Source: an uncultured Holophagae bacterium (lineage in GTDB: Bacteria > Acidobacteriota > Thermoanaerobaculia > Thermoanaerobaculales > Sulfomarinibacteraceae). Taken from it: a DNA stretch of 64,000 nucleotides. The notes under the pieces are model-generated. The model was not told the origin of the DNA. It made no database searches and saw only the letters and a list, made by a program, of their open reading frames with translations. Both the position numbers and the translations under genes were made by a program. Each line of letters starts with the position of its first letter. Position 1 is the stretch's first letter. Positions 1 through 64,000 of this stretch are shown here, piece after piece. Location of the stretch: assembly GCA_963714385.1 (NCBI GenBank), contig CAVQOJ010000001.1, positions 299,399 to 363,398 on the forward strand, given 5' to 3'.

Positions 1-1
1 G

Positions 2-169
2 CTGTCACTGGCCGAGGGCCACCCGGAGAGGGCCGAGGGCGAGCTGGAACGCGCCCGGGAGCTAGGAGCCGACGATGCCTCGCTGTGGCGCCGTATCGCC
101 GACGCCTACCGCACCCTCGGCCGCGAGACCGATGCTGCCCGGGCGGCGGCCCGATCCACGGGGCGGTAG
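2..169 (+). CDS. C-terminal fragment of a TPR-like protein (5' end lies outside the window)
   Basis: Frame 2 reads ...LSLAEGHPERAEGELERARELGADDASLWRRIADAYRTLGRETDAARAAARSTGR* with a TAG stop at 167-169. GC3 is high and the text is TPR-like. Confidence 0.4.
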   Translation: MSLAEGHPERAEGELERARELGADDASLWRRIADAYRTLGRETDAARAAARSTGR

Positions 170-242
170 CCTGGAGGGCGAGGAAGTTTCTTTTCTTCGC
201 CTCGCGCGGCTGTTTTTCCGAGCTGAGTTGCCTTTGGTCGCG

Positions 243-812
243 TTATTGACTCGTCAGCGCACGTGCGAGCGAGTCCGGTGTGTTGCAGTTGGCGGTGACG
301 CCCGGATCGTCCACAGGCAGGGTGACGGCGTTCAGCGAACGGAGGATGTCGCGCAGGGTGGCTCCGACGAGCTGTTCCCGAGCGATCGACTCGGCCGGCT
401 CTCGGGCGAGCACGATCGGGTGGCCGTGCTTGCCGCAATAGCTCGGGATCACCGCCGGCCCCACCGCCGCGACCAGCTCGCCCACGGTTCCAGCGCTCAC
501 CAAGGGGTGGTCCACCGGAAGCACCACCACCACCGACCACGACCTCTCCGAGATCAGATGGCGCAACCCCCAGCGAAGAGAAGCCAGCATGTCGAGGCCG
601 GTGGCGGGAAGGGGAAGCACGCGGAGTCCGGCGACGCCGTCGCCGGTCTGTCCAGGCGGCAGCGTCGCCGTCACCGGCCTTGCGCCGGCGCCGTCCAACG
701 CGTCCCGGCACGCCTCGAGAAAGGTCCTTTGATCGGGCAGCCGGGCAAACGCCTTCGGCCCGCCGAACCTCCGCCCTTCCCCGCCGGCCAGGATGAGTCC
801 CGCGAATTTCAC
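243..812 (-). CDS. MobA/MocA-like molybdenum cofactor nucleotidyltransferase (NTP_transferase fold)
   Basis: 189 aa. N-terminus is LILAGGEGRRFGGPKAF, which matches the (L)AGG..R.G..K signature of MobA/MocA. It sits divergent to a molybdo-enzyme operon. Confidence 0.7.
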   Translation of the reverse strand: MKFAGLILAGGEGRRFGGPKAFARLPDQRTFLEACRDALDGAGARPVTATLPPGQTGDGVAGLRVLPLPATGLDMLASLRWGLRHLISERSWSVVVVLPVDHPLVSAGTVGELVAAVGPAVIPSYCGKHGHPIVLAREPAESIAREQLVGATLRDILRSLNAVTLPVDDPGVTANCNTPDSLARALTSQ

Positions 813-980
813 ACCGCCAATCTACCCCGTCGGCACTCCGGGCACCAGGCAGGAGACGGCGGGGAGTATTGCGGTGCGGCCGTTTGGGCAGCGTTGAAAG
901 TTGAAAGTTGCTCGCGCCCTTGGGGGCTTGGGGCTATGGGGCCATGAGGCATGGCTGATGCGATCTTAGGACGCGACCTT

Positions 981-1015
981 CGACTTTTGACTTTCGACTT
1001 TTGACTTTTGACTCG
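981..1015. repeat. Heptanucleotide tandem repeat (CGACTTT/TGACTTT, about 5 units) in the divergent promoter region
   Basis: Sequence is cgactttTgactttCgactttTgactttTgactcg. It is flanked by GGCTATGAGG-type short repeats at about 933-955 and 1021-1045. Confidence 0.8.
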
Positions 1016-1190
1016 AGCCATGGGGCTATGAGGCTACGCGGCCTGAACCTCGTTCCTTGAACCCTGGAATCGATTATTCGTATTTCGATGAATGGAATCT
1101 CCAGGCGATGATAAAATCCTGCCGTGCAAGCACTTAAAAAGACATAGTCTCAGTATTCAGGCCGCGAGGAGCGGCCTTCGGGGAGGCGAT

Positions 1191-1811
1191 ATGAGCACCA
1201 GGAAGAAGGACCCGGACAAGGCCCAAGGAGTGACCCGGCGCGGGTTCATCGGAACCGTGGGAGCCGGCGCGGTCGCAGCCGCCGCCGGTGTCTCGCGTCG
1301 AGCCGAGTCGATTCCCGAGATCACCGCCCCCGACGAGATGCTGCAGGTCGCACTGTCTATCAACGGTCGTGCGCACCGGCTGCTGATCGAGCCGCGCTGG
1401 ACCTTGCTCTTCGTCCTCAGGGAGCGGCTCGGCATCACCGGAACCAAGGCCGGGTGTGAGCGCGGGGAGTGCGGCAGCTGCACGGTGCTGATCGACGGGA
1501 GACCGCGCTATGCCTGCCTGACCCTGGCGGTCGAGGCCCAGGGCGCCGAGATCACCACCGTCGAGGGACTCCTCGACGGCGAGGAGCTCGGAGCCGTGCA
1601 GCGGGCCTTCCTCGAGGAGGACGCGCTCCAGTGCGGATACTGCACTCCCGGCCAGATCGTGGCCGCCGAAGGTCTGCTTCAGGGGAATCCCGCGCCGAGC
1701 CTCGAGGAAATCCGGCTCGGTATGAGCGGCAACCTCTGTCGGTGCGGCACCTACGCCCACATCGTGAACGCCGTGAACCGCGCCGCCCAGCTCAAGAAGG
1801 GAGACGGATGA
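1191..1811 (+). CDS. (2Fe-2S)-binding small subunit of a xanthine dehydrogenase-family aldehyde oxidoreductase, with a Tat signal (PaoA/CoxS-like)
   Basis: Starts MSTRKKDP with GGGGAGG 6 nt upstream. TRRGFIG is a twin-arginine motif. Cys clusters CERGECGSCT and CGYCTPG...CRCGTY are the two 2Fe-2S motifs. The stop overlaps the next start (ATGA). Confidence 0.85.
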   Translation: MSTRKKDPDKAQGVTRRGFIGTVGAGAVAAAAGVSRRAESIPEITAPDEMLQVALSINGRAHRLLIEPRWTLLFVLRERLGITGTKAGCERGECGSCTVLIDGRPRYACLTLAVEAQGAEITTVEGLLDGEELGAVQRAFLEEDALQCGYCTPGQIVAAEGLLQGNPAPSLEEIRLGMSGNLCRCGTYAHIVNAVNRAAQLKKGDG

Positions 1812-4111
1812 TGCTCAAGGATCCCCCCTACTGGATGGACGGTGCGGTGCCGGAAACGCCTCAGGCCGACGAGTACCCGGAGCCCTGGCGGGACACCACC
1901 GTGATCGGCACCCGAGCGACCCGCATCGACGCCTACGAACGGGTCAGTGGCAGCGCTGTCTACCCCCATGACGTCGCGCTGCCGGACATGCTCCACGGCG
2001 CGATCCTGCGCTGCCCCCACGCCCACGCCCGGGTGCTCAGCGTCGATACCACACGGGCACGCAGAATGCCCGGAGTGCGGGCGGTGATCACCGCCGACAC
2101 CCCCGGCGCCGACCTCCCCTGGTACGAGCGCCGCGGCGAATTCTACGGACGGCTCTTCGATCCCCATTGCCGCCACGAGGGCGAAGAGATCGCAGCGGTG
2201 GCCGCAGAGACCCCGCTCCAGGCCGCGGACGCTCTGGGTGAAATCGAGGTCGAGTACGAGGTTTTGCCCTTCGTCATCGACGACGAGGCCGCACTCGATC
2301 CGGCCGCCCCGCAGGTCAACGACGGCGGCAACATCGTGGGGACGCCGTCGGTGCGGGAACGGGGCGATCTCGACGCCGGGTTTGCCGCGGCCGACGTCAT
2401 CGTGGAGCGATCCTATCGCACGCCCTGCGAGATCCACGCGCCCATGGAACCGCACGGATCGGTGGCAAAGTGGGACGGGAACCGCCTCACGGTCTGGGAC
2501 TCAACCCAGGGCGTGTTCGGCGTGCAGCAGACCCTGGCTGCCGCGCTCGGCCTGCCCATGGCGAACGTCCGGGTCATCGGTCACTACATGGGCGGCGGAT
2601 TCGGCTCCAAGCTCGAGGCCGGCAAGTACACGGTGTTCGCGGCCCTGATGGCGCGAATGACCGGACGCCCCGTCAAGATCTTCCTGCCGCGCGAGGACTG
2701 CTTCTTGGCGACCGGCAATCGGCCGGCCAACACGATTGCGGTTCGGATCGGCGCCAAGCGCGACGGAACCCTCACGGCCCTCGACTACAAGAGCCTCGGG
2801 TCGGCCGGGGCCTATCCGTCCGGCGCCGGCACCAGCACGATGGCGGCGTTCCTGTATCGCTGCCCCAACGTGCGCACCGAGGATACGACGGTCCTCATCA
2901 ACGCCGGCAGGGTACGTCCGATGAGAGCTCCCGGGTTCCCTCAGGCGGCCTGGGCGCTCGAGCAGGCGGTGGACGAACTGGCCGGACAGCTCGACATCGA
3001 CCCGGTGGAGCTTCGACTGCGCAACATCCCCGAGGTCGCTCAGATCGAGGACGGTATCCCCTACACCTCCAACCACCTCGCCGCCTGCCTGCGCAACGGC
3101 GCCGAGGCCTTCGGCTGGAGCGAGGCGCGGTCGCAAGAGCGCGGCGAGGGTCACCTCCGACGTGGGGTCGGGGCCGCGGCGTGCTTCTGGGTATACCCCG
3201 GGGGTCCGCCGTCGACCGTGATCGTGAAGCTCTACTCGGACGGCAGCGTCAACCTCAACATGGGCGCCTCGGACATCGGGACCGGTACCAAGACCTGGGC
3301 TGCGATGATCGTCGCCGAAGAGCTCGGGGTTTCGGTCCAGCGAATCCAAATCGAACACGCAGACACCGCCACAACCCAGTACACCGGCCCGTCCGGAGGT
3401 AGCAAGACGGTGCCCTCGGATTCCCCCGCCGTCCGAGCCGCCGCCCACGCGGTCAAGCGGCAGCTGCTGACGATGGCCGCCGAGCAGCTCGAGACCGAGG
3501 TGAGCACCCTCGCCCTCGACGGCCAGGAGATCGTCGATCGTTCCGATCCCGAGCGGCGGCTTGCGGTGACGGCCATCGAAAAACTCCGTCGACAGGAAGT
3601 GGTGGTCGGCACCGGCTACCGCGAGCCGAACCCCGAAGGCAAGATCACCTGGCCGTTCGCTGCCCAGTTCTGCGAGGTCGAGGTCAACACCCGCACCGGC
3701 GAGGTGCGGCTGCTGAGATTCCTCGGCTGCCACGACTCGGGCCGGGTGCTCAACCGGCTCACTTACGACAACCAGGTCTTCGGGGGTATCGCGATGGGCG
3801 TCGGCTTCGGCATGACCGAGCAGCGAGTGCTCGACCGGCAGACCGGCAAGATGGCCAACGCCAACTTCCACGACTACAAGATCCCGACCATGATGGACGT
3901 CGCCCCGTCTCACACCTGCGTGCCCGTCGACGAGCCCGACGTCGAGTTCAACACCACGGGTGCCAAGGGGCTTGGAGAGCCGGCGACGATTCCGACCGCG
4001 GCCGCCATCGCCAATGCGGTGTTTCACGCCACCGGCATCAGGGTGACCGACACGCCGCTCAACCCGATGCAGCTCGCGCGGCTGGCCGCCGACCAGCGGA
4101 AGGAGGCCTGA
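1808..4111 (+). CDS. Molybdopterin-binding large subunit of a xanthine dehydrogenase-family oxidoreductase (PaoC/CoxL-like)
   Basis: 768 aa from ATG 1808, which overlaps the upstream stop by 4 nt. Conserved blocks include GGGFGSK, the mid-protein GVGFGMTEQ segment and the NP..LAR C-terminus. Confidence 0.9.
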   Translation: MMLKDPPYWMDGAVPETPQADEYPEPWRDTTVIGTRATRIDAYERVSGSAVYPHDVALPDMLHGAILRCPHAHARVLSVDTTRARRMPGVRAVITADTPGADLPWYERRGEFYGRLFDPHCRHEGEEIAAVAAETPLQAADALGEIEVEYEVLPFVIDDEAALDPAAPQVNDGGNIVGTPSVRERGDLDAGFAAADVIVERSYRTPCEIHAPMEPHGSVAKWDGNRLTVWDSTQGVFGVQQTLAAALGLPMANVRVIGHYMGGGFGSKLEAGKYTVFAALMARMTGRPVKIFLPREDCFLATGNRPANTIAVRIGAKRDGTLTALDYKSLGSAGAYPSGAGTSTMAAFLYRCPNVRTEDTTVLINAGRVRPMRAPGFPQAAWALEQAVDELAGQLDIDPVELRLRNIPEVAQIEDGIPYTSNHLAACLRNGAEAFGWSEARSQERGEGHLRRGVGAAACFWVYPGGPPSTVIVKLYSDGSVNLNMGASDIGTGTKTWAAMIVAEELGVSVQRIQIEHADTATTQYTGPSGGSKTVPSDSPAVRAAAHAVKRQLLTMAAEQLETEVSTLALDGQEIVDRSDPERRLAVTAIEKLRRQEVVVGTGYREPNPEGKITWPFAAQFCEVEVNTRTGEVRLLRFLGCHDSGRVLNRLTYDNQVFGGIAMGVGFGMTEQRVLDRQTGKMANANFHDYKIPTMMDVAPSHTCVPVDEPDVEFNTTGAKGLGEPATIPTAAAIANAVFHATGIRVTDTPLNPMQLARLAADQRKEA

Positions 4112-4112
4112 C

Positions 4113-5093
4113 ATGCTTCCGAAGTTCACCTTCGTGCAGCCCCAGTCCCTCGCCGACGCCCTCGCGATCCTGGGCGACCGTCCGGCGACCATCCACGGCG
4201 GCGGAACCGATGTTCTGGGATGCCTTCGCGACGGGGTTCTCTCGGCGGAGACCGTCATGTCGCTGACCGCCATCGAGGAGCTCCGTGGGGTCCGTTCGAC
4301 GAGCGACGGCGGGCTTCGCATCGGCGCTCTGACGACCATTGCCGAGCTGGCCGCGGCGCCCGCGGTGGCCGAACGGTACCAGGCTCTGGCCGAGGCCGCG
4401 CGATCGGTGGCCAGCCCCCAGCTCCGCAACCAGGGCACCCTGGCCGGCAATCTCTGCCAGAAACCTCGATGCTGGTACTACCGCGGCGACTTTCACTGCC
4501 TGCGCAAGGGCGGTGAGAAGTGCTTCGCCTTCGAGGGCGAGAACCAGTACCACTGCATCTTCGGCGGCGACCTGTGCTACATCGCGCACCCTTCCGACAC
4601 CGCTCCTGCGCTGGCGGCCCTCGGCGCCCTGTGCCGAGTCTCCGGTGCGGGAGGCACCCGATCGATTCCGGTGGAGGCACTCCACGTTCAACCGTCGGTC
4701 GACCCGCGACGAGAGACGGTGCTCGAGGCCGATGAGATTTTGACCGAGGTGTTGGTGCCGCCGCCGGAGCCCGGCTTGCGCTCGTCCTACCGAAAGGTCC
4801 GGACTCGCGGCGCATGGGACTTCGCCCTCGCCGGCGCGGCCCTCGCCGTCGTCATGGAAGGTGACACCGTGCGCTCGGCGCGGGTCTTCCTTTCCGGCGC
4901 GGCGCCGGTGCCGTGGCGAGCCAGGGGCATCGAGGAGGCGATCACCGGGCGTGAGCTCGACGACGCGACCATCTCGTCGGCGGCTGCGGCCGCGGTCGAG
5001 GGCGCCGAACCGCTCGCCAACAACGCGTACAAAATCCCTCTCATCAAGGGCCTGATCACCGAGGAACTGGAGAAGATCCGCACGGTGGCCTGA
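4113..5093 (+). CDS. FAD-binding medium subunit (CoxM/PaoB-like) with an extra Cys-rich segment
   Basis: Starts 1 nt after the upstream stop. The N-terminus (FVQPQSLADALAIL...GGGTDVLG) is the FAD_binding_5 signature. C-x4-C-x8-C-x6-C plus further Cys residues resemble the 4Fe-4S insert of E. coli PaoB. Confidence 0.85.
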   Translation: MLPKFTFVQPQSLADALAILGDRPATIHGGGTDVLGCLRDGVLSAETVMSLTAIEELRGVRSTSDGGLRIGALTTIAELAAAPAVAERYQALAEAARSVASPQLRNQGTLAGNLCQKPRCWYYRGDFHCLRKGGEKCFAFEGENQYHCIFGGDLCYIAHPSDTAPALAALGALCRVSGAGGTRSIPVEALHVQPSVDPRRETVLEADEILTEVLVPPPEPGLRSSYRKVRTRGAWDFALAGAALAVVMEGDTVRSARVFLSGAAPVPWRARGIEEAITGRELDDATISSAAAAAVEGAEPLANNAYKIPLIKGLITEELEKIRTVA

Positions 5094-5100
5094 TTGGGGG

Positions 5101-5205
5101 AGTTGAAAGTTGAAAGTTGAAGGTTGAAAGTTCCCGCCCTCCCGCCCGGCTATGAGGCTATGAGGCTATAGAGAATGTCAAATGTGGAATGTGAGATGTT
5201 GAAAC
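5101..5205. repeat. Cluster of short tandem repeats: (TTGAAAG)x4-5, (GGCTATGA)x3, (AATGTGA-like)x4
   Basis: Sequence is agttgaaagttgaaagttgaaggttgaaagtt ... ggctatgaggctatgaggctatag ... aatgtcaaatgtggaatgtgagatgttg. AT-rich units in a GC-rich genome. Confidence 0.85.
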
Positions 5206-5322
5206 CGGCGGCAATTTCGCCTGGAGTCAACATCTGTATTGCCCCGGACGGCCCTGTGCGGTCCTGGTAACGAGCTGGGGAATAGAACGCCGCGAGCGGT
5301 CGCACCACGTTCCCGGTTTCCA

Positions 5323-5390
5323 CATTCCGCATTCCGCATTCCGAATTCTCCTCTGCCCCTCTGCCCCTCCGCCCCTTTTCCCCTCTGCCG
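5323..5390. repeat. (ATTCCGC)x3 heptamer repeat followed by (CCTCTGCC)x5 octamer repeat
   Basis: Sequence is cacattccgcattccgcattccgaattc then cctctgcccctctgcccctccgccccttttcccctctgcc. Confidence 0.85.
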
Positions 5391-5424
5391 TCCAGACAAA
5401 CGGCCGGGCGGTCGGGGAAAATCT

Positions 5425-5467
5425 GCAATTTGCAATTTGCATTTTGCAATGTGCAATTTGCAATCTG
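5425..5467. repeat. (GCAATTT)x6 degenerate heptamer tandem repeat
   Basis: Sequence is gcaatttgcaatttgcattttgcaatgtgcaatttgcaatctg. Confidence 0.85.
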
Positions 5468-5569
5468 CCCCCTTGCCGGCCAGATGCCCAGCACAATAGC
5501 CCACCCACCGCCAACCGGCTTGGTACGCTCGCGCGGGGAATGCGCCACAGTCGGCTGCCGTTGCTCGGC

Positions 5570-6112
5570 ATGGAGGGTGTGTTCATGTGGAGGTCGATCG
5601 CGCTGGCTTGTACGATAGCCGCTGCCGCCGGTGCAGCGTCAGGAGGAGAAATGATCGCAGCTGGTTCCGCTTTTCCCGGATTCTCGTTGACTGCCCACGA
5701 CGGTTCGACCGTCTCGAGCGAGGCCCTCGCCGGCACGCCGTACCTCGTGTACTTCTACCCGAAGGCCGACACCCCGGGCTGCACCAAGGAGGCCTGCGCC
5801 TTTCGAGACAGCTGGGCCGGGGTTCAGATGGCCGGCCTCGCGGTCTTCGGCGTGTCCTACGACACCCCCACGACCAACCGTAAGTTCGCCGAGAAGTACG
5901 GCTTGCAGTTCCTTCTGCTGTCCGACACCGACAAGTCGCTGGCCGACTCCGTCGGGGCCAAGACCACCCTGATTCCGGTGCCAAAGCGGATCTCCTACCT
6001 GGTCGGCGCCGACGGCACGGTGCTTAAGGCCTACCCGAAGGTCGATCCCACCAACCATGCCGCCGAGGTCCTCGACGACCTGCGGGGGTTTGAGGCGAGC
6101 GAACAGCAATAG
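5570..6112 (+). CDS. Peroxiredoxin of the AhpC/TSA family (Bcp/PrxQ-like), probably with a signal peptide
   Basis: FYPKADTPGCTKEACAFRD contains the peroxidatic Cys motif (T-P-G-C). Start is ATG 5570 or 5585. The hydrophobic N-terminus is MWRSIALACTIAAAAG. Confidence 0.8.
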   Translation: MEGVFMWRSIALACTIAAAAGAASGGEMIAAGSAFPGFSLTAHDGSTVSSEALAGTPYLVYFYPKADTPGCTKEACAFRDSWAGVQMAGLAVFGVSYDTPTTNRKFAEKYGLQFLLLSDTDKSLADSVGAKTTLIPVPKRISYLVGADGTVLKAYPKVDPTNHAAEVLDDLRGFEASEQQ

Positions 6113-6162
6113 CCAGTATTGGTTTAAAGGTCTCAAGGTAAAACGCTACTGCTGTTGACTGC

Positions 6163-8799
6163 CTACGAAATTTTCTCCACTCCGAACAGGGCGAGAAAGC
6201 GCGGCTCGTCGCGCAACCCGTCGAAAGCCGTCATGACGAGCGGATGATAGGGATCCCAGACATACCCTTCGTAGGTGGCTTGGAGCTCATCCAGGGCTTT
6301 GTCCTCGTCGCCGACCAACGTCAGCGCCGCGGCCAGTGATATCCGGTCGCGCGCGGATTCAACTCCATGTGTCTCGGCGCGCCCGATCCACCGTCGAGCC
6401 TCGTCCACTCGGCCGACCGCCGCGGCCAACCTCGCGAGGACGAGGAGATCTCCCGTCTTCAATGATGCCGCCCCTGCCCCCGAGCGCATACGCTTGGACT
6501 CCTCCAGCACGAGGATTTCGGCCTCGCCGGCATTACCGATGGCAACCAGGGCCATGGCGAGGTCGGCGGCGGCAGTGGCCCTGTCGCTCGGAATCTCGCC
6601 GGCTTCGGCCAACGTGTGAACCCGGCGCAAGATCGGTGCAGCTTCATCCACAGCCCCCAGGGCAAACAAAACGAGGCCCAGGTTCGGCAGGGCGTAGTCG
6701 TGATCAGGCTCGAGCGCCAGGGCCTTTCGCAGCGCCGGAACGGCTTCGGTTAATCGGCCCTGGGCTGCGAGACTCCAACCGAGGCCCGCATTGAAACCGG
6801 GCACGTCGGGCCCTAAAACCAGCGACCTTCGCGCCACCGCCTCGGAGGCTCTCGCTCTGCGCTGGTGAAGAACGTGCAAGAACCACAGGTTTTGCAGCGC
6901 CACGCCGGACCTGGAGTCCAGCTCGGTCGCCCTCTCGAACATTGCCGTCGCCTCATCGTATCGGCCCTGGAACATCAGGATCCGACCGCGGTTGTTGAAG
7001 GCCGGCATGTTATTCGGGTAGAGCTCGCAGATCAGCTCGTACTCCTCCAATGCTCCTTCCAGGTCCTCATCTACGAACTGGCGGTTGACGGCGCGGATCA
7101 TCAGGTACTCCAGCTGCGGCAGCACTTCGCCATCAACCAGCGCCTCCCTCAACCACTGTTTGCCGGTCTCCTTGTCGTCAAGGAACTGGATCAACAAAAG
7201 ACCCAGAGTCCCCTTCGCCGTGGCAAACCTGGGATCGGCCTGGATCGCCATTTCCAACAGCGGCGCAGCTCCTTCGAAATCTCCCGCGTCCCAATTCTGA
7301 TTGGCAAGCGAAAGGTACTTCAGAGCGTCCCACGACGACGTGCTTGCCCGCGCCACCGGCAAATCCGTGTTCTTGATCGACCCCAGCGACTCGCCGAGTC
7401 GCCGTCGCACCTTCCGGGTCAGCTTGTCGATGGCCTTCAGCAGCACGTCTTCCCGACCGCGAGCGGTCACCCGAACCTGATCCACGTGGTGGCCGGTGGC
7501 CGGGTCCACCAACACGGCTTGGAGCTCGTAGGCTTCTCCGGCGGAGAGGATTCTGGGCAGCAGCATTGCCCGGACCTTGCCGAACCTGCAGATGTCCCGA
7601 CCCAATTCCTCGTCGATGGGCGACAGCGGATCCCGGCGCATGAATCGGAGGGTCTCCCTGATCTGGCTCTGCTGCATGACCGCAGCGTAAGGAGACTGCT
7701 GGAGATCCGCCTCGAGCGCGGTCCGCAGGGCCAGGTCGAAGACCTCTTCGCCCGTTTGATTGTCTACCGACGCGATCAACAACCGGTCACGCTGCTCGAA
7801 GGCGATGCTCGGCCGATTCCACGCGATCACCACCGCCGTTGCCGCGACGGCGACGACCAGCGCCCCGGCGGCGGCCGCGAGCACGCGTTTCCGGCGCCGG
7901 GACGCGGCGACGCTCACCGGCACGAACTCCGAGGTTCTCAGCGCCTTGAGGTCCTCCGCCATTTCCAGACAGGTCGCGTATCGACCGTCGGCCTCCTTGG
8001 CGAGCGCCTTTCGGAGCACCTCTTCGACGCCGGGCGGCAACCGGTCCACGGTAGATCCCAGGGGGGGAGGTTCCTCCACCAGCACCCGCCTCAGGGTCTC
8101 CGGAACCGACTTGGATTTGAACGGTGAAATCCCCGACAGCATCTCGTAGAGCACGCACCCGGTCGCGAAAACGTCGGTCCGGGCATCGACCTCCTGGCCG
8201 GCCGCCTGCTCCGGTGACATGTACGCCGGGGTGCCCATGACCATCCCCGCGGCGGTCTGGGTCATGGTCTCGTCGTTCTCGTCCTGAGGGCCGGTGCGCA
8301 CGCTGAGCCTGGCGAGCCCGAAATCCAGGACCTTGACCCTGCCGTCCGGAGTCACCATCAGGTTCCCCGGTTTGATGTCCCGGTGGACGGCGCCCGCCCG
8401 GTGGGCCGCTGCCAGCGCCTCGGCGAGCTGGATTCCGAGGTCGATCACCTCGTCCGGCGGCATGGCGCCGCGGGCAATCCGGGTCTTCAGGGTCTCCCCC
8501 TCGATCAGCTCTGAGGCCAGGTACAGCCAGCCCTCGTCGGTCTCGCCGGCCTCGTAGATGGTGGCGATGCCCGGGTGGTTGATGGCGGCCGCCGCCTGGC
8601 ACTCCCGAATGAAGCGCGACCGCGACCGCGGGTCCTCCGACAGCTTGGGCTGGATCAGCTTGAGGGCCACGTCCCTCTTGAGCAGCGTGTCGCGCGCCCG
8701 ATAGACCACTCCCATGGCCCCGGCGCCGAGCCGGTCGATGATGGTGAAACGCGACACCTGGCCCGCGCCCATCTCGCCGTTCGCAACAGTGCGATCCAT
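6163..8799 (-). CDS. Ser/Thr protein kinase with a transmembrane segment and a C-terminal TPR repeat domain
   Basis: N-terminus LGAGAMGVVYRARD...VALKLI, then HRDIKPGNLMV, DFGLAR and MSPEQ kinase subdomains. A hydrophobic segment VLAAAAGALVVAVAATAVVIAW follows, then many TPR-like repeats. Confidence 0.85.
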   Translation of the reverse strand: MDRTVANGEMGAGQVSRFTIIDRLGAGAMGVVYRARDTLLKRDVALKLIQPKLSEDPRSRSRFIRECQAAAAINHPGIATIYEAGETDEGWLYLASELIEGETLKTRIARGAMPPDEVIDLGIQLAEALAAAHRAGAVHRDIKPGNLMVTPDGRVKVLDFGLARLSVRTGPQDENDETMTQTAAGMVMGTPAYMSPEQAAGQEVDARTDVFATGCVLYEMLSGISPFKSKSVPETLRRVLVEEPPPLGSTVDRLPPGVEEVLRKALAKEADGRYATCLEMAEDLKALRTSEFVPVSVAASRRRKRVLAAAAGALVVAVAATAVVIAWNRPSIAFEQRDRLLIASVDNQTGEEVFDLALRTALEADLQQSPYAAVMQQSQIRETLRFMRRDPLSPIDEELGRDICRFGKVRAMLLPRILSAGEAYELQAVLVDPATGHHVDQVRVTARGREDVLLKAIDKLTRKVRRRLGESLGSIKNTDLPVARASTSSWDALKYLSLANQNWDAGDFEGAAPLLEMAIQADPRFATAKGTLGLLLIQFLDDKETGKQWLREALVDGEVLPQLEYLMIRAVNRQFVDEDLEGALEEYELICELYPNNMPAFNNRGRILMFQGRYDEATAMFERATELDSRSGVALQNLWFLHVLHQRRARASEAVARRSLVLGPDVPGFNAGLGWSLAAQGRLTEAVPALRKALALEPDHDYALPNLGLVLFALGAVDEAAPILRRVHTLAEAGEIPSDRATAAADLAMALVAIGNAGEAEILVLEESKRMRSGAGAASLKTGDLLVLARLAAAVGRVDEARRWIGRAETHGVESARDRISLAAALTLVGDEDKALDELQATYEGYVWDPYHPLVMTAFDGLRDEPRFLALFGVEKIS

Positions 8800-9011
8800 C
8801 CCAGTTTGGAGTCTAGCATCGACGAATTGGTCGAGATTCCGCGGGTTTCAGGCGTGGTTCGCAGGTGAATTACAAATTGAAAATTCCTTACCCTCCCTTC
8901 GCTTCTGCTCGAACGAGACGATGGCCCGGTTCCGTGGCATAATCGCCGCGAAATCGCCTGCCCCGCCCGGCGGGGTCCCGAACGCCGACCCTGCGAGAAC
9001 AGGATTGAAAC

Positions 9012-10739
9012 ATGACAGCTCGCCAGATTCGTAATGTGGTTTGCTCCCTCTTCATCGCCTCGTTGCCTGCAGTCCAGGCGTCGGCCGTGCGCCAGCCCGA
9101 GCCCACTGGCCTCGAGGTGGGGATCCGCGCCGCGGCTCCGACCCAGGCCCACGATCGGATGCTGGTCAACCTCGAGACCGGGACTCCGGTGGCGCTGTAC
9201 CAGGTGGACTTCGCGGTCCGTCCGGGAGCGCCGGAAGACCAGACCCGGGAGTACCTCCGGGCCGAGGCCGCCACGCTGGGTCTCCTTCACGCCGCCCTCG
9301 GGGACCTGGTCCACCACGCCAGCCGGACCACCCCGGCCGGCTCCACCGTCCGCTTCCGCCAGCACCTGGACGGCGTGCCCGTCTACGGCGCCGAGGTCAC
9401 GGTGACCCTGAACAACCACAACCAGGTGGTCTTTGTCACCAGCACCTACGAGCCGAGGGTCTCCCTCCGCTCCACCGAGCCGACCCTGACCGCCGACCAA
9501 ACCCGGACGATCGCGAACCGGCACCTCGCTGTCGAGGGTCCGAGCCTGCACGACAGTCAAAACCTCATGGTGTACCAGGACGCTGACCGCACCCGGCTCG
9601 TCTACCGCCTCGTGACGACTCCGCAGGTCAGCCCGCGCGGCGAGTGGGAGGTGCTGGTGGACGCCCACGACGGCACCATCGTCCGTGCCGCAGACATCGC
9701 CTACTACGTGGACGGCTCCGGCAGGGCCTTCGACCCCGACCCGCTGTCCTCGGCCCACGCCACCTACGGCCAGACCGGATTCACCGACGGCGGCGACGCC
9801 GACACCCCCCAGCTCACCGCCGAGGCCTTCGTCCGCGACCTGCTGGACATCACTGAGGCCGGCGGCACCTACACCCTGCGCGGACCGTACGCCTACATCC
9901 TCGACTTCGAGGCGCCCTACAAGGGGATATTCAGTCAGACCTCGTCCACCTGGGACTTCACCCGGAACGCCGACGCCTTCGAGGCGGTCATGGGCTACTA
10001 CCACATCGACACCTTCATGCGCTACATCAACGAGACCCTGGCGGTCCCGGTGATGCCGTACCAGTACCCCACCGGCGTCGTCTTCGATCCGAGCGGCCTT
10101 AGCGGCGCCGACAACTCCCACTACACCTCCGCCGGGCGCCTGGCGTTTGGCGAGGGCGGCGTCGACGACGCAGAGGACGCCGATGTGCTGATCCACGAGC
10201 TCGGTCACGGCCTCCACGACTGGCTCACCTCGGGCGGCCTGTCCCAGGTGACCGGCCTCAGTGAGGGCGTGGGCGACTACTGCGCGGTGTCGTACAGCCG
10301 CTCCTTCGGCCACTGGCTGCCGAGCGAGGCCCAGTACACCTGGGTCTTCGACTGGGACGGCCACAACCCGTTCTGGCCCGGCCGAAACGTCAACTGGGTG
10401 GACACCCACCCCTGGCCCACCGGGCTCACCGGTGACCTCTATCAAAACGGCCTGATCTGGGCCGGCTGCATGATGCGGGTGTGGGACGCCGTCGGCCGCG
10501 AGCAATCTGACCGGGCGTTCTTCGTCGGCCTGAGCTACACCAATGCCGGGTCGAACCAGGACGTCGCCGCTCACGCCGTGCTCCAGGCGTCCATGGACCT
10601 CGGCTATCCCATCGAGGACCAGGTGGCCATCGCCACCGCGCTGGCCAGCTGCGGCTACACCGTGGAGATCCCGGGACCGCTGTTCGCCGACGGCTTCGAG
10701 TCGGGAGATACCACCGCATGGTCGGTAACCGTCCCGTAG
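9012..10739 (+). CDS. Secreted zinc metalloprotease (HExxH; M4/M36-like with an N-terminal propeptide) ending in a GFESGD-W tail
   Basis: Signal peptide MTARQIRNVVCSLFIASLPAVQASA. HELGHGLHDW is the zinc-binding motif. The C-terminus is ...LFADGFESGDTTAWSVTVP*. Exact peptidase family is not certain. Confidence 0.8.
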   Translation: MTARQIRNVVCSLFIASLPAVQASAVRQPEPTGLEVGIRAAAPTQAHDRMLVNLETGTPVALYQVDFAVRPGAPEDQTREYLRAEAATLGLLHAALGDLVHHASRTTPAGSTVRFRQHLDGVPVYGAEVTVTLNNHNQVVFVTSTYEPRVSLRSTEPTLTADQTRTIANRHLAVEGPSLHDSQNLMVYQDADRTRLVYRLVTTPQVSPRGEWEVLVDAHDGTIVRAADIAYYVDGSGRAFDPDPLSSAHATYGQTGFTDGGDADTPQLTAEAFVRDLLDITEAGGTYTLRGPYAYILDFEAPYKGIFSQTSSTWDFTRNADAFEAVMGYYHIDTFMRYINETLAVPVMPYQYPTGVVFDPSGLSGADNSHYTSAGRLAFGEGGVDDAEDADVLIHELGHGLHDWLTSGGLSQVTGLSEGVGDYCAVSYSRSFGHWLPSEAQYTWVFDWDGHNPFWPGRNVNWVDTHPWPTGLTGDLYQNGLIWAGCMMRVWDAVGREQSDRAFFVGLSYTNAGSNQDVAAHAVLQASMDLGYPIEDQVAIATALASCGYTVEIPGPLFADGFESGDTTAWSVTVP

Positions 10740-10742
10740 GCA

Positions 10743-10888
10743 AATTGAAGATTGAAGATTGAAGATTGAAAATTTCCCCACCCACCCCTTGGCAAGCTCG
10801 TTGAGGGAGGTTTTCCGAATTCCGAATTCCGAATTCGGATTTCTAAGGCGCTGATAACTAAGAACTAAGAACTCAAAACTCAAAACTC
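10743..10888. repeat. Cluster of heptamer tandem repeats: (AAGATTG)x3-4, (GAATTCC)x4, (ACTAAGA)x2(ACTCAAA)x2
   Basis: Sequence is aattgaagattgaagattgaagattgaaaatt ... ccgaattccgaattccgaattcgg ... actaagaactaagaactcaaaactcaaaactc. It lies between the protease and icmF. Confidence 0.85.
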
Positions 10889-10932
10889 CCGCGCCGATCC
10901 TGCTATCATCGAGGCCGATGCTGGGAGGTCCG

Positions 10933-13900
10933 ATGGCCGCACCCGATCGCTACACACCAAAGAACAACGTCCGGTTCGTCACCGCCGCCTCGCTGTTCGA
11001 CGGCCACGACGCGGCGATCAACATCATGCGGCGCATTCTCCAGGCCCACGGCGCCGAGGTCGTCCACCTCGGTCACAACCGCTCCGTGGCTCAGATCGTC
11101 GACGCCGCCATTCAGGAGGATGCCCAGGGCATCGCGGTGTCCTCCTACCAGGGCGGCCACATCGAGTTCTTCAAGTACATGATCGATCTCCTGAAGGAGC
11201 GCGGGGCAACCCACGTCAAGGTCTTCGGCGGCGGTGGCGGGGTCATCGTGCCGCGCGAGATCGCCGAGCTCGAGGCCTACGGCGTCACCAAGATCTTCTC
11301 GCCAGAGGACGGCCGCGAGATGGGCCTCGACGGCATGATCGAGCTGATGATCTCGACCGCCGACTTCGACCCCGCCGCTCTCGAGTCCCCCGGGCCGATG
11401 GGGGCGGAGTCGGACCGCTGGCTGGCGGTGTCGCGATCCATCACGCGGGCCGAAGAAGGGCTCGAGGTCGAGTTCGGCAAGCCCGACTCGCCGGCGCCGG
11501 TGCTGGGAATCACCGGCACCGGGGGCGCCGGCAAATCGTCGGTCAACGACGAGCTCGTGTTGCGCTTCCTGGCCGATTTTCCGGAGCTCACCATCGCCAT
11601 CCTGTCGGTGGACCCCACCAAGCGCAAAACCGGCGGCGCCCTGCTCGGCGATCGAATCCGGCTCAACTCCCTCGGTTCCGAGCGGGTCTTCATGCGGTCG
11701 CTGGCCACCCGGCAGGCACATCGCGCCCTGTCCGCCCACATCGAGCAGTCCATCGCCATCTGCCAGGCGGCCGGGTTCGACCTGATCCTGGTGGAGTCCT
11801 CGGGCATCGGCCAGGCCGACTCGGAGATCGTCGATATCTCCGACCTGTCGCTGTACGTGATGACGCCGGAGTACGGCGCGGCCATGCAGCTCGAGAAGAT
11901 CGACATGCTCGACTACGCCGACTTCGTGGCCATCAACAAGTTCGACCGGCCCAAGGCCCTGGACGCCCTGCGCGACGTCCGCAAGCAGTACCGCCGGACC
12001 CGCGACCTCTTCGAGGGACCGGCCGATGAGGAGCTGCCGGTCTACGCGACGATCGCCAGTCAGTTCCACGACCACGGGGTCAACCACCTCTACCAGGGCA
12101 TCGTAGGCCGTCTCGAGGACCGCTTCGGCCCGCCATGGACCCTCGACGGCACGGCGGCGGTGCCGGCGGCCCTCCCCCACCGCCATCCCACCATCCCTGG
12201 CGACCGGACCGGGTACCTGCGCGAGATCTCCCGCACCGTCCGTTCCTACAAGACATGGGCCGAGCAGCAGGTCCGGTTGGCGGACCGGCTCTACCAGCTG
12301 GTGGGCGCCCGGGCCATCCTGTGCCCCCGCGAGGGCAACGGGACCCCCGAGGACCTGTGGCACCTGTTCGAAGAGATCACGGGCGGCACGGCCCAGGCCG
12401 CGCCGGAGCTCGCCGAGCTCGACGCTCAGATCCGGCGGCAGGCGGCCGATCTGGACGACGACTCCAGGCAGCTGATCGCGGCGTGGCCCGGCATCCTGCG
12501 CGACTACGCCCGCGACGAGTTCTCCTACACCGTGCGCGGCCGCGAGATCCACGTGCCGCTGACCACCACCTCCCTGGCCGGCACCAAGATCCCCAAGGTT
12601 CAGCCGCCACGGCGCATGACCTGGCCCGGCATCCTCAGCTACCTGTTCCTGGAGAACGTGCCCGGGGCTTTTCCCTATACCGCCGGCGTCTTCCCCCTCA
12701 AGCGCACCCAGGAGCTGCCGACCCGGATGTTCGCCGGCGAGGGCGGACCGGAGCGCACCAACCGGCGGTTTCATCTGCTGGCCGAAGGTCAGGAGGCGAC
12801 CCGCCTGTCCACCGCCTTCGACTCGGTCACCCTCTACGGAGAGGACCCGGACGAGCGGCCCGACATCTGGGGCAAGGTGGGCGAGGCCGGCGTCTCCATC
12901 TGCACCGTCGAGGACATGGAACGGCTCTACGCCGGCTTCGACCTGTGCGACCCGACGACCTCGGTCTCGATGACCATCAACGGTCCGGCGCCGATGATCC
13001 TGGCGATGTTCTTCAACGCTGCGGCCCGCCAGCAGGCACGCAAACGGCTGATTTCGTCGAAGCGGCTCGATGCCCCTCGCTCCGAGGCGTTTCAACCGGT
13101 GATCGGCGGCAAGACCTGGGACGAAATCGAGCCCCTGCTCGAGGCGGGCGAGTGGGAGGAGATCCTCCGCTCCACCATGAAGATCATCCGCGGCACCGTC
13201 CAGGCCGACATCCTCAAGGAGGACCAGGCCCAGAACACGTGCATCTTCTCCACCGAGTTCGCGCTGCGCATGATGGCCGACATCCAGCAGCTGTTCTGCA
13301 CCCAAAACGTCCGCAACTTCTACTCGGTGTCGATCTCGGGCTACCACATCGCCGAGGCCGGCGCCAACCCGATCAGCCAGCTCGCCTTCACCCTGGCCAA
13401 CGGCTTCACCTACGTCGAGACCTACCTCGCCCGCGGCATGCACATCGACGACTTCGCCCACAACCTGAGCTTCTTCTTCTCCAACGGCATGGATCCGGAG
13501 TACACCGTGATCGGCCGCGTTGCCCGGCGGATCTGGTCGATCGCCATCCGCAACCGCTACGGCGGCAACGAGCGGTCGCAGAAGCTCAAGTACCACATCC
13601 AAACCTCCGGCCGATCCCTGCACGCGATGGAAATCTCCTTCAACGACATCCGCACCACCCTGCAGGCCCTGCTGGCCATGGCCGACAACTGCAACTCGCT
13701 GCACACCAACGCCTTCGACGAGGCCATCACGACCCCCACCGAGGAGTCCTCGCGCCGCGCCGTCGCGATCCAGCTCATCAACGCCATGGAGTTCGGCCTG
13801 CTCAAGAACGAGAACCCCCTCCAGGGCTCCCACATCGTCGAGTGGCTCACCGACGGGCTGGAGAAGGCCGTCCTCGAGGAGTTCGAGCGGCTTTCGGAGC

Positions 13901-14286
13901 GGGGCGACGTGCTCGGCGCCATGGAAACCATGTACCAGCGCGGCAAAATCCAGGAGGAGAGCCTCCACTACGAGCGCCTCAAGCACACCGGTGGCTACCC
14001 CATCGTCGGCGTCAACACCTACGTCGATCCCGAGTCCGAAGAGGTCTCCGACACCCCCCTCACCCGCGCCACCCCGGACGAGAAGAACGCCCGCCTCGAG
14101 CACCTGCGCGATTTCAAGGGGCGGCACGCGGACCATTCGGCCAAAGCCCTCGCGCGGCTCCAGGACGTCGCCCGCGACGGCGGCAACATCTTCGAGGAGC
14201 TGCTGACCACCGTCCGCTCCTGCTCTCTCGGCCAGATCTCCAACGCCCTTTATGAGGTGGGCGGGCAGTACCGGAGGAACATGTAG
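10933..14286 (+). CDS. icmF: Fused isobutyryl-CoA mutase IcmF (B12-binding domain + MeaB-like G-protein + mutase substrate domain)
   Basis: N-terminus is [25 protein letters not shown] (B12-binding). [12 protein letters not shown] is a P-loop (MeaB/ArgK-like). The C-terminal approx 600 aa are the methylmalonyl-CoA mutase-like barrel. GGGAGG lies 5 nt before ATG 10933; an in-frame ATG at 10918 is also possible. Confidence 0.85.
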
Positions 14287-14313
14287 GTACGATGTATCGT
14301 ACTGAAGAAAAGG

Positions 14314-14436
14314 ATGTACACAATGGGAGACAAAGGCGGGAAAAAAGACAAGGACAAGAGTCAGAAACAAAAGAAGAGTAAACAAGAACAAGACACAAAA
14401 AAGAAATATGACAAGCAACCCAAACGAGCTCCGTAG
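14314..14436 (+). CDS. Small lysine-rich basic protein (40 aa), hypothetical
   Basis: Reads MYTMGDKGGKKDKDKSQKQKKSKQEQDTKKKYDKQPKRAP*. AAGGA lies upstream and the region is AT-rich. It is below the ORF-track size cut-off, so it is speculative. Confidence 0.3.
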   Translation: MYTMGDKGGKKDKDKSQKQKKSKQEQDTKKKYDKQPKRAP

Positions 14437-15060
14437 TCCGTTGCTACAAAAAACGTAGACTCGACGGATTCACAGTTCAGTGTCCGCCAAACCGGGGCAG
14501 CTCGATGGATAGCCGGATGAAGCCGTTTGCTACCAAACAACCCTCGCCTGACATTTCGTTGCAGCGGACCCGAACCCCTCCGGGGTCCGGTCCGCTGAAC
14601 TCGGACCGTTAGGTTCGTAAAAGTGCCAGGCACCTGGGTATTGATGTTACAGCCTCACCCATTCTTATTCGACCTGACTATGACCGAATCCAGCCGTTGA
14701 CATCGGTGCCAGGCGCCCATGCTGTCAACTCCAGATACTGAAGACACGTTGACGCCGGACGTTCACGACTGGGCTCGATATACTCCTGTGATTCTTGTCC
14801 CAGCATCGGCGGCAGGAGAGACCTTCTTAACTTTGTTCGCTTTGGGTCTCCCCTCCCCGTTTTCTCCACAATTCGCCCAGCGCTCAAGAAAGTTGACGAC
14901 GTTTCTCCTGGCAACAATTTAACCGCGCCCACCTCGAATAGTATTATCCTGGAATCAGGAGACATGCGGTGAGAGATCTCACCCGACCAGGATTCTGTGA
15001 GCACGCTCCCCGATCACGTTTCCATCCGATTCTCTAGTATCGCCAACAGTAGTTAGGCCC

Positions 15061-15474
15061 TTGGTAATGAAATTAGTTACGGCTCGCGTGATCGTGATCA
15101 TATCGACCATCCTGGTCACAGCGGCGGTCACGGTGGCGTTCTTAGCTGGTCCGGAACTTGGCTCTGCGTATCTTCTGACAACTGGAATCGACGGCAAGGA
15201 ACTTCCACGCTTGACTGACGGACTCTCTCTGCCCCTCCTACGAATAGAGCCCGTCAGCGCCCATGATCGGCCAGTCACAGCCCCATGGTCTGCGATTGTC
15301 TGGGCAATCCTCCTCCTGGGCCCAGCTTCGATAGCGTTGTGGTCGTTTAGGGCCGGCTCCCCAGAAGCAACCATCACGAAATGGACTGCGGGCAGCCTTG
15401 TGTATGCTCAACTGGTCCTTCTTCTGCTGGCTATGGTGTTTCTCGGCTTGGTGCTACCATTTGCGTGCCTGTAA
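15061..15474 (+). CDS. Small membrane protein (hypothetical, about 4 TM) inside an AT-rich islet
   Basis: 137 aa with hydrophobic stretches VIVIISTILVTAAVTVAFLAG, AIVWAILLLGPASIALWSF and LVYAQLVLLLLAMVFLGLVLPFACL. GC is clearly lower than in the flanking genes. Confidence 0.4.
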   Translation: MVMKLVTARVIVIISTILVTAAVTVAFLAGPELGSAYLLTTGIDGKELPRLTDGLSLPLLRIEPVSAHDRPVTAPWSAIVWAILLLGPASIALWSFRAGSPEATITKWTAGSLVYAQLVLLLLAMVFLGLVLPFACL

Positions 15475-15536
15475 GGTCCAACATGAGAATCACGCCCAAC
15501 ACACTCGTTTCACGGGACCGAAATTAGTGCCACCCA

Positions 15537-16052
15537 TTAGAAAGTCTCGCCGAAACGCTCCGGGGCCGTCATCTCTGCCGCTGTCGCGGCCATGCTCTGG
15601 TCCGGGCGATCGAGCTCCGCCGCGTGCTCCGGGTCGTTGATCCGGCACTTCGCTCCCTCCCCCGCCCACCAGCTCGCCACCTGCAACCGGTTGAACACGA
15701 GGTACGGACCGCCGTCGGTTTCGAACTGAGTGCCGATACTGAGTGCCAGGGCCGACACTTTTGACACTTTTTGGCCCCCGCGGTCGTTCACCGATCTGAA
15801 ACTGTCAGGAATGTCGGCCCCGGCACTGTGCACGTCGGCACTGAGGCGACGGCGTTGTTTGAGCAGCCCGAGGAATTTTTTCGAGAAAACGTCTCGTTTC
15901 GAATGTGGCCACACTGTAGAGTGATGGATTCGATCATGCCCCTCAGTGAAGCCCGCATTGGCGACAGAGTTCAATGCACACATGAATCTGGGGGAAAGCC
16001 GCACCTCGATGCCTGCGCCCGTGGCATCTGGAGCGGCCCTGAGATGATCCAT
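15537..16052 (-). CDS. Hypothetical protein (start uncertain: Met at 16052 or 15983)
   Basis: The C-terminal 65 codons (15540-15740) have GC3 around 85%, typical of this genome's real genes. The N-terminal part runs into lower-GC DNA. No recognisable domain. Confidence 0.35.
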   Translation of the reverse strand: MDHLRAAPDATGAGIEVRLSPRFMCALNSVANAGFTEGHDRIHHSTVWPHSKRDVFSKKFLGLLKQRRRLSADVHSAGADIPDSFRSVNDRGGQKVSKVSALALSIGTQFETDGGPYLVFNRLQVASWWAGEGAKCRINDPEHAAELDRPDQSMAATAAEMTAPERFGETF

Positions 16053-16077
16053 GAGATTCACTAAAGGACTCAGACCA

Positions 16078-19000
16078 ATGAACCTCTTCTGTAAAAAGCC
16101 CCAAGCTGCTCGTGGAAACCGCCAAGCCGCACAACGCCTACAGCGAGTCCTCGGTCTCGTATTTCTTCTGCTGGCAGCTCCGGCCGCAGCGCAGTGGAGC
16201 ACGCAGAGTCCCCTGCCAACCTACCTGGATGTCCGGGGCGTCGCAGCGCCGACGGCCGAGCGAGTCTTTATCGCCACCGACGACAACTCCTTCGATGACG
16301 GAGGTGCTCTTTTCGAGTCGGCCGACGGCGGGGCCAGCTGGGTCCAGCGCGATGTGCCCTTCAGCCTGGGCTCTCCGCTCAACGGGATCTTCTTCCTGGA
16401 CGAACTGAATGGTTGGACCTGGGGCAACGCCAACTACCGTACGACCGACGGTGGGACCACGTGGACCGAGCTGCCTTTCCTGGGCTCGACGTATTTCATG
16501 GAGTTCTACTCGGCCAGTTTCGGCTTGGCCTCGGGCAACTTCGACAGCTACATCAGCCGCGACGGCGGGCTGTCGTGGGACCCCTCACCGAATGACATCT
16601 TCGCGTTTGATTTCGCGGATGACCTGACCGGGCTGGGCGTCTCCGCCACCGGCCTCTACCGCACAAGCGACGGCGGCGCCACGTTGACCCAGGTCCACGC
16701 CGGCGACGCGGACGCGGTGGCCTTCCTCTCGGCGTCTGTCGCAGTGGGCATCGTGGACGGTGCCTTCGTGCGTTCGACTGACGGAGGTGTCACCTGGTCC
16801 GCGGGTGCATCGGCCGACGGTCGAAGTCGTCTCGTTGCGGTCTCGGCCGACGTCGTGCTGGCGTGGGGCCGGGCCGGCGCCTATCCGGACTACGACGACC
16901 GTATCTTCCGGTCCTCTGACGCCGGCCAGACCTGGACTGACCTCGGCGAGGTTATGGATCCGGGCGCTTTCGCCGCGTCCTTCGCCTTTGCCGTGCCGGA
17001 CTCGCAGACCGTGGTCGGTTCCGACGGCGCGGGAAACATGTACCACTCCCCGGACGCGGGCCAGACGTGGGTGCAGGCCTTCGCCTCGCCAGGACTCCAG
17101 CCCAGCTTTCTGGGCAGCGCCGCGCCAGCCTTTGCCGACCCGCTGACGGGCTATTTCGGCTACGGCGCCGGCTTCGTCATCAAGACGGTCGACGGTGGCG
17201 CCAGCTGGACGCAGATCTCGAGCGGCTCCGGGAATTCCATCACCGATATGGATCGCTTCGCCGACGGCAACCTGATCGCGGTCGGGGAGAACGGCACCGT
17301 TCTGACCAGCACGGGCACGACGCCGTGGACTCTTCACGCGCCGTTTACGACATCTCACGTCCGGGCGGTGCAGGTCATCGGTCCGCAGGAAGTCGTGGCC
17401 GTGGACGAGGCCGCCCGCGTGTACAGCAGTGCCGATGGCGGCGCCACGTGGGCGGCTGCGGCGACGACGCCCCCGAATCTCGAGGCGGAGGATCTTTTCT
17501 TCACCACCCTCCTCGACGGATGGGTCACCGGCTTCGGCTTCGGGGGTGCGGCCGTGTTCCACACGACCGATGGCGGCGCCACGTGGACGTCCGTTCCCGG
17601 TTTTTCTGGGGCCTACGTCGCCGTGGATTTCGCAGGCCAGAACGGCTGGGCGGCAAACGTCAGCGGGCGCTACTACCGCAGCATTGACGGCGGCGCGACG
17701 TGGATGCAGGGAGACCTTCCCGGCTCCCCGCTCCAGATCCAGGACATGGATTTCTTCGACGTGAGCATCGGCTACGCGGTCGGCTGGTGGGGGTATGCGG
17801 TTCGCAGCGACGACGGGGGCGCGACCTGGCAGGTTTTGCCCACACCCAACGGAAACGACCAGCTCACCGACATATACCTGCTCGGCCCCAACGAGCTGTG
17901 GGTCAGCACGAACGCCGGAGTGGCCTACTACTCGGCCACGGGCGGCCAGAACTGGGCCGTTCTCGACACCGGGTCGGCGGGCTTCGGCAACTTCTCGGCC
18001 ATCGCCGCCACGCCGGAAGGGGATGCCTGGACAGCCGGTTTTCAGGGCTACATCGAGCACTTCGCGGGGCCGCCCCCGCCGCCGCTGAATCGACCGCCAG
18101 AAGCGTCCTTTGGCTTTGTCACCACGGGACTGTCCGTCGCTCTCACCGACACCAGCACCGATCCCGACGGCACGATCGTCAGCTGGGACTGGGACTTCGG
18201 AGACGGCAACACGTCGACCGAGCAACACCCGACGCACGTGTTCGCGACGGCCAACACGTACCACGTGCGCTTGACCGTGACCGATGACGACGGCGCCACC
18301 GGCGGCGCCCTCCGGTTCATCGCGGTCCAGCCCGGTCCGGGCGGCACCTTCGGCGACTTCACCGAGGTGACCCCGCTCGATCCGCTCTTCGTGACGCCGC
18401 AGAACGAGGATTTCTGGGTGGCCACCACCGCGCCCGCCGACTACGACGGCGACGGCGATCTCGACATCGCAGTCCTCGGGTTCTACGTCATCTACAACAC
18501 GAGCGTGGAAGAGCGCCTCGTCCTGCTCCGAAACGACGGGCCGGCGGATGCCCAAGAGTGGGAATTCGCCTACATCGACGTGCCACTCGGCACGCTGACC
18601 GCGGGGGCGTCGGATCTCGCCTGGGGCGATGTGGATGGCGACGGAGACCAGGATCTCGCGGTCGGTACCGACGGCCAGACGGTGATCTACCGCAACGACG
18701 CCGGCACCCTGGCGGCTACCGACACCGTGCTGCCCACCTACTGGGAGGAGAACGACCAGGCCGACTTCGATCTTCGCTCAATCACCTGGGCGGACTACGA
18801 CAACGACGGTGACATCGATCTCCTGCTGCCCTCCGTCTGGGACGACAGCACGTACACCTACCGCACCGCCTTGATGCGGAACGACGGCGCCAACGGCACC
18901 GGCGGGTGGAACTTCACCGAGGTGACCGCGGAATTCGCGCCGACCGGCCACGCCCAGAGCGCCTGGGCCGACTACGACGACGACCTGGACCTCGACCTGC

Positions 19001-19992
19001 TGCTGGTCCACCTGGCGCCACTGACCGAGGACGGCTTCATCCGTCGCTACCGAAACGACGGGGACGGCGTCTTCGTTGGCGAGGACATCCTCTTCAACCT
19101 CACCGTCGAACACGGCGAGGCGCAGTGGGGAGACTACGACTCGGACGGCGACCTCGACATCCTCGTGGCGGGCCATATCAAGGAGACCGACGGCTCGTAC
19201 AACACGGTCCTCCGCGTCTACCGGAACGACGCCGAGACCTACGTTCCGATCGAGGTGATCACGTGCCCCTCCTGCGAAGGCTGGTGGGATCTGACCGCCG
19301 CAACCTGGGCCGACTACGACTCCGATGGGGACGTCGATATCCTCGTCGCGGGCAACTACAACTCCGGCACGCAGATCGAGGGCCGCGCGAAGGTCTACGA
19401 CAACCAGGACGGCGTGTTCACGGACTCGGGCAACCAGCTGCCTGCGCCGCGGGCGTCCGGTTCGCGAGGAGGCTCGTTCACCTGGCTGGACATCGACGGC
19501 GACGGCGATCTCGACTATTTCATCGCCGGCCAGTACTTCGTGCCGGGTGGAAACGGCCTCGTCGAGGCACAGATGCATGTCTACCGCAACGACGCGGGAG
19601 GTCAGAACCGACCGCCCTCTGCTCCGTCGCTACTGACCGCCCAGGTCGATGAGACCGACGGCTCCGTCCAGCTGTGGTGGGAACCGGCGATCGACGACCT
19701 CACCCCAGCCCACGCGCTGACCTATGACCTCGGCCTTTATCGCGACGGCATCCCGGTATCGAACCCGCAGAGGCTGCCGGAGCCCGGGAGCTTGAGCGGC
19801 GTCAGCCAGTGGACGTTGTCAGGGCTGCCTGACGGCAGCTACACGTGGACGCTGGAGGCGGTGGATAGCGCCTACAACGGCGGGCCTGCAGCCGAGAACA
19901 CCTTCGTAGTGGGCGACCCGATCGTGACCACGGTCTTCACAGATGGATTCGAATCGGGTGATCTGTCGCAGTGGAGCGCGGTCTCGCCGTAG
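16078..19992 (+). CDS. Giant secreted multi-domain protein: BNR/Asp-box beta-propeller repeats + PKD domain + FG-GAP/VCBS repeats + FN3-like domain + GFESGD-W tail
   Basis: Signal peptide VLGLVFLLLAAPAAAQWS. More than 12 S/T-x-D-G-G-x-(T/S)-W repeats. PKD core is WDWDFGDGNTSTEQHPTHVF...TVTDDDG. Seven or more DxDxDGDxD FG-GAP motifs. The C-terminus is ...VFTDGFESGDLSQWSAVSP*. Confidence 0.85.
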   Translation: MNLFCKKPQAARGNRQAAQRLQRVLGLVFLLLAAPAAAQWSTQSPLPTYLDVRGVAAPTAERVFIATDDNSFDDGGALFESADGGASWVQRDVPFSLGSPLNGIFFLDELNGWTWGNANYRTTDGGTTWTELPFLGSTYFMEFYSASFGLASGNFDSYISRDGGLSWDPSPNDIFAFDFADDLTGLGVSATGLYRTSDGGATLTQVHAGDADAVAFLSASVAVGIVDGAFVRSTDGGVTWSAGASADGRSRLVAVSADVVLAWGRAGAYPDYDDRIFRSSDAGQTWTDLGEVMDPGAFAASFAFAVPDSQTVVGSDGAGNMYHSPDAGQTWVQAFASPGLQPSFLGSAAPAFADPLTGYFGYGAGFVIKTVDGGASWTQISSGSGNSITDMDRFADGNLIAVGENGTVLTSTGTTPWTLHAPFTTSHVRAVQVIGPQEVVAVDEAARVYSSADGGATWAAAATTPPNLEAEDLFFTTLLDGWVTGFGFGGAAVFHTTDGGATWTSVPGFSGAYVAVDFAGQNGWAANVSGRYYRSIDGGATWMQGDLPGSPLQIQDMDFFDVSIGYAVGWWGYAVRSDDGGATWQVLPTPNGNDQLTDIYLLGPNELWVSTNAGVAYYSATGGQNWAVLDTGSAGFGNFSAIAATPEGDAWTAGFQGYIEHFAGPPPPPLNRPPEASFGFVTTGLSVALTDTSTDPDGTIVSWDWDFGDGNTSTEQHPTHVFATANTYHVRLTVTDDDGATGGALRFIAVQPGPGGTFGDFTEVTPLDPLFVTPQNEDFWVATTAPADYDGDGDLDIAVLGFYVIYNTSVEERLVLLRNDGPADAQEWEFAYIDVPLGTLTAGASDLAWGDVDGDGDQDLAVGTDGQTVIYRNDAGTLAATDTVLPTYWEENDQADFDLRSITWADYDNDGDIDLLLPSVWDDSTYTYRTALMRNDGANGTGGWNFTEVTAEFAPTGHAQSAWADYDDDLDLDLLLVHLAPLTEDGFIRRYRNDGDGVFVGEDILFNLTVEHGEAQWGDYDSDGDLDILVAGHIKETDGSYNTVLRVYRNDAETYVPIEVITCPSCEGWWDLTAATWADYDSDGDVDILVAGNYNSGTQIEGRAKVYDNQDGVFTDSGNQLPAPRASGSRGGSFTWLDIDGDGDLDYFIAGQYFVPGGNGLVEAQMHVYRNDAGGQNRPPSAPSLLTAQVDETDGSVQLWWEPAIDDLTPAHALTYDLGLYRDGIPVSNPQRLPEPGSLSGVSQWTLSGLPDGSYTWTLEAVDSAYNGGPAAENTFVVGDPIVTTVFTDGFESGDLSQWSAVSP

Positions 19993-20042
19993 AATGAAAG
20001 CCGAGAATCGGCACCCCTGACAACATTCCCGCGACCCTGACC

Positions 20043-20594
20043 TTAGAATTGTTGGATGTCAGGGACTGTCGTCCCGGGAAGGAAATGGGGCGCAACGAGT
20101 TCCGCCTTCTTGTACTCCTCTTGCGTTCCCACGAAGAAACCGCTCTGACGATCGCTCCTGCCGGCCACGCCATCCTCGTCGATCACGTGGCTCAGTTCGT
20201 ACTCGTTCCAGATCCTGCAGTCCGGCCCCAGCTTTGGTATGGCGTCCGGTCCTTCCGGGCCGTAGGAGAAGTACTCCTTTCGTTTGAGGCCGGGATTCCA
20301 GCCGGACTGGGTTTCCAGTATTCCCGAGTCCGGGTAATTGAAGACCAGGACCCCGTTGGCGACCGGCAACTCCGGTTTCTCCGGAATGTCGTACTTCACG
20401 ACGGCCCAACCCTGGAAGCCCTCAGGAACGAAATGCCGCTCCGGCATTCCCTCCTTCAAGCCGTGGGCGACCCTGAACTCGTCCTTGGCAGTGTCCGGGA
20501 CGACGAACCAGACGAAGGCGAGCGCCGTCGCCGCCAACATTATGACGACGGCGACCACCCAACCGAGAATTCGGAGGACTCCGTGCTCCTCCAT
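20043..20594 (-). CDS. Hypothetical membrane-anchored protein (one N-terminal TM)
   Basis: 183 aa. N-terminus MEEHGVLRILGWVVAVVIMLAATALAFVWFVV. It is convergent with the upstream giant gene and has coding-like composition. Confidence 0.55.
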   Translation of the reverse strand: MEEHGVLRILGWVVAVVIMLAATALAFVWFVVPDTAKDEFRVAHGLKEGMPERHFVPEGFQGWAVVKYDIPEKPELPVANGVLVFNYPDSGILETQSGWNPGLKRKEYFSYGPEGPDAIPKLGPDCRIWNEYELSHVIDEDGVAGRSDRQSGFFVGTQEEYKKAELVAPHFLPGTTVPDIQQF

Positions 20595-20727
20595 CGGTCA
20601 CCTCCCATCGCAGATCCCGTTGAGCGCCAGGACCGTTCATGGCTTCCTACGAAACCGACTCGCCGAGGTTGCCGGATGGGCACCCCTGAACACAGCCTCT
20701 CCGCCATTCCTGCTACACTCCCGCCCC

Positions 20728-22041
20728 ATGAGGGGGCTTCTCGGGCTCGGCGCAGCGTTCCTCGCCGCGACCCTCCTGGCGACGGGCTGCGGTGACGGGC
20801 GGTCGCCAAATCCCGGTGACGGCGGGGCGTCCCGGGCTCGAACCAGTGCATCCGGGGGACCCCAAGCTCGTCCCGCGCTGCTGCTCGCCCAGGCCCAGTT
20901 CAAGGAGCAGACGGACCCGAACGGAGAGCGCCGGATCACACCCGGCGCAGCCCGCCTCACCATTGCTCACCAGGGTGACCATGGGTGGACCGTAGAGGTG
21001 CTCGAGGACCCGGAGAGCAACGTCTTTCACCGCGCCCTACCATTCGCCGTTCCCGACGAGCGACCCGGCATCCTGACCATCGGCGCGAACCCCGCGCCGG
21101 CGCCGGCCCTGATGAAGGTCTGGAGCCGCGGCCCCGGTGGATGGCAGGGCACGACCCTGTCCAGCGCGGCCTTCGGGGTCCGCTTCAACAGGTTCCGAGA
21201 CGTCGAAATCGGCGACGTTACCGGCGATGGGGTTCCGGAGCTCGTGGTGGCGACTCACGACCGCGGAGTGGTCGCGGTCCTGCACAGAACCGTCGGCCAG
21301 CAGTGGGCGGTGACGATGATCGACGAAGCCCTCAACACCTTCGTCCACGAGATCGAGCTCGGCGACGTGAACGGGGACGGCGTCGCCGAGATCTTCGCCA
21401 CTCCCAGCGCCCCGAACAGGGTGGACCGCGGCCTTCAGCCGGGCAGGATCGTCATGTACGTCTTCGACGGCAGCGAGTGGGTGTCGTCTTCGGTGGCGGT
21501 GCTCGAGAATCGGCACGCCAAGGAGATCCTGGTGACGGACATCGAGGGAGTCGGCCAGCCGGATGTGATTGCTGCGATCGAATCCCCGGGAGCGGGTTCG
21601 GCACCGGGTAACGACCGGGGGGGGGACGTGACGATCAGGAGGTATCGCCTCACCGGGGGGGCATGGGACTCCGTCGACCTGGCGACCATTCCCAGCGAAT
21701 CCTGCCGTTTCCTCTGCGCCGGGGACGTCGACGGCGACGGGCAGGTCGAGCTCATCGCCTCGTGTCGGCGCTCGGGGGTGTGGCTGCTGCGGCCGGGGCC
21801 GGTGCCGTGGGCCGTCGAGCAGATCGACGCCTCGTCCACCGCGGTGGAGTTGGCCACCACGCTCGCCGACCTGGACCACGACGGTGTCGATGAGATCTAC
21901 GTGGCCGCGGACGACCAGGGCTTTGTGCGCCGACTCGAGTGGAACGGCGGGTCCTTCCAGCTCACCGACCTGGTGGAGATCCGCCGAGGCGACATGAGCT
22001 TCGGCCTCGAGGCGTGCCTCGACCCGAGGTACTTGCGGTAG
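20728..22041 (+). CDS. Lipoprotein with FG-GAP/VCBS repeats
   Basis: MRGLLGLGAAFLAATLLATGCGDG carries an L-A-T-G-C lipobox. Repeats are GDVTGDGVPELVV, GDVNGDGVAEIF, GDVDGDGQVELI and DLDHDGVDEIYV. Confidence 0.7.
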   Translation: MRGLLGLGAAFLAATLLATGCGDGRSPNPGDGGASRARTSASGGPQARPALLLAQAQFKEQTDPNGERRITPGAARLTIAHQGDHGWTVEVLEDPESNVFHRALPFAVPDERPGILTIGANPAPAPALMKVWSRGPGGWQGTTLSSAAFGVRFNRFRDVEIGDVTGDGVPELVVATHDRGVVAVLHRTVGQQWAVTMIDEALNTFVHEIELGDVNGDGVAEIFATPSAPNRVDRGLQPGRIVMYVFDGSEWVSSSVAVLENRHAKEILVTDIEGVGQPDVIAAIESPGAGSAPGNDRGGDVTIRRYRLTGGAWDSVDLATIPSESCRFLCAGDVDGDGQVELIASCRRSGVWLLRPGPVPWAVEQIDASSTAVELATTLADLDHDGVDEIYVAADDQGFVRRLEWNGGSFQLTDLVEIRRGDMSFGLEACLDPRYLR

Positions 22042-22228
22042 GCTGAACCTCCTCGCCGGTCGGGGTGTGCTCATTCTCCCCTACCCGAACCCGCACCTCC
22101 GGGGTGGCCTTGCCCGGGGGCGGACAGGTGGGCGGCAGGTAGCTCGGACCTGAACGCGACGCAGGGCGCCCGCCGAAAAAGGGCCGCCCTGCCGGGCGGC
22201 CCGTGATCACAGGTCAGCGACGCCGGGT

Positions 22229-23017
22229 CTACTCGATGGAGAAGCTCTGTAGCTCCACCGGGACGGCCTCGCCGTCGATGATGAAGGGCAGGCCTTGGGG
22301 GGTCAAGGTGCCGGAGTCGTTCAGATCCCCCCAACTCGTGGTGTACTGCTTGGCGTTGCCGGTCGTGGTCACCCCGAGGATGCTGATCGGAGGCGCCCAC
22401 GGCCCGGAGCTCAGACTCCCGTCGGTCGTCCACTGCACCCAGTAGGTGCCTGGGGCCAGAGTCGTGCCGATGGTGGCGACGTTGGCCATGATCGGCCGGT
22501 TCGTGTCCGTGGGAGTGGCGTTCGAGGCGCGGTAGATGTTCGACCACTGGGTAGAACTCAAGAGGTTGGTGCTCAGGTCACCCCAGACGACCGTCCCACC
22601 AGCATCGGGGGGGCCGTCCCAGATCTGCGCGTAGACACCGGTGATGGTCGAGCTTGTGGGCGACCCGGTCTGGTACGCGAAGAACGTAATGGTGTCGATC
22701 TGCCAGCCGCCGGTTGGAACCTCGAAGTCATCGGCAACCGAGTAGCCCAGGGCAAACTGGTGTCCAGCGCCCAGGGTGTTCATACCCAGGTTCACTTGCA
22801 GCTCGGAAAGGTCCGCGCCACCGGCGCCGCCACCCGGTTGGGTGACGAGCGGCCCGTTGTCGTAGAGCACGACGGGCCACAGCCAGTCCGACAGCGATTC
22901 CGGCGGGTTGAACACGCCGGGCCCTGCGTCCGATGCCAGCTCTTGGCTGTTGTCGGCAACGGCCGGCACCGCGACGAGCACGAATGCGAGCAACATAAGA
23001 AATCCAAAGCGTTTCAT
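22229..23017 (-). CDS. Secreted hypothetical protein ending in ...PVELQSFSIE
   Basis: Start is MKRFGFLMLLAFVLVAVPAVA, with a GGAGA RBS 6 nt upstream on the minus strand. The C-terminal tail resembles the tail of the giant paralogs. Confidence 0.6.
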   Translation of the reverse strand: MKRFGFLMLLAFVLVAVPAVADNSQELASDAGPGVFNPPESLSDWLWPVVLYDNGPLVTQPGGGAGGADLSELQVNLGMNTLGAGHQFALGYSVADDFEVPTGGWQIDTITFFAYQTGSPTSSTITGVYAQIWDGPPDAGGTVVWGDLSTNLLSSTQWSNIYRASNATPTDTNRPIMANVATIGTTLAPGTYWVQWTTDGSLSSGPWAPPISILGVTTTGNAKQYTTSWGDLNDSGTLTPQGLPFIIDGEAVPVELQSFSIE

Positions 23018-23184
23018 GTTCTCTCCATTTCCTTTTTTTGCGGTCTTTTCAGGTGCGGAGTGCATTCATTCGAGCACCGTGATCAACGATCCTGTGAGCC
23101 TGTCCACCCCAGTCCGAAGCGGCACGACGTGACCTTGTCATCAACGTCCAGGTCCACACCTCAAAGCGACACAGGCGCGGTTGG

Positions 23185-23823
23185 TCACACGCCGGGCCTG
23201 GGAGGGGGCACCTCGGGCTGGGCCGACTCCGTCTTCGGCAGCCCCGCCTCGGGTTGGTGGGCGAGCCGTTTCGAAACCAGCGACAGGGGAGACCCGACCT
23301 CATGCAGTGCCTTGAAGTCAGACCCGTCCTGTCCGATTGAGGCAGGAAGGGATCCGACCCCGTCGAGGTCCAGTCTGAGGGTCCCGAGGATCAGCTCGTC
23401 GCCACCCTGGGCGACGTAACGAAGCTGGTAGTACAGCTGCGTCGCACCGTCAGGCCCATCGCTGTACTGATAGTTGCCGATGCCGAGCACGGACTGCTGA
23501 ACGTCGACGAGGCGCAGGTTGTCCTGGCTCTGCCCGACGTAGAGCCGGTAGAACCCTCCCGGCTCGAAGGCTCTCGCCTGCCAGCGAATCGTCCAGCCCC
23601 TCTGACCGAATACGACATTTCGGCGAATCTCCTGGGACAGCTGGGCAGTGGCCGCGGCAGGGCTGGCGACAGCGAAGAGGCTCGACAACACAAGCAGAGG
23701 AAGAGCCCACGCCCGTCTCGGGATCAGCCGCTTTCGCCTCCAGCCGGGGACGTCGCCTCGAGCGACGCCACGCAACACACCAGGGCGTACCGCGCGCAGC
23801 GGGGCCGATTTCTGGCTTCCCAT
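23185..23823 (-). CDS. Secreted hypothetical protein (start uncertain)
   Basis: ORF 23185-23850. The hydrophobic segment WALPLLVLSSLFAVASPAAATAQ suggests a signal peptide. No recognisable domain. Confidence 0.4.
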   Translation of the reverse strand: MGSQKSAPLRAVRPGVLRGVARGDVPGWRRKRLIPRRAWALPLLVLSSLFAVASPAAATAQLSQEIRRNVVFGQRGWTIRWQARAFEPGGFYRLYVGQSQDNLRLVDVQQSVLGIGNYQYSDGPDGATQLYYQLRYVAQGGDELILGTLRLDLDGVGSLPASIGQDGSDFKALHEVGSPLSLVSKRLAHQPEAGLPKTESAQPEVPPPRPGV

Positions 23824-23983
23824 TGCGCTGTCAATACAGCACGATCGCAAGAAGATGTCAATATGGGCACTGCCCTTTCCTCAAAATGGATGCCAGGGTC
23901 GACACACCTTGACTGGCACCGTCAACATCCAAAAAACGCCCCGCTCCGAAGAGCGGGGCGAGGTTGACGATGAGGGACAGGTT

Positions 23984-26425
23984 CTACTCGAACACCGGGA
24001 ACGGCCGCGGCATGAAGGGATCATACGCCGGCGCCATGCACACGCAGTGGGGATCGACTTCCGGGAAAAAGGTCCCGTTGAACCAGAGCTGACCGGAGGG
24101 GCCGAGCGGGAACATGCTCTCGATGCGGACCGGGCCGGTCTGGCCAAATTCCACGATCTGGGCATACGTAGAACGGGCCGAGTACGGAATCGTGTGCATC
24201 TCGGCGAAATTGCTGCCGAGGAGCGGATCGAGGAGCCCGGCGAGGACCTGGTGGCCAAACGTAATTACACCGCGCTCCTGGTTGTACGGACCAAGTCCCA
24301 TGCTCGCGATGACGTTGTCGAGAGCCAGCAAGATGATGCCTTCGCTGGTGGTCGGTTTGCCGGAGGTCAGCTTGTCCTGGAACCAGTCGTAAAAAGTGGG
24401 CAGCGGCGCGTCAACGCCCTGGAGGGCGCGGACCAGAACGTTGAAGAGAATTTCCTTCGACTGTCGGTTCCAGTCAAACCCCGAGCCGGCAAACTCATCC
24501 TCGAAGGTCAACCTCATGACCTCCTTGATCCACGCGTCCTGTAGGACCCAGGCGTCGGCGGCGTCGGGCCCGAAGCGCCAGGCTTGGGGACCACCGGCGA
24601 CGTAGTGACCGTCCCAGGCGTCGAGCATGGCGATGGCCGCATTGCGGTCATCCGTCGGGTCGGCCGCCACCGCCGCCGTGAAGTCGTCGGCCACGAACGC
24701 CCACGTGTTGCCGCCGCCGCTACCGCTCAAAAACGAGTCGGTGGTGGCGATGTCGAGGGCGAGGTCGCGGACCTCCTCAAACGTCAGATCGTCGTGTGTT
24801 GACAGATAATCCTCGATGACCTGTGCGCGGTGGGCGGGCCCATAATAGGTGGAGTTTGGCCCGCTGCCGTAGTCGACCTGCGACTTGTTGTTCCAGCCGC
24901 CGTAGTAGTGCTGGGTCGTGTTCGAGTCGTGGGCGCGCGGACGGCGTTCTCCGGTCCATTCCTGGGTGCCGTCGCCGATCTGCGGGAAGCGCGGGTCGAC
25001 GCCCGGTGCGCGAATCGGATCCCAACCCGACATCCAATAGGCGATGTTGCCGTCGCGGTCGGCGTAGCAGGTGTGCATGCTGACGCCGCCCATCTCGACG
25101 GCGGCGTCGAAGTCCTCGATGCTCTGGGCTTTGGCCAAATCGAGCATCAGCTCCGCCATCCTGAGCTCGTGGTTTCGGTTCGCATAGGCCCAGGAGACGA
25201 CGAACGCGGGCGGATTGTCGGGATTGAACGGCAGGGGGTTGATGACCGGCCCGTGTGAGGTGTGGAACACCGGGACGGTGACGGAATCAGCTCCCGCGAT
25301 GTCGATGGTCTCCCACCGGTCGAGGAAGACAGCCTGCGGCGGGTCGATGAAGAAATCAGCGGTGTGCGCATGACCCACCTGCATGGACCACGCGTGGTGC
25401 GGCGTGCGCCCGATGGCGATGCCGGGAATCCCGGGCACGTGCATGCCGGAGACATCGAGCCCGCCTCCGCGGACCGAGCCCTCGCAAATGACGGCCGGCG
25501 ACGAAAACCCCATCTGCGGTCCCGAGTAGAGCATGGGGTTGCCGGAGGCTGTCTTCTCGCCCGAGATCGCCCAGGCGTAGCTCCCCATCTTGGGCAGAAT
25601 GTCGAGATCGTCCAAACGCTGTCTGTAGGTGTCGACCTGGGACTGGATATCGCCGGTCGCCCCACTCACGTCGGGGTACCGGTCGACGGAGATGGTCGGC
25701 AGTTGCGGCCCGTCGACGGACTCCGCCTCGGTCTCAGAGGGGATCATGGTCAGAGCCGACGGATCGTTGAGCCATCGCACATCAGAGAACATCGCCAAGT
25801 AATCGGACGGGTAGACCGCGGCCCAGGTCTGGAGCAGTTCGAGGTTCCCGAGCTGTCCATTTCTTGAGTTGGGCATCCCCTCGGGATCGAAGTTCCGCTG
25901 AAACATCATCATCCAGCGCAGAACATCGTTCACCTCCCATTCTTCCGGCAGGAAGTTGAAACCCAGACCCTGCATGAAGTAATAGTAGAAGCTGGCGATC
26001 CAGTACTCGTAGGGCATCTGCATCCAATCGCTTTGAATCTCGGTGATGCGCCGGTTGATGCCGTCCACGTAGGCCTGGATCACCGTCTGAGATTCCTCAG
26101 AGAAAGCGTCGAATTGCGCTGCCAGCTCCGCGTCCGAGTAGCCGACGGTGCGGAGGAAGACGTCGGTTGAAAAATAGTCGGCACCGAGAGCCTCAGAAAG
26201 GGTGCCGTTGCCCTGGCGCCGAGTGAAATCCAACTGAAACAGTCGGTCTGTCGCCACCGCATAGCCCATGGCCTCATAGACGTCGTAGAGCGAACCGCCC
26301 TCGATGTACCAGATGCCATGGTCGTCGCGCGTTGTCGAGACCGGCGGATCATCGGCGGCGTGGACGGGGGCCGCCACCGCCACGACCAGAATCAAAAGAC
26401 TGAGCTTCACGACGAATGGACGCAT
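23984..26425 (-). CDS. Penicillin amidase / acyl-homoserine-lactone acylase family (Ntn hydrolase, S45)
   Basis: 813 aa. Signal peptide MRPFVVKLSLLILVVAVAAPVHA. N-terminal alpha-subunit block HGIWYIEGGSLYDVYEAMGYAVATDRLFQLDF. GSYAWAISGEKTASGNPMLYSGPQ contains the putative N-terminal nucleophile Ser of the beta subunit. Confidence 0.85.
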   Translation of the reverse strand: MRPFVVKLSLLILVVAVAAPVHAADDPPVSTTRDDHGIWYIEGGSLYDVYEAMGYAVATDRLFQLDFTRRQGNGTLSEALGADYFSTDVFLRTVGYSDAELAAQFDAFSEESQTVIQAYVDGINRRITEIQSDWMQMPYEYWIASFYYYFMQGLGFNFLPEEWEVNDVLRWMMMFQRNFDPEGMPNSRNGQLGNLELLQTWAAVYPSDYLAMFSDVRWLNDPSALTMIPSETEAESVDGPQLPTISVDRYPDVSGATGDIQSQVDTYRQRLDDLDILPKMGSYAWAISGEKTASGNPMLYSGPQMGFSSPAVICEGSVRGGGLDVSGMHVPGIPGIAIGRTPHHAWSMQVGHAHTADFFIDPPQAVFLDRWETIDIAGADSVTVPVFHTSHGPVINPLPFNPDNPPAFVVSWAYANRNHELRMAELMLDLAKAQSIEDFDAAVEMGGVSMHTCYADRDGNIAYWMSGWDPIRAPGVDPRFPQIGDGTQEWTGERRPRAHDSNTTQHYYGGWNNKSQVDYGSGPNSTYYGPAHRAQVIEDYLSTHDDLTFEEVRDLALDIATTDSFLSGSGGGNTWAFVADDFTAAVAADPTDDRNAAIAMLDAWDGHYVAGGPQAWRFGPDAADAWVLQDAWIKEVMRLTFEDEFAGSGFDWNRQSKEILFNVLVRALQGVDAPLPTFYDWFQDKLTSGKPTTSEGIILLALDNVIASMGLGPYNQERGVITFGHQVLAGLLDPLLGSNFAEMHTIPYSARSTYAQIVEFGQTGPVRIESMFPLGPSGQLWFNGTFFPEVDPHCVCMAPAYDPFMPRPFPVFE

Positions 26426-26714
26426 GATTCACCCCCTTGAGTGTCGGCGAAGTCTCGGCCGATGACTCTGCGAAGTAGAGCGACGGCTCCGGCTTCATCT
26501 GAGTTCATTCCGGGCTCTACTATAACGCCGCTGACACCCCATGTACACTCCATCGTCACAACTAAAAAGCTTCCCCTGATACCAACGTCCCAATTGCGGT
26601 GTCAAAAGTGGATGCCACGTGCGGCATTGATGCATCGACGGCCGGCGACGACGGAATGAGGTCCGAAAGGGTGCCTGGGCCGACACAATTGGACCAATCG
26701 AACCCCACGGTCCT

Positions 26715-27686
26715 CTACTGATCTGAAACTGTCACAACTGTCGGCCCGAGCCCGTGTTCTTGCGACCCTTCGGGTTCATGCGGTGAGTCGGCCACCGGTT
26801 TCCGGCGGCGTGCCCGGCACCACCGCGGCTCCTCGATTTCCCTGAAGGCCGTCACCTCGGCGCCCCAGAATCCGAGCTTGAAGAAGGCTCGGATTGCCAT
26901 GACCGCCTGCTGGGCGACGAACAAGGTGGCGATGCCGGCCGCCGTCGAGACGGTCCACGGTGACCGGAGAGCGTAATAGACCACGTTGACCGACAGTGGC
27001 AGCAGCAGGAAGACCAGAAACAACGGTACGAAGAGGCCCGGTCGCCGGATCACGGCCCACCAGGCACGGAAGAGCCCGCGGACCATGGAGCGGTCGTCAT
27101 GCCAAACGGCGGAGATCCGCGACAGATCGGCGGCCAGGTCGAGGGGCGCCCACAGGATGAAGAAAAGCACGCCGGCTGTGACGATGCCGACAAGGTCGAT
27201 TCGTCCATCCGCCTGCACCTCGGCGAGCTTGAACGCGCCCTTCATCAGCCATCGACACCCGACCGCAACGACCACCGTCAGCACCGCCAACACGCCCGAC
27301 GTGCGAAGAAAGCGCAAGAAGTTCTGCCGGACGCCGAGCACGAAGGGGTTGCCGGCGCGCCGCTCGAGCAGCGTCTCCACAACCCCCGCGGAAATCACCA
27401 CCTGAACCAACAGGCTCAGCACGAACATGATCGTGACACCCCGGGGCATGATGAGATCGAGCGAGTCCCGAGGCGACGACCGGAACTCCATCAACACCAC
27501 GAACCAGTCGCCGTGAAGGGCACGGTCGGCGAACAGCGACCTCCCGAACTCAGGCGCGAGGTTGGACGCCGCCATACCCCCCAGGACGAGGGCCGGGACG
27601 AGGGGCGCCAACCAGAGCACGAGGAGCAGCCGCTTGTGCCGGCCTGCGATCCGGAAACCCTCACGAACAGTCTGGAAGGCTCGCAT
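26715..27686 (-). CDS. Polytopic membrane protein, hypothetical
   Basis: 323 aa with at least 6 hydrophobic segments. Its start is 4 nt downstream of the M1 peptidase stop, so it is probably co-transcribed. Confidence 0.55.
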   Translation of the reverse strand: MRAFQTVREGFRIAGRHKRLLLVLWLAPLVPALVLGGMAASNLAPEFGRSLFADRALHGDWFVVLMEFRSSPRDSLDLIMPRGVTIMFVLSLLVQVVISAGVVETLLERRAGNPFVLGVRQNFLRFLRTSGVLAVLTVVVAVGCRWLMKGAFKLAEVQADGRIDLVGIVTAGVLFFILWAPLDLAADLSRISAVWHDDRSMVRGLFRAWWAVIRRPGLFVPLFLVFLLLPLSVNVVYYALRSPWTVSTAAGIATLFVAQQAVMAIRAFFKLGFWGAEVTAFREIEEPRWCRARRRKPVADSPHEPEGSQEHGLGPTVVTVSDQ

Positions 27687-27689
27687 TTC

Positions 27690-29954
27690 TCACCCCACCA
27701 TCGAGGTCAGCTGGAACACGTTTTGCAGCCAGAAGACCAGGTGGGTGATCATCTTGGCGGCGGATCTCCGGTCGGCTTCGAGCCTCCTCGAGTTGTTGAG
27801 CGGATCGACGTCCAGGATCATCCGGTTGTCGGGATCGACCTCGGCCGAAACCAGCTTGGCCGGACGAAGTTCGACAAATTTCTTCCAGCGGGAGCGGCCG
27901 TCCCATTCGTGGCGCAGGATCTCTCCGTCGTCGAAGACCAACTCCACCGTGACCGGGTGGATGAATTCGCCCCGTCGCTCCACCACGATTTCGCTGCGGT
28001 ACAGCTTTTCCTCGTCCTCGGCAGCGCTATCCGAGTCGTCTCCAGCTTTGTTGTCATCATCTAGGTCGACGTCGTTTTCGTGGCGGTCGGCGATGCCAAG
28101 CAGAGTCTTCTGGCCGTCTTCGCCCCAGAACCAGCCGACCGGGCCCTTGTGCTTCCGGGAGCGGACCGTCCGAATCCGGTAGTCGAGGCTTCGGTCGGTG
28201 TGGAAGGCCTGGTCAAGGAACCAGCTGAGGTCGGCGTCGGCCTCCTCGAGGATGATCTTCTTGAAATCCTCGGTCGACGGATGGCGGAAGCGCCAGGTCT
28301 GGAAGAACCGCCGCATGGCGCGAGCGAAAGTCTCCTCACCCATGAGGTTTTCGAGGTGGCGCAGGGTCACCGCCGGGCGGGAGTAGCTGTTGAGGCCGTA
28401 GCTGCCGTCGGAACGGTAGGACCACGCCGGCTGGACGATGGAGTCGGTGTAGCGACCGGAGCCGAGCTGGATTCGATTGAGGTCGAAGGGCGAGATTCTC
28501 AGCCCGAAGAGCTGGATCATATACCGGTAGTGCTCCTCGATCACCACCGCCTCGTAAAAGGAGTTGATGCCCTCGTCAATCCACGCCTCTTCGAACTCGT
28601 TGGACGCGATCATTCCCTGGAAGAAGTTGTGGCCGAACTCGTGCACCGTGACCGATTCGGCGGCCAGCACCTCGTCAAAGCCGGGCAGGTTGAGCATTGG
28701 GTGAGTTCCGAGGGTGATGAAGGTCGGGTACTCCATACCCCCGGCTCCCATGCCGCCCCGCGGTGGATCCACCATCGTCAGGGTGTCCCACGGGTAGGCG
28801 CCGAGGGGCAGCCCATAACCCCGGATCGCCGCCTTCGCCGCCTCCATGTAGCGGTCCGCCTGGCCGCGGTGCGCGGGTTGGAGGAGGAGGGTGATGTCCA
28901 CCGGCTGCAGCTTCAGCTCGTCGGAGGAGACACCCAACAACGCCGCCATGCGTTCGGTCTGCTCCTGTGGAACGTCGACGTCGGGATCGAAGCGGTCCTC
29001 GACGACGATGAAATCGGGGCTCGCGGTCCAGGCGAAATCGTGGACCCCGCGTTGGGCAAAATGTGCGATCACCGAGTCGCCGTCGACTCTCTCCTCCAGC
29101 AGTCGTCCGGTGGCCCCGATACCCCCCGCGTACCGGGCGGGCAGTTGGAGGCGCACGTCCCAATCGCCGAAATCGGCGTAAAACTCGCTGGTGGCGTGGA
29201 ATTGGTGGGTGTTCCATCCGGCATCGGGCCGGCCTCGGGCGCCGGTATCCTCAAAGACGCCGATTTTCGGAAACCACTGGCCGCCGAGCACGAAATCGCC
29301 GTGGGCGCCCGTGCGGGCGAAGATCTTCGGCATCTTCGCCTCGAAATCGATCTCGAGCTCGACCCACTCGCCCGGCTGGACCGGTTTGGGCAGGGGATAG
29401 CGCGCGACCGTCCGGTCGTCCTCGTTGCCATCGTCCGGGCTGATGAACTCCTCGACCGATTTGAGATCGGGTCGGTCTTGGAGACTCACCGGTTCAGGTT
29501 CTCCGGGAACGGTGGGCGCGATCGGCCGGTGAAACGGGTCGGCTCCTTCCCCACCCTCGACCACACCCGAGGCGATGAGATCGGTACCGTAGGCCAACCG
29601 CATGGAGTCGACCTCGATCCAGCCCCAGCCCTCTTCCGGGAAGTCGACGCCCCGCAGCTGGCCGCCGGACCCCACCATAAAGGTGCTCCGGTCGTTGGCA
29701 AATGCGTTGAGGTAGAGGTGGAACTGGAGCTCGTCAACCGGGACCGACGATGTGTTCCGCCACCGGATCCGCTCGCTTCCCGTCACCATCTGTTCTTCAG
29801 GCTGGTAGCTGGCGGACAGGCTCACGAGGTAGACCGGTTCGGGCAGCTGAACCTGTGCTCCGATCGGCAACGCGGCTCCAACGATGGTGATCAAGACCAA
29901 TGCCGATCCTCTGATCACGGCAGACTGCATGCGCCCTCCTCTGAGCTTTTCCAC
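27690..29954 (-). CDS. Secreted M1-family (gluzincin) metallopeptidase
   Basis: VHEFGHNFFQGMIASNEFEEAWIDEGINSF is HExxH followed 19 residues later by E in a WIDEG context (M1 pattern HExxH-x18-E). There is an N-terminal signal peptide. Confidence 0.8.
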   Translation of the reverse strand: MEKLRGGRMQSAVIRGSALVLITIVGAALPIGAQVQLPEPVYLVSLSASYQPEEQMVTGSERIRWRNTSSVPVDELQFHLYLNAFANDRSTFMVGSGGQLRGVDFPEEGWGWIEVDSMRLAYGTDLIASGVVEGGEGADPFHRPIAPTVPGEPEPVSLQDRPDLKSVEEFISPDDGNEDDRTVARYPLPKPVQPGEWVELEIDFEAKMPKIFARTGAHGDFVLGGQWFPKIGVFEDTGARGRPDAGWNTHQFHATSEFYADFGDWDVRLQLPARYAGGIGATGRLLEERVDGDSVIAHFAQRGVHDFAWTASPDFIVVEDRFDPDVDVPQEQTERMAALLGVSSDELKLQPVDITLLLQPAHRGQADRYMEAAKAAIRGYGLPLGAYPWDTLTMVDPPRGGMGAGGMEYPTFITLGTHPMLNLPGFDEVLAAESVTVHEFGHNFFQGMIASNEFEEAWIDEGINSFYEAVVIEEHYRYMIQLFGLRISPFDLNRIQLGSGRYTDSIVQPAWSYRSDGSYGLNSYSRPAVTLRHLENLMGEETFARAMRRFFQTWRFRHPSTEDFKKIILEEADADLSWFLDQAFHTDRSLDYRIRTVRSRKHKGPVGWFWGEDGQKTLLGIADRHENDVDLDDDNKAGDDSDSAAEDEEKLYRSEIVVERRGEFIHPVTVELVFDDGEILRHEWDGRSRWKKFVELRPAKLVSAEVDPDNRMILDVDPLNNSRRLEADRRSAAKMITHLVFWLQNVFQLTSMVG

Positions 29955-30068
29955 AAAGACAACGCGCCCCGGCGGTGAGAGGTTAACTTCCGGGGGGTCG
30001 TGCCAAATTGTACCCCGCCGTGTCCCGAGGCCGACACTGTCGATACTTTGAAATCCCGCGGGGGACGT

Positions 30069-30338
30069 CTAGTTCTCGATCCCACTCCAATCCACCACTT
30101 CCCCCACCCAGGCGTGGTGGGGGGTGTAGAGCAGGCCGTGTCCGAGACCCAATTCGAGAACAACAACCCGGCTCTCGGTCACGCCTTCGTTATCCCTGAA
30201 GTAGAGGTCCGGATTCACCCCGGTGCTGTCGGCGCTGTCGTGCACACAAAGCACCGCCCCATACGGCCGTAGGTTCGGATCGGTCGCCGCGGATGCAAAC
30301 AAGCCCACACAACCGATCTGAGAGGTACCATGCACCAT
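30069..30338 (-). CDS. Small hypothetical protein (89 aa)
   Basis: ORF in the 450-bp gap between DoxX and the M1 peptidase. No clear RBS. Weak support. Confidence 0.25.
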   Translation of the reverse strand: MVHGTSQIGCVGLFASAATDPNLRPYGAVLCVHDSADSTGVNPDLYFRDNEGVTESRVVVLELGLGHGLLYTPHHAWVGEVVDWSGIEN

Positions 30339-30406
30339 TATTGCACTGTGACTCTTGGGCGGACTGGGCCGAGCGCCGATGTTCGGTTAACAAAAGACGG
30401 GGGCCC

Positions 30407-30844
30407 CTACCTCGACCGCGCACCGAAAAGCATGCGATCCAGCGACAGACGGCCCGGTCCAACGGCGATCAGCACCAGCGAGATCGAGAGGTAGACCGCC
30501 GCGAGCTCGTACGAGCCACCGCCGCCGGCCGCCACGAACGGGTCGCCGCGCATGACGGCGTGGAAGTAGACGGCAACCGCCATGGTGCACCCCACGCCAA
30601 GCGATGCGAACGGAACCAGCAGGCCGAGAACCAACGCCAGCCCGCCGCCGAACTCGGACAGCGCGGCGAGCGCCTGAAAGAACCCGGGCGCGAACGAGTC
30701 GGGCCCCATCCAGCCGAAGGGGTTCTGGATCTTGCCCCACCCGTGGATCATGAACGCGACACCGCCAACTGTGCGGATCAGCAGCAGCGTGACATCGGCA
30801 AAGGCGGTGGTGCGGGCCACTGACAACGATCTCTTGAAATTCAT
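30407..30844 (-). CDS. DoxX family membrane protein
   Basis: 145 aa with four hydrophobic helices. Matches the DoxX pattern (TVGGVAFMIHGWGK...FGGGLALVLGLLVP...VAVYFHA). Confidence 0.8.
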   Translation of the reverse strand: MNFKRSLSVARTTAFADVTLLLIRTVGGVAFMIHGWGKIQNPFGWMGPDSFAPGFFQALAALSEFGGGLALVLGLLVPFASLGVGCTMAVAVYFHAVMRGDPFVAAGGGGSYELAAVYLSISLVLIAVGPGRLSLDRMLFGARSR

Positions 30845-31052
30845 GACGCCTCCATTTTGAGCCCCTGATTCTGTGGGTGCCCTCTTCGCTCAACACGCGA
30901 AGGCTCGGAGTTGTTTCTCATCGTGGTTCTCGTGCGGGTAGAAAAGCGAAACCCACCATACACCGTGATGAGGCCTTGACAAATCCCAATCAAGAATGTA
31001 TTAATACACTATGACAATAGTTCACTAGGACAATGATACAAAGGAGCGGCGA

Positions 31053-31430
31053 GTGTCCATCCAGATTCACATCGATGTCAAGAGCGGCGTTCCCTTCTAC
31101 CGCCAGATCATCGACCAGGTGAAGGCAGCCATCGCGACCGAGGCCATCGCGGCCGGCGACCGCCTGCCGACGGTCCGCCAACTGGCGGTCGACCTGTCCA
31201 TCAACCCGAACACGGTCAGCCGCGCCTACACCGAGCTCGAGCTCACCGGTCTGGTGGAGACTCAGATGGGGTCAGGGACCTTCGTCGGCAACAGGCCCGT
31301 CGAGCGGGACGATGTGGAGCGTCGGCGTCTACTCGACCAGTTCTGCCAGGAGTTTCTGTCGCGGGTCTCGACCCACGGCTTCACCCTCGACGACGTTCTT
31401 TCGAATCTCGAACAACGCCGAAAACGCTGA
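31053..31430 (+). CDS. GntR-family transcriptional regulator (short YtrA-like type)
   Basis: GTG start with AAAGGAG upstream. The HTH is GDRLPTVRQLAVDLSINPNTVSRAYTELE, followed by a short C-terminal helix region. Confidence 0.85.
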   Translation: MSIQIHIDVKSGVPFYRQIIDQVKAAIATEAIAAGDRLPTVRQLAVDLSINPNTVSRAYTELELTGLVETQMGSGTFVGNRPVERDDVERRRLLDQFCQEFLSRVSTHGFTLDDVLSNLEQRRKR

Positions 31431-31445
31431 CACAAGGAGACTGCA

Positions 31446-32555
31446 ATGAACAAGCTGAGCCAAATGAAGTTGGACGCTCTTGAGAGGTTTGCGACCTCGT
31501 TCAGAGCTGATTTTCGCTTCGCGCCGCTGAACATCATGATCCTGGTGGGAGTATGTCTGGCGGGTCTTTCGGTCCACCTGGCCGTGTTCCCGTTCCGTCT
31601 CGAGGCGGTGATCACCATGATCGGCGTTGCCCTCGGTCTCGCCGTGGTGTTCCGGCTCTTCCAGGTCTGGGAGTCGGTGGTCGTGTTTACGACCGGAGCC
31701 GCACTGTTGACCTACCTCAACCACCGACCCGAGGCATTGGTCCTGGTGATCGCGGTCGTCGTCGCCGGCCTGATCTCACCATGCCTGCAGATGGCCTACC
31801 AGTGGGAGCGGGCGGTGGTTCTGCGCTTCGGGCGGTTCCGAGGTCTCCGTGGATCGGGGTTGTTTGCGGTGTTCCCGGTCATCGACAAGGTCGCCAACTA
31901 CGTCGACCAGCGGATCCGCGTGACCGACTTCAAGGCCGAGACCACCCTCACGAAGGACACCGTGCCGGTCAACGTCGACGCCATCGCCTTCTGGATGGTG
32001 TGGGACGCCGAGAAGTCGGTGCTCGAAGTCGAGGACTTCGAGGTTGCGGTCACCCTGTCGGCGCAGACGGGCCTGCGCGACTCCATCGGTCGCCACGAGC
32101 TTGGCGACATGCTCTCCAACCGCGACCGGCTGGGTCGTGAAATCCAGGCGGTGCTCGACGCCAAGACCAATGCATGGGGCATCACGGTCCAGTCGGTGGA
32201 GATCCGCGACATCATCATCCCGAAAGAGCTCGAGGACGCCATGAGCCGTCAGGCCCAGGCGGAGCGAGAGCGCCAGTCGCGGATCATCCTGTCCAAGGCC
32301 GAGGAAGAGATCGCCGAGAGCTTTTCGAGGGCCTCGGAGCACTACAAGCACAACCAGGCGGCCCTCCATCTACGGGCTATGAACATGGTCTTCGAGGGCC
32401 TCAAGAAGAAGGGCTCGATGATCATCGTGCCATCCACCGCGGTCGAAACCATGGGCCTCGGCGCGATGGGCGGGCTGACCGCCTTCGACCGGATCCTCGA
32501 AGCGGGTGAGAGCGAGGTTGACGCCGGTTCGACGGATCGGAAGGCTGAGGAGTGA
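31446..32555 (+). CDS. SPFH/Band-7 domain protein (stomatin/prohibitin-like) with an N-terminal membrane region
   Basis: Starts 13 nt after the GntR stop. The SPFH core is VDQRIRVTDFKAETTLTKDTVPVNVDAIAFW...ITVQSVEIRDIIIPKELEDAM...AQAERERQ. Confidence 0.85.
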   Translation: MNKLSQMKLDALERFATSFRADFRFAPLNIMILVGVCLAGLSVHLAVFPFRLEAVITMIGVALGLAVVFRLFQVWESVVVFTTGAALLTYLNHRPEALVLVIAVVVAGLISPCLQMAYQWERAVVLRFGRFRGLRGSGLFAVFPVIDKVANYVDQRIRVTDFKAETTLTKDTVPVNVDAIAFWMVWDAEKSVLEVEDFEVAVTLSAQTGLRDSIGRHELGDMLSNRDRLGREIQAVLDAKTNAWGITVQSVEIRDIIIPKELEDAMSRQAQAERERQSRIILSKAEEEIAESFSRASEHYKHNQAALHLRAMNMVFEGLKKKGSMIIVPSTAVETMGLGAMGGLTAFDRILEAGESEVDAGSTDRKAEE

Positions 32556-32559
32556 CGTC

Positions 32560-32655
32560 ATGTGGGTCAACGACGAACCCTCTGCACGATCGACGTGGGT
32601 TGCCGGCCTCGTCCTGCTGATCGTGCTGGCGGCTGTGGCTCTGTTGTCGCCTTAG
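32560..32655 (+). CDS. Putative 31-aa single-TM peptide immediately downstream of the SPFH gene
   Basis: Reads MWVNDEPSARSTWVAGLVLLIVLAAVALLSP*. GAGGAG lies 7 nt upstream. It starts 5 nt after the SPFH stop. Below the ORF-track cut-off, so speculative. Confidence 0.3.
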   Translation: MWVNDEPSARSTWVAGLVLLIVLAAVALLSP

Positions 32656-32739
32656 CCGATGGGAACGGTGGACGAAACCGCAGCGAGGTGTCGGCTTGGT
32701 CGTGGCTGACAGCCACTAACGAACATACGGAGGAAAGAC

Positions 32740-32940
32740 ATGAATGCTCGAAGCTATTTGGCCGTCTCTGGTGCTGTCTTTGGAATTGTCGCCGTCCTGC
32801 ATTTGCTACGAGTCGTCAACGGGTGGGCCGTCTTGGTGGGACCGTGGTCAGCCCCGATGGAGGTTTCGTGGTTTGGCACGATCTTCCCAGCTGTTTTGTG
32901 TGTGTGGGCTTTTCGATTGGCATCAAGGGTTCGGGCCTGA
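32740..32940 (+). CDS. Small membrane protein (66 aa, 2 TM), hypothetical
   Basis: GGAGGA lies 6 nt upstream of the ATG. Hydrophobic segments are AVSGAVFGIVAVLHLL and WFGTIFPAVLCVWAF. Local GC is lower. Confidence 0.45.
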   Translation: MNARSYLAVSGAVFGIVAVLHLLRVVNGWAVLVGPWSAPMEVSWFGTIFPAVLCVWAFRLASRVRA

Positions 32941-33042
32941 ATCAGCGGACTCAGATTCCACCACACGAGAATGCACCTCTTTGTTTGGACTTCTCGAAGA
33001 AATCAACCGGTATCTAAGGCCAGACACCCATATTCCGGCACC

Positions 33043-34067
33043 CTAGTCGACCACCAGCGGGTTGGCGGGGTCGGCGGCCCATTCCTGGAGTGAGGCGGTG
33101 TAGACGGCGACGTCGGTGAAGCCGAGTCGGGTCAGGATGAAGGCGTCGGATGATGCGGCAATCCCGCCGCCGCAGTAGGTGATGACGCGGGCGTTGCGAT
33201 CGCCATCGAAGATTGCGGCCAATTCGTCGTGCGGCCGGTAGCGACCCGATTCGTCGAGTAGCGACATGGAGGGCGATGTTCGAGGCGCCGGGGATATGGC
33301 CGGGTCGGTCGTAGAAGACCATCTCACCCCGAAAGTGGGGTTCGGGCATTGCGTCGATGAGGAAGACGGCGTCGGTCGTCGATGGCGGCGAGCACCTCGT
33401 CCCGGTCGGCGATCAGCTCCGGTCGGGGAGCGGGGGTGAGTCGTTTCGCAGGTCGGGTGGCCGGCTCCGTCGACAGCGGTCGACCCTCGGCGGTCCAGGC
33501 CCCCAGCCCGCCGTCGAGCAACGCCGCTCGGTCAAATCCGACCCAGCGCAGCATCCACCAGACACGGGCGGCCCAGCCCGCCATGTTCCCGTCGTACAGC
33601 ACCACTCGGGAATCGTCGCCGACACCCAGTGCGCCCATGGCGGCACAGAATTGCTCCGGTGTCGGCACGGCGAACTTGAGCGGGCTGTCGCCGTCGGACA
33701 GATCACCCATGAGATCAGCGAAACCGGCGGACGGAATGTGGCCGCCCTCGTAGTCGGCCCGACCACTCACCGTCCGGACGCTACCGTCCTCGTCCATTTC
33801 TACGCGGACGGTGCAGTCGAGCACCACCAGATCCGGGTCATCGAGGTGCTGGCTCAGCCACTCCGTCGTCACCAGCGTGTCCATCACGGGCGCGGGCTGG
33901 TCGGCGGTTTGGGCGATGGTGACTTCGGGCTGTGACGCCGGACTCGCACAGCCAGAGATGACCGCCAATGCTGCGATCAGGATGACGAGTTTTCGTGAGC
34001 AATCATGATACGGCATGGTCCCTCCCGGTTGTGAAAGTGAACGGATCACGGGTGCCACCATCACCAT
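33043..34067 (-). pseudogene. Two-domain rhodanese (thiosulfate/3-mercaptopyruvate sulfurtransferase) lipoprotein, disrupted by at least 2 frameshifts
   Basis: N-terminal domain is ORF 33324-34067 (lipobox ISGC; rhodanese domain 1). The C-terminal domain with the active-site loop YCGGGIAAS is ORF 33043-33327. The conserved GHIPGASNI motif lies in a third frame (ORF 33014-33349). Confidence 0.6.
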
Positions 34068-34211
34068 TGTTGCACTTCAGAGGGGTGCCAGCGAAGCAGA
34101 CTCCTTGACGCGCAGACCTCACCGGCCTTCCGTTGCGGGGTTCTCGCCATAATCCCGCCTTATCAGATGGGAAGAGCGTGAATCCCCGGATTGAAATAAC
34201 GGGAGGGAATC

Positions 34212-34877
34212 ATGAAACGAACGATTGTTGTTCTGGGATTGATCGCCATCTGCGGAATGTTCGCGGCCCCGGCCTTTGCCGGCGAATCGGGCTGGCACCT
34301 TCGGGTCTTCGCAGCCGGAATCGACCCCAACCTGAACGAGGTGGTGCCGTCCGAAAACCCGGACGAGGTGCAGGTGATCGGTGAGAGTGATCTCGGTTTT
34401 GGTGCCAGCCTCGAGTATCAATTCAGCGACCGGATCGGGGTCGAGCTCGGGGGAGTCTGGGCCAGCCCGGAGGTCGAGCTGAGCGCCGAAATCCCGGGAT
34501 ACGGCCACCTGTCACTCAAGGACGCGATGTCGACCCGGGTGGTCACCCTCGACCTCGACGTTCACCTGACGCCGAACAGCCCCGCATTCGACCTCTACCT
34601 CGGCGCCGGCATCGCAAAGGTGGACTTCGACAATCTCCATTACGTCGATCCCGACGGCGATCCCCTGTATATCAACACCGACGGTGAATACACTTGGTCC
34701 GCAAAGGCTGGCGTTGAAATCGCCCTGGGCAAGAACAGCCGGTGGGCGGCGATCGGCGGCCTCCGCTACATCGATGCCGACGTCGAGCTGACCAATGAGG
34801 ACGATACCGAGGGAAACAGGGCGACTCTTCCCTACGACATCTTCTCGTTCAGCGTCGGCATCGCCTATAGCTTCTAG
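34212..34877 (+). CDS. Outer-membrane beta-barrel protein (OmpW-like)
   Basis: Signal peptide MKRTIVVLGLIAICGMFAAPAFA. It has alternating amphipathic strands and a C-terminal aromatic residue (..GIAYSF*). Confidence 0.7.
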   Translation: MKRTIVVLGLIAICGMFAAPAFAGESGWHLRVFAAGIDPNLNEVVPSENPDEVQVIGESDLGFGASLEYQFSDRIGVELGGVWASPEVELSAEIPGYGHLSLKDAMSTRVVTLDLDVHLTPNSPAFDLYLGAGIAKVDFDNLHYVDPDGDPLYINTDGEYTWSAKAGVEIALGKNSRWAAIGGLRYIDADVELTNEDDTEGNRATLPYDIFSFSVGIAYSF

Positions 34878-35052
34878 CCCGCAGGTCTCGCCGGGTTTCG
34901 CAAGGAAGGTGGAGACACCGACGCCTGGTCGGAAACGGTGCCCTGATTCCCGCCGCCCCCGGGTGCCCTGTACCGATATTGCCCCCCGAGGTTGTCAACC
35001 AAAATCCCCCACGATACGTTTATTCAGGAACGAGTCCCGTTATTGGACCGTG

Positions 35053-36774
35053 ATGAAGAAGGGCGGTGGCATGAAGAACGAGCTTCAGGACGCGTCGTGG
35101 CGTCCGACACCCCCGCAACATCTCGCGGAGGTGCTGGGTCACGAGGTTCACACCGGGTGGGGTGCGCCCTTTTCATTGGAGCCGCTGTCCAAGAGGCTCC
35201 GGGCCACGCCCCTGCGAAGCGGGTTCGGCTACAGCCAACAGCAGCCGGAGGTACTGGCCTCGGTGCCGCCGCTCGAGGCGTTGGTCTTCAGCCGTGCTGC
35301 GTTCGGCGCCACGCCGGCTGACGTCGCGACCTTTCGCAGCCTGGGCTCGACGCCACGCCAGCAGCTCGAGGCATGGGTGGACTGGCAGCTCGAGCCCGAC
35401 GTCATCGATGACGGCGAGCTGGAAACCCGGCTGGCGCAGTCACACTACGAGACCCTCGACAAGACCCTCGAGGAACTGTGGACCGACCACCTGCTCGAGC
35501 AGGAGGACATCAACTACCGGATGCTGCCGATCGTCGAGGCGCAGCACGCGGTGATGCTCAGGGCGATCTACAGCCGACGCCAGCTGACCGAGGTGCTGGC
35601 CGACTTCTGGCACAACCACTTCAACGTCTACGGCTATCACTTCTTTGTCGGTCCGGTCTTTGTCCACTACGACCGCGACGTGATTCGCCGCCACAGCCTC
35701 GGCAACTTCCGCCAGTTCCTCGAGGACATGACCGCCTCGCCGGCGATGCTCTTCTACCTCGACAACGTCTTCAGCTCGGCCGACGGACCGAACGAGAACT
35801 TCGCCCGAGAAGTGCTCGAGCTCCACACTCTGGGTGAGGAGAACTACTACGGCGCCATTCCTTCCAGTGAAGTGCCGACCGATGCCGACGGCATCCCATT
35901 GGGCTACACCGACGAGGACGTTCGCGAGCTCGCGCGCTGCCTGACGGGGTGGTCACTCGACGAGCGGGCCGGCGGTTTCCTCTACCGCTGGTACTGGCAC
36001 GACAACCGCTCGAAACAGGTCCTCGGTCTGACTCTGCCGAGTTACCAGCCGCCGCTCAAGGACGTACGTGACGTCCTCGACCTGCTGGCCGGCCACCCCG
36101 GGGTCGCTCGATTCGTGTGCAACAAGCTGTGCCGCCGGTTAATCGCCGATGATCCACCGTCATCGCTGGTCGATGCTGCCGCCGCGGTGTTCCTGGACTC
36201 CGTCGACGAGCCGGATCAGCTGCGACGGGTAGTTCGCGCCATCCTGTTGTCGGACGAGTTCGTCGATACCTGGGGCGACAAGGTGAGACGACCGTTCGAG
36301 CTGGTCATCAGCGCGGTCCGCTCGATGGCTCCCGATTTCAGCCTTCCCCTCGGCGAGACCTTCAGCCGCTACTTCTTCTACCTGCTCTACACCACCGGGA
36401 ACCTGCCATACACCTGGCCGCCGCCTACCGGATTTCCGGATCGCAAAGAGGTCTGGCTGACCACCAACGCGCTGGTCACCAGCTGGCGGCTGATCAACCT
36501 GCTGGCCGGCGTCGAGATTCAGGGCTGGCGGCCGTGCGATCTGGCCGGCTCGACCCCCGCCGATCTCCGCGCGGCGGCGGAGCTCGCTGATTATTGGATC
36601 GATCGGACGCTGCTGCGCTCGATCGACGACACGTCGCGGAACGAGATCAGCGACTTCATGGCCCAGGGTGCAGACCCCGGCGCCCCGCTCGATCGTTCGG
36701 ATCCCGGCGTGTCCGACCGGCTTCGGTCGATGGCTGGTCTGATCCTGTTGTCGCCCCACTTTCTGTGGCGCTGA
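35053..36774 (+). CDS. DUF1800 family protein
   Basis: 573 aa with the typical DUF1800 blocks (WHNHFNV, LDN..S, HTLGE..YT..DV.E.AR..TGW). It immediately precedes a DUF1501 gene, which is the canonical pairing. Confidence 0.7.
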   Translation: MKKGGGMKNELQDASWRPTPPQHLAEVLGHEVHTGWGAPFSLEPLSKRLRATPLRSGFGYSQQQPEVLASVPPLEALVFSRAAFGATPADVATFRSLGSTPRQQLEAWVDWQLEPDVIDDGELETRLAQSHYETLDKTLEELWTDHLLEQEDINYRMLPIVEAQHAVMLRAIYSRRQLTEVLADFWHNHFNVYGYHFFVGPVFVHYDRDVIRRHSLGNFRQFLEDMTASPAMLFYLDNVFSSADGPNENFAREVLELHTLGEENYYGAIPSSEVPTDADGIPLGYTDEDVRELARCLTGWSLDERAGGFLYRWYWHDNRSKQVLGLTLPSYQPPLKDVRDVLDLLAGHPGVARFVCNKLCRRLIADDPPSSLVDAAAAVFLDSVDEPDQLRRVVRAILLSDEFVDTWGDKVRRPFELVISAVRSMAPDFSLPLGETFSRYFFYLLYTTGNLPYTWPPPTGFPDRKEVWLTTNALVTSWRLINLLAGVEIQGWRPCDLAGSTPADLRAAAELADYWIDRTLLRSIDDTSRNEISDFMAQGADPGAPLDRSDPGVSDRLRSMAGLILLSPHFLWR

Positions 36775-36786
36775 GGAGAAACGCCG

Positions 36787-38088
36787 ATGATCCACCCGAC
36801 ACGACGGAGCTTCATCAAAGGCGGCATCGCGGTCACTGCGTACGGCCTCGTCCGACCGGCGCTTGCGTCCGGCGCCGCCGACCCTGACATCCTGATGGTG
36901 GTCTTCCTTCGCGGCGGCATGGACGGCATGAGCCTGGTGCCGCCGGTTTCCGGGTCCGAGCGCAGCCTGTACGAGGCCGCGCGGCCGAGCCTCGCGGTGC
37001 CGCTGTCGGGCGACGGCGCAGCCCTGACCCTCGATGGCGGTTTCGGCTTTCACCCGGCGGCAGCGCCCCTGCTCCAGCTCTACGACAGCGGTCGCCTGGC
37101 CGTCGTGCACGCCACCGGAATGCACGATCCCACTCGCAGCCACTTCGAGGCCCAGGACTATCTCGAGCTCGGTACGCCGGGCGACAAGACCGTCGGTTCC
37201 GGCTGGCTTCACCGTCACCTGGCCACCGCCACAAACCTGCCTCAGGAGATCGTGATTCCAGCGCTCGCGTCGGGGGACTTCCAACCGTTGTCGCTGCTCG
37301 GAAGCGGCGAAACCCTGACTCTCTCCGATCCCGAGTACTTCAGCTTTGCCACCGGGCCCCGGCGCTGGAACGACGAACAGCACGAAGCCCTCCGGGCTCT
37401 CTACTCGGTCGACGCGGGCCCCGTCCATGCGGCCGGCACCCAGTCCATCAATTCGGTAGACATCGTCCAGGCCTATGTCACCGACGACTACGAACCCGCC
37501 GGTGATGCCGTTTATCCCGAGGACGACGCCGGCTCGCGATTCGAGCTCGCGGCTCAGATGATCTCCCTCGACCTCGGCATCCAGGTCGTCGCCGTCGACG
37601 TCGGCGGATGGGACACCCATAAAAACCAGGGAACCGGCTCCAGCGGTCCATTTGCAGGCCTCGTGGGTTCGGTGAGTCAGGGGCTGTCGGCCTTTCACGC
37701 CGACATGGAGGCGCGGGGATCGGCCGATCGGTTGACGGTGGTGGTCATGACCGAGTTCGGCCGGCGGCTGGGGGAAAACACCGACCAGGGCACCGATCAC
37801 GGCCACGCGGTGCCGATGTTGGTGCTGGGCAACCACGTCATCGGCGGGCTCCACGGTCAATGGCCGGGTCTCGAGCAGGGGCAGCTCTTCGAGGGTCTCG
37901 ACCTCGAGGTGACCACCGACTTTCGGCGCGTGCTGTCCGAGGTCGTCATCAAGCGCCTCGGCAACCCCAACATCTCCCAGGTCTTTCCGGGCTACGAGGG
38001 CTACAGCGCCCTCGGCGTCGTCGAGGAGCCGGATTCGCCGCCCGGCGAGAGCCCGCCGCTGCGGCCGACTGGGCGGCGGCTGCCCTGA
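36787..38088 (+). CDS. DUF1501 (sulfatase-like fold) protein with a Tat signal
   Basis: MIHPTRRSFIKGGIAVTAYGLVRPALASG has the twin-arginine motif. The DUF1501 body is DILMVVFLRGGMDGMSLVPP...GWDTH. Confidence 0.8.
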   Translation: MIHPTRRSFIKGGIAVTAYGLVRPALASGAADPDILMVVFLRGGMDGMSLVPPVSGSERSLYEAARPSLAVPLSGDGAALTLDGGFGFHPAAAPLLQLYDSGRLAVVHATGMHDPTRSHFEAQDYLELGTPGDKTVGSGWLHRHLATATNLPQEIVIPALASGDFQPLSLLGSGETLTLSDPEYFSFATGPRRWNDEQHEALRALYSVDAGPVHAAGTQSINSVDIVQAYVTDDYEPAGDAVYPEDDAGSRFELAAQMISLDLGIQVVAVDVGGWDTHKNQGTGSSGPFAGLVGSVSQGLSAFHADMEARGSADRLTVVVMTEFGRRLGENTDQGTDHGHAVPMLVLGNHVIGGLHGQWPGLEQGQLFEGLDLEVTTDFRRVLSEVVIKRLGNPNISQVFPGYEGYSALGVVEEPDSPPGESPPLRPTGRRLP

Positions 38089-38235
38089 CCCATTCCTCTC
38101 GACCGCCACCCGAAACACCTCCGTAGAAGCTCGTCGCCACCACCCGCCGGGGGCGAACCACCATTCGCCGATTTGCCCGTGACTCCTTCCTGCACGGGAC
38201 CCATGCTGGGTTCCGAAGAGCGAAAGGAGCTGAAA

Positions 38236-38658
38236 ATGGCATATCATCACCATCACAGTTTGGACGGATGCGAGTGGTGCGACGACCGCCGGGGCCTGTG
38301 GGGCTCCTTTTTCCTCGGGCTCGGGGTCTTCGTCGTCGGCATGATCCTGATCCTCGACAACTTCGGCGTTCTCGACGGCAGTGTGATCGCGCCGTACTGG
38401 CCGTTGTTGCTGGTGGCGGTCGGCGTCAGCCGTCTCGTCCGGCCCTCGTCATATCGGAAAATCGGGTGGGGGCTGTCGTGGATCGCGATCGGTGCGATCA
38501 TACTGGTGAACAACCTCGGGCTGATCGCGGTCGGAATCGGCGAGCTTTGGCCGGTGGTGCTGGTGATCATCGGCGCCAATCTCCTGCTGCGTGGGGTGGT
38601 GCGTCAAGGACACCACAACGGTGGCTGGGGGAAGTCCGGGCCCGGGAAGACCGAGTGA
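38236..38658 (+). CDS. Small membrane protein with an N-terminal His/Cys motif, paralogous to the N-terminal half of the downstream LiaF-like protein
   Basis: MAYHHHHSLDGCEWCDD, then about 4 TM helices. ILILDNFGVLDGSVIAPYWPLLLVAVGVSRLVRP matches ILLLDNFGLADVEGMFAYWPVLLILVGVSHFVRP in the next gene. AAGGAG RBS upstream. Confidence 0.6.
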   Translation: MAYHHHHSLDGCEWCDDRRGLWGSFFLGLGVFVVGMILILDNFGVLDGSVIAPYWPLLLVAVGVSRLVRPSSYRKIGWGLSWIAIGAIILVNNLGLIAVGIGELWPVVLVIIGANLLLRGVVRQGHHNGGWGKSGPGKTE

Positions 38659-38678
38659 CGGCTGGAAGGAGTCACGGC

Positions 38679-39464
38679 ATGACACGTCGAAATTCAGACA
38701 CGGCGCGGCGAGGCGACGGCGAGACGCCGCGCGAGCGCGAGAGTTGCTGTCCAGACTGCGGCTCGTGGCGCCACCACAGCTGCAACTCGAGCACGAGGCG
38801 GCGTGGATTCGGCACCGCGATCATCGGCATCGGCGTGCTCGCGGTCGGCGCGATTCTGCTCCTCGACAACTTCGGTCTCGCGGACGTCGAAGGGATGTTC
38901 GCCTACTGGCCGGTGCTTCTGATCCTGGTCGGCGTCAGCCACTTCGTTCGTCCGGCGGGCTCGCGCCGCTATCTGGCAGGCGTCATCTTCATCACCGCGG
39001 GCGCCGCCATCCTGCTCACCAATCTGGGTTACCTGAGCTTCGATATTTGGGATCTGTGGCCGGTGGTCCTGGTGATCGCCGGTCTCAGCCTGATTTTGAA
39101 GCCGTTCCGGCGAGGCTCGGTCGGCGACGACGCGAGCGTCTTCGAGGCAACCGCGATCCTCGGCGGGGCCAACCGCCGGCTGTCGGCGGCGAACTTCCAA
39201 GGCGGTGACGCCACCGCGATCCTCGGTGGCTGCGGAATCGACCTCAGGGATTGCGGCTCGGACGGTGGGCCGGCGGAGATCGACACCTTCGCCTTCTGGG
39301 GTGGGATCGACATCCGGGTCCCGGAGGACTGGGAGGTCCAGGTCCGCGGTCTCGCGATCCTCGGAGGATACGGCGACAAGACCCGCGGCACCGCCGGGGA
39401 GGGCCGCAAGCTCCTCATTGTCCGCGGCACCGCGATCATGGGCGGGGTGGAGGTCAAGAATTGA
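38679..39464 (+). CDS. LiaF-like membrane protein (TM region + C-terminal DUF2154/DUF4097 'toast-rack' domain)
   Basis: N-terminus has CCPDCGSW. A TM region follows, then the C-terminal repeat pattern ILGGANRRLS...ILGGCGIDLRD...ILGGYGDKT...IMGGVEV typical of the LiaF/YvqF C-terminal domain. GGAAGGA RBS upstream. Confidence 0.7.
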   Translation: MTRRNSDTARRGDGETPRERESCCPDCGSWRHHSCNSSTRRRGFGTAIIGIGVLAVGAILLLDNFGLADVEGMFAYWPVLLILVGVSHFVRPAGSRRYLAGVIFITAGAAILLTNLGYLSFDIWDLWPVVLVIAGLSLILKPFRRGSVGDDASVFEATAILGGANRRLSAANFQGGDATAILGGCGIDLRDCGSDGGPAEIDTFAFWGGIDIRVPEDWEVQVRGLAILGGYGDKTRGTAGEGRKLLIVRGTAIMGGVEVKN

Positions 39465-39598
39465 ACGCCGCCGCCCCAGCGAGCGGGTCGCTGCGGCCGT
39501 TGGACGTTCACCAGTTGAACGGTCGGGCGTTCCTGCAGTCTGCCCGGCAACCGGAACGGCTACCCCACGACTCGCCGAGAGATCTCTGAGGTCGTCCC

Positions 39599-40691
39599 GT
39601 GCATCCGATCCTGCTGAAGCGCCGGCGTCTCGCCCTCTACCTCGGGGCGTGGCTGCCGGTGGTAGCGTTGATGACGGCGGCGCTGATCGTCACCGGATGG
39701 GGTGGTTGGGCAGACTCTCTGGTCTTCGCCGTGCCGTTGGTGGTGATCTTCGCATTCCTCTGCCTCGCCGCGTGGTACCCGTGCGGTGCGATGCCGCTCG
39801 GCAGCAGCCGGACAACCACCGCCCTGTTGACCCACCTCGCGACGGCAGTGATCTCGGCGGCGCTGTGGGTCGGCATGGCGCGGGTGCTGGCGAGGGGGCT
39901 CGAACGGGTGGGTTGGTACCAGGGCGGGAAAGAGCTGAGCTCGGAGCAGGGTCGCCTCGTGTTCACCGTTGGGCTGCTGCTCTACCTGCTCTCGGTGGCG
40001 ATCCACTATCTGTTTGCCGCCGCCGCGGCTTCGCGCGCCGCCGAGAGGCGAGCGCTGGAGGCCGAGGTTGCCGCGCGGGACGCCGAGCTCGCCGCGCTCA
40101 AGGCGCAGCTCAACCCACACTTTCTCTTCAACAGCCTCAACTCGGTGGCGTCGCTGACGGTCACCGAACCGGCGCGGGCGCGCGAGATGTGCATTCAGCT
40201 CGGGGACTACCTCCGGCACACCTTGAACGAACGCGGCCTCAGGCTCCACCCGCTCGACAACGAGCTCGCCCAGATTCGCAGGTTCCTGGCGCGTCGAGAA
40301 GGTCCGGTACGGCGACCGCCTGCGGGTCGCGGAACGCGTGGACGAAGGCTGCCTCGAGCTCGCAGTTCCGCCCTTGCTGCTGCAGCCGTTGGTGGAGAAT
40401 GCGCTCAAGCACGGCATTGCCGAGCTCGTGGATGGCGGCGAGCTGTCGATCGGCGCGCGCCGTCGGGGCGATCGGCTGACCGTGTGGGTTCAAAACCCGG
40501 TCGATCCAGAGGCTCGACCGCGCCCCGGTGCCGGCGTCGGCCTGGCCAACGTCAGGCGGCGGCTCGAGAACGTCTTCGGCGACGAGGGACGGCTGCGACA
40601 CCTCCGAGCGGACGATTCGTATCTGGTGGAGGTGACGGTGCCGGTCGCGATCGCAGGACAGTCGCCACGGGAGGATACCGGGGATGAGTGA
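39599..40691 (+). pseudogene. LytS/YehU-type sensor histidine kinase (membrane 5TM-like region + His_kinase + HATPase_c) with a +/-1 frameshift near 40288-40295
   Basis: Frame of 39599 reads TM helices and LNPHFLFNSLNSVASL (His_kinase) up to ...LAQIRRFLA. Frame of 40338 reads EKVRYGDRLRVAERVDEGCLELAVPPLLLQPLVENALKHGI...GVGLANVRRRLE (HATPase_c). The two halves are offset by one nucleotide. Confidence 0.65.
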
Positions 40692-41433
40692 CGAGCTGCG
40701 GGTGATCATCGTCGACGACGAGGAGCCGGCGCGGCGGCTCCTGCAGAGAGTACATCGCAGACCACCCGGAGATTTCGATCGTCGCCGAGTGCGCCAACGG
40801 CTTCGAGGCCGTCAAGGCGGTGTCCGACCACGGTCCCGATCTCGTGCTGCTCGACATCCAGATGCCCAAGCTCGACGGATTCGAGGTTGCCGAGCTGCTC
40901 GAGCGCAACCTGCCGATCATCTTCGTCACCGCCCACGACGAGCACGCCCTGCGCGCCTTCGAGATCCACGCCGTCGATTACCTGCTCAAACCGGTCAGCG
41001 CCGAGCGCCTGGCAGAAGCGCTGGATCGAGCGCGCGAGCGTATCGGCCGCGGCAGACGAGATGGCGCCCGCTGGACGAGGTAGCGGCCGCCGCGCGGCCC
41101 GGACAGCGGCGGACCGAACGGATCCTGGTCCGTGACGGCAGCGAGGTTCGGGTCATCCCGGCCGACGCGATCGACTACATCGAGGCTCGCGATGACACGG
41201 TCGCGATCCACGCCGGTGGGCGGACCCACCTCAAGGCGCAGCGGTTGACGACCCTCGAGGAGGGGCTCGACCCGAGGCACTTCATTCGAGTCCACCGCTC
41301 GTTCATCATCAACCTCGATCGCCTGCGCAGCATCGAGCTCTACGCCAAGGACAGCCGGCTCGCGATTCTCGCTGACGGCACGAAGGTGCCGGTCAGCCGA
41401 TCGGGTTACGCCCGCCTCCGCGAGCTGTTGTAG
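40684..41433 (+). pseudogene. LytTR-family response regulator (REC + LytTR) carrying two compensating frameshifts
   Basis: Frame A reads MSDELRVIIVDDEEPARRLL. The REC core (EYIADHPEISIVAECANGFEAVKAVSDHGPDLVLLDIQMPKLDGFEVAELL...VDYLLKPVSAERLAEALDRARERI) is in frame A+1 (ORF 40820-41083). The LytTR domain (ERILVRDGSEVRVIPADAIDYIEARDDTVAIHAGG...FIRVHRSFIINLDRL) is back in frame A. Junctions are near 40745 and 41068. Confidence 0.65.
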
Positions 41434-41488
41434 ACGGGATCTCCGGGTCTGCCGCGACAGCCTTCCGACTGCGGGCCATCGGCAGTTG

Positions 41489-44161
41489 TCACCAGCGCGA
41501 GATGTCCCCAGATTCGAAGCCATCGCCGAAGATGCAGCCCTCGCAGGTCTCCCACGGAACGTGGATGATCATCGCGAGAGACTCCGCCTGGTTCGTACAG
41601 TTGTCCTGCGCCGACACCGTGACGGTGTAGGTCCGACCCTCGAAATTGGTGTCCGCGCGTTCCGCTCGGGCGCAGAGGATGTCGGTTTGGGCGTCGTAGG
41701 TGCAGTCGTTGATCGTGTCTCCATCTCCGTCCTGGCCCGGGTGCTCCGGGCATGGAGCGTCGTCGCACTGGTCGGATTCGCACAGGACGTCGATCGACAG
41801 CGCCGGATCGCAGATATCCGAGATGTCGAGCGAGGCGGCGAAGTCTTCGTAACAGACGTACTCATGATCGGCCACGTCGAAAACGACCTGCTCGGGCACC
41901 ACGTTGATGGTCGGCGGCGTGGTGTCGATCACCCGTACGGACGAGACCGCAAAGTCGCTGTTTCCGCACGCGTCCTGGGCGGAAAAAATGACGTTGGTCT
42001 CGGTCCCGGTGGGACGGCACCCTGACGGGAAGACCGGCGGCAGGTTGAAGCTCAGCTGGGCGTCGGAGCACGCGTCCACGGCTGTCGCCGAGTTCGCCCA
42101 GTTCTGGATGACTGGATCATTGCTTGGCACTCCCCCTGGGCCGTTGCACTCCAGGCCGACAGGATCCGGCACGTCGATGACCGGTGGGTCGAAGTCGGCG
42201 ACCGTGATCAGTTGGTCGCAGGTTGCCAGATTGCCGGCCAAATCCGAAGCGGACCAGACGCGCTCGATGGTGAACAGGATCGTGCTCGGCGGACAGTTGC
42301 CCGGCGTGAGCACATCGTTGAAACCGATTTGGGGTTCGAGGGTGCATTCGTCGGTCGCGGAGGCCTCGCCGGTGCTCGCCGGGTCGGTGGGGTCGAGGCA
42401 ACCGAGGAACTCATCGTCGGGACAGACGATCATCGGCGGGTCGAGATCGCCGCCCATCTCCGGGTCGCGGTCGTAGAAGATATCGGTATCGCCGTTTCCC
42501 GGCAGGGCGACTCCGGCCCAAACGGCGTGCGCCGTGCACTGGCCGTACGCGACACCGTTGTACTCCCCGACCCGCATCGTCATCGGTGAGCCGGGCGCAC
42601 ACCCGTCGCCGGGACAGCAAAAACGGCAGCTCGTGGCCACGGTGGTGTCGAAGACCGCGTCGTTGATCTGAACCTCTACCGACCAGGAGTTCCCGCCATC
42701 GCCGCTCCGGGTCGCATAAAGGTCGAGCTGGCTGGTGTCCGGGAACCAGTTGCGGTTGTCGTAGTAGGTGACGACGATGCTTCCGGAAACGGGATCGATG
42801 GCGGCATTCGGGAGCAGCTGGAGGGTGTCGAAAGGACCGCTGTCGACTCGGCTGGGATTGGTCCAGCTCAGACCATTGTCGTCGGAACGGACGATGTACA
42901 CGTCGGCAAAGTCGTCCACGAAGGGCGAGTCGTCAGGGTCGTCGTTTGCCACGACGTAGACTCGCCCTGCCTGAAACGGATCGGCGACAATCCATGGCTG
43001 GACTGATCCCTGAAGCCAGTAGCTCGCCCCGGGGATGCTGCCGACGAGGTGTTTCACGTTCCAGGTCATGTCGGCTTCCCCGGGTTGAAAGGCAACGCTT
43101 TTCTGCGGATACGATACCCCGCCGTCAGTTGAGCGGAGCACCAAAACCTGGCCCGAGACGCCGTCCGGTACACGCCGCGTACCAGGATCGATGAACCCCG
43201 GTTGGGAGTGGTAGGCGATGTAAACGTCGCCATTCGGGGCGACCGTGTTGTGGGCCGGCCAGGGTTTGCCCTCGCCTGTGGCCGCAGACAGCGGTCCCGG
43301 AACCGCGCCCGGTCCCGACATGGTCCACGTCTGTCCCTGATCGACTGAGTAGGCGCCGTAAACGGTCCAGTCACCACTGCCTGGTGAGTTGCCTGTGAGC
43401 TCGGTCCACACCAGGTAGAGGCGGTCCTGAAACGGGTTGCCCGGGTTGGCGTCGGCGGCGAGCCACAGCTTGTCGTTGGAGTACGTCGGCGCGGGCAGAC
43501 CGATCTGCTGGGTCGCGTTGAACGGTCCGCTGACGAGCGCCCCGGTGGTCGGGTTGTGTCTCGACACGAAGACGTCGTACCAACTGTTTCCGCTCCCGTC
43601 GGTGATGCACCCCAGATAGGCGAAGAAGAGACGCCCCTGGCTGTCATACGCCAGGCTCGGGTCGCCGCAGCCGGTGTAACCGGTCGGGAGTAGCGGCCGG
43701 AGGTCGACAGCTGCGGCGAAGTTGTCGCCGCCATCGGTCGAAACCCGCAAAAACAGGGACTGGGCCATCGCCATTCGGTCCTGGTCACCGCCGTCGACGG
43801 CGATGGTCGGCTCCCACCTGAGGCCAAGCGATGTGTCGGTACCCGGAGAATCAACGGCCGTTGGCAGCAGTGGAATCTCGCCGGCTTCCCACGGTCTATC
43901 GTCGGGCGAGCTCGCCGAGTTCTCATCTGGGGCGATGCCGATCTCGGTGCCCGTGTCGATTCCCCCGCACATGATCGGAGCGCTGGCGGGCCACTCGAGG
44001 CCGTCCCCGATTTCGGGGACGCCGGTCGACAGCGGCGTCAGGAGGATTTCCTCGGGCGGCCAACCGAAATCGCCAGCCGAGGCCAGCGCCGGCGCAAGCA
44101 GCCCGATCAAGGTGACGACCCGCGCGGTACGCCAAAACCCGGATCCAAATTGGTAATCCAT
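41489..44161 (-). CDS. Large secreted protein: BNR/Asp-box (sialidase-like) beta-propeller + C-terminal HYR/Ig-like Cys-containing repeats + truncated GFESGD-W tail
   Basis: Signal peptide ...LIGLLAPALASAG. Asp-boxes are STDGGDNF, SVDQGQTW, STDGGVSY, SDDNGLSW and SGDGGNSW. The C-terminal region has repeated D.C...PP.I blocks. It ends ...CIFGDGFESGDISRW*. Confidence 0.8.
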   Translation of the reverse strand: MDYQFGSGFWRTARVVTLIGLLAPALASAGDFGWPPEEILLTPLSTGVPEIGDGLEWPASAPIMCGGIDTGTEIGIAPDENSASSPDDRPWEAGEIPLLPTAVDSPGTDTSLGLRWEPTIAVDGGDQDRMAMAQSLFLRVSTDGGDNFAAAVDLRPLLPTGYTGCGDPSLAYDSQGRLFFAYLGCITDGSGNSWYDVFVSRHNPTTGALVSGPFNATQQIGLPAPTYSNDKLWLAADANPGNPFQDRLYLVWTELTGNSPGSGDWTVYGAYSVDQGQTWTMSGPGAVPGPLSAATGEGKPWPAHNTVAPNGDVYIAYHSQPGFIDPGTRRVPDGVSGQVLVLRSTDGGVSYPQKSVAFQPGEADMTWNVKHLVGSIPGASYWLQGSVQPWIVADPFQAGRVYVVANDDPDDSPFVDDFADVYIVRSDDNGLSWTNPSRVDSGPFDTLQLLPNAAIDPVSGSIVVTYYDNRNWFPDTSQLDLYATRSGDGGNSWSVEVQINDAVFDTTVATSCRFCCPGDGCAPGSPMTMRVGEYNGVAYGQCTAHAVWAGVALPGNGDTDIFYDRDPEMGGDLDPPMIVCPDDEFLGCLDPTDPASTGEASATDECTLEPQIGFNDVLTPGNCPPSTILFTIERVWSASDLAGNLATCDQLITVADFDPPVIDVPDPVGLECNGPGGVPSNDPVIQNWANSATAVDACSDAQLSFNLPPVFPSGCRPTGTETNVIFSAQDACGNSDFAVSSVRVIDTTPPTINVVPEQVVFDVADHEYVCYEDFAASLDISDICDPALSIDVLCESDQCDDAPCPEHPGQDGDGDTINDCTYDAQTDILCARAERADTNFEGRTYTVTVSAQDNCTNQAESLAMIIHVPWETCEGCIFGDGFESGDISRW

Positions 44162-44179
44162 GATTGAGTCCCATTCGCA

Positions 44180-44626
44180 TTATAACATCGAAATGACCGG
44201 TCGTTCAACCGAGTCGTCGAGAGAGCTTTGCAATGGGAAGGCAAGGTCGCGCGCCGATTGAAACCGGTCCTCGGGTCGCTTTTCGAGACAGCGGCTGACC
44301 ACCCGTTCGAGAGCTGCAGGCACCACCGTTCCGACCTGCGACAGCCGAGGCGGCTCCGTCAACACCTTGACGGCCACGTCCCGGTCGAGACGCTCGTCGT
44401 GAGCTCGGTACACCTCCCCCATCCCACCCGCGCCCAGCTTGGCAACAATTCGGTAATGGCCGAGCATCCTGCCGATGAGGTCATCCATGAATCCAGATAC
44501 GGTATCGCAGCTGGGTGAAACCCGATCGCCGCGAAGATCCCCGCATGTCTCTGGAAGCGCACGGTTTCTTGTCAATAGCCCGACCAGGCTTGAGGTCGCC
44601 CTTGAGTGCCAACGCCGGCTCGTCAC
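44180..44626 (-). pseudogene. Remnant of a Ser/Thr protein kinase gene with an internal deletion
   Basis: The ORF encodes kinase subdomain I-II ([35 protein letters not shown]). It then jumps straight to the subdomain XI-like end (...[24 protein letters not shown]). Catalytic HRD and DFG regions are absent. Confidence 0.5.
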
Positions 44627-44690
44627 GGCGGTATAATCTTTTCGAAATCACCAGAACACCTCTCGTTGAGGGAGCTTGGGGAGTCCGAAA

Positions 44691-45947
44691 ATGAGCGTAC
44701 GAATCGTCGCCTTGTTGACCGTGGCCGCACTCGTGGCAGGCGCCAGCCTCTGTTTCGCCGATTGGGAGGCCGGACTCGCAGCGTTCGGTCGCGGCGATTA
44801 TGAGGAGGCTGCTCGAGAGATCAAGAAGTACGTCGAAACAAACCCGACCGACCCCCGTTACGCGATCGCGTACTACATGCTCGGCAGCTCCTATGTACAG
44901 CTGGGACAAACAGAGGCTGCGGCAGATAACCTGCGTACGGCGGTCGAACTGGATCCCGGCAGGGTTGATTACCGGCTGGCTCTGGGCCAGTTCCTCATCA
45001 CGACGGGCGAGTACGTCGAGGCGGACTCGGTGCTCAACGAGCTGGAGAGCTCGGCCGTGCCCGAGGAGCAGCGGATCTCGGTGGCGCTGCTGCGCGCCAA
45101 GGCCTCACTCGAGCTGGGAGAGGCGGATGACGCCGTCGAAGTGCTCGAAGCGCTGCTGCCTACGGCCAACGACTCGGCGGATCTCCATCGGGCCCTGGGC
45201 GTGGCGCTTCTTCGAAGCAACGCACGCGAACGGGCCTTCACCGAGTTCGCCTTCGCCTACGAACTCGATCCAAGCGACTCCAACGTCGGCCGCAGCGCGG
45301 TCAATCTGGCCCTCGATCTGGCCGAGGACCAGTCGACGTCCGAGGCGAAAGAGCTCTGGCAGGTGAGAGGCTTCGAGCTCGCCGAGCTATTGGCCACGGC
45401 CGAGCCGACCCCCCGGTACATGGCTCTGGCCGGCGACGCCGCCTTCCGGGCCGGCCGATTCGAGGACGCGGCGACTTGGCTGCAAAAGGCGTACGAGGCA
45501 GATCCCGACAACCCCCTCCTCGGCTATGACCTCGGTCGCAGTCTGGCCTCGCTCGGACAATACGAGGAAGCCCTGAGGGCGCTGGCCGACGCCCTCGAGG
45601 CGCAGCGGGACGACGACCTCACGGTGCGAATCCACCGACAGATGGCGAAGATCTCCGCCTGGAACCTGGAGCTCGACGCGGCCTCTCGTCACTTTCGCCT
45701 GGCCGGGGACGAGCAGGCAGCGGCGCAGATCGGAGACCTGGCGGCGAGCTTTCGGGAAGCGCTCGACACGCGCAGGGGACTTCTGGCCAAGATCTCCGAG
45801 CTGCGCAAGATGGAGAAGGAACTCGAAGAGCTGAATGACGTCGAGGGGGTCGAAGCCGTGCGTGGACGTGCCGACGCCCTGCAGGCGGAGCTCGACGCCC
45901 TGGAGGCCAACCTCGAGACGGTTCGCCAAGCGCTGAAGAACCTGTGA
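44691..45947 (+). CDS. Secreted TPR-repeat protein with a C-terminal coiled-coil
   Basis: Signal-like MSVRIVALLTVAALVAGASLCFA. Multiple TPR-like repeats (YAIAYYMLGSSYVQLGQTEAAADNLRTAVELDP ...). The C-terminus is ELRKMEKELEELNDVE...LQAELDALEANLETVRQALKNL. Its stop overlaps the next gene's GTG start. Confidence 0.7.
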   Translation: MSVRIVALLTVAALVAGASLCFADWEAGLAAFGRGDYEEAAREIKKYVETNPTDPRYAIAYYMLGSSYVQLGQTEAAADNLRTAVELDPGRVDYRLALGQFLITTGEYVEADSVLNELESSAVPEEQRISVALLRAKASLELGEADDAVEVLEALLPTANDSADLHRALGVALLRSNARERAFTEFAFAYELDPSDSNVGRSAVNLALDLAEDQSTSEAKELWQVRGFELAELLATAEPTPRYMALAGDAAFRAGRFEDAATWLQKAYEADPDNPLLGYDLGRSLASLGQYEEALRALADALEAQRDDDLTVRIHRQMAKISAWNLELDAASRHFRLAGDEQAAAQIGDLAASFREALDTRRGLLAKISELRKMEKELEELNDVEGVEAVRGRADALQAELDALEANLETVRQALKNL

Positions 45948-47044
45948 CATCGACGCCGAAGCCGTGGCAGACTGCGTTGGTGGTCCAGCGCATCGGGTTG
46001 GCGCTCGTGTCTTTGGTGCTCGTCGTGGGGTTCGCAGAAATCGGGTTTCGGGTGTACGGGTCGAGCGAACGCCGGAACATCCTCGATGGCCGTGATCCCG
46101 ACCGCTTGATGACCGAGGCGGTGGACGATCGCCGGATCTACAGGCTGCGGCCCAACCGCAAACGCCTGACCAACTCCCACGGCTTTCGCGATCGCCAGCG
46201 GAACCGTGCCAAGGCCCAAGGCACCTTCAGGATCGCCGTGATCGGCGACTCGGTCACCATGCAGTCCTCACTGGACTTCGACGCCTTGTACCCCACCCGA
46301 TTACAGAGCACGCTCGATGGGATGCTGCCGAATCACCACATCGAAATCCTCAATTTCGGCGTGACGGGATACGGCACCTTCCAGGAGCTCGCGTTGCTGC
46401 GGGCGGAGGTGCTGTCCTTCGAACCCGACGCCCTGCTGTGGCAGTTCCACCTCAACGACGCGATCGATCCAAGGGTGGATGGCGGCGACGGCGGTCTCGG
46501 TCGATATTATTCCCGGCCCGCGAGCGCGTTTCTTGCCTACCTGCAACGTCGTTGGCATCGCGCGCAGCGCGCCCGCATCGCACGCGCCCGAGGTCTCGAC
46601 CAGATCCCCCTCGACCTGCAACACCAGGTCTACCGATGGTCCGCCGTCGGCGGCGCACTCCAGGAGGTTGCCGAGGTGGCCGAGGAGAACCGCATCGAGG
46701 TTTACGTCTTCGTCTACCCGACCTGGCCTCGCGAGGACTGGCAGGAGTACACGCCGTCGGGATTCGCCGTGGTCGACGAGCTCGTGGCGCGGTTCGAATC
46801 TCTCGGCTTCGAAACCCTGGATCTCGTCGCGATGTTTCGCACCGAATCTCCGGCCCGTTATCGCCTGGCGTCCGACGACCCCTGGCACCCCAACGAGGCC
46901 GGTCATGAGCTGATCGCCGACGAGCTGGCTCGCTGGCTGAAACCGAAGCTGTCGGTGTTGCCGAGTCAGCACGCCCCCGACGACCGGGTTGAGGGGTCAC
47001 CGGACTCGACACCGTCCGAGAAAAGCGTCGTCGGGAGCTCGTAG
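45944..47044 (+). CDS. SGNH/GDSL-family hydrolase with an N-terminal membrane anchor
   Basis: FRIAVIGDSVT is block I with the catalytic Ser. NFGVTGYGT is block II. DPWHPNEAGHELIA is block V (D-x-x-H). Confidence 0.75.
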   Translation: MTSTPKPWQTALVVQRIGLALVSLVLVVGFAEIGFRVYGSSERRNILDGRDPDRLMTEAVDDRRIYRLRPNRKRLTNSHGFRDRQRNRAKAQGTFRIAVIGDSVTMQSSLDFDALYPTRLQSTLDGMLPNHHIEILNFGVTGYGTFQELALLRAEVLSFEPDALLWQFHLNDAIDPRVDGGDGGLGRYYSRPASAFLAYLQRRWHRAQRARIARARGLDQIPLDLQHQVYRWSAVGGALQEVAEVAEENRIEVYVFVYPTWPREDWQEYTPSGFAVVDELVARFESLGFETLDLVAMFRTESPARYRLASDDPWHPNEAGHELIADELARWLKPKLSVLPSQHAPDDRVEGSPDSTPSEKSVVGSS

Positions 47045-47189
47045 GGCGCGATCGCCGTCAAGAGCAGCGGAATGCTGCTGCTGTCCAAATTGGTGCACAA
47101 TCAACGGTATGACGGTGTACAGTAGCGCCTCGCGGGGACCGTCGGTCACGAAGCCGAGCAGTCCCGTCGCCGAGAATGGAGGAGCCGAA

Positions 47190-47297
47190 ATGGCCAAGGG
47201 TCAAGTCAAGAAGGAGAAGAGCAACAAACCCAAGCTCTCGCCGAAGGAGAAGAAGGCGGCGAAGGCCACGAAAAAGGCCGCCAAAACGGCGAAATAG
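47190..47297 (+). CDS. Small lysine-rich basic protein (35 aa), hypothetical
   Basis: Reads MAKGQVKKEKSNKPKLSPKEKKAAKATKKAAKTAK*. GGAGGAG lies 6 nt upstream. It sits directly upstream of the acyltransferase gene. Confidence 0.45.
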   Translation: MAKGQVKKEKSNKPKLSPKEKKAAKATKKAAKTAK

Positions 47298-47309
47298 GTC
47301 GATCAGTAC

Positions 47310-48686
47310 TTGATCGCAGATCAGCCGCAGACTGAAGATCGCCCGCCACGCGGCCTGTGGCGGCGGGCGTTGTGGTTCGCCGATCGGACGCCCGAGACGC
47401 GGAACCGCTATGTGGACTTCCTGCGAGCGCTGTCGATCCTGGCCGTGGTGCTGGGGCACTGGCTGATCTCGGCGCCCTACTTCGACAACGGCTCGCCGGC
47501 CTACAGCCACGTGCTCGATCTCGCGCCGTGGACACGGTGGCTGACCTGGCTTGTGCAGGTCATGCCGATCTTCTTCTTCGTCGGTGGATTCTCGAACAGG
47601 ATCTCCTGGGACTCTGCTCGACGAAAGAACCTCGGCTACGGCGCCTGGTTCGACAGTCGGATGCGACGTCTCATCGGTCCGGTGCTCCCGCTGCTGGTAG
47701 CCTGGGTGGTGATGGTCGCCGTGGCCCACTCCAACGGCGTCGGCGCCGGCATGATCCGGATCGGCTCCAAGGTGGCGTTGGTGCCGGTGTGGTTCCTGGC
47801 CGTCTACATCATGGTTGTGGCGCTGGTGCCCCTGACCTGCGCAGCCTGGGAAAGGTGGGGGTTCCTGTCCGTCGTGATTCCGGTAGGGGCCGCGGCGTTG
47901 GTGGATGCGGCCTTCTTTGCCGGAGGCTTTCGCATCCTCGGCTGGCTCAACTACCCTTTCGTCTGGGTTGCGGTGCACCAGCTCGGATATGCGTGGCACG
48001 ACGGCCGGCTGGCCGGCGAGCGGAACGGTTTCTCCCTGTTTGTCGCCGGGCTTGGAGCACTGGTGGCCTTGACCCACCTGGGTCCCTATCCGCTCAGCCT
48101 GGTGGGTGTGCCGAGCGATGAGATCAGCAATACCCTGCCGCCCAAGCTGCCGCTCCTCGCCCTGGCAGCGGCCCAGATCGGGTTGGTGCTGATGCTCGAG
48201 GCCCCGGTCAGACGCTGGCTGGCGGCCCGCATCCCGTGGGCCGTCACGATCCTGATTAACGGCATGATCATGACCATCTTCCTGTGGCACTCGACGGTGA
48301 TGATGCTCCTCGTCGGGCTCGCCTTTTGGCAATTTCCGGCGGCCCTCGGCCAGCAGCCGGTCACTGCCGGGTGGTGGTGGACCCGCCCGCTATGGATCGT
48401 CGCGTACGCCCTGGCGAGCCTGCCGTTCCTGCTCGTATTCGCCCGATTCGAAAGACCCGCCACCGGCAGCGCCGGGCGGCCGGCAGCGGTCTGGCGGCAG
48501 CTCCTCGGCTGCGCCGTGGCCTGCGTCGGGCTGGCCATGCTGGCGCTCGACGGCGTCGGCGGCGACGGCTGGTTGGGTCTGCGGTGGATCCCCCTCGCGC
48601 TGCCGCTGATCGGCGTCGGCCTGGCCGGATTCGGACCCCTCGGCCGGCTGGCCGGACACCTCACCGGAGCCGCCAGCGAATCTTGA
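47310..48686 (+). CDS. Acyltransferase family 3 (OafA/OpgC-like) integral membrane protein
   Basis: NRYVDFLRALSILAVVLGHWLIS is the Acyl_transf_3 N-terminal motif, followed by about 10 TM segments. TTG start (in-frame upstream start). Confidence 0.8.
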   Translation: MIADQPQTEDRPPRGLWRRALWFADRTPETRNRYVDFLRALSILAVVLGHWLISAPYFDNGSPAYSHVLDLAPWTRWLTWLVQVMPIFFFVGGFSNRISWDSARRKNLGYGAWFDSRMRRLIGPVLPLLVAWVVMVAVAHSNGVGAGMIRIGSKVALVPVWFLAVYIMVVALVPLTCAAWERWGFLSVVIPVGAAALVDAAFFAGGFRILGWLNYPFVWVAVHQLGYAWHDGRLAGERNGFSLFVAGLGALVALTHLGPYPLSLVGVPSDEISNTLPPKLPLLALAAAQIGLVLMLEAPVRRWLAARIPWAVTILINGMIMTIFLWHSTVMMLLVGLAFWQFPAALGQQPVTAGWWWTRPLWIVAYALASLPFLLVFARFERPATGSAGRPAAVWRQLLGCAVACVGLAMLALDGVGGDGWLGLRWIPLALPLIGVGLAGFGPLGRLAGHLTGAASES

Positions 48687-48899
48687 CTCGCCAGGATTCT
48701 CGCCGTTCAGATGGGCGCCAACCATCGCAGCTCTTTCCATGACTGTTCAATCGCTCTCGGATACACTTGACTCGGAGGCGTCGTTTTGGACGACAGGTCC
48801 TCGCCAGTCGGCAGCCGGCGGCCCCGAGCTCGACCCGCCTGTGGCCGGAGCGTTTTGACGGCAATATCGCTGCAGTCATGTACCCAGTACGTCTTGCTG

Positions 48900-50786
48900 A
48901 TGGCGCTGTGTCTCTCCCCGATCGGTTCGGCAGCGTCCTGGAACGATGAAGCGGCGAATAACTACTACGGATTCGTGATCTACACGTGGGATGAGAATCC
49001 GACTTCGTGGGATTACGAGATCTTCCCCCTCGCCAAATCTCTCGGCGCACGGTGGATCCAGGCGGAAGGGCCCCTAGTGCTGAGCGAGTCGGCCCACTGG
49101 GGCAGGCTGGTTCCGGACCCCGCGGCCGACCTGTCCGATCCCGCGTCCTACAACTTCGATCTGCTGGATTGGGTCGGGGCGGCCGACGGCGAAGGCCTCA
49201 ACGTGGTGCTGACGCTCAACACCGGCAACGACCACCTTGGCTGGAGCACCTATTCCCCGTGGGTAGAGTGCCTTTGGGTTCCCCAGAATCTCCTCATCGA
49301 GCTTCCCTGCAACTGCCTTCCCAGAGACTGGGATCAGTGGTACCAGTTCGTCTACCAGGTCGCGAGTCACTTCAACGGCGTGAACGGCCCGGAGGTACGC
49401 GTGTTTCAGACCATCGGCGAGCCGGGCAACGTGGAGGGCCAGTACTTCCAGGGCACGCCGCAACAGATGTACGGCGGGGGCGAATCGGTTTTGGTCACCA
49501 GGTATGACGGGTCCACGATCATGCTGCCCGCCGCGGTGGTTCCGATAACCCAACTGGCGGTTCACGACGCCAACCCCCTCGCCCGCCTCGCCCTGGGCGC
49601 CCCCTATGGAGGCGTGGAGGGAACTGCCCTGGCGGCAGTGCACGACCTGTACCAGGAGTACAGCGACGGTGGCTTCACCGTGGAGGAGAAACAGGAAATC
49701 GTAGACCTCGCGAACCACTACAACCTCCACCTCATCCAGGTCCTGTGGTGGTTCAGGGAGATCACCTTCGAGGACATCGAGGGGTGGCTGTTCAACGACA
49801 GCAACAACCCGGCCAGGCGCGGCCGGGAGTTCATCGAAGCCTCCATCGAACAGCCGCAGTACTACGACATTTACGGCTTCCACCTCTACGACAGCGAGCA
49901 TCGAAGGTACGGTTGGCTCGGCTCGGCGGGGATCAGCCGGGCGATGGCCTACATTGGGGATCAGCTCCGCGACGTCAAGCCCGCCTGGGTCAACGGCACC
50001 GGCTTGTGGGGCAACCTGTATACGGCGGAGCAGGAGGCCCGCAGCGCCTACCACCTCATCCAGACCCTGGTGGGGAGCTATGCCGCCGGCATGGTCGGAC
50101 TCACCTACACCGGAATCTCCGATGCCATCCTTCTCCCGACCCCGGTCTCCCTCGTCGAGAACCGCCTCGACCCGGACCCCCCACGGGCGCGCCACGAGGC
50201 CGCGGGGGCGTATTCGATGCTCGCGAGGATCTTCCCCGACCCGCAGTCATTCGAGCTCGAGGGGGAGATCATCCCGGACCCGCCGAACGCCGATGTGGTG
50301 TTGTACAGGTTCCACCTGAACCGGCAGGATCTCCCGGCCCAGGGATACGCGGCCGTCGGCTGGTGCATCGACGAGGTGCCCGATCCCTACAACGCCCTCT
50401 CCTTCGACAATCCGGACTGCCCGAAGGAGATCGATGTCGGCCCGCTCCTGGGCCTGCCGCCGGGGACCGAGCTCGCGGTCTACCTCTACACCGGCGAGCT
50501 CGCGACCGGCGGGTGCACCCAGGACCCTGTCATCACCTTCGATGAGGCGCCCTTCCTGATCACCTGGGGGGACGACACCGACGGCGACTGCATCCCGGAT
50601 GTGAGCGACAACTGTCCCGACGTGGAAAACGCGGACCAGAGCGACACGGGCGACATGGTCATGGTAGACGGCGAGTGGCTGGACGCGCCGGACGGCCGGG
50701 GAGACGCCTGCCGGCTTGATGGCACCATCTTCACCGACGGCTTCGAGTCGGGCGACACTGCCGCCTGGTCCAGCGTCGTGCCGTAG
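48900..50786 (+). CDS. Secreted glycoside-hydrolase-like protein (TIM-barrel-like) with thrombospondin type-3 Ca-binding repeats and a GFESGD-W tail
   Basis: Start is uncertain (ATG 48900, with a weak signal peptide). The C-terminal region DDTDGDCIPDVSDNCPDVENADQSD is a TSP3-type D-x-D-x-DG-x-x-D-x-x-DNCP motif. It ends ...IFTDGFESGDTAAWSSVVP*. The GH family is not assignable from sequence alone. Confidence 0.6.
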   Translation: MALCLSPIGSAASWNDEAANNYYGFVIYTWDENPTSWDYEIFPLAKSLGARWIQAEGPLVLSESAHWGRLVPDPAADLSDPASYNFDLLDWVGAADGEGLNVVLTLNTGNDHLGWSTYSPWVECLWVPQNLLIELPCNCLPRDWDQWYQFVYQVASHFNGVNGPEVRVFQTIGEPGNVEGQYFQGTPQQMYGGGESVLVTRYDGSTIMLPAAVVPITQLAVHDANPLARLALGAPYGGVEGTALAAVHDLYQEYSDGGFTVEEKQEIVDLANHYNLHLIQVLWWFREITFEDIEGWLFNDSNNPARRGREFIEASIEQPQYYDIYGFHLYDSEHRRYGWLGSAGISRAMAYIGDQLRDVKPAWVNGTGLWGNLYTAEQEARSAYHLIQTLVGSYAAGMVGLTYTGISDAILLPTPVSLVENRLDPDPPRARHEAAGAYSMLARIFPDPQSFELEGEIIPDPPNADVVLYRFHLNRQDLPAQGYAAVGWCIDEVPDPYNALSFDNPDCPKEIDVGPLLGLPPGTELAVYLYTGELATGGCTQDPVITFDEAPFLITWGDDTDGDCIPDVSDNCPDVENADQSDTGDMVMVDGEWLDAPDGRGDACRLDGTIFTDGFESGDTAAWSSVVP

Positions 50787-50880
50787 TAGCCACCTCCTGG
50801 CCCGTCATGGGACCGGGAAAAGGAAGACCGGGCTCTGTTATTCTGAGGGAGTCCCACCACGCTGCTGCAGGAGGTGTGCC

Positions 50881-51561
50881 ATGCAGCAGTTCCCCCCTTT
50901 TTTGTCAAACCACCCGGCTCGCATCGTGATCGACCACCGGGAGCGGGAAGCGGGCGTCGCGGATGCCCTGCGAAGACTCGGGGCCGACGTGTCGATCGGG
51001 CACCTCAGGGTCGGGGATTACCGGGTGGACAACCGACTCCTGGTCGAGCGCAAGACGATCCGGGACCTTGGCCTGTCAGTGATGAGCGGCCGGCTTTTCG
51101 TGCAGGCGCGGAACCTCGCAGCCCCGTTTTCCCAACGAGTCTGCATCGTCGTCGAGGGGTCATCTGATCGTGGGCAAACGGGCGGTCTGTCCAGGGCCGG
51201 TTTGCACGGGACTCTCATCTCGCTGACCCTCGTCTTCGGGCTGCCGGTCCTCCGGTCGCGATCACCCGAGGAGACGGCCTCCCTGATGTTGCTCGCCGCC
51301 GACCAGCTCCGTCGGCGGCTGGCCATGCCGCCGCGCCGCTTCGGTCGCAGAACGACCAGCATCCGCCGCAGCCAACTCCTGATGCTGCAGTCGATCAACA
51401 AGGTAGGCCCTCTCCGATCTCAGGCCCTGCTGGCGGCGTTTGGAAGCCCGGCCGGGGTCGCGGCAGCAACCTTCGAGCAGATCGCTTCGGTCCCGGGCAT
51501 CGGACCAACCACCGCCAAGCGAATCACAACCGCGATGCACCATGAGTCAGAAAAAATATGA
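50881..51561 (+). CDS. ERCC4-type (XPF/Mus81/Hef-like) nuclease domain protein with a C-terminal helix-hairpin-helix
   Basis: IVIDHREREAG...LRVGDYRVDNRLLVERKTIRDL is the ERCC4 motif (E-R-E...GDY...ERK). ASVPGIGPTTAKRI is HhH. GCAGGAGG RBS upstream. Confidence 0.7.
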   Translation: MQQFPPFLSNHPARIVIDHREREAGVADALRRLGADVSIGHLRVGDYRVDNRLLVERKTIRDLGLSVMSGRLFVQARNLAAPFSQRVCIVVEGSSDRGQTGGLSRAGLHGTLISLTLVFGLPVLRSRSPEETASLMLLAADQLRRRLAMPPRRFGRRTTSIRRSQLLMLQSINKVGPLRSQALLAAFGSPAGVAAATFEQIASVPGIGPTTAKRITTAMHHESEKI

Positions 51562-51627
51562 CTTCAATTCGCGTAGCGAATTGAAGAGGCAATTGCGGAG
51601 GTCGCTTATCTCCGCTAGGGTACGGGA

Positions 51628-52440
<813 letters not shown>

Positions 52441-52522
52441 CTGCGGCGTAGGTGCGTAAAGGCCGCATTTTGCCGGTCTCTCAGTACTCTCCGCACCGGG
52501 GGTGCGGAGAGTACTGAGCGGA

Positions 52523-53425
52523 TTATTTTTCAGAGTGGAGATCTCGATGGACGAGGCGGATGAAGAGGTCTGGGGGCATGCCCATTTGCCGCGCCTCATC
52601 AGTGGCCGCCGTCGGTTTTGACTCGACGATCTCCTCCGCCGTGCGGCCTTCGGCGATCTGGCCGGCGACCACGTCCCTGATCGAGCCGAGAAGATCACGA
52701 TACTCCTGGAGTGCGGCGCGATCGGTCACCGGACCATGCCCGGGGATGATCCTGGTCTGATCGTCCGACAGCTCGAGCATGCGGTCGGCGGCGGCGATCA
52801 GGCCGTCGACGGATCCGCCGTGGGGGGCTCCGATATAGGGATAACCCCGAGACCAGTAGAGGTCCCCGGCGTGCATCACGTTGGCTTCACGCAGGAAGAC
52901 CACCAGGTCGTGACCCGAGTGGGCGCCAGCGATGTGCACGAGTTCGACCCGCTCGCCGGCAAAGAACAGCGTCATCGTGTCGGCGACCTCGATCTGCGGT
53001 AACGCCTGCTCGGGGAACGCGGGTGACCGCGCCTCCAGCATCGGAAACTCCTGTTCGGACGCCATCAGCTCCCGCGTGCCGTCGGGTCCGATGACCACCG
53101 CGCCGTCGCCGGCAAAGCACCCGTTGCAGCCGACGTGGTCGAAGTGCCAGTGGGTGTTGATCACGAAGCGCACCGGTCCATCGCTCAGCTCGCCCAGCGC
53201 GGCCCTGATCTTGCCCTCGAGCTCGGCAAACTGGGTGTCGATGAGCAGGAGACCCTCCGGCCCGACGAGCACCCCGATGTTGCCTCCCCCACCGCTCACC
53301 ACTGCGAGGTTTTCGGTGAGCTTGATGGTGGTCAGCTCGACGGCGTTGAAGTCCTGTGCGAAGCCCAGCATCTGCCACACGACCGACAGCAGCACAACAA
53401 CCAAACCACTTCGCAGTGATCTCAT
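52523..53425 (-). CDS. Secreted MBL-fold metallo-hydrolase
   Basis: Signal peptide MRSLRSGLVVVLLSVVWQMLGFAQ. INTHWHFDHVG is the H-x-H-x-D-H zinc motif. Downstream HIAGAHSGHD and GHGPV supply further ligands. Confidence 0.85.
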   Translation of the reverse strand: MRSLRSGLVVVLLSVVWQMLGFAQDFNAVELTTIKLTENLAVVSGGGGNIGVLVGPEGLLLIDTQFAELEGKIRAALGELSDGPVRFVINTHWHFDHVGCNGCFAGDGAVVIGPDGTRELMASEQEFPMLEARSPAFPEQALPQIEVADTMTLFFAGERVELVHIAGAHSGHDLVVFLREANVMHAGDLYWSRGYPYIGAPHGGSVDGLIAAADRMLELSDDQTRIIPGHGPVTDRAALQEYRDLLGSIRDVVAGQIAEGRTAEEIVESKPTAATDEARQMGMPPDLFIRLVHRDLHSEK

Positions 53426-53638
53426 GACGCCTCACCTTCCAAATCCGATGGTTATAGAGGGCGGATCCCATCGTGAAGGAGATACGGACTCTTATCTCAC
53501 CGGTTCCGGCTGGACCACCAGTTGGTCGAGGATCGCCCGCCGAAAAGCTGGTTCGCCAGGGGTTGCGTTGTCCGAGCACTTGCCTCACCGAGCGGTGACA
53601 GCGATCACGCCCCGGACATACGACACCGGGGTAGCTTG

Positions 53639-55132
53639 ATGGTGAGGCCCTGTGACGTGATATTTCGTCGAAGCGATCTGATCTGCCTTCTCCTCAGCGC
53701 CGTGTGTGGAGCCGCTCCAACCACTGGAGTTGCGGCGGACTTTCAGGTGGGCCCGGGGCCGGGCATGTTGGCGAACATCGGCGACGTCCCGTGGGAGAGC
53801 CTCGCACCGGGGGACCGGGTGCTGATTCACTGGCGCGCCGAGCCGTACCGGGAGAAGTGGGTGATCTGCCGCCGGGGGACCGCCGCGGAACCGATCGTCG
53901 TTTCGGGCGTCCCCGGTCCCGGCGGCGAGCTGCCGGTGATCGACGGCCGCGACGCCACCACCCGGCCGGCCCTGAGCTACTGGAACGAGGTGCGGGGCGT
54001 GGTCAAGATCGGCGGCGCCAGCGTGCCGCCCGACACCCTGCCCGCCCACATCGTGATCGAAAACCTCGACATCCGTTCGGGGCGTCCGCCATTTTCCTTC
54101 ACCAATGACTCCGGCGGCGTCGAGTCTTACGCTTCCAACGCGGCCTCGATCTACGTCGAAAAGGCCGAGCAGCTGACGATCCGCAACTGCGCGCTGCACG
54201 ACTCCGGCAACGGCCTGTTCATCGGTGCCTTCGACGGCGCCACCCAGGACATCCTCATCGAGGGCAACCACATCTTCGACAACGGCATCGAGAACAGCTA
54301 CTACGAGCACAACACCTACACCGCGGCCATCCACATCACCTACCAGTTCAACCGCATGGGCCGGCTCAGGCAGGACTGCGGCGGCAACAACCTGAAGGAC
54401 CGGTCGGCCGGGCTGGTGGTGCGTTACAACTGGATCGAGGACGGCAACCGCCAGCTCGACCTGGTGGACGCCGAGGACAGCGCCGTGCTGGTCAACCACC
54501 CCGACTACCGGAGGACCTTCGTCTACGGCAACGTGCTCGTCGAGGCCGACGGTGAGGGCAACAGCCAGATCATCCACTACGGCGGCGACTCCGGGACCCT
54601 GTCGGACTACCGCAAGGGCACCCTCCACTTCTTCCACAACACCGTGGTCTCCACCCGCTCCGGCAACACGACTCTGATGCGGCTGTCGACCAACGACGAG
54701 CACGCGGACGTACGGGACAACGTGGTCTTCACCACGGCCTCCGGCTCCCACCTCGCCCTGCTCAACACCTCCGGGGTCATGGACCTGCTCGACAACTGGT
54801 TGCCCTCAGGCTGGGTCACGAGCCACAGCAGCTTTGACGGCACCCTCATCGACCACGGAACCAACAGCGAGGGGACCGACCCCGGCTTCACCGACCCGGC
54901 GAATCAAGACTTCTCACCCGCCCCGGGGAGCTCCCTGATCGACGCCGGCGGTCCGCTTCACCCGGAAACGGTTCCCGACCATCTTCCCCGGTGGCAGTAC
55001 GTCCCTCACCAGCGCGGTTCCCTCCGTCCCGAGGACGGTGCGCGGGACCTCGGCGCCTTCGAGTTCGGGTTGCTGTTCGCCGATGATTTCGAGTCGGGCG
55101 ACACTACGGCGTGGTCGGCCACAGTCCCGTAG
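53639..55132 (+). CDS. Secreted right-handed parallel beta-helix (pectate-lyase-like) repeat protein with a GFESGD-W tail
   Basis: Repeated NxxIxNCxxHDSGNGLFIG / IEGNHIFDNG / VRYNWIEDGN units match the Beta_helix pattern. The C-terminus is ...LLFADDFESGDTTAWSATVP*. Confidence 0.7.
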   Translation: MVRPCDVIFRRSDLICLLLSAVCGAAPTTGVAADFQVGPGPGMLANIGDVPWESLAPGDRVLIHWRAEPYREKWVICRRGTAAEPIVVSGVPGPGGELPVIDGRDATTRPALSYWNEVRGVVKIGGASVPPDTLPAHIVIENLDIRSGRPPFSFTNDSGGVESYASNAASIYVEKAEQLTIRNCALHDSGNGLFIGAFDGATQDILIEGNHIFDNGIENSYYEHNTYTAAIHITYQFNRMGRLRQDCGGNNLKDRSAGLVVRYNWIEDGNRQLDLVDAEDSAVLVNHPDYRRTFVYGNVLVEADGEGNSQIIHYGGDSGTLSDYRKGTLHFFHNTVVSTRSGNTTLMRLSTNDEHADVRDNVVFTTASGSHLALLNTSGVMDLLDNWLPSGWVTSHSSFDGTLIDHGTNSEGTDPGFTDPANQDFSPAPGSSLIDAGGPLHPETVPDHLPRWQYVPHQRGSLRPEDGARDLGAFEFGLLFADDFESGDTTAWSATVP

Positions 55133-55200
55133 TCGAGTCGAAAGTCGAAAGTCAGAAAGTCGAAGGTTGAAAGTTGAAAGTTGAAGAGTTGAAAGTTGAC
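55133..55200. repeat. Heptamer tandem repeats (GTCGAAA)x3-4 and (GTTGAAA)x5
   Basis: Sequence is gtcgagtcgaaagtcgaaagtcagaaagtcgaaggttgaaagttgaaagttgaagagttgaaagttgac. Confidence 0.85.
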
Positions 55201-55245
55201 GTTGTCGCAGCCGATGGATGCTCCAACACGACTCTCGGCAGGCGA

Positions 55246-55285
55246 CAATTCGCAATTCGCAATTCGTAATTCGTAATTCGCAATG
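55246..55285. repeat. (AATTCGC/AATTCGT)x5 heptamer tandem repeat
   Basis: Sequence is caattcgcaattcgcaattcgtaattcgtaattcgcaatgg. Confidence 0.85.
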
Positions 55286-55376
55286 GGTGGGCGGGGGAAG
55301 GCGTGCATCCCGGCCGTTCGCGACCTATATTGGAAGGAGAGACTCCGGCAACAGACCGAACCGACGGGAGGCGAAT

Positions 55377-55577
55377 ATGAGCATCACGGCGGAGCTGGTC
55401 GAGATCGTTTGCCCGAAGTGCGGCGAGTGGTTCACCCAGTGGGACGACACCGAGGAGGATCCAGCCACCACAGCTCGCTGTCCCCACTGCGGGTATCGGC
55501 TCTCGGACGATCATTCGGTGTGGCAGGAAGGCGTGCTGCTGCCCGAGCCCACCGACCTGGAGCTGCTCGATCGCTGA
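55377..55577 (+). CDS. Small zinc-ribbon protein (66 aa)
   Basis: Reads MSITAELVEIVCPKCGEWF...ARCPHCGYRL. Two C-x-x-C pairs are spaced 24 aa apart. GGGAGG RBS upstream. Confidence 0.55.
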   Translation: MSITAELVEIVCPKCGEWFTQWDDTEEDPATTARCPHCGYRLSDDHSVWQEGVLLPEPTDLELLDR

Positions 55578-55644
55578 TTTCCAATCGATCATCGAAAATC
55601 AAAAATCAAAACCCGGCTGGGTCGCCGGGGTGGGCTCAAAACGC

Positions 55645-55673
55645 AAAAAACCGCCGCCCCGGAGGGCGGCGGT
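55645..55673 (-). terminator. Rho-independent terminator for the minus-strand giant paralog A
   Basis: Minus strand reads CACCGCCGCCC-TCCG-GGGCGGCGG then TTTTTTG. Stem of 9-10 bp followed by a T-tract. Confidence 0.8.
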
Positions 55674-55719
55674 GTCAAGCGCCTTGGATGCGCGGCCGAA
55701 CCGCGCGTCGTCGGTACGG

Positions 55720-58686
55720 TTATTCGATGTCGATGGACAACAGCTCCACCGGAATCAGCACCTCCATGGTCACCGGAACCTGGATCAACGGTTCGTCCGG
55801 ATCGTTGGAAAGGACGCACAAGGTCGCGCCGTATGTTCCTACCGCGATTCCCGTCGAGTCATAGGTCACGTCGACAACGGTGTTGGTGCCGGGGCCGTTG
55901 GTGCCCATGTCGGGCGCCACGCTCAGCCACGGGATGTCCTCCGGACTGGAGCAGATGCCGCCGGCGGCCACCGCCCCCTCGAACTCGCCGGTCGGGTTGT
56001 CGGTGGCGAGAGGTGTCACCGCCCCGGTTGCCAGGTCGACAGTGCCGTAAACGTTGGCGCCACCACCGATGTACAGGAAGATGTACAGGGTGCCGTCGTC
56101 GTTGTCGAAGTCCATGCCCTGGGCGAAGTTACCGTCGTAACCGGTGGGGCCCACCGCGGTCGCGGCACCCGTCGCCATGTCGATGGTGTAGATGTTGTCA
56201 GTGCCGATGTCGTGGCCATACATCTGACCAAGTCCGTTGATCGAGATATCGATCATCAACGCGGTGCCCATGGATCCCACCAAGGTCAAAGTGCCGGTTG
56301 AGGAATCCACCGTGTAAAGCAACGAGTCGACACCGTCCGTGGTGCTCGCGTACAGCATGTCGTTCGTCGGGTCCACGGCGAGGCCGGTCAGTGTGTGACC
56401 GGCAGCAGGGACGCTCGGACCAATCGTGGTCCATGCGCCGGTTGCCGTGTCAATCGTCCCGAGGGCCTGCAGGGTATTGTCGAGACCATAGAGGGTCGTC
56501 AGGGTGCTGTCGAAGTCCATGCCGAAGATCGGCTGGGCGTTGAGACCAACCACCGTCTGGCCCGGGAAGTCGTTCAAGGTGAACGACACGAAGTTGTCCG
56601 AGACAAAGCCGATGTCGAGGGCGTAACCCGTGTCCGTCGGGGAAAACCCGACCTGTGGCTGCCCTCCGCTCGGCACCACGCCTCCCAGGCACTGGTCGGC
56701 GTAGCCGGCGGGCTCCCTGCCGGGGTAGTCAACGTAGTCGGCGCACACCAGCTGTTCCTCCGACTCCCCGTCGAGGGGACGAGAATCATCCGGCGCGCCG
56801 TACTGGACGTTGCGGTTGCGAGCCCTGAAAAGCGCCGGCGGCGCCTCGAGGATCGACCAACTGAGATCGGCTCCGCCCTGGTTGTCGATCGTCAGGGGCT
56901 GAACCACGATCTCGTTGGACAGCTGGCTGCTCATCATGCTCAGCGGCATCACGTCGATGTCCGGAAAGAGGACGTTGACGGTGGCCGAGTCCGTTGCTTC
57001 GGCCGACGGTCCACCGGGGACGAAGGCCGTCCAGGTCGCGGTGTTCATGGTGGTGGCGTTGACGATCGTCGAGATCGTGAGACCGGCGTCGACCGTGTTG
57101 ACGCTGGCGCCGGGGGCGAGCACGAACGCGAAACCGCTCAAGATCGTCCCCAGCTGATCGTCGACCAGATTATGGACCTCGAAAGCCACGTCACCGGTGT
57201 TGGTGACCTCGTAGCAGTAGAACACCTCGGTGCCGGCCGGCACCGTGATTGTGTCGGTGGTCGAGCACACGCCGGACACGGTCCCCACCGTCTTGTCGAG
57301 GGTGATCGCCGGGTTGACGACGCCTCCGTTCACCACCAGACACCACTCGTTGAGGGTGCCGGTATCTCCACCGGCGTTGTCCGACACGGTGAGCTCCCAG
57401 GTTCCGCCGATGTCCTGACCGTCGAAGGCCTCCATCAGCGTGGCGTTGCACGGATCGCCTCCCGGTGCACTGCCGGTGATCGCCGGCAGGTCGCTGCACT
57501 GGTCTTCGATGCAGGTGTCCAGGCCCTCGTCGTTCACCGTGACGAAGTAGTCGTTGCCGCCGCACCCATAGGTCGAGGCGGGGACGCCGGGGCGGTCAAT
57601 AAAGGTGACCGAGGTCGCGGTGTCGACGTGGGTCAGCGTGAAGATGAGGTCGCCGGACCAGGTGTGCGGGGCGTCGATAAAGACATCCAGGTCATCGATG
57701 GTGAGGGTGTCGGTGATGACCTGTGAAGCCGTGAGCCCCATCGGATCGTTGTCCGGAATCGCGACTGCAGGAGTATCACAGTAGTTGGCTCCGCCGCCCC
57801 CTCCCCCGGTGATCCATGCGCCGCCGCAGAAGACCTCGGCGGACGTCCACGGGTTCGGGAAGGCGGGGAGGTAGGCCCCACCCACCAGGTCGTAGGGGTA
57901 GATGTCGCCCGGCTCGTCGATCACCAGGTAGGCGACTCCGCTATCGCTCACCGCCAGTCCGTCGATATCGGTCTGACCGGAAGGATACGGTGCGATCAGT
58001 GTGGCGGTCGCGTCGTTGTTGATGCGGAACAGCCCCGAGCCGTTTGGGGTTGCGTCGTCGTTGGTGCCGTAAAGCTCGCCGGTGTTCGGATCGGCGGCCA
58101 GGCCGCCGAAGTCCCAGTCTGCGTCGACGTAGTCGATGTACACCGTCGCCACCAGGGTCGTCAGGTCGATGGTGTACACGGCCTCGTTGGCGATGTTCCG
58201 CGTCGAGTACAGCGTACCGTTGTAGTAGGCGAGCGCGACCATCACCTGGGCGGCTCCGGCGGGGTCGGTGATCGTGCCCAACATGTTGATCGCTCCGCCG
58301 ACCGGCCACTCGTAAAGGGTGGAGCCGTCGTTGAAGAGAATCCGGTCGTTGGCCGCGTCGTAGGCCGAACCATAGACGTCGGCGCCGACGAAGGCGTCCG
58401 TCCAGTTTCCCATCGCATCGCCGAGCTGTTGCGTGACGGCGGGATCATCCACCCCGATGAAGAGGGGGTAATCCACCGGCGCACCAAAGTACAGCGGGGC
58501 AACCGGCTGCGCCGACGGGCCCGCCTGCTCGGCGGCCAGTGCCATCGACTGCTCCAATAGCGTCTCGGCATTGTCGGTCGCCTCGGCCACGGCCACGCCC
58601 ATTCCAACGAGCGCCACGCTCAATACACCGACCACAATCCAGTATTTTCGAAGCTCTGCACCAATCATCTCGTTCCCCCCTTCCAT
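55720..58686 (-). CDS. Giant secreted protein, paralog A: proprotein-convertase P-domain-like + DUF11/CARDB-like Ig domain + beta-propeller-like repeats + C-terminal Ig-like domain ending ...VLIPVELLSIDIE
   Basis: There is a signal/TM. PHTWSGDLIFTLTHVDTATSVTFIDRPG...GGTWELTVSDNAGGDTGTLNEWCLVVNGG is P-domain-like. ITLDKTVG...VFYCYEVTNTGDVAFEVHNL is DUF11-like. Repeated LYG.D...L..ID..TGA.T.IG units follow. Confidence 0.8.
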   Translation of the reverse strand: MEGGNEMIGAELRKYWIVVGVLSVALVGMGVAVAEATDNAETLLEQSMALAAEQAGPSAQPVAPLYFGAPVDYPLFIGVDDPAVTQQLGDAMGNWTDAFVGADVYGSAYDAANDRILFNDGSTLYEWPVGGAINMLGTITDPAGAAQVMVALAYYNGTLYSTRNIANEAVYTIDLTTLVATVYIDYVDADWDFGGLAADPNTGELYGTNDDATPNGSGLFRINNDATATLIAPYPSGQTDIDGLAVSDSGVAYLVIDEPGDIYPYDLVGGAYLPAFPNPWTSAEVFCGGAWITGGGGGGANYCDTPAVAIPDNDPMGLTASQVITDTLTIDDLDVFIDAPHTWSGDLIFTLTHVDTATSVTFIDRPGVPASTYGCGGNDYFVTVNDEGLDTCIEDQCSDLPAITGSAPGGDPCNATLMEAFDGQDIGGTWELTVSDNAGGDTGTLNEWCLVVNGGVVNPAITLDKTVGTVSGVCSTTDTITVPAGTEVFYCYEVTNTGDVAFEVHNLVDDQLGTILSGFAFVLAPGASVNTVDAGLTISTIVNATTMNTATWTAFVPGGPSAEATDSATVNVLFPDIDVMPLSMMSSQLSNEIVVQPLTIDNQGGADLSWSILEAPPALFRARNRNVQYGAPDDSRPLDGESEEQLVCADYVDYPGREPAGYADQCLGGVVPSGGQPQVGFSPTDTGYALDIGFVSDNFVSFTLNDFPGQTVVGLNAQPIFGMDFDSTLTTLYGLDNTLQALGTIDTATGAWTTIGPSVPAAGHTLTGLAVDPTNDMLYASTTDGVDSLLYTVDSSTGTLTLVGSMGTALMIDISINGLGQMYGHDIGTDNIYTIDMATGAATAVGPTGYDGNFAQGMDFDNDDGTLYIFLYIGGGANVYGTVDLATGAVTPLATDNPTGEFEGAVAAGGICSSPEDIPWLSVAPDMGTNGPGTNTVVDVTYDSTGIAVGTYGATLCVLSNDPDEPLIQVPVTMEVLIPVELLSIDIE

Positions 58687-58867
58687 CGAATCACGTCTGA
58701 AGACCGTCCTGCCAAATCAAGGGCAGAGAAGCCCACCAATCGGAAACCCCTCCCCTTTTCGGACATTCGAAAATTCGCAGAGAAATTTTACCCTGCGTTT
58801 CCCCCGGGAATCAAGTGTCGCCCCCACGCCAACCCATCACCGAAGGTGGCGCATTCGTTGAAAGCGT

Positions 58868-59036
58868 TGAAGACGGCTCGATCGCTGATTTCAAATCGAA
58901 AATCAATAAACCCAGGGCGCCGAGGTGGGCTCGAGACGCAAAAAACCGCCGCCCCGGAGGGCGGCGGTGTCAAGCGCCTTGGATGCGCGGCCGAACCGCG
59001 CGTCGTCGGTACGGTTATTCGATGTCGATGGACATC
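58868..59036. repeat. Segmental duplicate of 55562-55738 (3' block of the giant paralogs plus terminator plus an upstream remnant)
   Basis: About 100 bp are identical (acgcaaaaaaccgccgccccggagggcggcggtgtcaagcgccttggatgcgcggccgaaccgcgcgtcgtcggtacggttattcgatgtcgatggaca). Flanking stretches diverge, including a copy of the ctcgatcgctgatttc end of the zinc-ribbon gene. Confidence 0.85.
58940..58968 (-). terminator. Rho-independent terminator, identical copy
   Basis: Same GCCGCCC...GGGCGGC hairpin plus T-tract on the minus strand. Confidence 0.8.
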
Positions 59037-62032
59037 AGCTCCACCGGAATCAGCACCTCCAGCGTCGCCGGCACAGGCACCACCGGCTCGTCCGGATCGT
59101 TGCTGAACACGCACACCACCGCTTCGTAGATGCCGGTGCTCATCCCCGTGGAGTCGAAGGTCACATCCACAGGCGTCGTGCCCGCCGGCGCGATCGTGCC
59201 GTTGTCCGGCGCCACGCTCAGCCACGGCACGTCGGACGGGGCGAAGCACAGCGAGTCCGGGAAGCCAATCCAGCCGATCTGCTCGCCTGCACCCGCGCGC
59301 CCCAGCACGCCCACCAGGGCCGTGTTGCCGGTCGCCAGATCCACGGTGCGGAGCTCGGCCAGGAAGGTGCCGTTGTTGAACGCCGCCATGTACATCGTCC
59401 CGGTGGTCGGGTCGTAGTCCATGCCCTGACCGAAGTTGGCGTCAAACCCGATCGACCCGATCGTCGTCCCCGCGCCCGTCGCCTTGTCTACGGTCAGCAG
59501 CACGTCGTTCACCAGGTCGTACGTGTACATGGTGCCGCCGGTGTCCACCGCCACTGCGATGGAGCATGGCGAGTTGGTGATCGTGCCGATGCTCGTCGCC
59601 GTCGCTGCGACCACATCGATCTGCCACAGAGATCGAGCTCGTGATGTCGCAGCTCACCGCGTAGGTGTTGCCGGTCGACGGATCGAAGGCTCAGACCCGT
59701 GTACGACTGGCTCCCGCCAGGCGCGTCGGCAGCGTCCCGATCACCGTCTCCGCTCCCGTGGTCGTGTCGACCGTCACCAGCTGATTGTTGTCCTTGATCT
59801 GGTACGTCACCGTCGAATCGCCGCCGACGAAATCACCGGCCCACACGTACGTGGACACCGGAGCGATGTTCACCAGCGTTCCAGGCGTGTCGGTGTCGAA
59901 GTACACCTGGTTCAAGAACGACTCCTCCGTCGCATACGCGAGGGTCCCCGGAAGCAGCGTCTCGAACGGTACGCCACTGGCTCCAGGCGTCGGCTTGCGG
60001 TCCGACCGGCGCCGCGGCGAAGGATGGCGGGTTGGCACCGCGCACGAAGCTGCCGTCGCTCGCCGGAATCGACCTCGGTGCCGCCTCCAGAATGTTCCAG
60101 TCCAGGTTCTCGGTGCCCACGTTGCCCAGGTCCAGCGGCAGCACGTTGACCTCGTTGGTCAGCTGCGAGCTCAGCAGGGCCATCGGGTTCACCGTGATGT
60201 CCGGATCCGAGATGTTCACCGTCGCGGTGTCGCTGGCCATCGCCTCCTGAACCGTGGTCAGCGCGTACCGCACCGCCAACGGTGTGGTCAGCGCGGCCGG
60301 TTCCCAGGTAGTACTGAGTGCCGAGAGACCCGTCCTGGTTCTCGATGCCCGCCGAGTGCGTACCGCCGTCAGACGGCGCCGCAAGATAGTGGACCTCGAT
60401 CGCGTTGTCGGCCTCGAACAGCTTGTACTGCATGGTCACCGGGTTGCCCGACGAGAAGTGTTGGATGTCCGTGAACTGGACGATGAACACCTGGTTCGGC
60501 GCCACGCCCATGGTCTCGTAGTAGACAGCGCTCCACCATCCGGCGGATCGAGATCCTCCCACCAGCCGGCGATCACGCCGTTCGGTGTCGACGGATCGGG
60601 CAGCGACTGACCGGTGCAGCATCCGCTGCCGTAGTCGGCATCGCTCATGAACCCGTTCGAGCTCACCCAGAAGTCGGTGTACGGCACGCCGTAGAAGTCG
60701 AAGCTGAAACCGATCGGCAGCTGCATCGTCGTCGTCGTCGCTCAGGGCGAACAGCGTGCCGGTGGTCGAGATGTCGACAAAGTCCACCTGAATCGTGTCG
60801 TCAACGGTGTAGCCGGGAATCGCGTCCCTCGCCGTCCAGGTGCCGGTGTTGGTCACCGACGACCCGCTCACCGTCGTCTCCACGATCGCCTCATATGTGG
60901 CGCCCGGAGTCAACGTCACCGGGGCGTTGACGAAGATCGCCCCCAGCTGGTCGTCCTCCAGGGTGTGGAACTCGAAGGTCACGTCGCCCGTGTTCTCCAC
61001 CTCGTAGCAGTAGTAAACAGGCGTGCCCGAGCTCACCGTAATGGCGTCCGTCGCCGCGCACACCGCCGGCACCGTGCCGACCGTCTTGGTCAAGGCAATC
61101 GCCGGTCCGGCACTTGCGCAGGTTGTGGTGAGGGTGAAATCTCCGGTGTTACTGCTGAAGCCGTGGACCAGAACGAGGTACTCCACGCCCGGGCTCGAGG
61201 TCCAGGTCACCGAGGACTGCAGGCCGCAGAAGTCGTCGTTGCCGCCGACGCAGGTCGTGGTCACCGGGTCGCAACCGTCGGTGTACACCGAGATCTTGGA
61301 GTCGTAGGTCGTCCCGGTGCAGGTGTCGACCGTAATGTCGCCGCCGGTGCCCATGATGCTGTACCAGACTCCCGGCGCGGTGTTGGTCGTCCCGCAAGTC
61401 GGAAACGCGTCGAAGGTGGCATCGATCGTGGTGCCCGCGACTGCGGAATCGCACGCGATCGGAGCCGCGTCGGAGCACAGGTCGTTCGGCGGTGCACCGC
61501 CATCGTAGGCCACCGGGCCGTAGCTGCCGGCCGCGGAGTGCGGATCGCCACCCCAGCCGTCGCCGGTGATGTTCCAGTCGAACATCCAGGGTGCCCCCCC
61601 ACCGTCGACCGTGACGTCGACGCAAAAATCGAAGTCGGTCCCCGGAGCAGCGCCACCAAGCCACGCGCCACAGCCCGTCGGGATGACCCCAGTGCTTTGC
61701 CAGTACACGACGTTGCCGGGTTCGGTTCCGACGACCGGCGGCAATGCGCTGCCGCACCCGTTCGCTGCCGGCACGCTGTCGGGCGCGATCGCATCGACCG
61801 ACCAGCCGTCGGGCAGGTCGATGTCGAACCGGTCCATGTACTCGGTGTCCGGCGATTGGACGTTCACCGTGAAGCACAGGGTCTGCGGTCCGGCCGGAAT
61901 CGGGTCCGGCAACAGGAGAGTCATCGACGAGGCGCCGATGTTCTCGCCCTGCGCCATTGCGGCGGCCGGCAGCATCAGGGCGCATACCAACGCGCAGCAC
62001 ACACCAGCGATCAAAGAAATCCTACGTTCCAT
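59015..62032 (-). pseudogene. Giant secreted protein, paralog B (signal peptide + PPC-like domain + DUF11-like + propeller repeats + ...VELMSIDIE tail), broken into at least 5 reading-frame pieces
   Basis: Homologous segments are spread over ORFs 59912-62032 (N-terminal about 440 aa), 60436-60726, 59833-60384, 59691-60038 and 59015-59614 (C-terminal 199 aa). Each continues the paralog A/C alignment in a different frame. Confidence 0.6.
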
Positions 62033-62223
62033 GGGGCTCCTCCTTCATATAAACGGAGCGCCGCGGCCCCGCGGCCTCCGCGGTTTGCCGTCTCGACGGC
62101 GTATGACCACAAACAAACACGAACCAAAAACAAAATCGACCAGATCGGCCGGCAAAAATGATAACGACCGGAGTTTACTACACGCTCTTTGTGAGAACAA
62201 GCCGCCACCACAGGAAAACGGTC

Positions 62224-62253
62224 AAAAAAACCGCCGCCCCGGAGGGCGGCGGT
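62224..62253 (-). terminator. Rho-independent terminator, third copy
   Basis: aaaaaaaccgccgccccggagggcggcggtgt on the plus strand. Hairpin plus T-tract on the minus strand. Confidence 0.8.
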
Positions 62254-62300
62254 GTTGAGATTCGCCCGATCGCGGTCTGGCCGCGAGTCGTTTCGGAGGG

Positions 62301-64000
62301 TTACTCGACGTCGATGGACATCAGCTCCACCGGGATCAGCACCTCCATGGCCACCGGAACCTGGACCAGCGGCTCGTCGGGATCGTTGGACGTCACGCAG
62401 AGCACGCCTTCGTACAGCCCCACCATGAGCCCGGTGGAGTCGAAGGTGACGTCGACCACGGTGTTGGTGCCCGGAACGTTGGTGCCCATGTCCGGGGCGA
62501 CGCTCAGCCACGGCAGGTCCGCCGGATTGGAGCAGGCGCCGCCGGCGGCCACCGCCCCTTCGAACTCGCCGGTTGGGTTGTCGACCGCGAGGGGAGTGAC
62601 GGCGCCGGTTGCCAGGTCCACCGTGCCGAAGACGTTGGCCCCTCCGCCGATGTACAGGAAGATGTACAGCGTCCCGTCGTCGTTGTCGAAGTCCATGCCC
62701 TGGGCGAAGTTACCGTCGTAACCGGTGGCGCCGACGGCGGTTGCGGCGCCGGTGGCCTTGTCGATGGTGTAGATCATGTCGGTGCCGATGTCGTGCCCGT
62801 ACATCTCACCGAATCCGTTGATCGAGATGTCGATCATCAGCGCGGTGCCCATGGAACCCACCAGCGTCAACGCGCCGGTCAGAGAATCCACGGTGTAGAG
62901 CAACGAGTCGACGCCGTCCGTGGTGCTCGCGTACATCATGTCGTTGGTCGGGTCCACGGCCAGTCCGGTCAGTGTGTGACCGGCAGCAGGGACGCTCGGA
63001 CCGATCGTGGTCCACGCGCCGGTCGCGGTGTCGATGGTGCCGAGCGCCTGCAGGGTGTTGTCGAGGCCGTACAGGGTCGTCAGAGTGCTGTCGAAGTCCA
63101 TGCCGAAGATCGGCTGGGCGTTCGGGCCGATCACCGTCTGGCCCGGGAAGTCGTTCAGGGTGAACGACACGAAGTTGTCCGAGACGAAACCGATGTCCAG
63201 GGCGAAGCCGGTGTCGGTGGGAGAAAAGCCGGTCTGCGGCTGCCCTCCGGCCGGCACGGCACCGTCGAGACACTGGTCGGCGTAGCCCGCGGGCTCTCTC
63301 CCGGGGAAGTTGTCATATTCGGCGCAGTCCAGCAGCTCCTCCGCATCCCCTGCGAGCGGAAGCGCATCATCCGGCGCGCTGTGCCGGACGTCGCGATTGC
63401 GGGCCCTGAGCAGTGCCGGCGGCGCCTCGACGATCGACCAGTCGAGATCGGACCCGCCCTGATTCTCGATCGTCAGGGGCTGCACCACGATCTCATTCGT
63501 CAGCTGGCTGCTCAGCATGCTGAGCGGCGTCACGTCGATGTCCGGGTCCGCCAGGTTGACCGTCGCCGTATCGACGGCGCTCGCCATGGAGGGGGTCGTC
63601 GGGGTCCAGAGGATCGCGAAACCGTTGTCGAGAACCGGTGCGTTGTACGAGTACTGGTTCGCCGTCGTCGCGTCCATATTCAAACCGACGGTGGCCGACG
63701 CACCGAGATCATAGGTTGTATTACCGAAATCCACATCCTCGTACTGGAACAGGATCTCGTTGCTGCCCTCGAACAGAATCACCTCGAACGTGGCCGATCC
63801 GATGTTGCTGAAGTGCGGACGGTTATACCACTCGACGATGAACATCCGGTTCGGTGCTACGCCCTGAGTCTCGTAGTAAACATCGCCGGTGTCGGAGTCG
63901 ATGTCGTCCCAGAACGGCAGAACGCCCATCGGCACATTGCCACTCGGCAGCGCGACGTTAGCGGTGGAAATCGAACAGCCCGCCTGGCCCACGAGGAGAC
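62301..64000 (-). CDS. Giant secreted protein, paralog C (5' end beyond the window). About 90% identical to paralog A over the C-terminal 450 aa and ends ...VLIPVELMSIDVE
   Basis: Long identical stretches with paralog A (QPIFGMDFDSTLTTLYGLDNTLQALGTIDTATGAWTTIGPSVPAAGHTLTGLAVDPTNDM...). The ORF reaches the window edge. Confidence 0.8.
   Translation of the reverse strand, partial: LLVGQAGCSISTANVALPSGNVPMGVLPFWDDIDSDTGDVYYETQGVAPNRMFIVEWYNRPHFSNIGSATFEVILFEGSNEILFQYEDVDFGNTTYDLGASATVGLNMDATTANQYSYNAPVLDNGFAILWTPTTPSMASAVDTATVNLADPDIDVTPLSMLSSQLTNEIVVQPLTIENQGGSDLDWSIVEAPPALLRARNRDVRHSAPDDALPLAGDAEELLDCAEYDNFPGREPAGYADQCLDGAVPAGGQPQTGFSPTDTGFALDIGFVSDNFVSFTLNDFPGQTVIGPNAQPIFGMDFDSTLTTLYGLDNTLQALGTIDTATGAWTTIGPSVPAAGHTLTGLAVDPTNDMMYASTTDGVDSLLYTVDSLTGALTLVGSMGTALMIDISINGFGEMYGHDIGTDMIYTIDKATGAATAVGATGYDGNFAQGMDFDNDDGTLYIFLYIGGGANVFGTVDLATGAVTPLAVDNPTGEFEGAVAAGGACSNPADLPWLSVAPDMGTNVPGTNTVVDVTFDSTGLMVGLYEGVLCVTSNDPDEPLVQVPVAMEVLIPVELMSIDVE

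Follow-up and report, generated by a model that had tools for sequence, protein, structure and literature searches.

Heptamer arrays of the STRR type, of possible slippage origin, at gene ends in a marine Acidobacteriota lineage

What are the blocks of tandem heptamers that fill the spacer behind a coxM-like gene (5094-5575), how do they arise, and do they do anything for the cell? The window, the whole 64,000-nt stretch of DNA that was analyzed, has a GC content of ~0.65 and comes from an uncultured marine member of the Acidobacteriota (Thermoanaerobaculia / Ca. Sulfomarinibacteraceae-like), whose CoxM is 77-78% identical to that of its best relatives. A first-pass annotation had described the blocks as intergenic and mostly heptameric and had judged the genome not to be cyanobacteria-like, and it was right on each of these points.

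Census of the arrays in the window and its lineage

All the blocks listed in that annotation were recovered where it had placed them, by TRF and in the sequence itself. With a threshold of three or more copies, our own scan found 11 period-7 arrays in the window, all of them within its 9.5 kb of non-coding DNA, together with one period-8 array and no array of period 9-12. In 200 segment-wise dinucleotide shuffles of the window's non-coding DNA the expectation was a mean of 0.025 period-7 arrays and a maximum of 1, and such repeats are thus commoner than expected, contrary to one of the doubts first raised about them. The arrays occupy five separate spacers and, as counted by TRF, comprise at least 12 different unit sequences.

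With respect to related taxa, a comparison also proposed at first pass, 604 kb of lineage DNA contained 127 period-7 arrays; most relatives carried ~0.2-0.3 arrays per kb and some had almost none. Across the lineage 127 of 138 arrays lay outside called genes, although ~81% of the DNA is coding. Genes were called with a home-made codon-usage model in which stop positions are objective and start positions approximate, so that array-to-start distances are rough. The second doubt, that the arrays might be artefacts of assembly, fails because the same array type occurs in dozens of independent MAG/metagenome assemblies of relatives. An Rfam scan of the whole window gave no match at the gathering threshold and a tRNA/tmRNA scan of the whole window found none. 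A CRISPR-like array was also considered and rejected, as there is no repeat-spacer alternation and the arms are inverted and internally tandem.

Arrays of the five spacers and their units

The first spacer, whose repeats lie within 893-1040, separates a MocA/MobA-like gene on the minus strand (243-812) from the divergent coxS on the plus strand (1092-1811). The left arm of a predicted hairpin is (GTTGAAA) ×2.6 at 893-910, seen by TRF and in the sequence itself, and the right arm is (CGACTTT/TGACTTT) ×4.6-5.7 at 974/982-1013, which is complementary to GTTGAAA with G-U pairs on the plus strand. When wobble was tolerated this pair had no mismatches on the plus strand and two on the minus strand; the spacer's folding energy was -68.3 kcal/mol on the plus strand versus -50.1 kcal/mol on the minus strand, and in the predicted fold 893-910 pairs with 980-1013 (z -3.4). 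The loop holds a degenerate octamer array, (GGGGCTAT) ×4.2 (923-954), and a GGCTATGA remnant related to these octamers lies at 1015-1040. Neither the left arm nor the octamer array in the loop had been listed at first pass.

In the second spacer (5094-5575), where all units are given for the plus strand, a 32-nt array of (AGTTGAA) ×4.6 (5101-5132) begins 7 nt past the stop of the coxM-like gene (TGA 5091-5093) and, because each unit contains TGA, closes all three frames. It leads into two copies of the C-tract motif TCCCGCCC (5132-5147), likewise absent from the earlier list, which read G3-N-G3-N-G3-N-G3 on the minus strand and are an instance of a lineage-wide C-tract motif trailing G/T-type arrays, and then into an octamer array, (GGCTATGA) ×2.8 (5148-5169). 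The same order of modules, a GTTGAAA array, a C-rich tract and GGCTATGA-type octamers, is found in both 893-954 and 5101-5169. An inner hairpin is predicted between a degenerate (GAATGTG) ×~4.4 array (5173-5203; period 14 by TRF), as its 5' arm, and (TTCCGCA) ×4.4 (5318-5348), as its 3' arm. The units of the latter have no start triplets and are the reverse complement of GAATGYG units, and the two arrays pair in the predicted folds (z -3.1 and -4.2). A C-rich octamer array, (CCTCTGCC) ×5 (5350-5389), follows; the complement of its units (GGCAGAGG) is rich in G-tracts, and comparable CGCAGAGG/CCTCTGCG arrays were found again in relatives. The last array, (AATTTGC) ×7 (5420-5468), is self-complementary and built on the palindrome TTGCAA, and ends ~107 nt before the start codon of the AhpC/redoxin gene (ATG 5576).

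The third and fourth spacers, also described on the plus strand, begin in a similar manner. The gene of a secreted FTP-domain protein ends with TAG at 10737-10739, and a 31-nt array of (ATTGAAG) ×4.4 (10744-10774) starts 4 nt past this stop, with CCCCACCCACCCC behind the array. Three arrays of the A/C type come next, namely (TTCCGAA) ×3.4 (10813-10836), (AACTAAG) ×2.6 (10856-10873) and (AACTCAA) ×2.7 (10870-10888), the last of which ends 29 nt before the IcmF start (10918). In the fourth spacer, an array of ×8.9 (55136-55199) starts 3 nt past the TAG stop (55130-55132) of a secreted beta-helix protein and switches units internally from GTCGAAA to GTTGAAA. The A/C-type array (CAATTCG) ×5.6 (55246-55284) lacks start triplets, is followed by GGGTGGGCGGGGG, lies 92 nt before a gene for a 66-aa zinc-ribbon protein (55377-55577), and is complementary to the 55136 array only in part. 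Neither spacer folded better than shuffles (z -0.41 for the third and -0.77 for the fourth). The fifth, convergent spacer carries (ATCAAAA) ×3 (55591-55611), which starts 13 nt past a TGA stop (55575-55577), and also has, at ~55640-55675, a separate terminator-like site of the canonical hairpin/T-tract kind.

The units had been called unrelated in sequence, which does not hold. GTTGAAA is found at 893, 5101 and again at 55160; GTCGAAA, directly or as its complement, at 980 and 55136; and GGCTATGA at 923, 1015 and 5148. Across the lineage the units lie 1-2 mutational steps apart, in two orientations, on the theme A[AGT]TT[TCG][TGA]G or its complement. Nor is AT-richness the defining trait it had seemed, since GC-rich units with the same architecture occur in other Acidobacteriota. 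Array length in the lineage has a mode of ~32 nt (4.4-4.9 heptamers or 4 octamers), and a mode of 30-35 nt with a sharp cut-off was seen whether units were 7-mers or 8-mers, and in more than one phylum. It is not obvious how slippage by itself would give so sharp a mode in both unit lengths.

Gene ends, inverted pairs and turnover among relatives

The arrays are tied to the ends of genes, usually beginning in the stop codon of the gene before them or a few nt from it. Stop-side distances fell within -10 to +9 nt in 43/74 cases, 15 of them at exactly -2, and only 1/50 start-side distances was below 15 nt. Of 442 complete gene 3' ends, 56 (~13%) had an array, and arrays were present in 52% of convergent, 27% of co-oriented and 24% of divergent spacers. 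Composition was polar, in that arrays behind genes were G/T-rich with stop triplets and arrays ahead of genes were A/C-rich without start triplets. Next to stops, G:C on the sense strand of the arrays was 98:25 and a stop triplet was present in 40/58 arrays in the sense versus 20/58 in the antisense direction; in divergent spacers, start triplets were found in 3/26 sense versus 13/26 antisense.

Adjacent arrays were frequently inverted copies of each other, with 17/42 pairs (~40%) having no more than one mismatch to the reverse complement compared with 10% in the null. Partners lie 25-100 nt apart, and the spacer can be folded into a hairpin of ~100 nt, predicted to have the two arrays at its base and a C-tract/G-tract stem at its top; within the window, predicted folds were significant for the first and second spacers. 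The C-tract motif followed 28/121 arrays (23%) against a background of 4%, and was strand-specific (28:1). At one orthologous site, G:C to A:U covariation was observed in every unit of both arms. This covariation, which represents one or two independent events, could reflect templated (fold-back) repair instead of selection, and a comparison of sense and antisense folding energies in co-oriented spacers, as a test for selection at the RNA level, gave no consistent sense preference (3/6). Each pair of arms encloses a unique spacer, and arm sequences vary from site to site; on these grounds a MITE or REP-like mobile element was rejected.

At orthologous 3' ends, arrays persisted in 86% of cases at ≥90% amino acid identity and in 60% at 80-90%, against a baseline of 15%, a persistence which may be the simple inheritance of self-renewing repeats. 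Units drifted between species by concerted single-base changes that ran through every unit and through both arms, the stop codon included, with position being kept. Length polymorphism between strains, suggested at first pass as something to look for, was seen once, as 6 versus 2.5 copies in near-identical strains with 99.3% flanking identity, and at ~92% identity unrelated units were found at one site. Some close relatives (L014-L018 and L020) are array-poor, with 2 arrays in ~120 kb, and any function of the arrays is therefore dispensable. At the CoxM site, array-less relatives carried GC-rich REP-like palindromes. The same arrays were also found in viral contigs of the IMG/VR collection.

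Relation to known repeats and possible origins

Heptamer repeats of the STRR type have been known since 1990. The arrays described here consist of at least three head-to-tail copies of a 7-nt unit, dispersed in intergenic DNA in many copies and with several units per genome, as do the cyanobacterial STRR, and they are the same kind of repeat as those of cyanobacteria and Xanthomonas, that is, members of the STRR-type heptamer class. The STRR-like organization recognized in the first-pass annotation is thus agreed. Among the STRR units of heterocystous cyanobacteria are CCCCAGT, TTGGTCA and CAACAGT (cited in PMC4692102), and near-identical units were found in relatives of our genome (CTGGTCA/ACTGGTT in L007, L084 and L087; CCCCAGC in L046). 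The window's own units, in contrast, follow an AT-rich theme unlike these, and with an acidobacterial host the arrays are not STRR in the strict sense.

An even closer match is provided by the GGGNATC / GGGGAYT repeats of Xanthomonas and Nostoc (Rehm et al. 2015, PMC4692102), which are ~90% intergenic, as here, and for which a modal array of ~4 units and many nearby inverted pairs were likewise described. In Xanthomonas, a high-GC host like ours although of another phylum, the GGGAATC arrays keep much closer to the ORF before them (mean 28 nt) than to the one that follows, some overlap the upstream stop, and position is kept between species while length and sequence are highly variable (PMC4692102); the same was found here. 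Some units are also alike (GGAATTC, GGAATTA and GGATTTC here; GGGAATC in Xanthomonas). Xanthomonas has a single consensus unit, whereas many variants occur per genome here, and ~186 arrays were reported for it compared with ~1,000 here, extrapolated to an assumed genome of ~5 Mb. The anatomy of this G4-forming class is present, but its consensus, with four or more G-tracts for a quadruplex, is absent. None of the window's heptamer units contains GGG, G-tract motifs being found only beside arrays, and the G-quadruplex rationale of the Xanthomonas repeats is therefore inapplicable to these units.

The TAACTGA direct repeats of marine Beggiatoaceae (MacGregor 2015, PMC4679880) are also intergenic heptamers of patchy distribution whose unit contains stop codons, and a post-transcriptional role was proposed for them. 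They differ in having a single unit, usually in 2-6 copies that mostly sit immediately before start codons in forward orientation, and in that a single indirect repeat was reported for them, against the common inverted pairs of our lineage. Proteobacterial REP/BIME/REPIN elements share with our arrays an extragenic location, gene 3' ends, spacers between convergent or co-transcribed genes and hairpin-forming inverted pairs, and in array-less relatives REP-like palindromes take the same intergenic niche. REPs have one conserved palindromic sequence per family and are spread by a RAYT (IS200/IS605-like) transposase. The arms here are instead tandem repeats that differ from site to site, with no single conserved palindrome; the unique spacers between paired arms make copying of a master element unlikely, and no transposase was present among the gene families identified in the 64-kb window. 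These comparisons add a new phylum, the Acidobacteriota, to the carriers of heptamer repeats, with an unusually clear anatomy: an embedded stop codon, a polarity rule at gene ends, concerted arms and the ~32-nt mode.

Our best reading, to which we give a probability of about 0.42, is that these are slippage-born STRR-type arrays, transcribed as UTR modules, with a REP-like effect. Arrays would be born and homogenized by slipped-strand mispairing under the general 7-nt bias of prokaryotes, in which no long simple repeat is more common than the heptamers (Mrazek et al. 2007, cited in PMC4679880 and PMC4692102). They would be transcribed as UTR or intercistronic RNA, as the Xanthomonas heptamer repeats are (PMC4692102), and because of this transcription their orientation would be shaped by selection on start and stop triplets. 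Where there is any effect, it would be REP/BIME-like, with a stem-loop directly at the ORF end that would close all three frames and shield or insulate the message before it, and would carry no sequence-specific information.

Three further roles have been considered for such repeats, all with very little in their favor. Intrinsic terminators have a GC-rich stem-loop and then a U-tract on the transcript. That paired arrays stop RNA polymerase at gene ends as terminators or insulators, an idea of the first-pass annotation that fits their place at 3' ends and in convergent spacers and their hairpin potential, is highly improbable: whichever strand is read, the U-rich arm comes before the GC stem and the A-rich arm after it, the reverse of that order. 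Canonical terminator-like sites occurred at 14/88 gene 3' ends with arrays versus 39/238 without, 16% in each case, so that arrays neither replace nor mark them; arrays also lie beside start codons in co-oriented and divergent spacers, and no terminator-like site was found on the plus strand of 5094-5575. Slimmer still is the chance that these are contingency loci in which slippage switches expression of the adjacent gene. Copy number does differ between near-identical strains and between species, and the arrays at 893-1013 occupy a divergent promoter region, but the neighbors are housekeeping genes (molybdo-flavoprotein dehydrogenase, AhpC-type peroxiredoxin, IcmF mutase), the arrays are mostly 3' of ORFs and outside called genes, ~13% of gene ends is far too many for a phase-variation regulon, and array length is held near 32 nt. 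We give least credence to G-quadruplex or i-motif structures in DNA or RNA, as proposed for the Xanthomonas GGGAATC repeats. The C-tract/G-tract motifs beside many arrays (e.g., 5132-5147, minus strand) and the octamer arrays (CCTCTGCC)5 and (GGGGCTAT)4 would suit such structures, but the tract motif accompanies only 23% of arrays, and a quadruplex reading of the heptamers themselves was rejected as AGTTGAA, ATTGAAG, AATTTGC, AGTTTTG and other units lack the G-runs that a quadruplex requires.

It is somewhat unlikely, though of more weight, that the arrays are a non-adaptive or selfish by-product: slippage-prone, arising at any site and renewed through expansion and contraction, they would survive only in unconstrained DNA and have no cellular function. 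Deletion of unconstrained spacer DNA would bring arrays up to the last constrained codon, polarity would come from the removal by purifying selection of start codons upstream of genes and of extensions at the C-terminus, and fold-back template switching at existing GC hairpins would copy one arm into the other. The patchiness among close relatives, the fast turnover of units and copy number, the many unpaired arrays, the occurrence in viral contigs and the erosion by arrays of a dispensable CoxM C-terminal tail all fit this account, as do the REP-like palindromes of array-less relatives, which make the site look like a safe haven for any repeat. It does not readily accommodate the narrow 30-35 nt mode across 7-mers, 8-mers and phyla, which simple birth-death does not predict, nor the strong tie to 3' ends and not to all unconstrained DNA, nor the strand-specific C-tract motif. 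That length mode, independent of unit length or composition, would fit a dedicated factor that acts in trans, has a 7-8-nt register and a ~32-nt ruler, and has the arrays as its platform or product. We consider such a factor improbable. Candidates would be an oligomeric single-strand-binding protein of the OB-fold or cold-shock type, each heptamer taking a single monomer, or else a nucleoid protein or an enzyme synthesizing short reiterated tracts; in the case of CspB, each heptamer of a repeat is bound by one protein (as summarized in PMC4679880). One unit theme per lineage would suit this explanation, and lineage-specific presence of the factor would account for the patchy distribution here and in the literature (heterocystous cyanobacteria; Xanthomonas and not other gammaproteobacteria; marine Beggiatoaceae and not B. 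alba). However, sequence-specific recognition is hard to reconcile with units that vary so much from lineage to lineage and also inside a single genome, and no candidate gene emerged, the window's genes including no obvious partner. A broader form of the idea, which we rate as equally doubtful, is a cross-phylum class of ~100-nt heptamer-array hairpin elements made or used by a horizontally mobile trans-acting factor. Their format may comprise ~32-nt arms, a 7-/8-nt register, C-tract/G-tract cores and stop-codon anchoring, their range may take in Acidobacteriota, Xanthomonas, cyanobacteria, Beggiatoaceae and IMG/VR contigs, and the factor may be a binding protein that measures length or a polymerase that works reiteratively. 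If true, its presence or absence would explain why close relatives are array-full or array-devoid.

Relatives with and without arrays make the old question of function, and of why the unit is 7 nt, testable, and phylogenetic profiling of array-rich versus array-poor genomes could expose the factor responsible. In practical terms, some genes in the sequences examined take their stop codons and their final few codons from an array; in CoxM, 0-4 residues after a conserved LEAIR come from the first repeat unit.

Repeat arrays and their anatomy

The repeat family is real, abundant and non-coding. Its arrays have a preferred length and are anchored at gene ends; their polarity matches translation signals, they often form complementary pairs, and they evolve in concert. 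All of the repeat blocks listed in the first-pass annotation were present, as confirmed by reading of the sequence and by Tandem Repeats Finder, which also detected three additional blocks (GTTGAAA, 2.6 copies, 893-910; GGGGCTAT, 4.2 copies, 923-954; TCCCGCCC, 2 copies, 5132-5147). Using a self-match scan for arrays of at least three copies, 11 period-7 arrays and one period-8 array were found in the window (GC about 0.65), and none of periods 9-12. All 11 heptamer arrays lay within its 9.5 kb of non-coding DNA; across 200 segment-wise dinucleotide shuffles of this DNA, the number of arrays averaged 0.025 and never exceeded 1. Assembly artefact was excluded, as like arrays occur in dozens of independent MAG or metagenome assemblies of relatives. 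The earlier description of the units as unrelated was not borne out: GTTGAAA, GTCGAAA and GGCTATGA recur across window spacers, and modules are arranged as (GTTGAAA)n, then a C-rich tract, then (GGCTATGA)n at both 893-954 and 5101-5169. The commonest units of the lineage (AGTTTTG, AATTTTG, AATTCGG, ATTTCGG, AATTAGG and AGTTGAA) differ from one another by one to two steps and follow the pattern A[AGT]TT[TCG][TGA]G, read directly or as the complement; in several units, a single base is added to a 6-bp palindrome (GAATTC+N, TTCGAA+N, TTGCAA+T).

The flagged spacer (5094-5575) adjoins a three-gene molybdo-flavoprotein dehydrogenase (coxS-like, 1092-1811; coxL-like, ending at 4111; coxM-like, 4113-5093), with the FAD subunit, coxM, nearest and an AhpC/redoxin gene (start ATG 5576) on its other side. 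Arrays were also found in the divergent spacer between a MocA/MobA-like gene on the minus strand and coxS (813-1091), between the genes for a secreted FTP-domain protein and IcmF (10740-10917), between those for a secreted beta-helix protein and a 66-aa zinc-ribbon protein (55133-55376), and in a convergent spacer (55578-55719).

In the lineage set, where about 81% of the DNA is coding, 127 of 138 period-7 and period-8 arrays lay outside called genes. The length of period-7 arrays peaked at 30-35 nt (53/103) and fell steeply beyond 35 nt, while octamer arrays peaked at 30-32 nt, equivalent to four copies (15/35). Distances from the outermost array to the flanking stop codon fell within -10 to +9 nt in 43 of 74 cases and were exactly -2 in 15, such that the stop codon lay inside the first unit (T-AGTTTTG, T-GAATTCG, T-AATTTTG); arrays in the window begin 7, 4, 3 and 13 nt past stop codons. 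Distances to start codons were shorter than 15 nt in only 1 of 50 cases. A period-7 array was found within -12 to +15 nt of 56 of 442 complete gene 3' ends, and arrays occupied 52% of convergent, 27% of co-oriented and 24% of divergent spacers.

With respect to polarity, units adjoining stops had a G:C ratio of 98:25 in the gene sense and carried a stop triplet in 40/58 sense versus 20/58 antisense units. Since neither 7 nor 8 is divisible by 3, a stop triplet in each unit is enough to close every reading frame within three units. Units in divergent spacers, read in the sense of the nearer gene, had a G:C ratio of 20:42, with ATG, GTG or TTG in 3/26 sense versus 13/26 antisense units. Both rules were seen in co-oriented spacers, one at each end.

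Adjacent arrays were reverse complements of their neighbour at no more than one mismatch in 17 of 42 cases and exactly so in ten, compared with 10% and 2.6%, respectively, for random pairs. Paired arrays were often separated by 34-44 nt, so that the whole element spans about 100-105 nt. GTTGAAA (893-910) pairs with YGACTTT (974-1013) in a predicted fold (z -3.4) which is 18 kcal/mol more stable on the plus strand because of G-U pairs, and GAATGTG (5173-5203) pairs with CATTCCG (5318-5348) with predicted z of -3.1 and -4.2 on the two strands. Predicted folds at 10740-10917 and 55133-55376 were no better than shuffles. When arrays were oriented G>C, the next 25 nt contained CCC-N(1-3)-CCC in 28/121 cases and its complement in 1/121, against a background of about 4%; in the window the motif is exemplified by GTT-CCCGCCCTCCCGCCC and TTT-CCCCACCCACCCC. 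Where arrays are paired, these C-tracts, together with G-tracts, form a GC-rich hairpin top. Octamer arrays of the CGCAGAGG / CCTCTGCG type formed inverted pairs about 200-500 nt apart at an orthologous site in four relatives (L001, 926-957/1388-1411; L005, 5605-5668/6162-6191; L009, 1455-1540/1728-1759; L053, 5645-5677/6145-6183), and the apparently non-coding stretch between them may contain a small gene or an RNA that was not called.

Distribution and turnover among relatives

CoxM relatives among species-representative genomes were MAGs labelled Thermoanaerobaculia, Candidatus Sulfomarinibacteraceae or 'Holophagae', all of them Acidobacteriota; the best match there was 77% identical, and JGI metagenome matches reached at most 78%. 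The source species was absent from both collections, and exact look-ups of three window proteins returned nothing. The window and its 15 closest loci (330 kb) contained 95 period-7 arrays of at least three copies and 30 of period 8, rising to 127 and 42 in 604 kb when metagenome loci were included. Five other Acidobacteriota loci (Vicinamibacterales-like, 97 kb) contained 36 period-7 arrays with GC-rich units and one of period 8, and the length mode in other Acidobacteriota was as in the lineage. All other phyla (892 kb) gave 23 and 9, respectively. Within the lineage, periods 5, 10 and 11 were nearly absent and array density was about 0.2-0.3 per kb, which extrapolates to roughly 1,000 arrays in an assumed genome of about 5 Mb. 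The arrays are a trait of the lineage, but a patchy one: array-poor relatives (L014-L018 and L020) had 2 arrays in about 120 kb despite similar CoxM identity. An exact search of IMG/VR for (AGTTTTG)3 and (GTTGAAA)3 returned 64 viral contigs of 25-64% GC, together carrying 238 period-7 and 33 period-8 arrays. The length mode was the same (30-35 nt in 62 of the 169 other arrays), and inverted pairs were enriched (36/89 at no more than one mismatch). The array format is therefore general and not tied to AT-rich units or high-GC hosts.

In the window and about 20 relatives, arrays occupied the site directly after the coxM stop, and at least seven distinct units were represented among them. The conserved CoxM end is ...LEAIR, and the next 0-4 residues and the stop are encoded within the first unit of the array (as in ...AAT TAG, from GGAATTAG). 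Array-less relatives often had GC-rich REP-like palindromes at this site, such as GTGGTGCGGCCGTCTCGGCCGCAC and CTTGTGGGGCAGGCGTCTCGCCTGCC, often paired (L001 6205-6320, L003 10990-11090, L085, L094, L106 and L114); a narrow pattern search found none in the window. Six short-read metagenome contigs (L081, L086, L088, L091, L103 and L108) stop a few to about 85 nt past the coxM stop, and at most of these ends a GC-rich palindrome, not a heptamer array, is visible downstream of coxM.

At orthologous 3' ends as a whole, if one genome had an array, the other had one as well with a probability of 86% at gene-end amino acid identity of at least 90%, 60% at 80-90% and 25% at 55-80%, against a baseline of 15%. 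Units drifted by single-base steps sweeping the entire array, with intermediate states visible in mixed arrays, and the stop codon shifted along with them (TAG-TTTTG to TAA-TTTTG; TGA-ATTCGG to TGA-TTTCGG). A convergent site in six genomes had G-to-A in all left-arm units and C-to-T in all right-arm units, a clear covariation which probably reflects one or two events only. Turnover is fast. L009 and L104 share 99.3% identity across the final 600 nt of coxM but differ in copy number, with 6 GGAATTA copies plus a second array in one of them and 2.5 copies in the other, and units were unrelated between L008 and L011 at 92.5% identity. In L093, a 16-nt post-array segment, CGGTCACAGCCGTTGA, was duplicated inside the array (L093 2018-2100 versus L013 10976-11040), which would fit a duplication of flanking sequence by unequal exchange between repeat units.

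Known systems and candidate explanations

Heptanucleotide repeats are described as the most abundant class of long SSR in most prokaryotic genomes, with a polymerase-footprint effect on slippage as the proposed cause (Mrazek et al. 2007, as cited in PMC4679880 and PMC4692102). Xanthomonas genomes each carry about 186 GGGAATC-type arrays, about 90% of them intergenic, most often four units long and forming 70-75 nearby inverted pairs, lying a mean of 28 nt from the upstream ORF versus 160 nt from the downstream ORF; some overlap stop codons, most are transcribed, and position is conserved while length and sequence vary (Rehm et al. 2015, PMC4692102). This anatomy is as in the present lineage. 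TAACTGA repeats were described by MacGregor 2015, where it is also noted that CspB binds heptamer repeats with one protein per heptamer (PMC4679880). The arrays are heptamer arrays of the cyanobacterial STRR or Xanthomonas type, and no paper joining such repeats with Acidobacteria was found in the literature searched. The in-array stop codon, polarity rule, concerted two-arm change, 32-nt mode shared by 7-mers and 8-mers, and C-tract module are sharper here than in PMC4692102 and PMC4679880.

We tentatively favour, with a probability of about 0.4, a joint reading in which the arrays would arise and homogenise through slipped-strand mispairing, be transcribed as UTR, and play a REP/BIME-like structural role at ORF ends. 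Transcription is suggested because the polarity of start and stop triplets is hard to explain otherwise and because the Xanthomonas repeats are transcribed. Under the main rival, which we consider rather unlikely, the arrays would have no function and would be self-renewing products of slippage, shaped by purifying selection and fold-back repair; patchy presence, rapid turnover, unpaired arrays and the REP-like elements in the same niche of relatives all agree with it. Both the length mode and the patchiness would be explained best by a dedicated factor, one with a register of 7-8 nt and a ruler of about 32 nt; there is, however, no candidate for it, and we regard it as improbable. Weaker than these three are the terminator and contingency readings raised in the first-pass annotation, of which the former fails on polarity and a terminator co-occurrence test and the latter fits poorly with the location and numbers of the arrays, and a G-quadruplex reading, which fails for the heptamers themselves.

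Other features of the window

A canonical bidirectional terminator-like hairpin, AAAAAACCGCCGCCCCGGAGGGCGGCGGTGTC, is present at 55640-55675 between convergent genes; ordinary GC-stem terminator-like sites thus occur in this lineage too, apart from the arrays. Scans of the whole window for Rfam families, tRNA and tmRNA gave no hits. The stretch at 14287-16050 has low GC (0.56-0.58 versus about 0.65) and no confident gene by codon usage, and the ORFs tested within it had no NCBIfam match; it may be foreign or non-coding DNA. Five large secreted-type proteins share a C-terminal tag, [FI]xDGFESGD(T/L/I)xxWS..(V)P*, encoded at 10695-10739, 19948-19992, 50742-50786 and 55088-55132 on the plus strand and at about 41489-41518 on the minus strand, which resembles a C-terminal sorting or anchoring signal specific to the lineage. 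A weak choice-of-anchor Q match was obtained for one of these proteins, and heptamer arrays directly follow two of the five tagged protein genes.

Follow-up and report, generated by a model that had tools for sequence, protein, structure and literature searches.

The window, i.e., the whole 64-kb stretch of DNA analysed, contains five genes whose products end in nearly the same sequence of about 19 residues, here called the FESGD tail. The five carrier proteins are encoded as follows:

9012..10739, plus strand: carrier A, a secreted metallopeptidase of 575 aa with an FTP propeptide and weak M36-family matches
16051..19992, plus strand: carrier B, a BNR/Sortilin-like, PKD and FG-GAP protein, start uncertain (16051 or 16078)
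41489..44161, minus strand: carrier C, a BNR-repeat protein of 890 aa with Ig-like C-terminal repeats
48786..50786, plus strand: carrier D, a secreted protein without a Pfam match, start uncertain (48786-48900)
53639..55132, plus strand: carrier E, a right-handed beta-helix protein

Carriers A and E were 100% identical to the public proteins P0249 and P0376, respectively, and the public gene calls matching them lie on the same 477,079-bp contig. The gene of carrier D is located downstream of TPR, SGNH/GDSL and acyltransferase-3 genes. Carrier E showed a sub-threshold choice-of-anchor Q match just N-terminal of the tail, and some of its homologues bear the source name "polysaccharide-degrading enzyme". 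On visual inspection, each of the five proteins appears to start with a Sec signal peptide, as stated in the first-pass annotation of this DNA. Its description of the carriers as unrelated proteins holds for their different domains, but B and C both have BNR repeats and are not wholly unrelated.

The pattern [LIV]-F-x-D-G-F-E-S-G-D-x3-W(-S-x-x-V-P)-stop formed the C-terminal end of exactly five long ORFs of the window, ending at 10739(+), 19992(+), 41489(-), 50786(+) and 55132(+). A six-frame scan of the 64 kb with [DE][DGEN]F[ED].G gave exactly five matches, each 11–16 codons 5′ of the stop of a long ORF. The tails are:

10680..10739, plus strand: FESGD tail of protein A, LFADGFESGDTTAWSVTVP + stop
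19933..19992, plus strand: FESGD tail of protein B, VFTDGFESGDLSQWSAVSP + stop
41489..41533, minus strand: shortened FESGD tail of protein C, IFGDGFESGDISRW + stop
50727..50786, plus strand: FESGD tail of protein D, IFTDGFESGDTAAWSSVVP + stop
55073..55132, plus strand: FESGD tail of protein E, LFADDFESGDTTAWSATVP + stop

These sequences are as given in the first-pass annotation. The tail of C is present but is a shortened variant which stops at the Trp (…GDISRW), and similar early-stop variants were found in other genomes. The consensus is [LIV]-F-x-D-G-F-E-S-G-D-T-S-A-W-S-x-[TV]-V-P-COOH; the 0–9 residues after the Trp are mostly polar, with the end S-x-T-V-P, and contain neither a transmembrane helix nor a basic cluster, in agreement with the earlier description. 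The DNA pattern TTYGARWSNGGNGAY-N9-TGG was matched five times in the window against 0.00 matches expected from 100 dinucleotide shuffles, so that the recurrence is indeed far above chance. Synonymous differences separate the five copies at the DNA level, so that it is the protein sequence that is conserved and the copies do not represent a DNA repeat. Nothing related was found 3′ of the five stops in any frame.

Distribution, cargo and geometry in other genomes

A DNA-pattern scan of species-representative genomes yielded at least 117 loci with the motif, and among the matches listed the titles of 95 of the 117 loci named Acidobacteriota (Thermoanaerobaculia, Holophagae). A profile search gave 7,500 cluster representatives at E ≤ 1e-3, a count which also takes in internal matches at domain starts. 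Another search used an artificial tandem of real tails as the query, and its match list is biased to short fragments. The genome scan and the profile search place the tail across the Acidobacteriota, as expected for the lineage-wide tag suspected at first, and point to Thermoanaerobaculia and Holophagae as its main home. Another 19 tails were present in 665 kb of DNA flanking 88 loci. By rough extrapolation, a genome could encode dozens of tailed proteins.

The position of the motif relative to the stop codon was nearly fixed. Among the matches listed, the stop lay 12–19 codons after the Asp in 99 of 126 motif matches and exactly 16 codons after it in 70, and in about 80% of the listed matches outside the window the protein ended at the bare tail. 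Positions left free in the search pattern were still conserved among the matches listed (F at −2 in 67 of 70, terminal P in 62 of 70), and conservation was absent upstream of position −3 in the 70 listed tails with the fixed distance. Single-stretch profile matches reaching the end of the profile lay no more than about 15 residues from the C-terminal end of the protein. Most carriers had a single tail, and tandem copies 20–25 residues apart were found in 15 of 128 representative matches, in keeping with an independent unit that can be repeated.

The 68 carriers from other genomes matched 66 Pfam families, among them S8, M36, C25, M28, InhA-MAM, FG-GAP, BNR, beta-helix, GSDH and cytochrome c7, which bears out the claim that the tail occurs on many unrelated secreted proteins. 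A signal-peptide test based on a crude heuristic was passed by at least 53 of 77 carriers. Type I secretion substrates have no N-terminal signal peptide and leave the cytoplasm directly; a C-terminal signal of this type does not fit the Sec-type N-termini of the five window carriers and of most others, as judged by inspection and the same heuristic. The NCBIfam families of many carriers bear the names of alternative anchors (rhombosortase-, myxosortase- and T9SS-dependent M36; choice-of-anchor B, J and Q).

No Pfam or NCBIfam model matched the tail, even at E ≤ 10, when whole proteins and isolated tails were searched; the same libraries did find a 24-residue PEP-CTERM and a 34-residue MYXO-CTERM in other proteins. 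The searchable full-text literature held nothing relevant on FESGD, on VELQSF/PVELQ tails or on sorting signals of Acidobacteriota. The tail thus appears in neither source, consistent with its having been called undescribed. It is a self-contained, strictly C-terminal and strongly conserved module carried by diverse secreted proteins and confined to one lineage.

Sorting domains at the same junction in orthologues

In the 120 best homologues of peptidase A (49–100% identity) the catalytic domain always ended in …CGYxV. This junction was followed by the FESGD tail in about 60 proteins, by a T9SS type A CTD in about 30 and by a PVELQxFxVE tail in 7, and others had a Cys-rich module, FN3 plus a YLPLVL tail, or an SLH domain there. 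The TIGR04183 scores on the homologues of A were 25–28 bits against a cutoff of 23. In orthologues of carrier E with 63–67% identity a MYXO-CTERM occupied the place of the tail, with TIGR03901 scores on E homologues of 27.8 and 21.0 against a cutoff of 20. The other short tail, PVELxSFxVE, is present in the window too. Mean column conservation in the orthologue sets was 0.68 for the tail vs 0.69 for the body in A, and 0.66 vs 0.79 in E.

At the level of sequence, the FESGD tail is positionally interchangeable with known surface-sorting domains. The occurrence of curated sorting domains (TIGR04183, TIGR03901) at the same junction in orthologues lends independent support to the tail being a sorting tag, the role proposed in the first-pass annotation, and it is from this position that we infer the function.

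The same positional evidence bears on a regulatory or quality-control role, in which the free C-terminus would serve as a ligand for a PDZ protease or chaperone of the periplasm (Prc/Ctp/DegS-like), or the tail would be a removable pro-peptide controlling activation or turnover. Such a role would suit the strictly C-terminal position, the conserved terminal residue and the many carriers that are proteases with propeptides; however, the tail is exchanged for sorting domains rather than regulatory modules, many carriers are not enzymes (FG-GAP, BNR, cytochromes), variants lacking the last residues are tolerated, and a terminal Pro is untypical of PDZ ligands. We consider this role improbable.

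A partner of the tail was sought in the gene neighbourhoods. No receptor, translocon or peptidase candidate was recognisable in the window, in keeping with the earlier remark that no obvious cognate enzyme is encoded there; the neighbouring genes (penicillin amidase, M1 peptidase, TPR, SGNH, acyltransferase-3, metallo-beta-lactamase and unknowns) include no candidate for this function. All-vs-all BLAST of the 117 loci among the matches listed revealed no partner gene recurring beside the tail genes. The only recurrent neighbours of these listed loci were Ser/Thr kinases, ECF sigma factors, two-component regulators and sulfatases, which were rejected as partners because they occurred, by a rough estimate, at about the frequency expected of abundant paralogues.

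Relation to the ConA-like jelly roll

AlphaFold2 models were inspected for two unrelated carriers, A and E (alignments of 65 and 94 sequences, respectively). Residues 556–575 of protein A had a pLDDT of 46–62 and no secondary structure, and residues 479–497 of protein E had a pLDDT below 50, vs above 90 for the beta-helix body. In these models the tail is not packed against its carrier.

The sequence F-x-DGFE[ST]GD-x3-W[ST] is also the start of full ConA-like jelly-roll domains of 185–300 residues in other phyla and on viral contigs (Chloroflexota, Actinomycetota, Armatimonadota, Vicinamibacteria, Acanthopleuribacter, archaea and phages). Position 1 of the PF14099 profile aligns to the motif, and about half of these full domains are C-terminal modules of large secreted proteins. 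The ConA-like jelly roll (PF14099 Polysacc_lyase, PF13385 Laminin_G_3, PF02018 CBM_4_9) and the tail share the N-terminal strand F-x-DGFE-x-GD-x3-W, whereas the tail, which closes with a conserved T-V-P, extends about five residues beyond the Trp and the rest of the ~180–300-residue beta-sandwich, including the closing YFDDVxV strand, is absent from it. No domain-like ORF was found downstream of the tails or elsewhere in the window. A sequence search of solved structures with a full ConA-like domain gave no significant match. By sequence, the FESGD tail consists of strand beta-1 of such a jelly roll alone. The possibility raised at the outset, that the motif is the edge of a known domain continuing past the stop, was thus borne out for other organisms, where the motif opens a ConA-like domain, but not for the window and about 80% of the listed matches elsewhere, where the protein truly ends at the tail.

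The tails might then be non-functional remnants left when C-terminal ConA-like domains were truncated or frameshifted, or might result from assembly errors. A frameshifted domain after a bare tail was seen in one of about 100 cases among the matches listed, a Polyangiaceae MAG (L077) in which the remainder of the domain is encoded 3′ of the tail ORF in a different frame, and six of the listed matches have stops 27–53 codons past the motif. Such an origin would not account for the identical stop distance in 70 of the 126 listed matches or for the conserved free terminal T-V-P, and nothing domain-like follows the five window stops. Moreover, the tail is kept in orthologues at 50–100% identity, about as conserved as the catalytic domains, and the stop codons are used normally, their match to the background also giving no hint of read-through. 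This explanation is already largely refuted and we regard it as very improbable.

The tail might alternatively act as a minimal anchor, an aromatic and acidic hairpin (F, F, W, D, E, D) that would bind LPS, EPS or a cation-bridged (Ca2+) matrix directly, without a protein receptor, and keep enzymes cell-associated. Its derivation from a lectin/CBM-like fold, the conserved aromatic and acidic residues, the tandem repeats, as in other wall-binding repeats, and the SLH domains at the same position in orthologues are consistent with this. Nevertheless, a single 19-residue peptide is unlikely to have a useful affinity for glycans and most carriers have one copy, and nine positions near-invariant over thousands of proteins suggest a specific protein partner instead. 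Direct binding is accordingly an unlikely explanation.

The detached beta-1 strand might also dock in trans, inserting into a surface-anchored acceptor domain devoid of its own beta-1; many enzymes would then be tethered to a single scaffold by non-covalent (or Ca2+-dependent) contacts of the cohesin-dockerin or donor-strand type. The identity of the motif with the first strand of full ConA-like domains, aligned at PF14099 position 1, the C-terminal location of about half of those domains on large secreted proteins, the tail being free in the AlphaFold2 models, and the tandem bare units, which could raise avidity, would all fit. Against it, the full domains lack the conserved TVP end, and a small phmmer search of limited sensitivity, covering the window and about 0.9 Mb of loci, turned up no beta-1-less ConA-like acceptor. 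We also know of no stable jelly roll missing an internal strand outside chaperoned pilins, which counts against this mode of attachment, and we hold it to be quite unlikely.

Proposed role and comparison with known sorting systems

The explanation that we favour, with moderate confidence, is that the FESGD tail is a C-terminal surface-sorting or anchoring tag without a transmembrane segment, read by a receptor. The proteins that end in the tail are Sec-exported enzymes and adhesin-like proteins of Acidobacteriota; after their export to the periplasm, the flexible tail would be recognised by one common receptor or translocon, which would carry the cargo to the cell surface or hold it there. Recognition would probably be as a beta-strand or hairpin, because the tail derives from strand beta-1 of the ConA-like jelly roll. 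The localisation role, the single receptor and the mode of recognition are what we infer. Cleaved sorting signals do not typically come in tandem copies, which a binding module would explain better. Since the motif is also an ordinary structural strand of a lectin-like domain, there is room for a structural or binding origin rather than one in targeting. As a sorting tag, the tail would illustrate how such a structural strand can be put to new use as a signal by itself.

A more far-reaching, and rather doubtful, proposal is that Acidobacteriota have an undescribed pathway for outer-membrane secretion or surface display whose cargo is marked by the FESGD tail and its sister tail PVELxSFxVE, the FESGD tail being, in the extreme form, a split beta-1 strand which completes a beta-1-less ConA-like surface acceptor in trans. 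Completion in trans, if true, would be a new principle by which dozens of enzymes are displayed on one scaffold.

Acidobacteriota are among the most abundant bacteria of soils and sediments and have very large sets of secreted hydrolases; to our knowledge, how these hydrolases cross the outer membrane or stay on it is essentially unknown. That the tail stands where orthologues have T9SS, myxosortase or SLH signals suggests that this phylum has a sorting or display system which has so far escaped recognition. With the tail, the surface or exo-proteome of uncultured Thermoanaerobaculia and Holophagae could be predicted by a one-line rule; the peptide would also be a concrete bait for the machinery and, possibly, a compact surface-display tag.

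Like LPXTG, PEP-CTERM, GlyGly-CTERM and MYXO-CTERM, the FESGD tail is a short motif found at the very C-terminal end of numerous unrelated exported proteins within a single lineage. Signals of this type are cleaved by sortase, exosortase, rhombosortase or myxosortase. The FESGD tail differs from them in having neither a hydrophobic transmembrane segment after the motif nor a terminal Lys/Arg cluster, and none of the curated HMMs (PF07589, TIGR03901, others) matches it. Tripartite C-terminal sorting signals consist of a motif, a transmembrane segment and an Arg/Lys cluster, and all well-characterised short signals have the transmembrane helix and the basic cluster (10.1101/2023.06.07.544157). 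With neither of these, the FESGD tail cannot stay in the inner membrane until a sorting enzyme, intramembrane or membrane-bound, acts on it.

The T9SS CTD (TIGR04183 type A, TIGR04131 type B) also lies at the C-terminus of Sec-exported hydrolases and adhesins, has no transmembrane helix and is found on dozens of cargo proteins per genome. It is the one transmembrane-less precedent, yet it is a folded domain, matched in the orthologues over ~70–80 residues by its own HMMs, which counts against the sorting explanation; the FESGD tail has 19 residues, is unstructured in the AlphaFold2 models and matches neither TIGR04183 nor TIGR04131. In the Acidobacteriota loci (a small sample searched with crude regular expressions) no PEP-CTERM or T9SS CTD was found, and no T9SS machinery (SprA/PorV/PorU and others) was seen within the 64-kb window.

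The tail may further be compared with dockerin repeats, pilin donor strands and curli CsgA N22, although it has no sequence or profile similarity to any of them, and CsgA N22 and the pilin donor strands are N-terminal. They too are peptides of about 20 residues which act only via a partner protein, and in dockerins, as in the FESGD tail, the unit is duplicated in tandem.

The FESGD tail in the window and in other genomes

When the window was scanned in six frames with the pattern [DE][DGEN]F[ED].G, exactly five matches were obtained, each in a long ORF with high GC3 and 11–16 codons upstream of its stop. As the first-pass annotation had reported, the five proteins share a C-terminal motif; it covers about 19 residues and reads [LIV]-F-x-D-G-F-E-S-G-D-x3-W(-S-x-x-V-P)-stop (FESGD tail).

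Tail-bearing proteins of the window
A, 9012-10739, + strand: peptidase, FTP propeptide and weak M36 match; C-terminal end PLFADGFESGDTTAWSVTVP
B, 16051-19992, + strand: BNR/PKD/FG-GAP protein; C-terminal end TVFTDGFESGDLSQWSAVSP
C, 41489-44161, - strand: BNR and Ig-like domain; C-terminal end CIFGDGFESGDISRW
D, 48786-50786, + strand: no match in a Pfam search of the protein; C-terminal end TIFTDGFESGDTAAWSSVVP
E, 53639-55132, + strand: beta-helix, sub-threshold choice-of-anchor Q match; C-terminal end LLFADDFESGDTTAWSATVP

The back-translated pattern TTYGARWSNGGNGAY-N9-TGG matched the window five times, against 0.00 expected from shuffles, in agreement with the earlier statement that the copies are far above chance. 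The five DNA copies differ at synonymous sites, and therefore selection acts on the peptide. By inspection all five N-termini are signal-peptide-like, and Pfam gave different architectures for the carriers; both features had been claimed from the sequence. Identical public gene calls exist for A and E.

A profile of the tails, used in a word-indexed search that favoured short fragments, gave 518 matches among 5.8 billion proteins; nearly all of the 30 sequences retrieved terminate in lFaDGFESGDTSAWSaTVP, and their named sources are Acidobacteriota or Thermoanaerobaculia MAGs. A scan of species-representative genomes with GAYGGNTTYGARWSNGGNGAY-N9-TGGWS, which leaves the sequence 3' of the motif free, detected the motif at at least 117 loci. 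Of the 117 loci listed, 95 are titled as Acidobacteriota, namely Thermoanaerobaculia (Multivoradales among them), Holophagae or unclassified members of the phylum. Among the 126 motif matches listed, the stop lies 12–19 codons past the Asp in 99 (exactly 16 in 70) and 27–53 codons past the motif in six, 163–844 further residues follow in 16, and five run off the locus end. In the 70 canonical tails among these matches, positions left free by the pattern are still strongly conserved, with [LIV] at -3, F at -2 (67/70), T-S-A between Asp and Trp, then x-[TV]-V-P with the terminal Pro in 62/70; no conservation was found upstream of -3. An exhaustive HMM search of 1.84 billion cluster representatives yielded 7,500 proteins at E ≤ 1e-3, internal domain-start matches included, and single-stretch matches reaching the last profile column lie at the C-terminus or within about 15 residues of it. 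Nineteen further tails occur in 665 kb flanking 88 loci and five in the 64-kb window, which suggests, with a bias from clustering, dozens to about 100 carriers in a genome of 4–5 Mb.

The 68 complete carriers from the loci matched 66 different Pfam families, including subtilases, M36, C25, M28, InhA-like MAM, FG-GAP, BNR, beta-helix, glucose/sorbosone dehydrogenase and cytochrome c7. At least 53 of 77 carriers passed a crude signal-peptide test, and several of those failing it have obvious signal peptides by eye. Many were placed by NCBIfam in families that curators named after variable anchors (rhombosortase-, myxosortase- and T9SS-dependent M36; choice-of-anchor B, J and Q). A stand-alone 41-codon ORF at 10001-10126 of locus L118 (JGI metagenome 3300032132, 1.57-Mb contig), flanked by genes for an ABC-F ATPase and a DUF1287 protein, consists only of a signal-peptide-like segment and a bare tail, MTGCRATIAACLLLFAGVDAG-NIFGDGFESGDTTAWSSTVP; it may represent either a tag exported on its own or what is left of a gene.

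Structure, origin and interchangeability of the tail

AlphaFold2 models of A and E were built from alignments of 65 and 94 sequences. In A (mean pLDDT 78) residues 556-575 have pLDDT 46–62 and no secondary structure; in E (mean pLDDT 86.6, pTM 0.86) residues 479-497 fall below 50, against more than 90 for the beta-helix body. The models thus depict the tail as an exposed flexible appendage and no integral strand of its carrier.

In the 16 long-continuation genome matches listed, F-x-DGFE[ST]GD-x3-W[ST] opens a domain of about 185–300 residues. Their sources are Chloroflexota, Actinomycetota, Fimbriimonas, Bathyarchaeota, CPR bacteria, Vicinamibacteria, Acanthopleuribacter pedis and one Thermoanaerobaculia MAG (L037). 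Likewise, in 23 of 29 viral-contig matches (IMG/VR, L119-L147) the DGFESGDFSAWTG motif starts a ConA-like (lectin/glucanase jelly-roll) domain; most of these contigs have low to mid GC, and the bare tail is found on six contigs of high GC. The full domains finish in a YFDDVxV-type strand and have sub-threshold Pfam matches to PF14099, from profile position 1, and to Laminin_G_3, CBM_4_9 and 3-keto-disaccharide hydrolase. Because it starts such domains, the motif corresponds to strand beta-1 of a ConA-like jelly roll; the bare tail is just this strand, with T-V-P closing it. Large secreted proteins carry about half of the full domains as their C-terminal module, a position suggesting that the tail originated when such a module was reduced. 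That the tail complements in trans a ConA-like acceptor lacking beta-1 is quite unlikely. The annotation had also considered that the motif might be the edge of a known domain: this holds in other organisms, but nothing domain-like follows the window stops, with no related continuation in any frame.

Some proteins, P0126 among them, have a bare tail at their end in addition to a full domain, and two bare units lie 20–25 residues apart in 15 of 128 representative matches. Together with the signal-peptide-plus-tail ORF, these cases show the unit to behave as a self-contained module. On the minus strand of locus L077, at about 4848-5800 (Polyangiaceae MAG CAXMQZ010000031.1), a tail ORF is followed by the ConA-like remainder in another frame. 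Here a full domain, frameshifted or pseudogenised, mimics a bare tail, the sole such case in about 100 bare tails among the matches listed. In sets of orthologues, conservation of the tail columns roughly matches that of the enzyme body; that the tail is a relic or artefact is hardly credible.

The 120 best homologues of peptidase A (49–100% identity) have a common catalytic domain ending in CGYxV and then diverge. About 60 carry the FESGD tail, seven end in VPVELQxFxVE-stop, about 30 have a P-domain and an Ig-like domain ending in GIYFYRL…RRMLLVR-stop, about 17 a Cys-rich module, four FN3 plus YLPLVLxx-stop, and one SLH repeats. The Ig-like ends reach 28.1, 26.9 and 25.3 bits with TIGR04183 (T9SS type A sorting domain), which has a curated cutoff of 23. 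Nearly all close homologues of E keep the tail, sometimes degenerate (F-x-DGFE-x-G-x4-W-S-x3-P-stop); homologues at 63–67% identity have instead Cys, transmembrane and Arg tails passing the TIGR03901 (MYXO-CTERM) cutoff of 20 (27.8 and 21.0 bits). By this comparison of orthologues, the tail fills exactly the slot of known cell-surface sorting or anchoring modules. A orthologues P0348, P0350, P0357, P0360 and P0368, the named ones from Chloroflexi and Promineifilaceae MAGs, have FN3 and a short hydrophobic end, YLP(L/V/F)(V/I)L(x)x-stop, which may be another undescribed short C-terminal tag.

A second tail and other features of the window

Four other window proteins terminate in a second short recurrent tail, (I/V)PVEL(Q/M/L)S(F/I)x(I/V)E-stop.

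PVEL tails
22229-22261, - strand: 3' end of ORF 22229-23065
55720-55752, - strand: 3' end of ORF 55720-58686
59015-59047, - strand: 3' end of ORF 59015-59614
62301-62333, - strand: 3' end of ORF 62301-63992

Three of these proteins are of DUF4394/DUF6923/DUF7507 type with a BACON-like last domain. The PVEL tail also terminates ORFs in two Holophagae loci (L030, L071) and replaces FESGD on the seven A orthologues. It likewise lacks a transmembrane helix; searches of Pfam, NCBIfam and the literature gave no match to it, and it is probably a sister tag within the FESGD system.

Several intergenic gaps of the 65% GC window are filled by AT-rich heptamer tandem arrays of 3–9 copies (units AGTTGAA, ATTGAAG, TTCCGAA, CAATTCG, AATTTGC and GACTTTT). 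Immediately 3' of tail genes A and E there is one array each, and AGTTGAA is present at two distant sites.

Heptamer arrays
975-1013
5101-5132
5318-5468
10744-10836
55136-55284

The divergent neighbour of tail gene A is a large Ser/Thr kinase (6163-8799, - strand) with an ATPase and TPR-like C-terminal region. At 16 of the 117 loci listed (e.g., L021, L025, L052, L059, L062, L073, L093, L115) a member of this kinase family is encoded no more than 8 kb from a tail gene, and it often forms a pair with an ECF-type sigma factor (10 loci). Linkage to the tail is not claimed, because the frequency is, by a rough estimate, about that expected for abundant paralogues.

Proposed function and comparison with known sorting signals

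The module is conserved, strictly C-terminal, flexible, 19 residues long, lineage-restricted, present on diverse Sec-exported proteins and interchangeable with surface-sorting domains. We infer that it is probably a localisation tag, which one common partner would recognise either in the periplasm or at the outer membrane, so that the cargo is delivered to or retained at the cell surface. The strand origin of the tail suggests that recognition could proceed by beta-strand augmentation. The window and 117 flanking regions gave no recurrent partner candidate, extending the earlier remark that the window encodes no obvious cognate enzyme; a PDZ or protease ligand is a very improbable role for the tail. 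Tandem copies and the SLH swap favour a retained binding tag, while the T9SS CTD and MYXO-CTERM swaps fit an export signal or an anchor alike. Direct anchoring to polysaccharide or Ca2+ is unlikely.

Neither Pfam nor NCBIfam has a model for the tail, even though PEP-CTERM and MYXO-CTERM motifs that are just as short are recognised by them in other proteins, and full-text literature searches returned nothing on it. Tripartite sorting signals have three defining parts, including a transmembrane segment and a basic cluster (10.1101/2023.06.07.544157); the FESGD tail lacks these two, as the annotation had noted, and is not such a signal. Because of its size, its lack of fold and the missing HMM match it is not a T9SS CTD, for which it had already been judged too short, and since carriers bear signal peptides it is not a T1SS signal. 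The sorting-tag interpretation proposed earlier gains support from the T9SS, MYXO-CTERM and SLH modules that orthologues bear at the tail position. Compared with these systems, the tail is on balance best read as a C-terminal tag for protein sorting that is unusual in its transmembrane-less architecture and has an unexpected putative origin from a lectin-domain strand.
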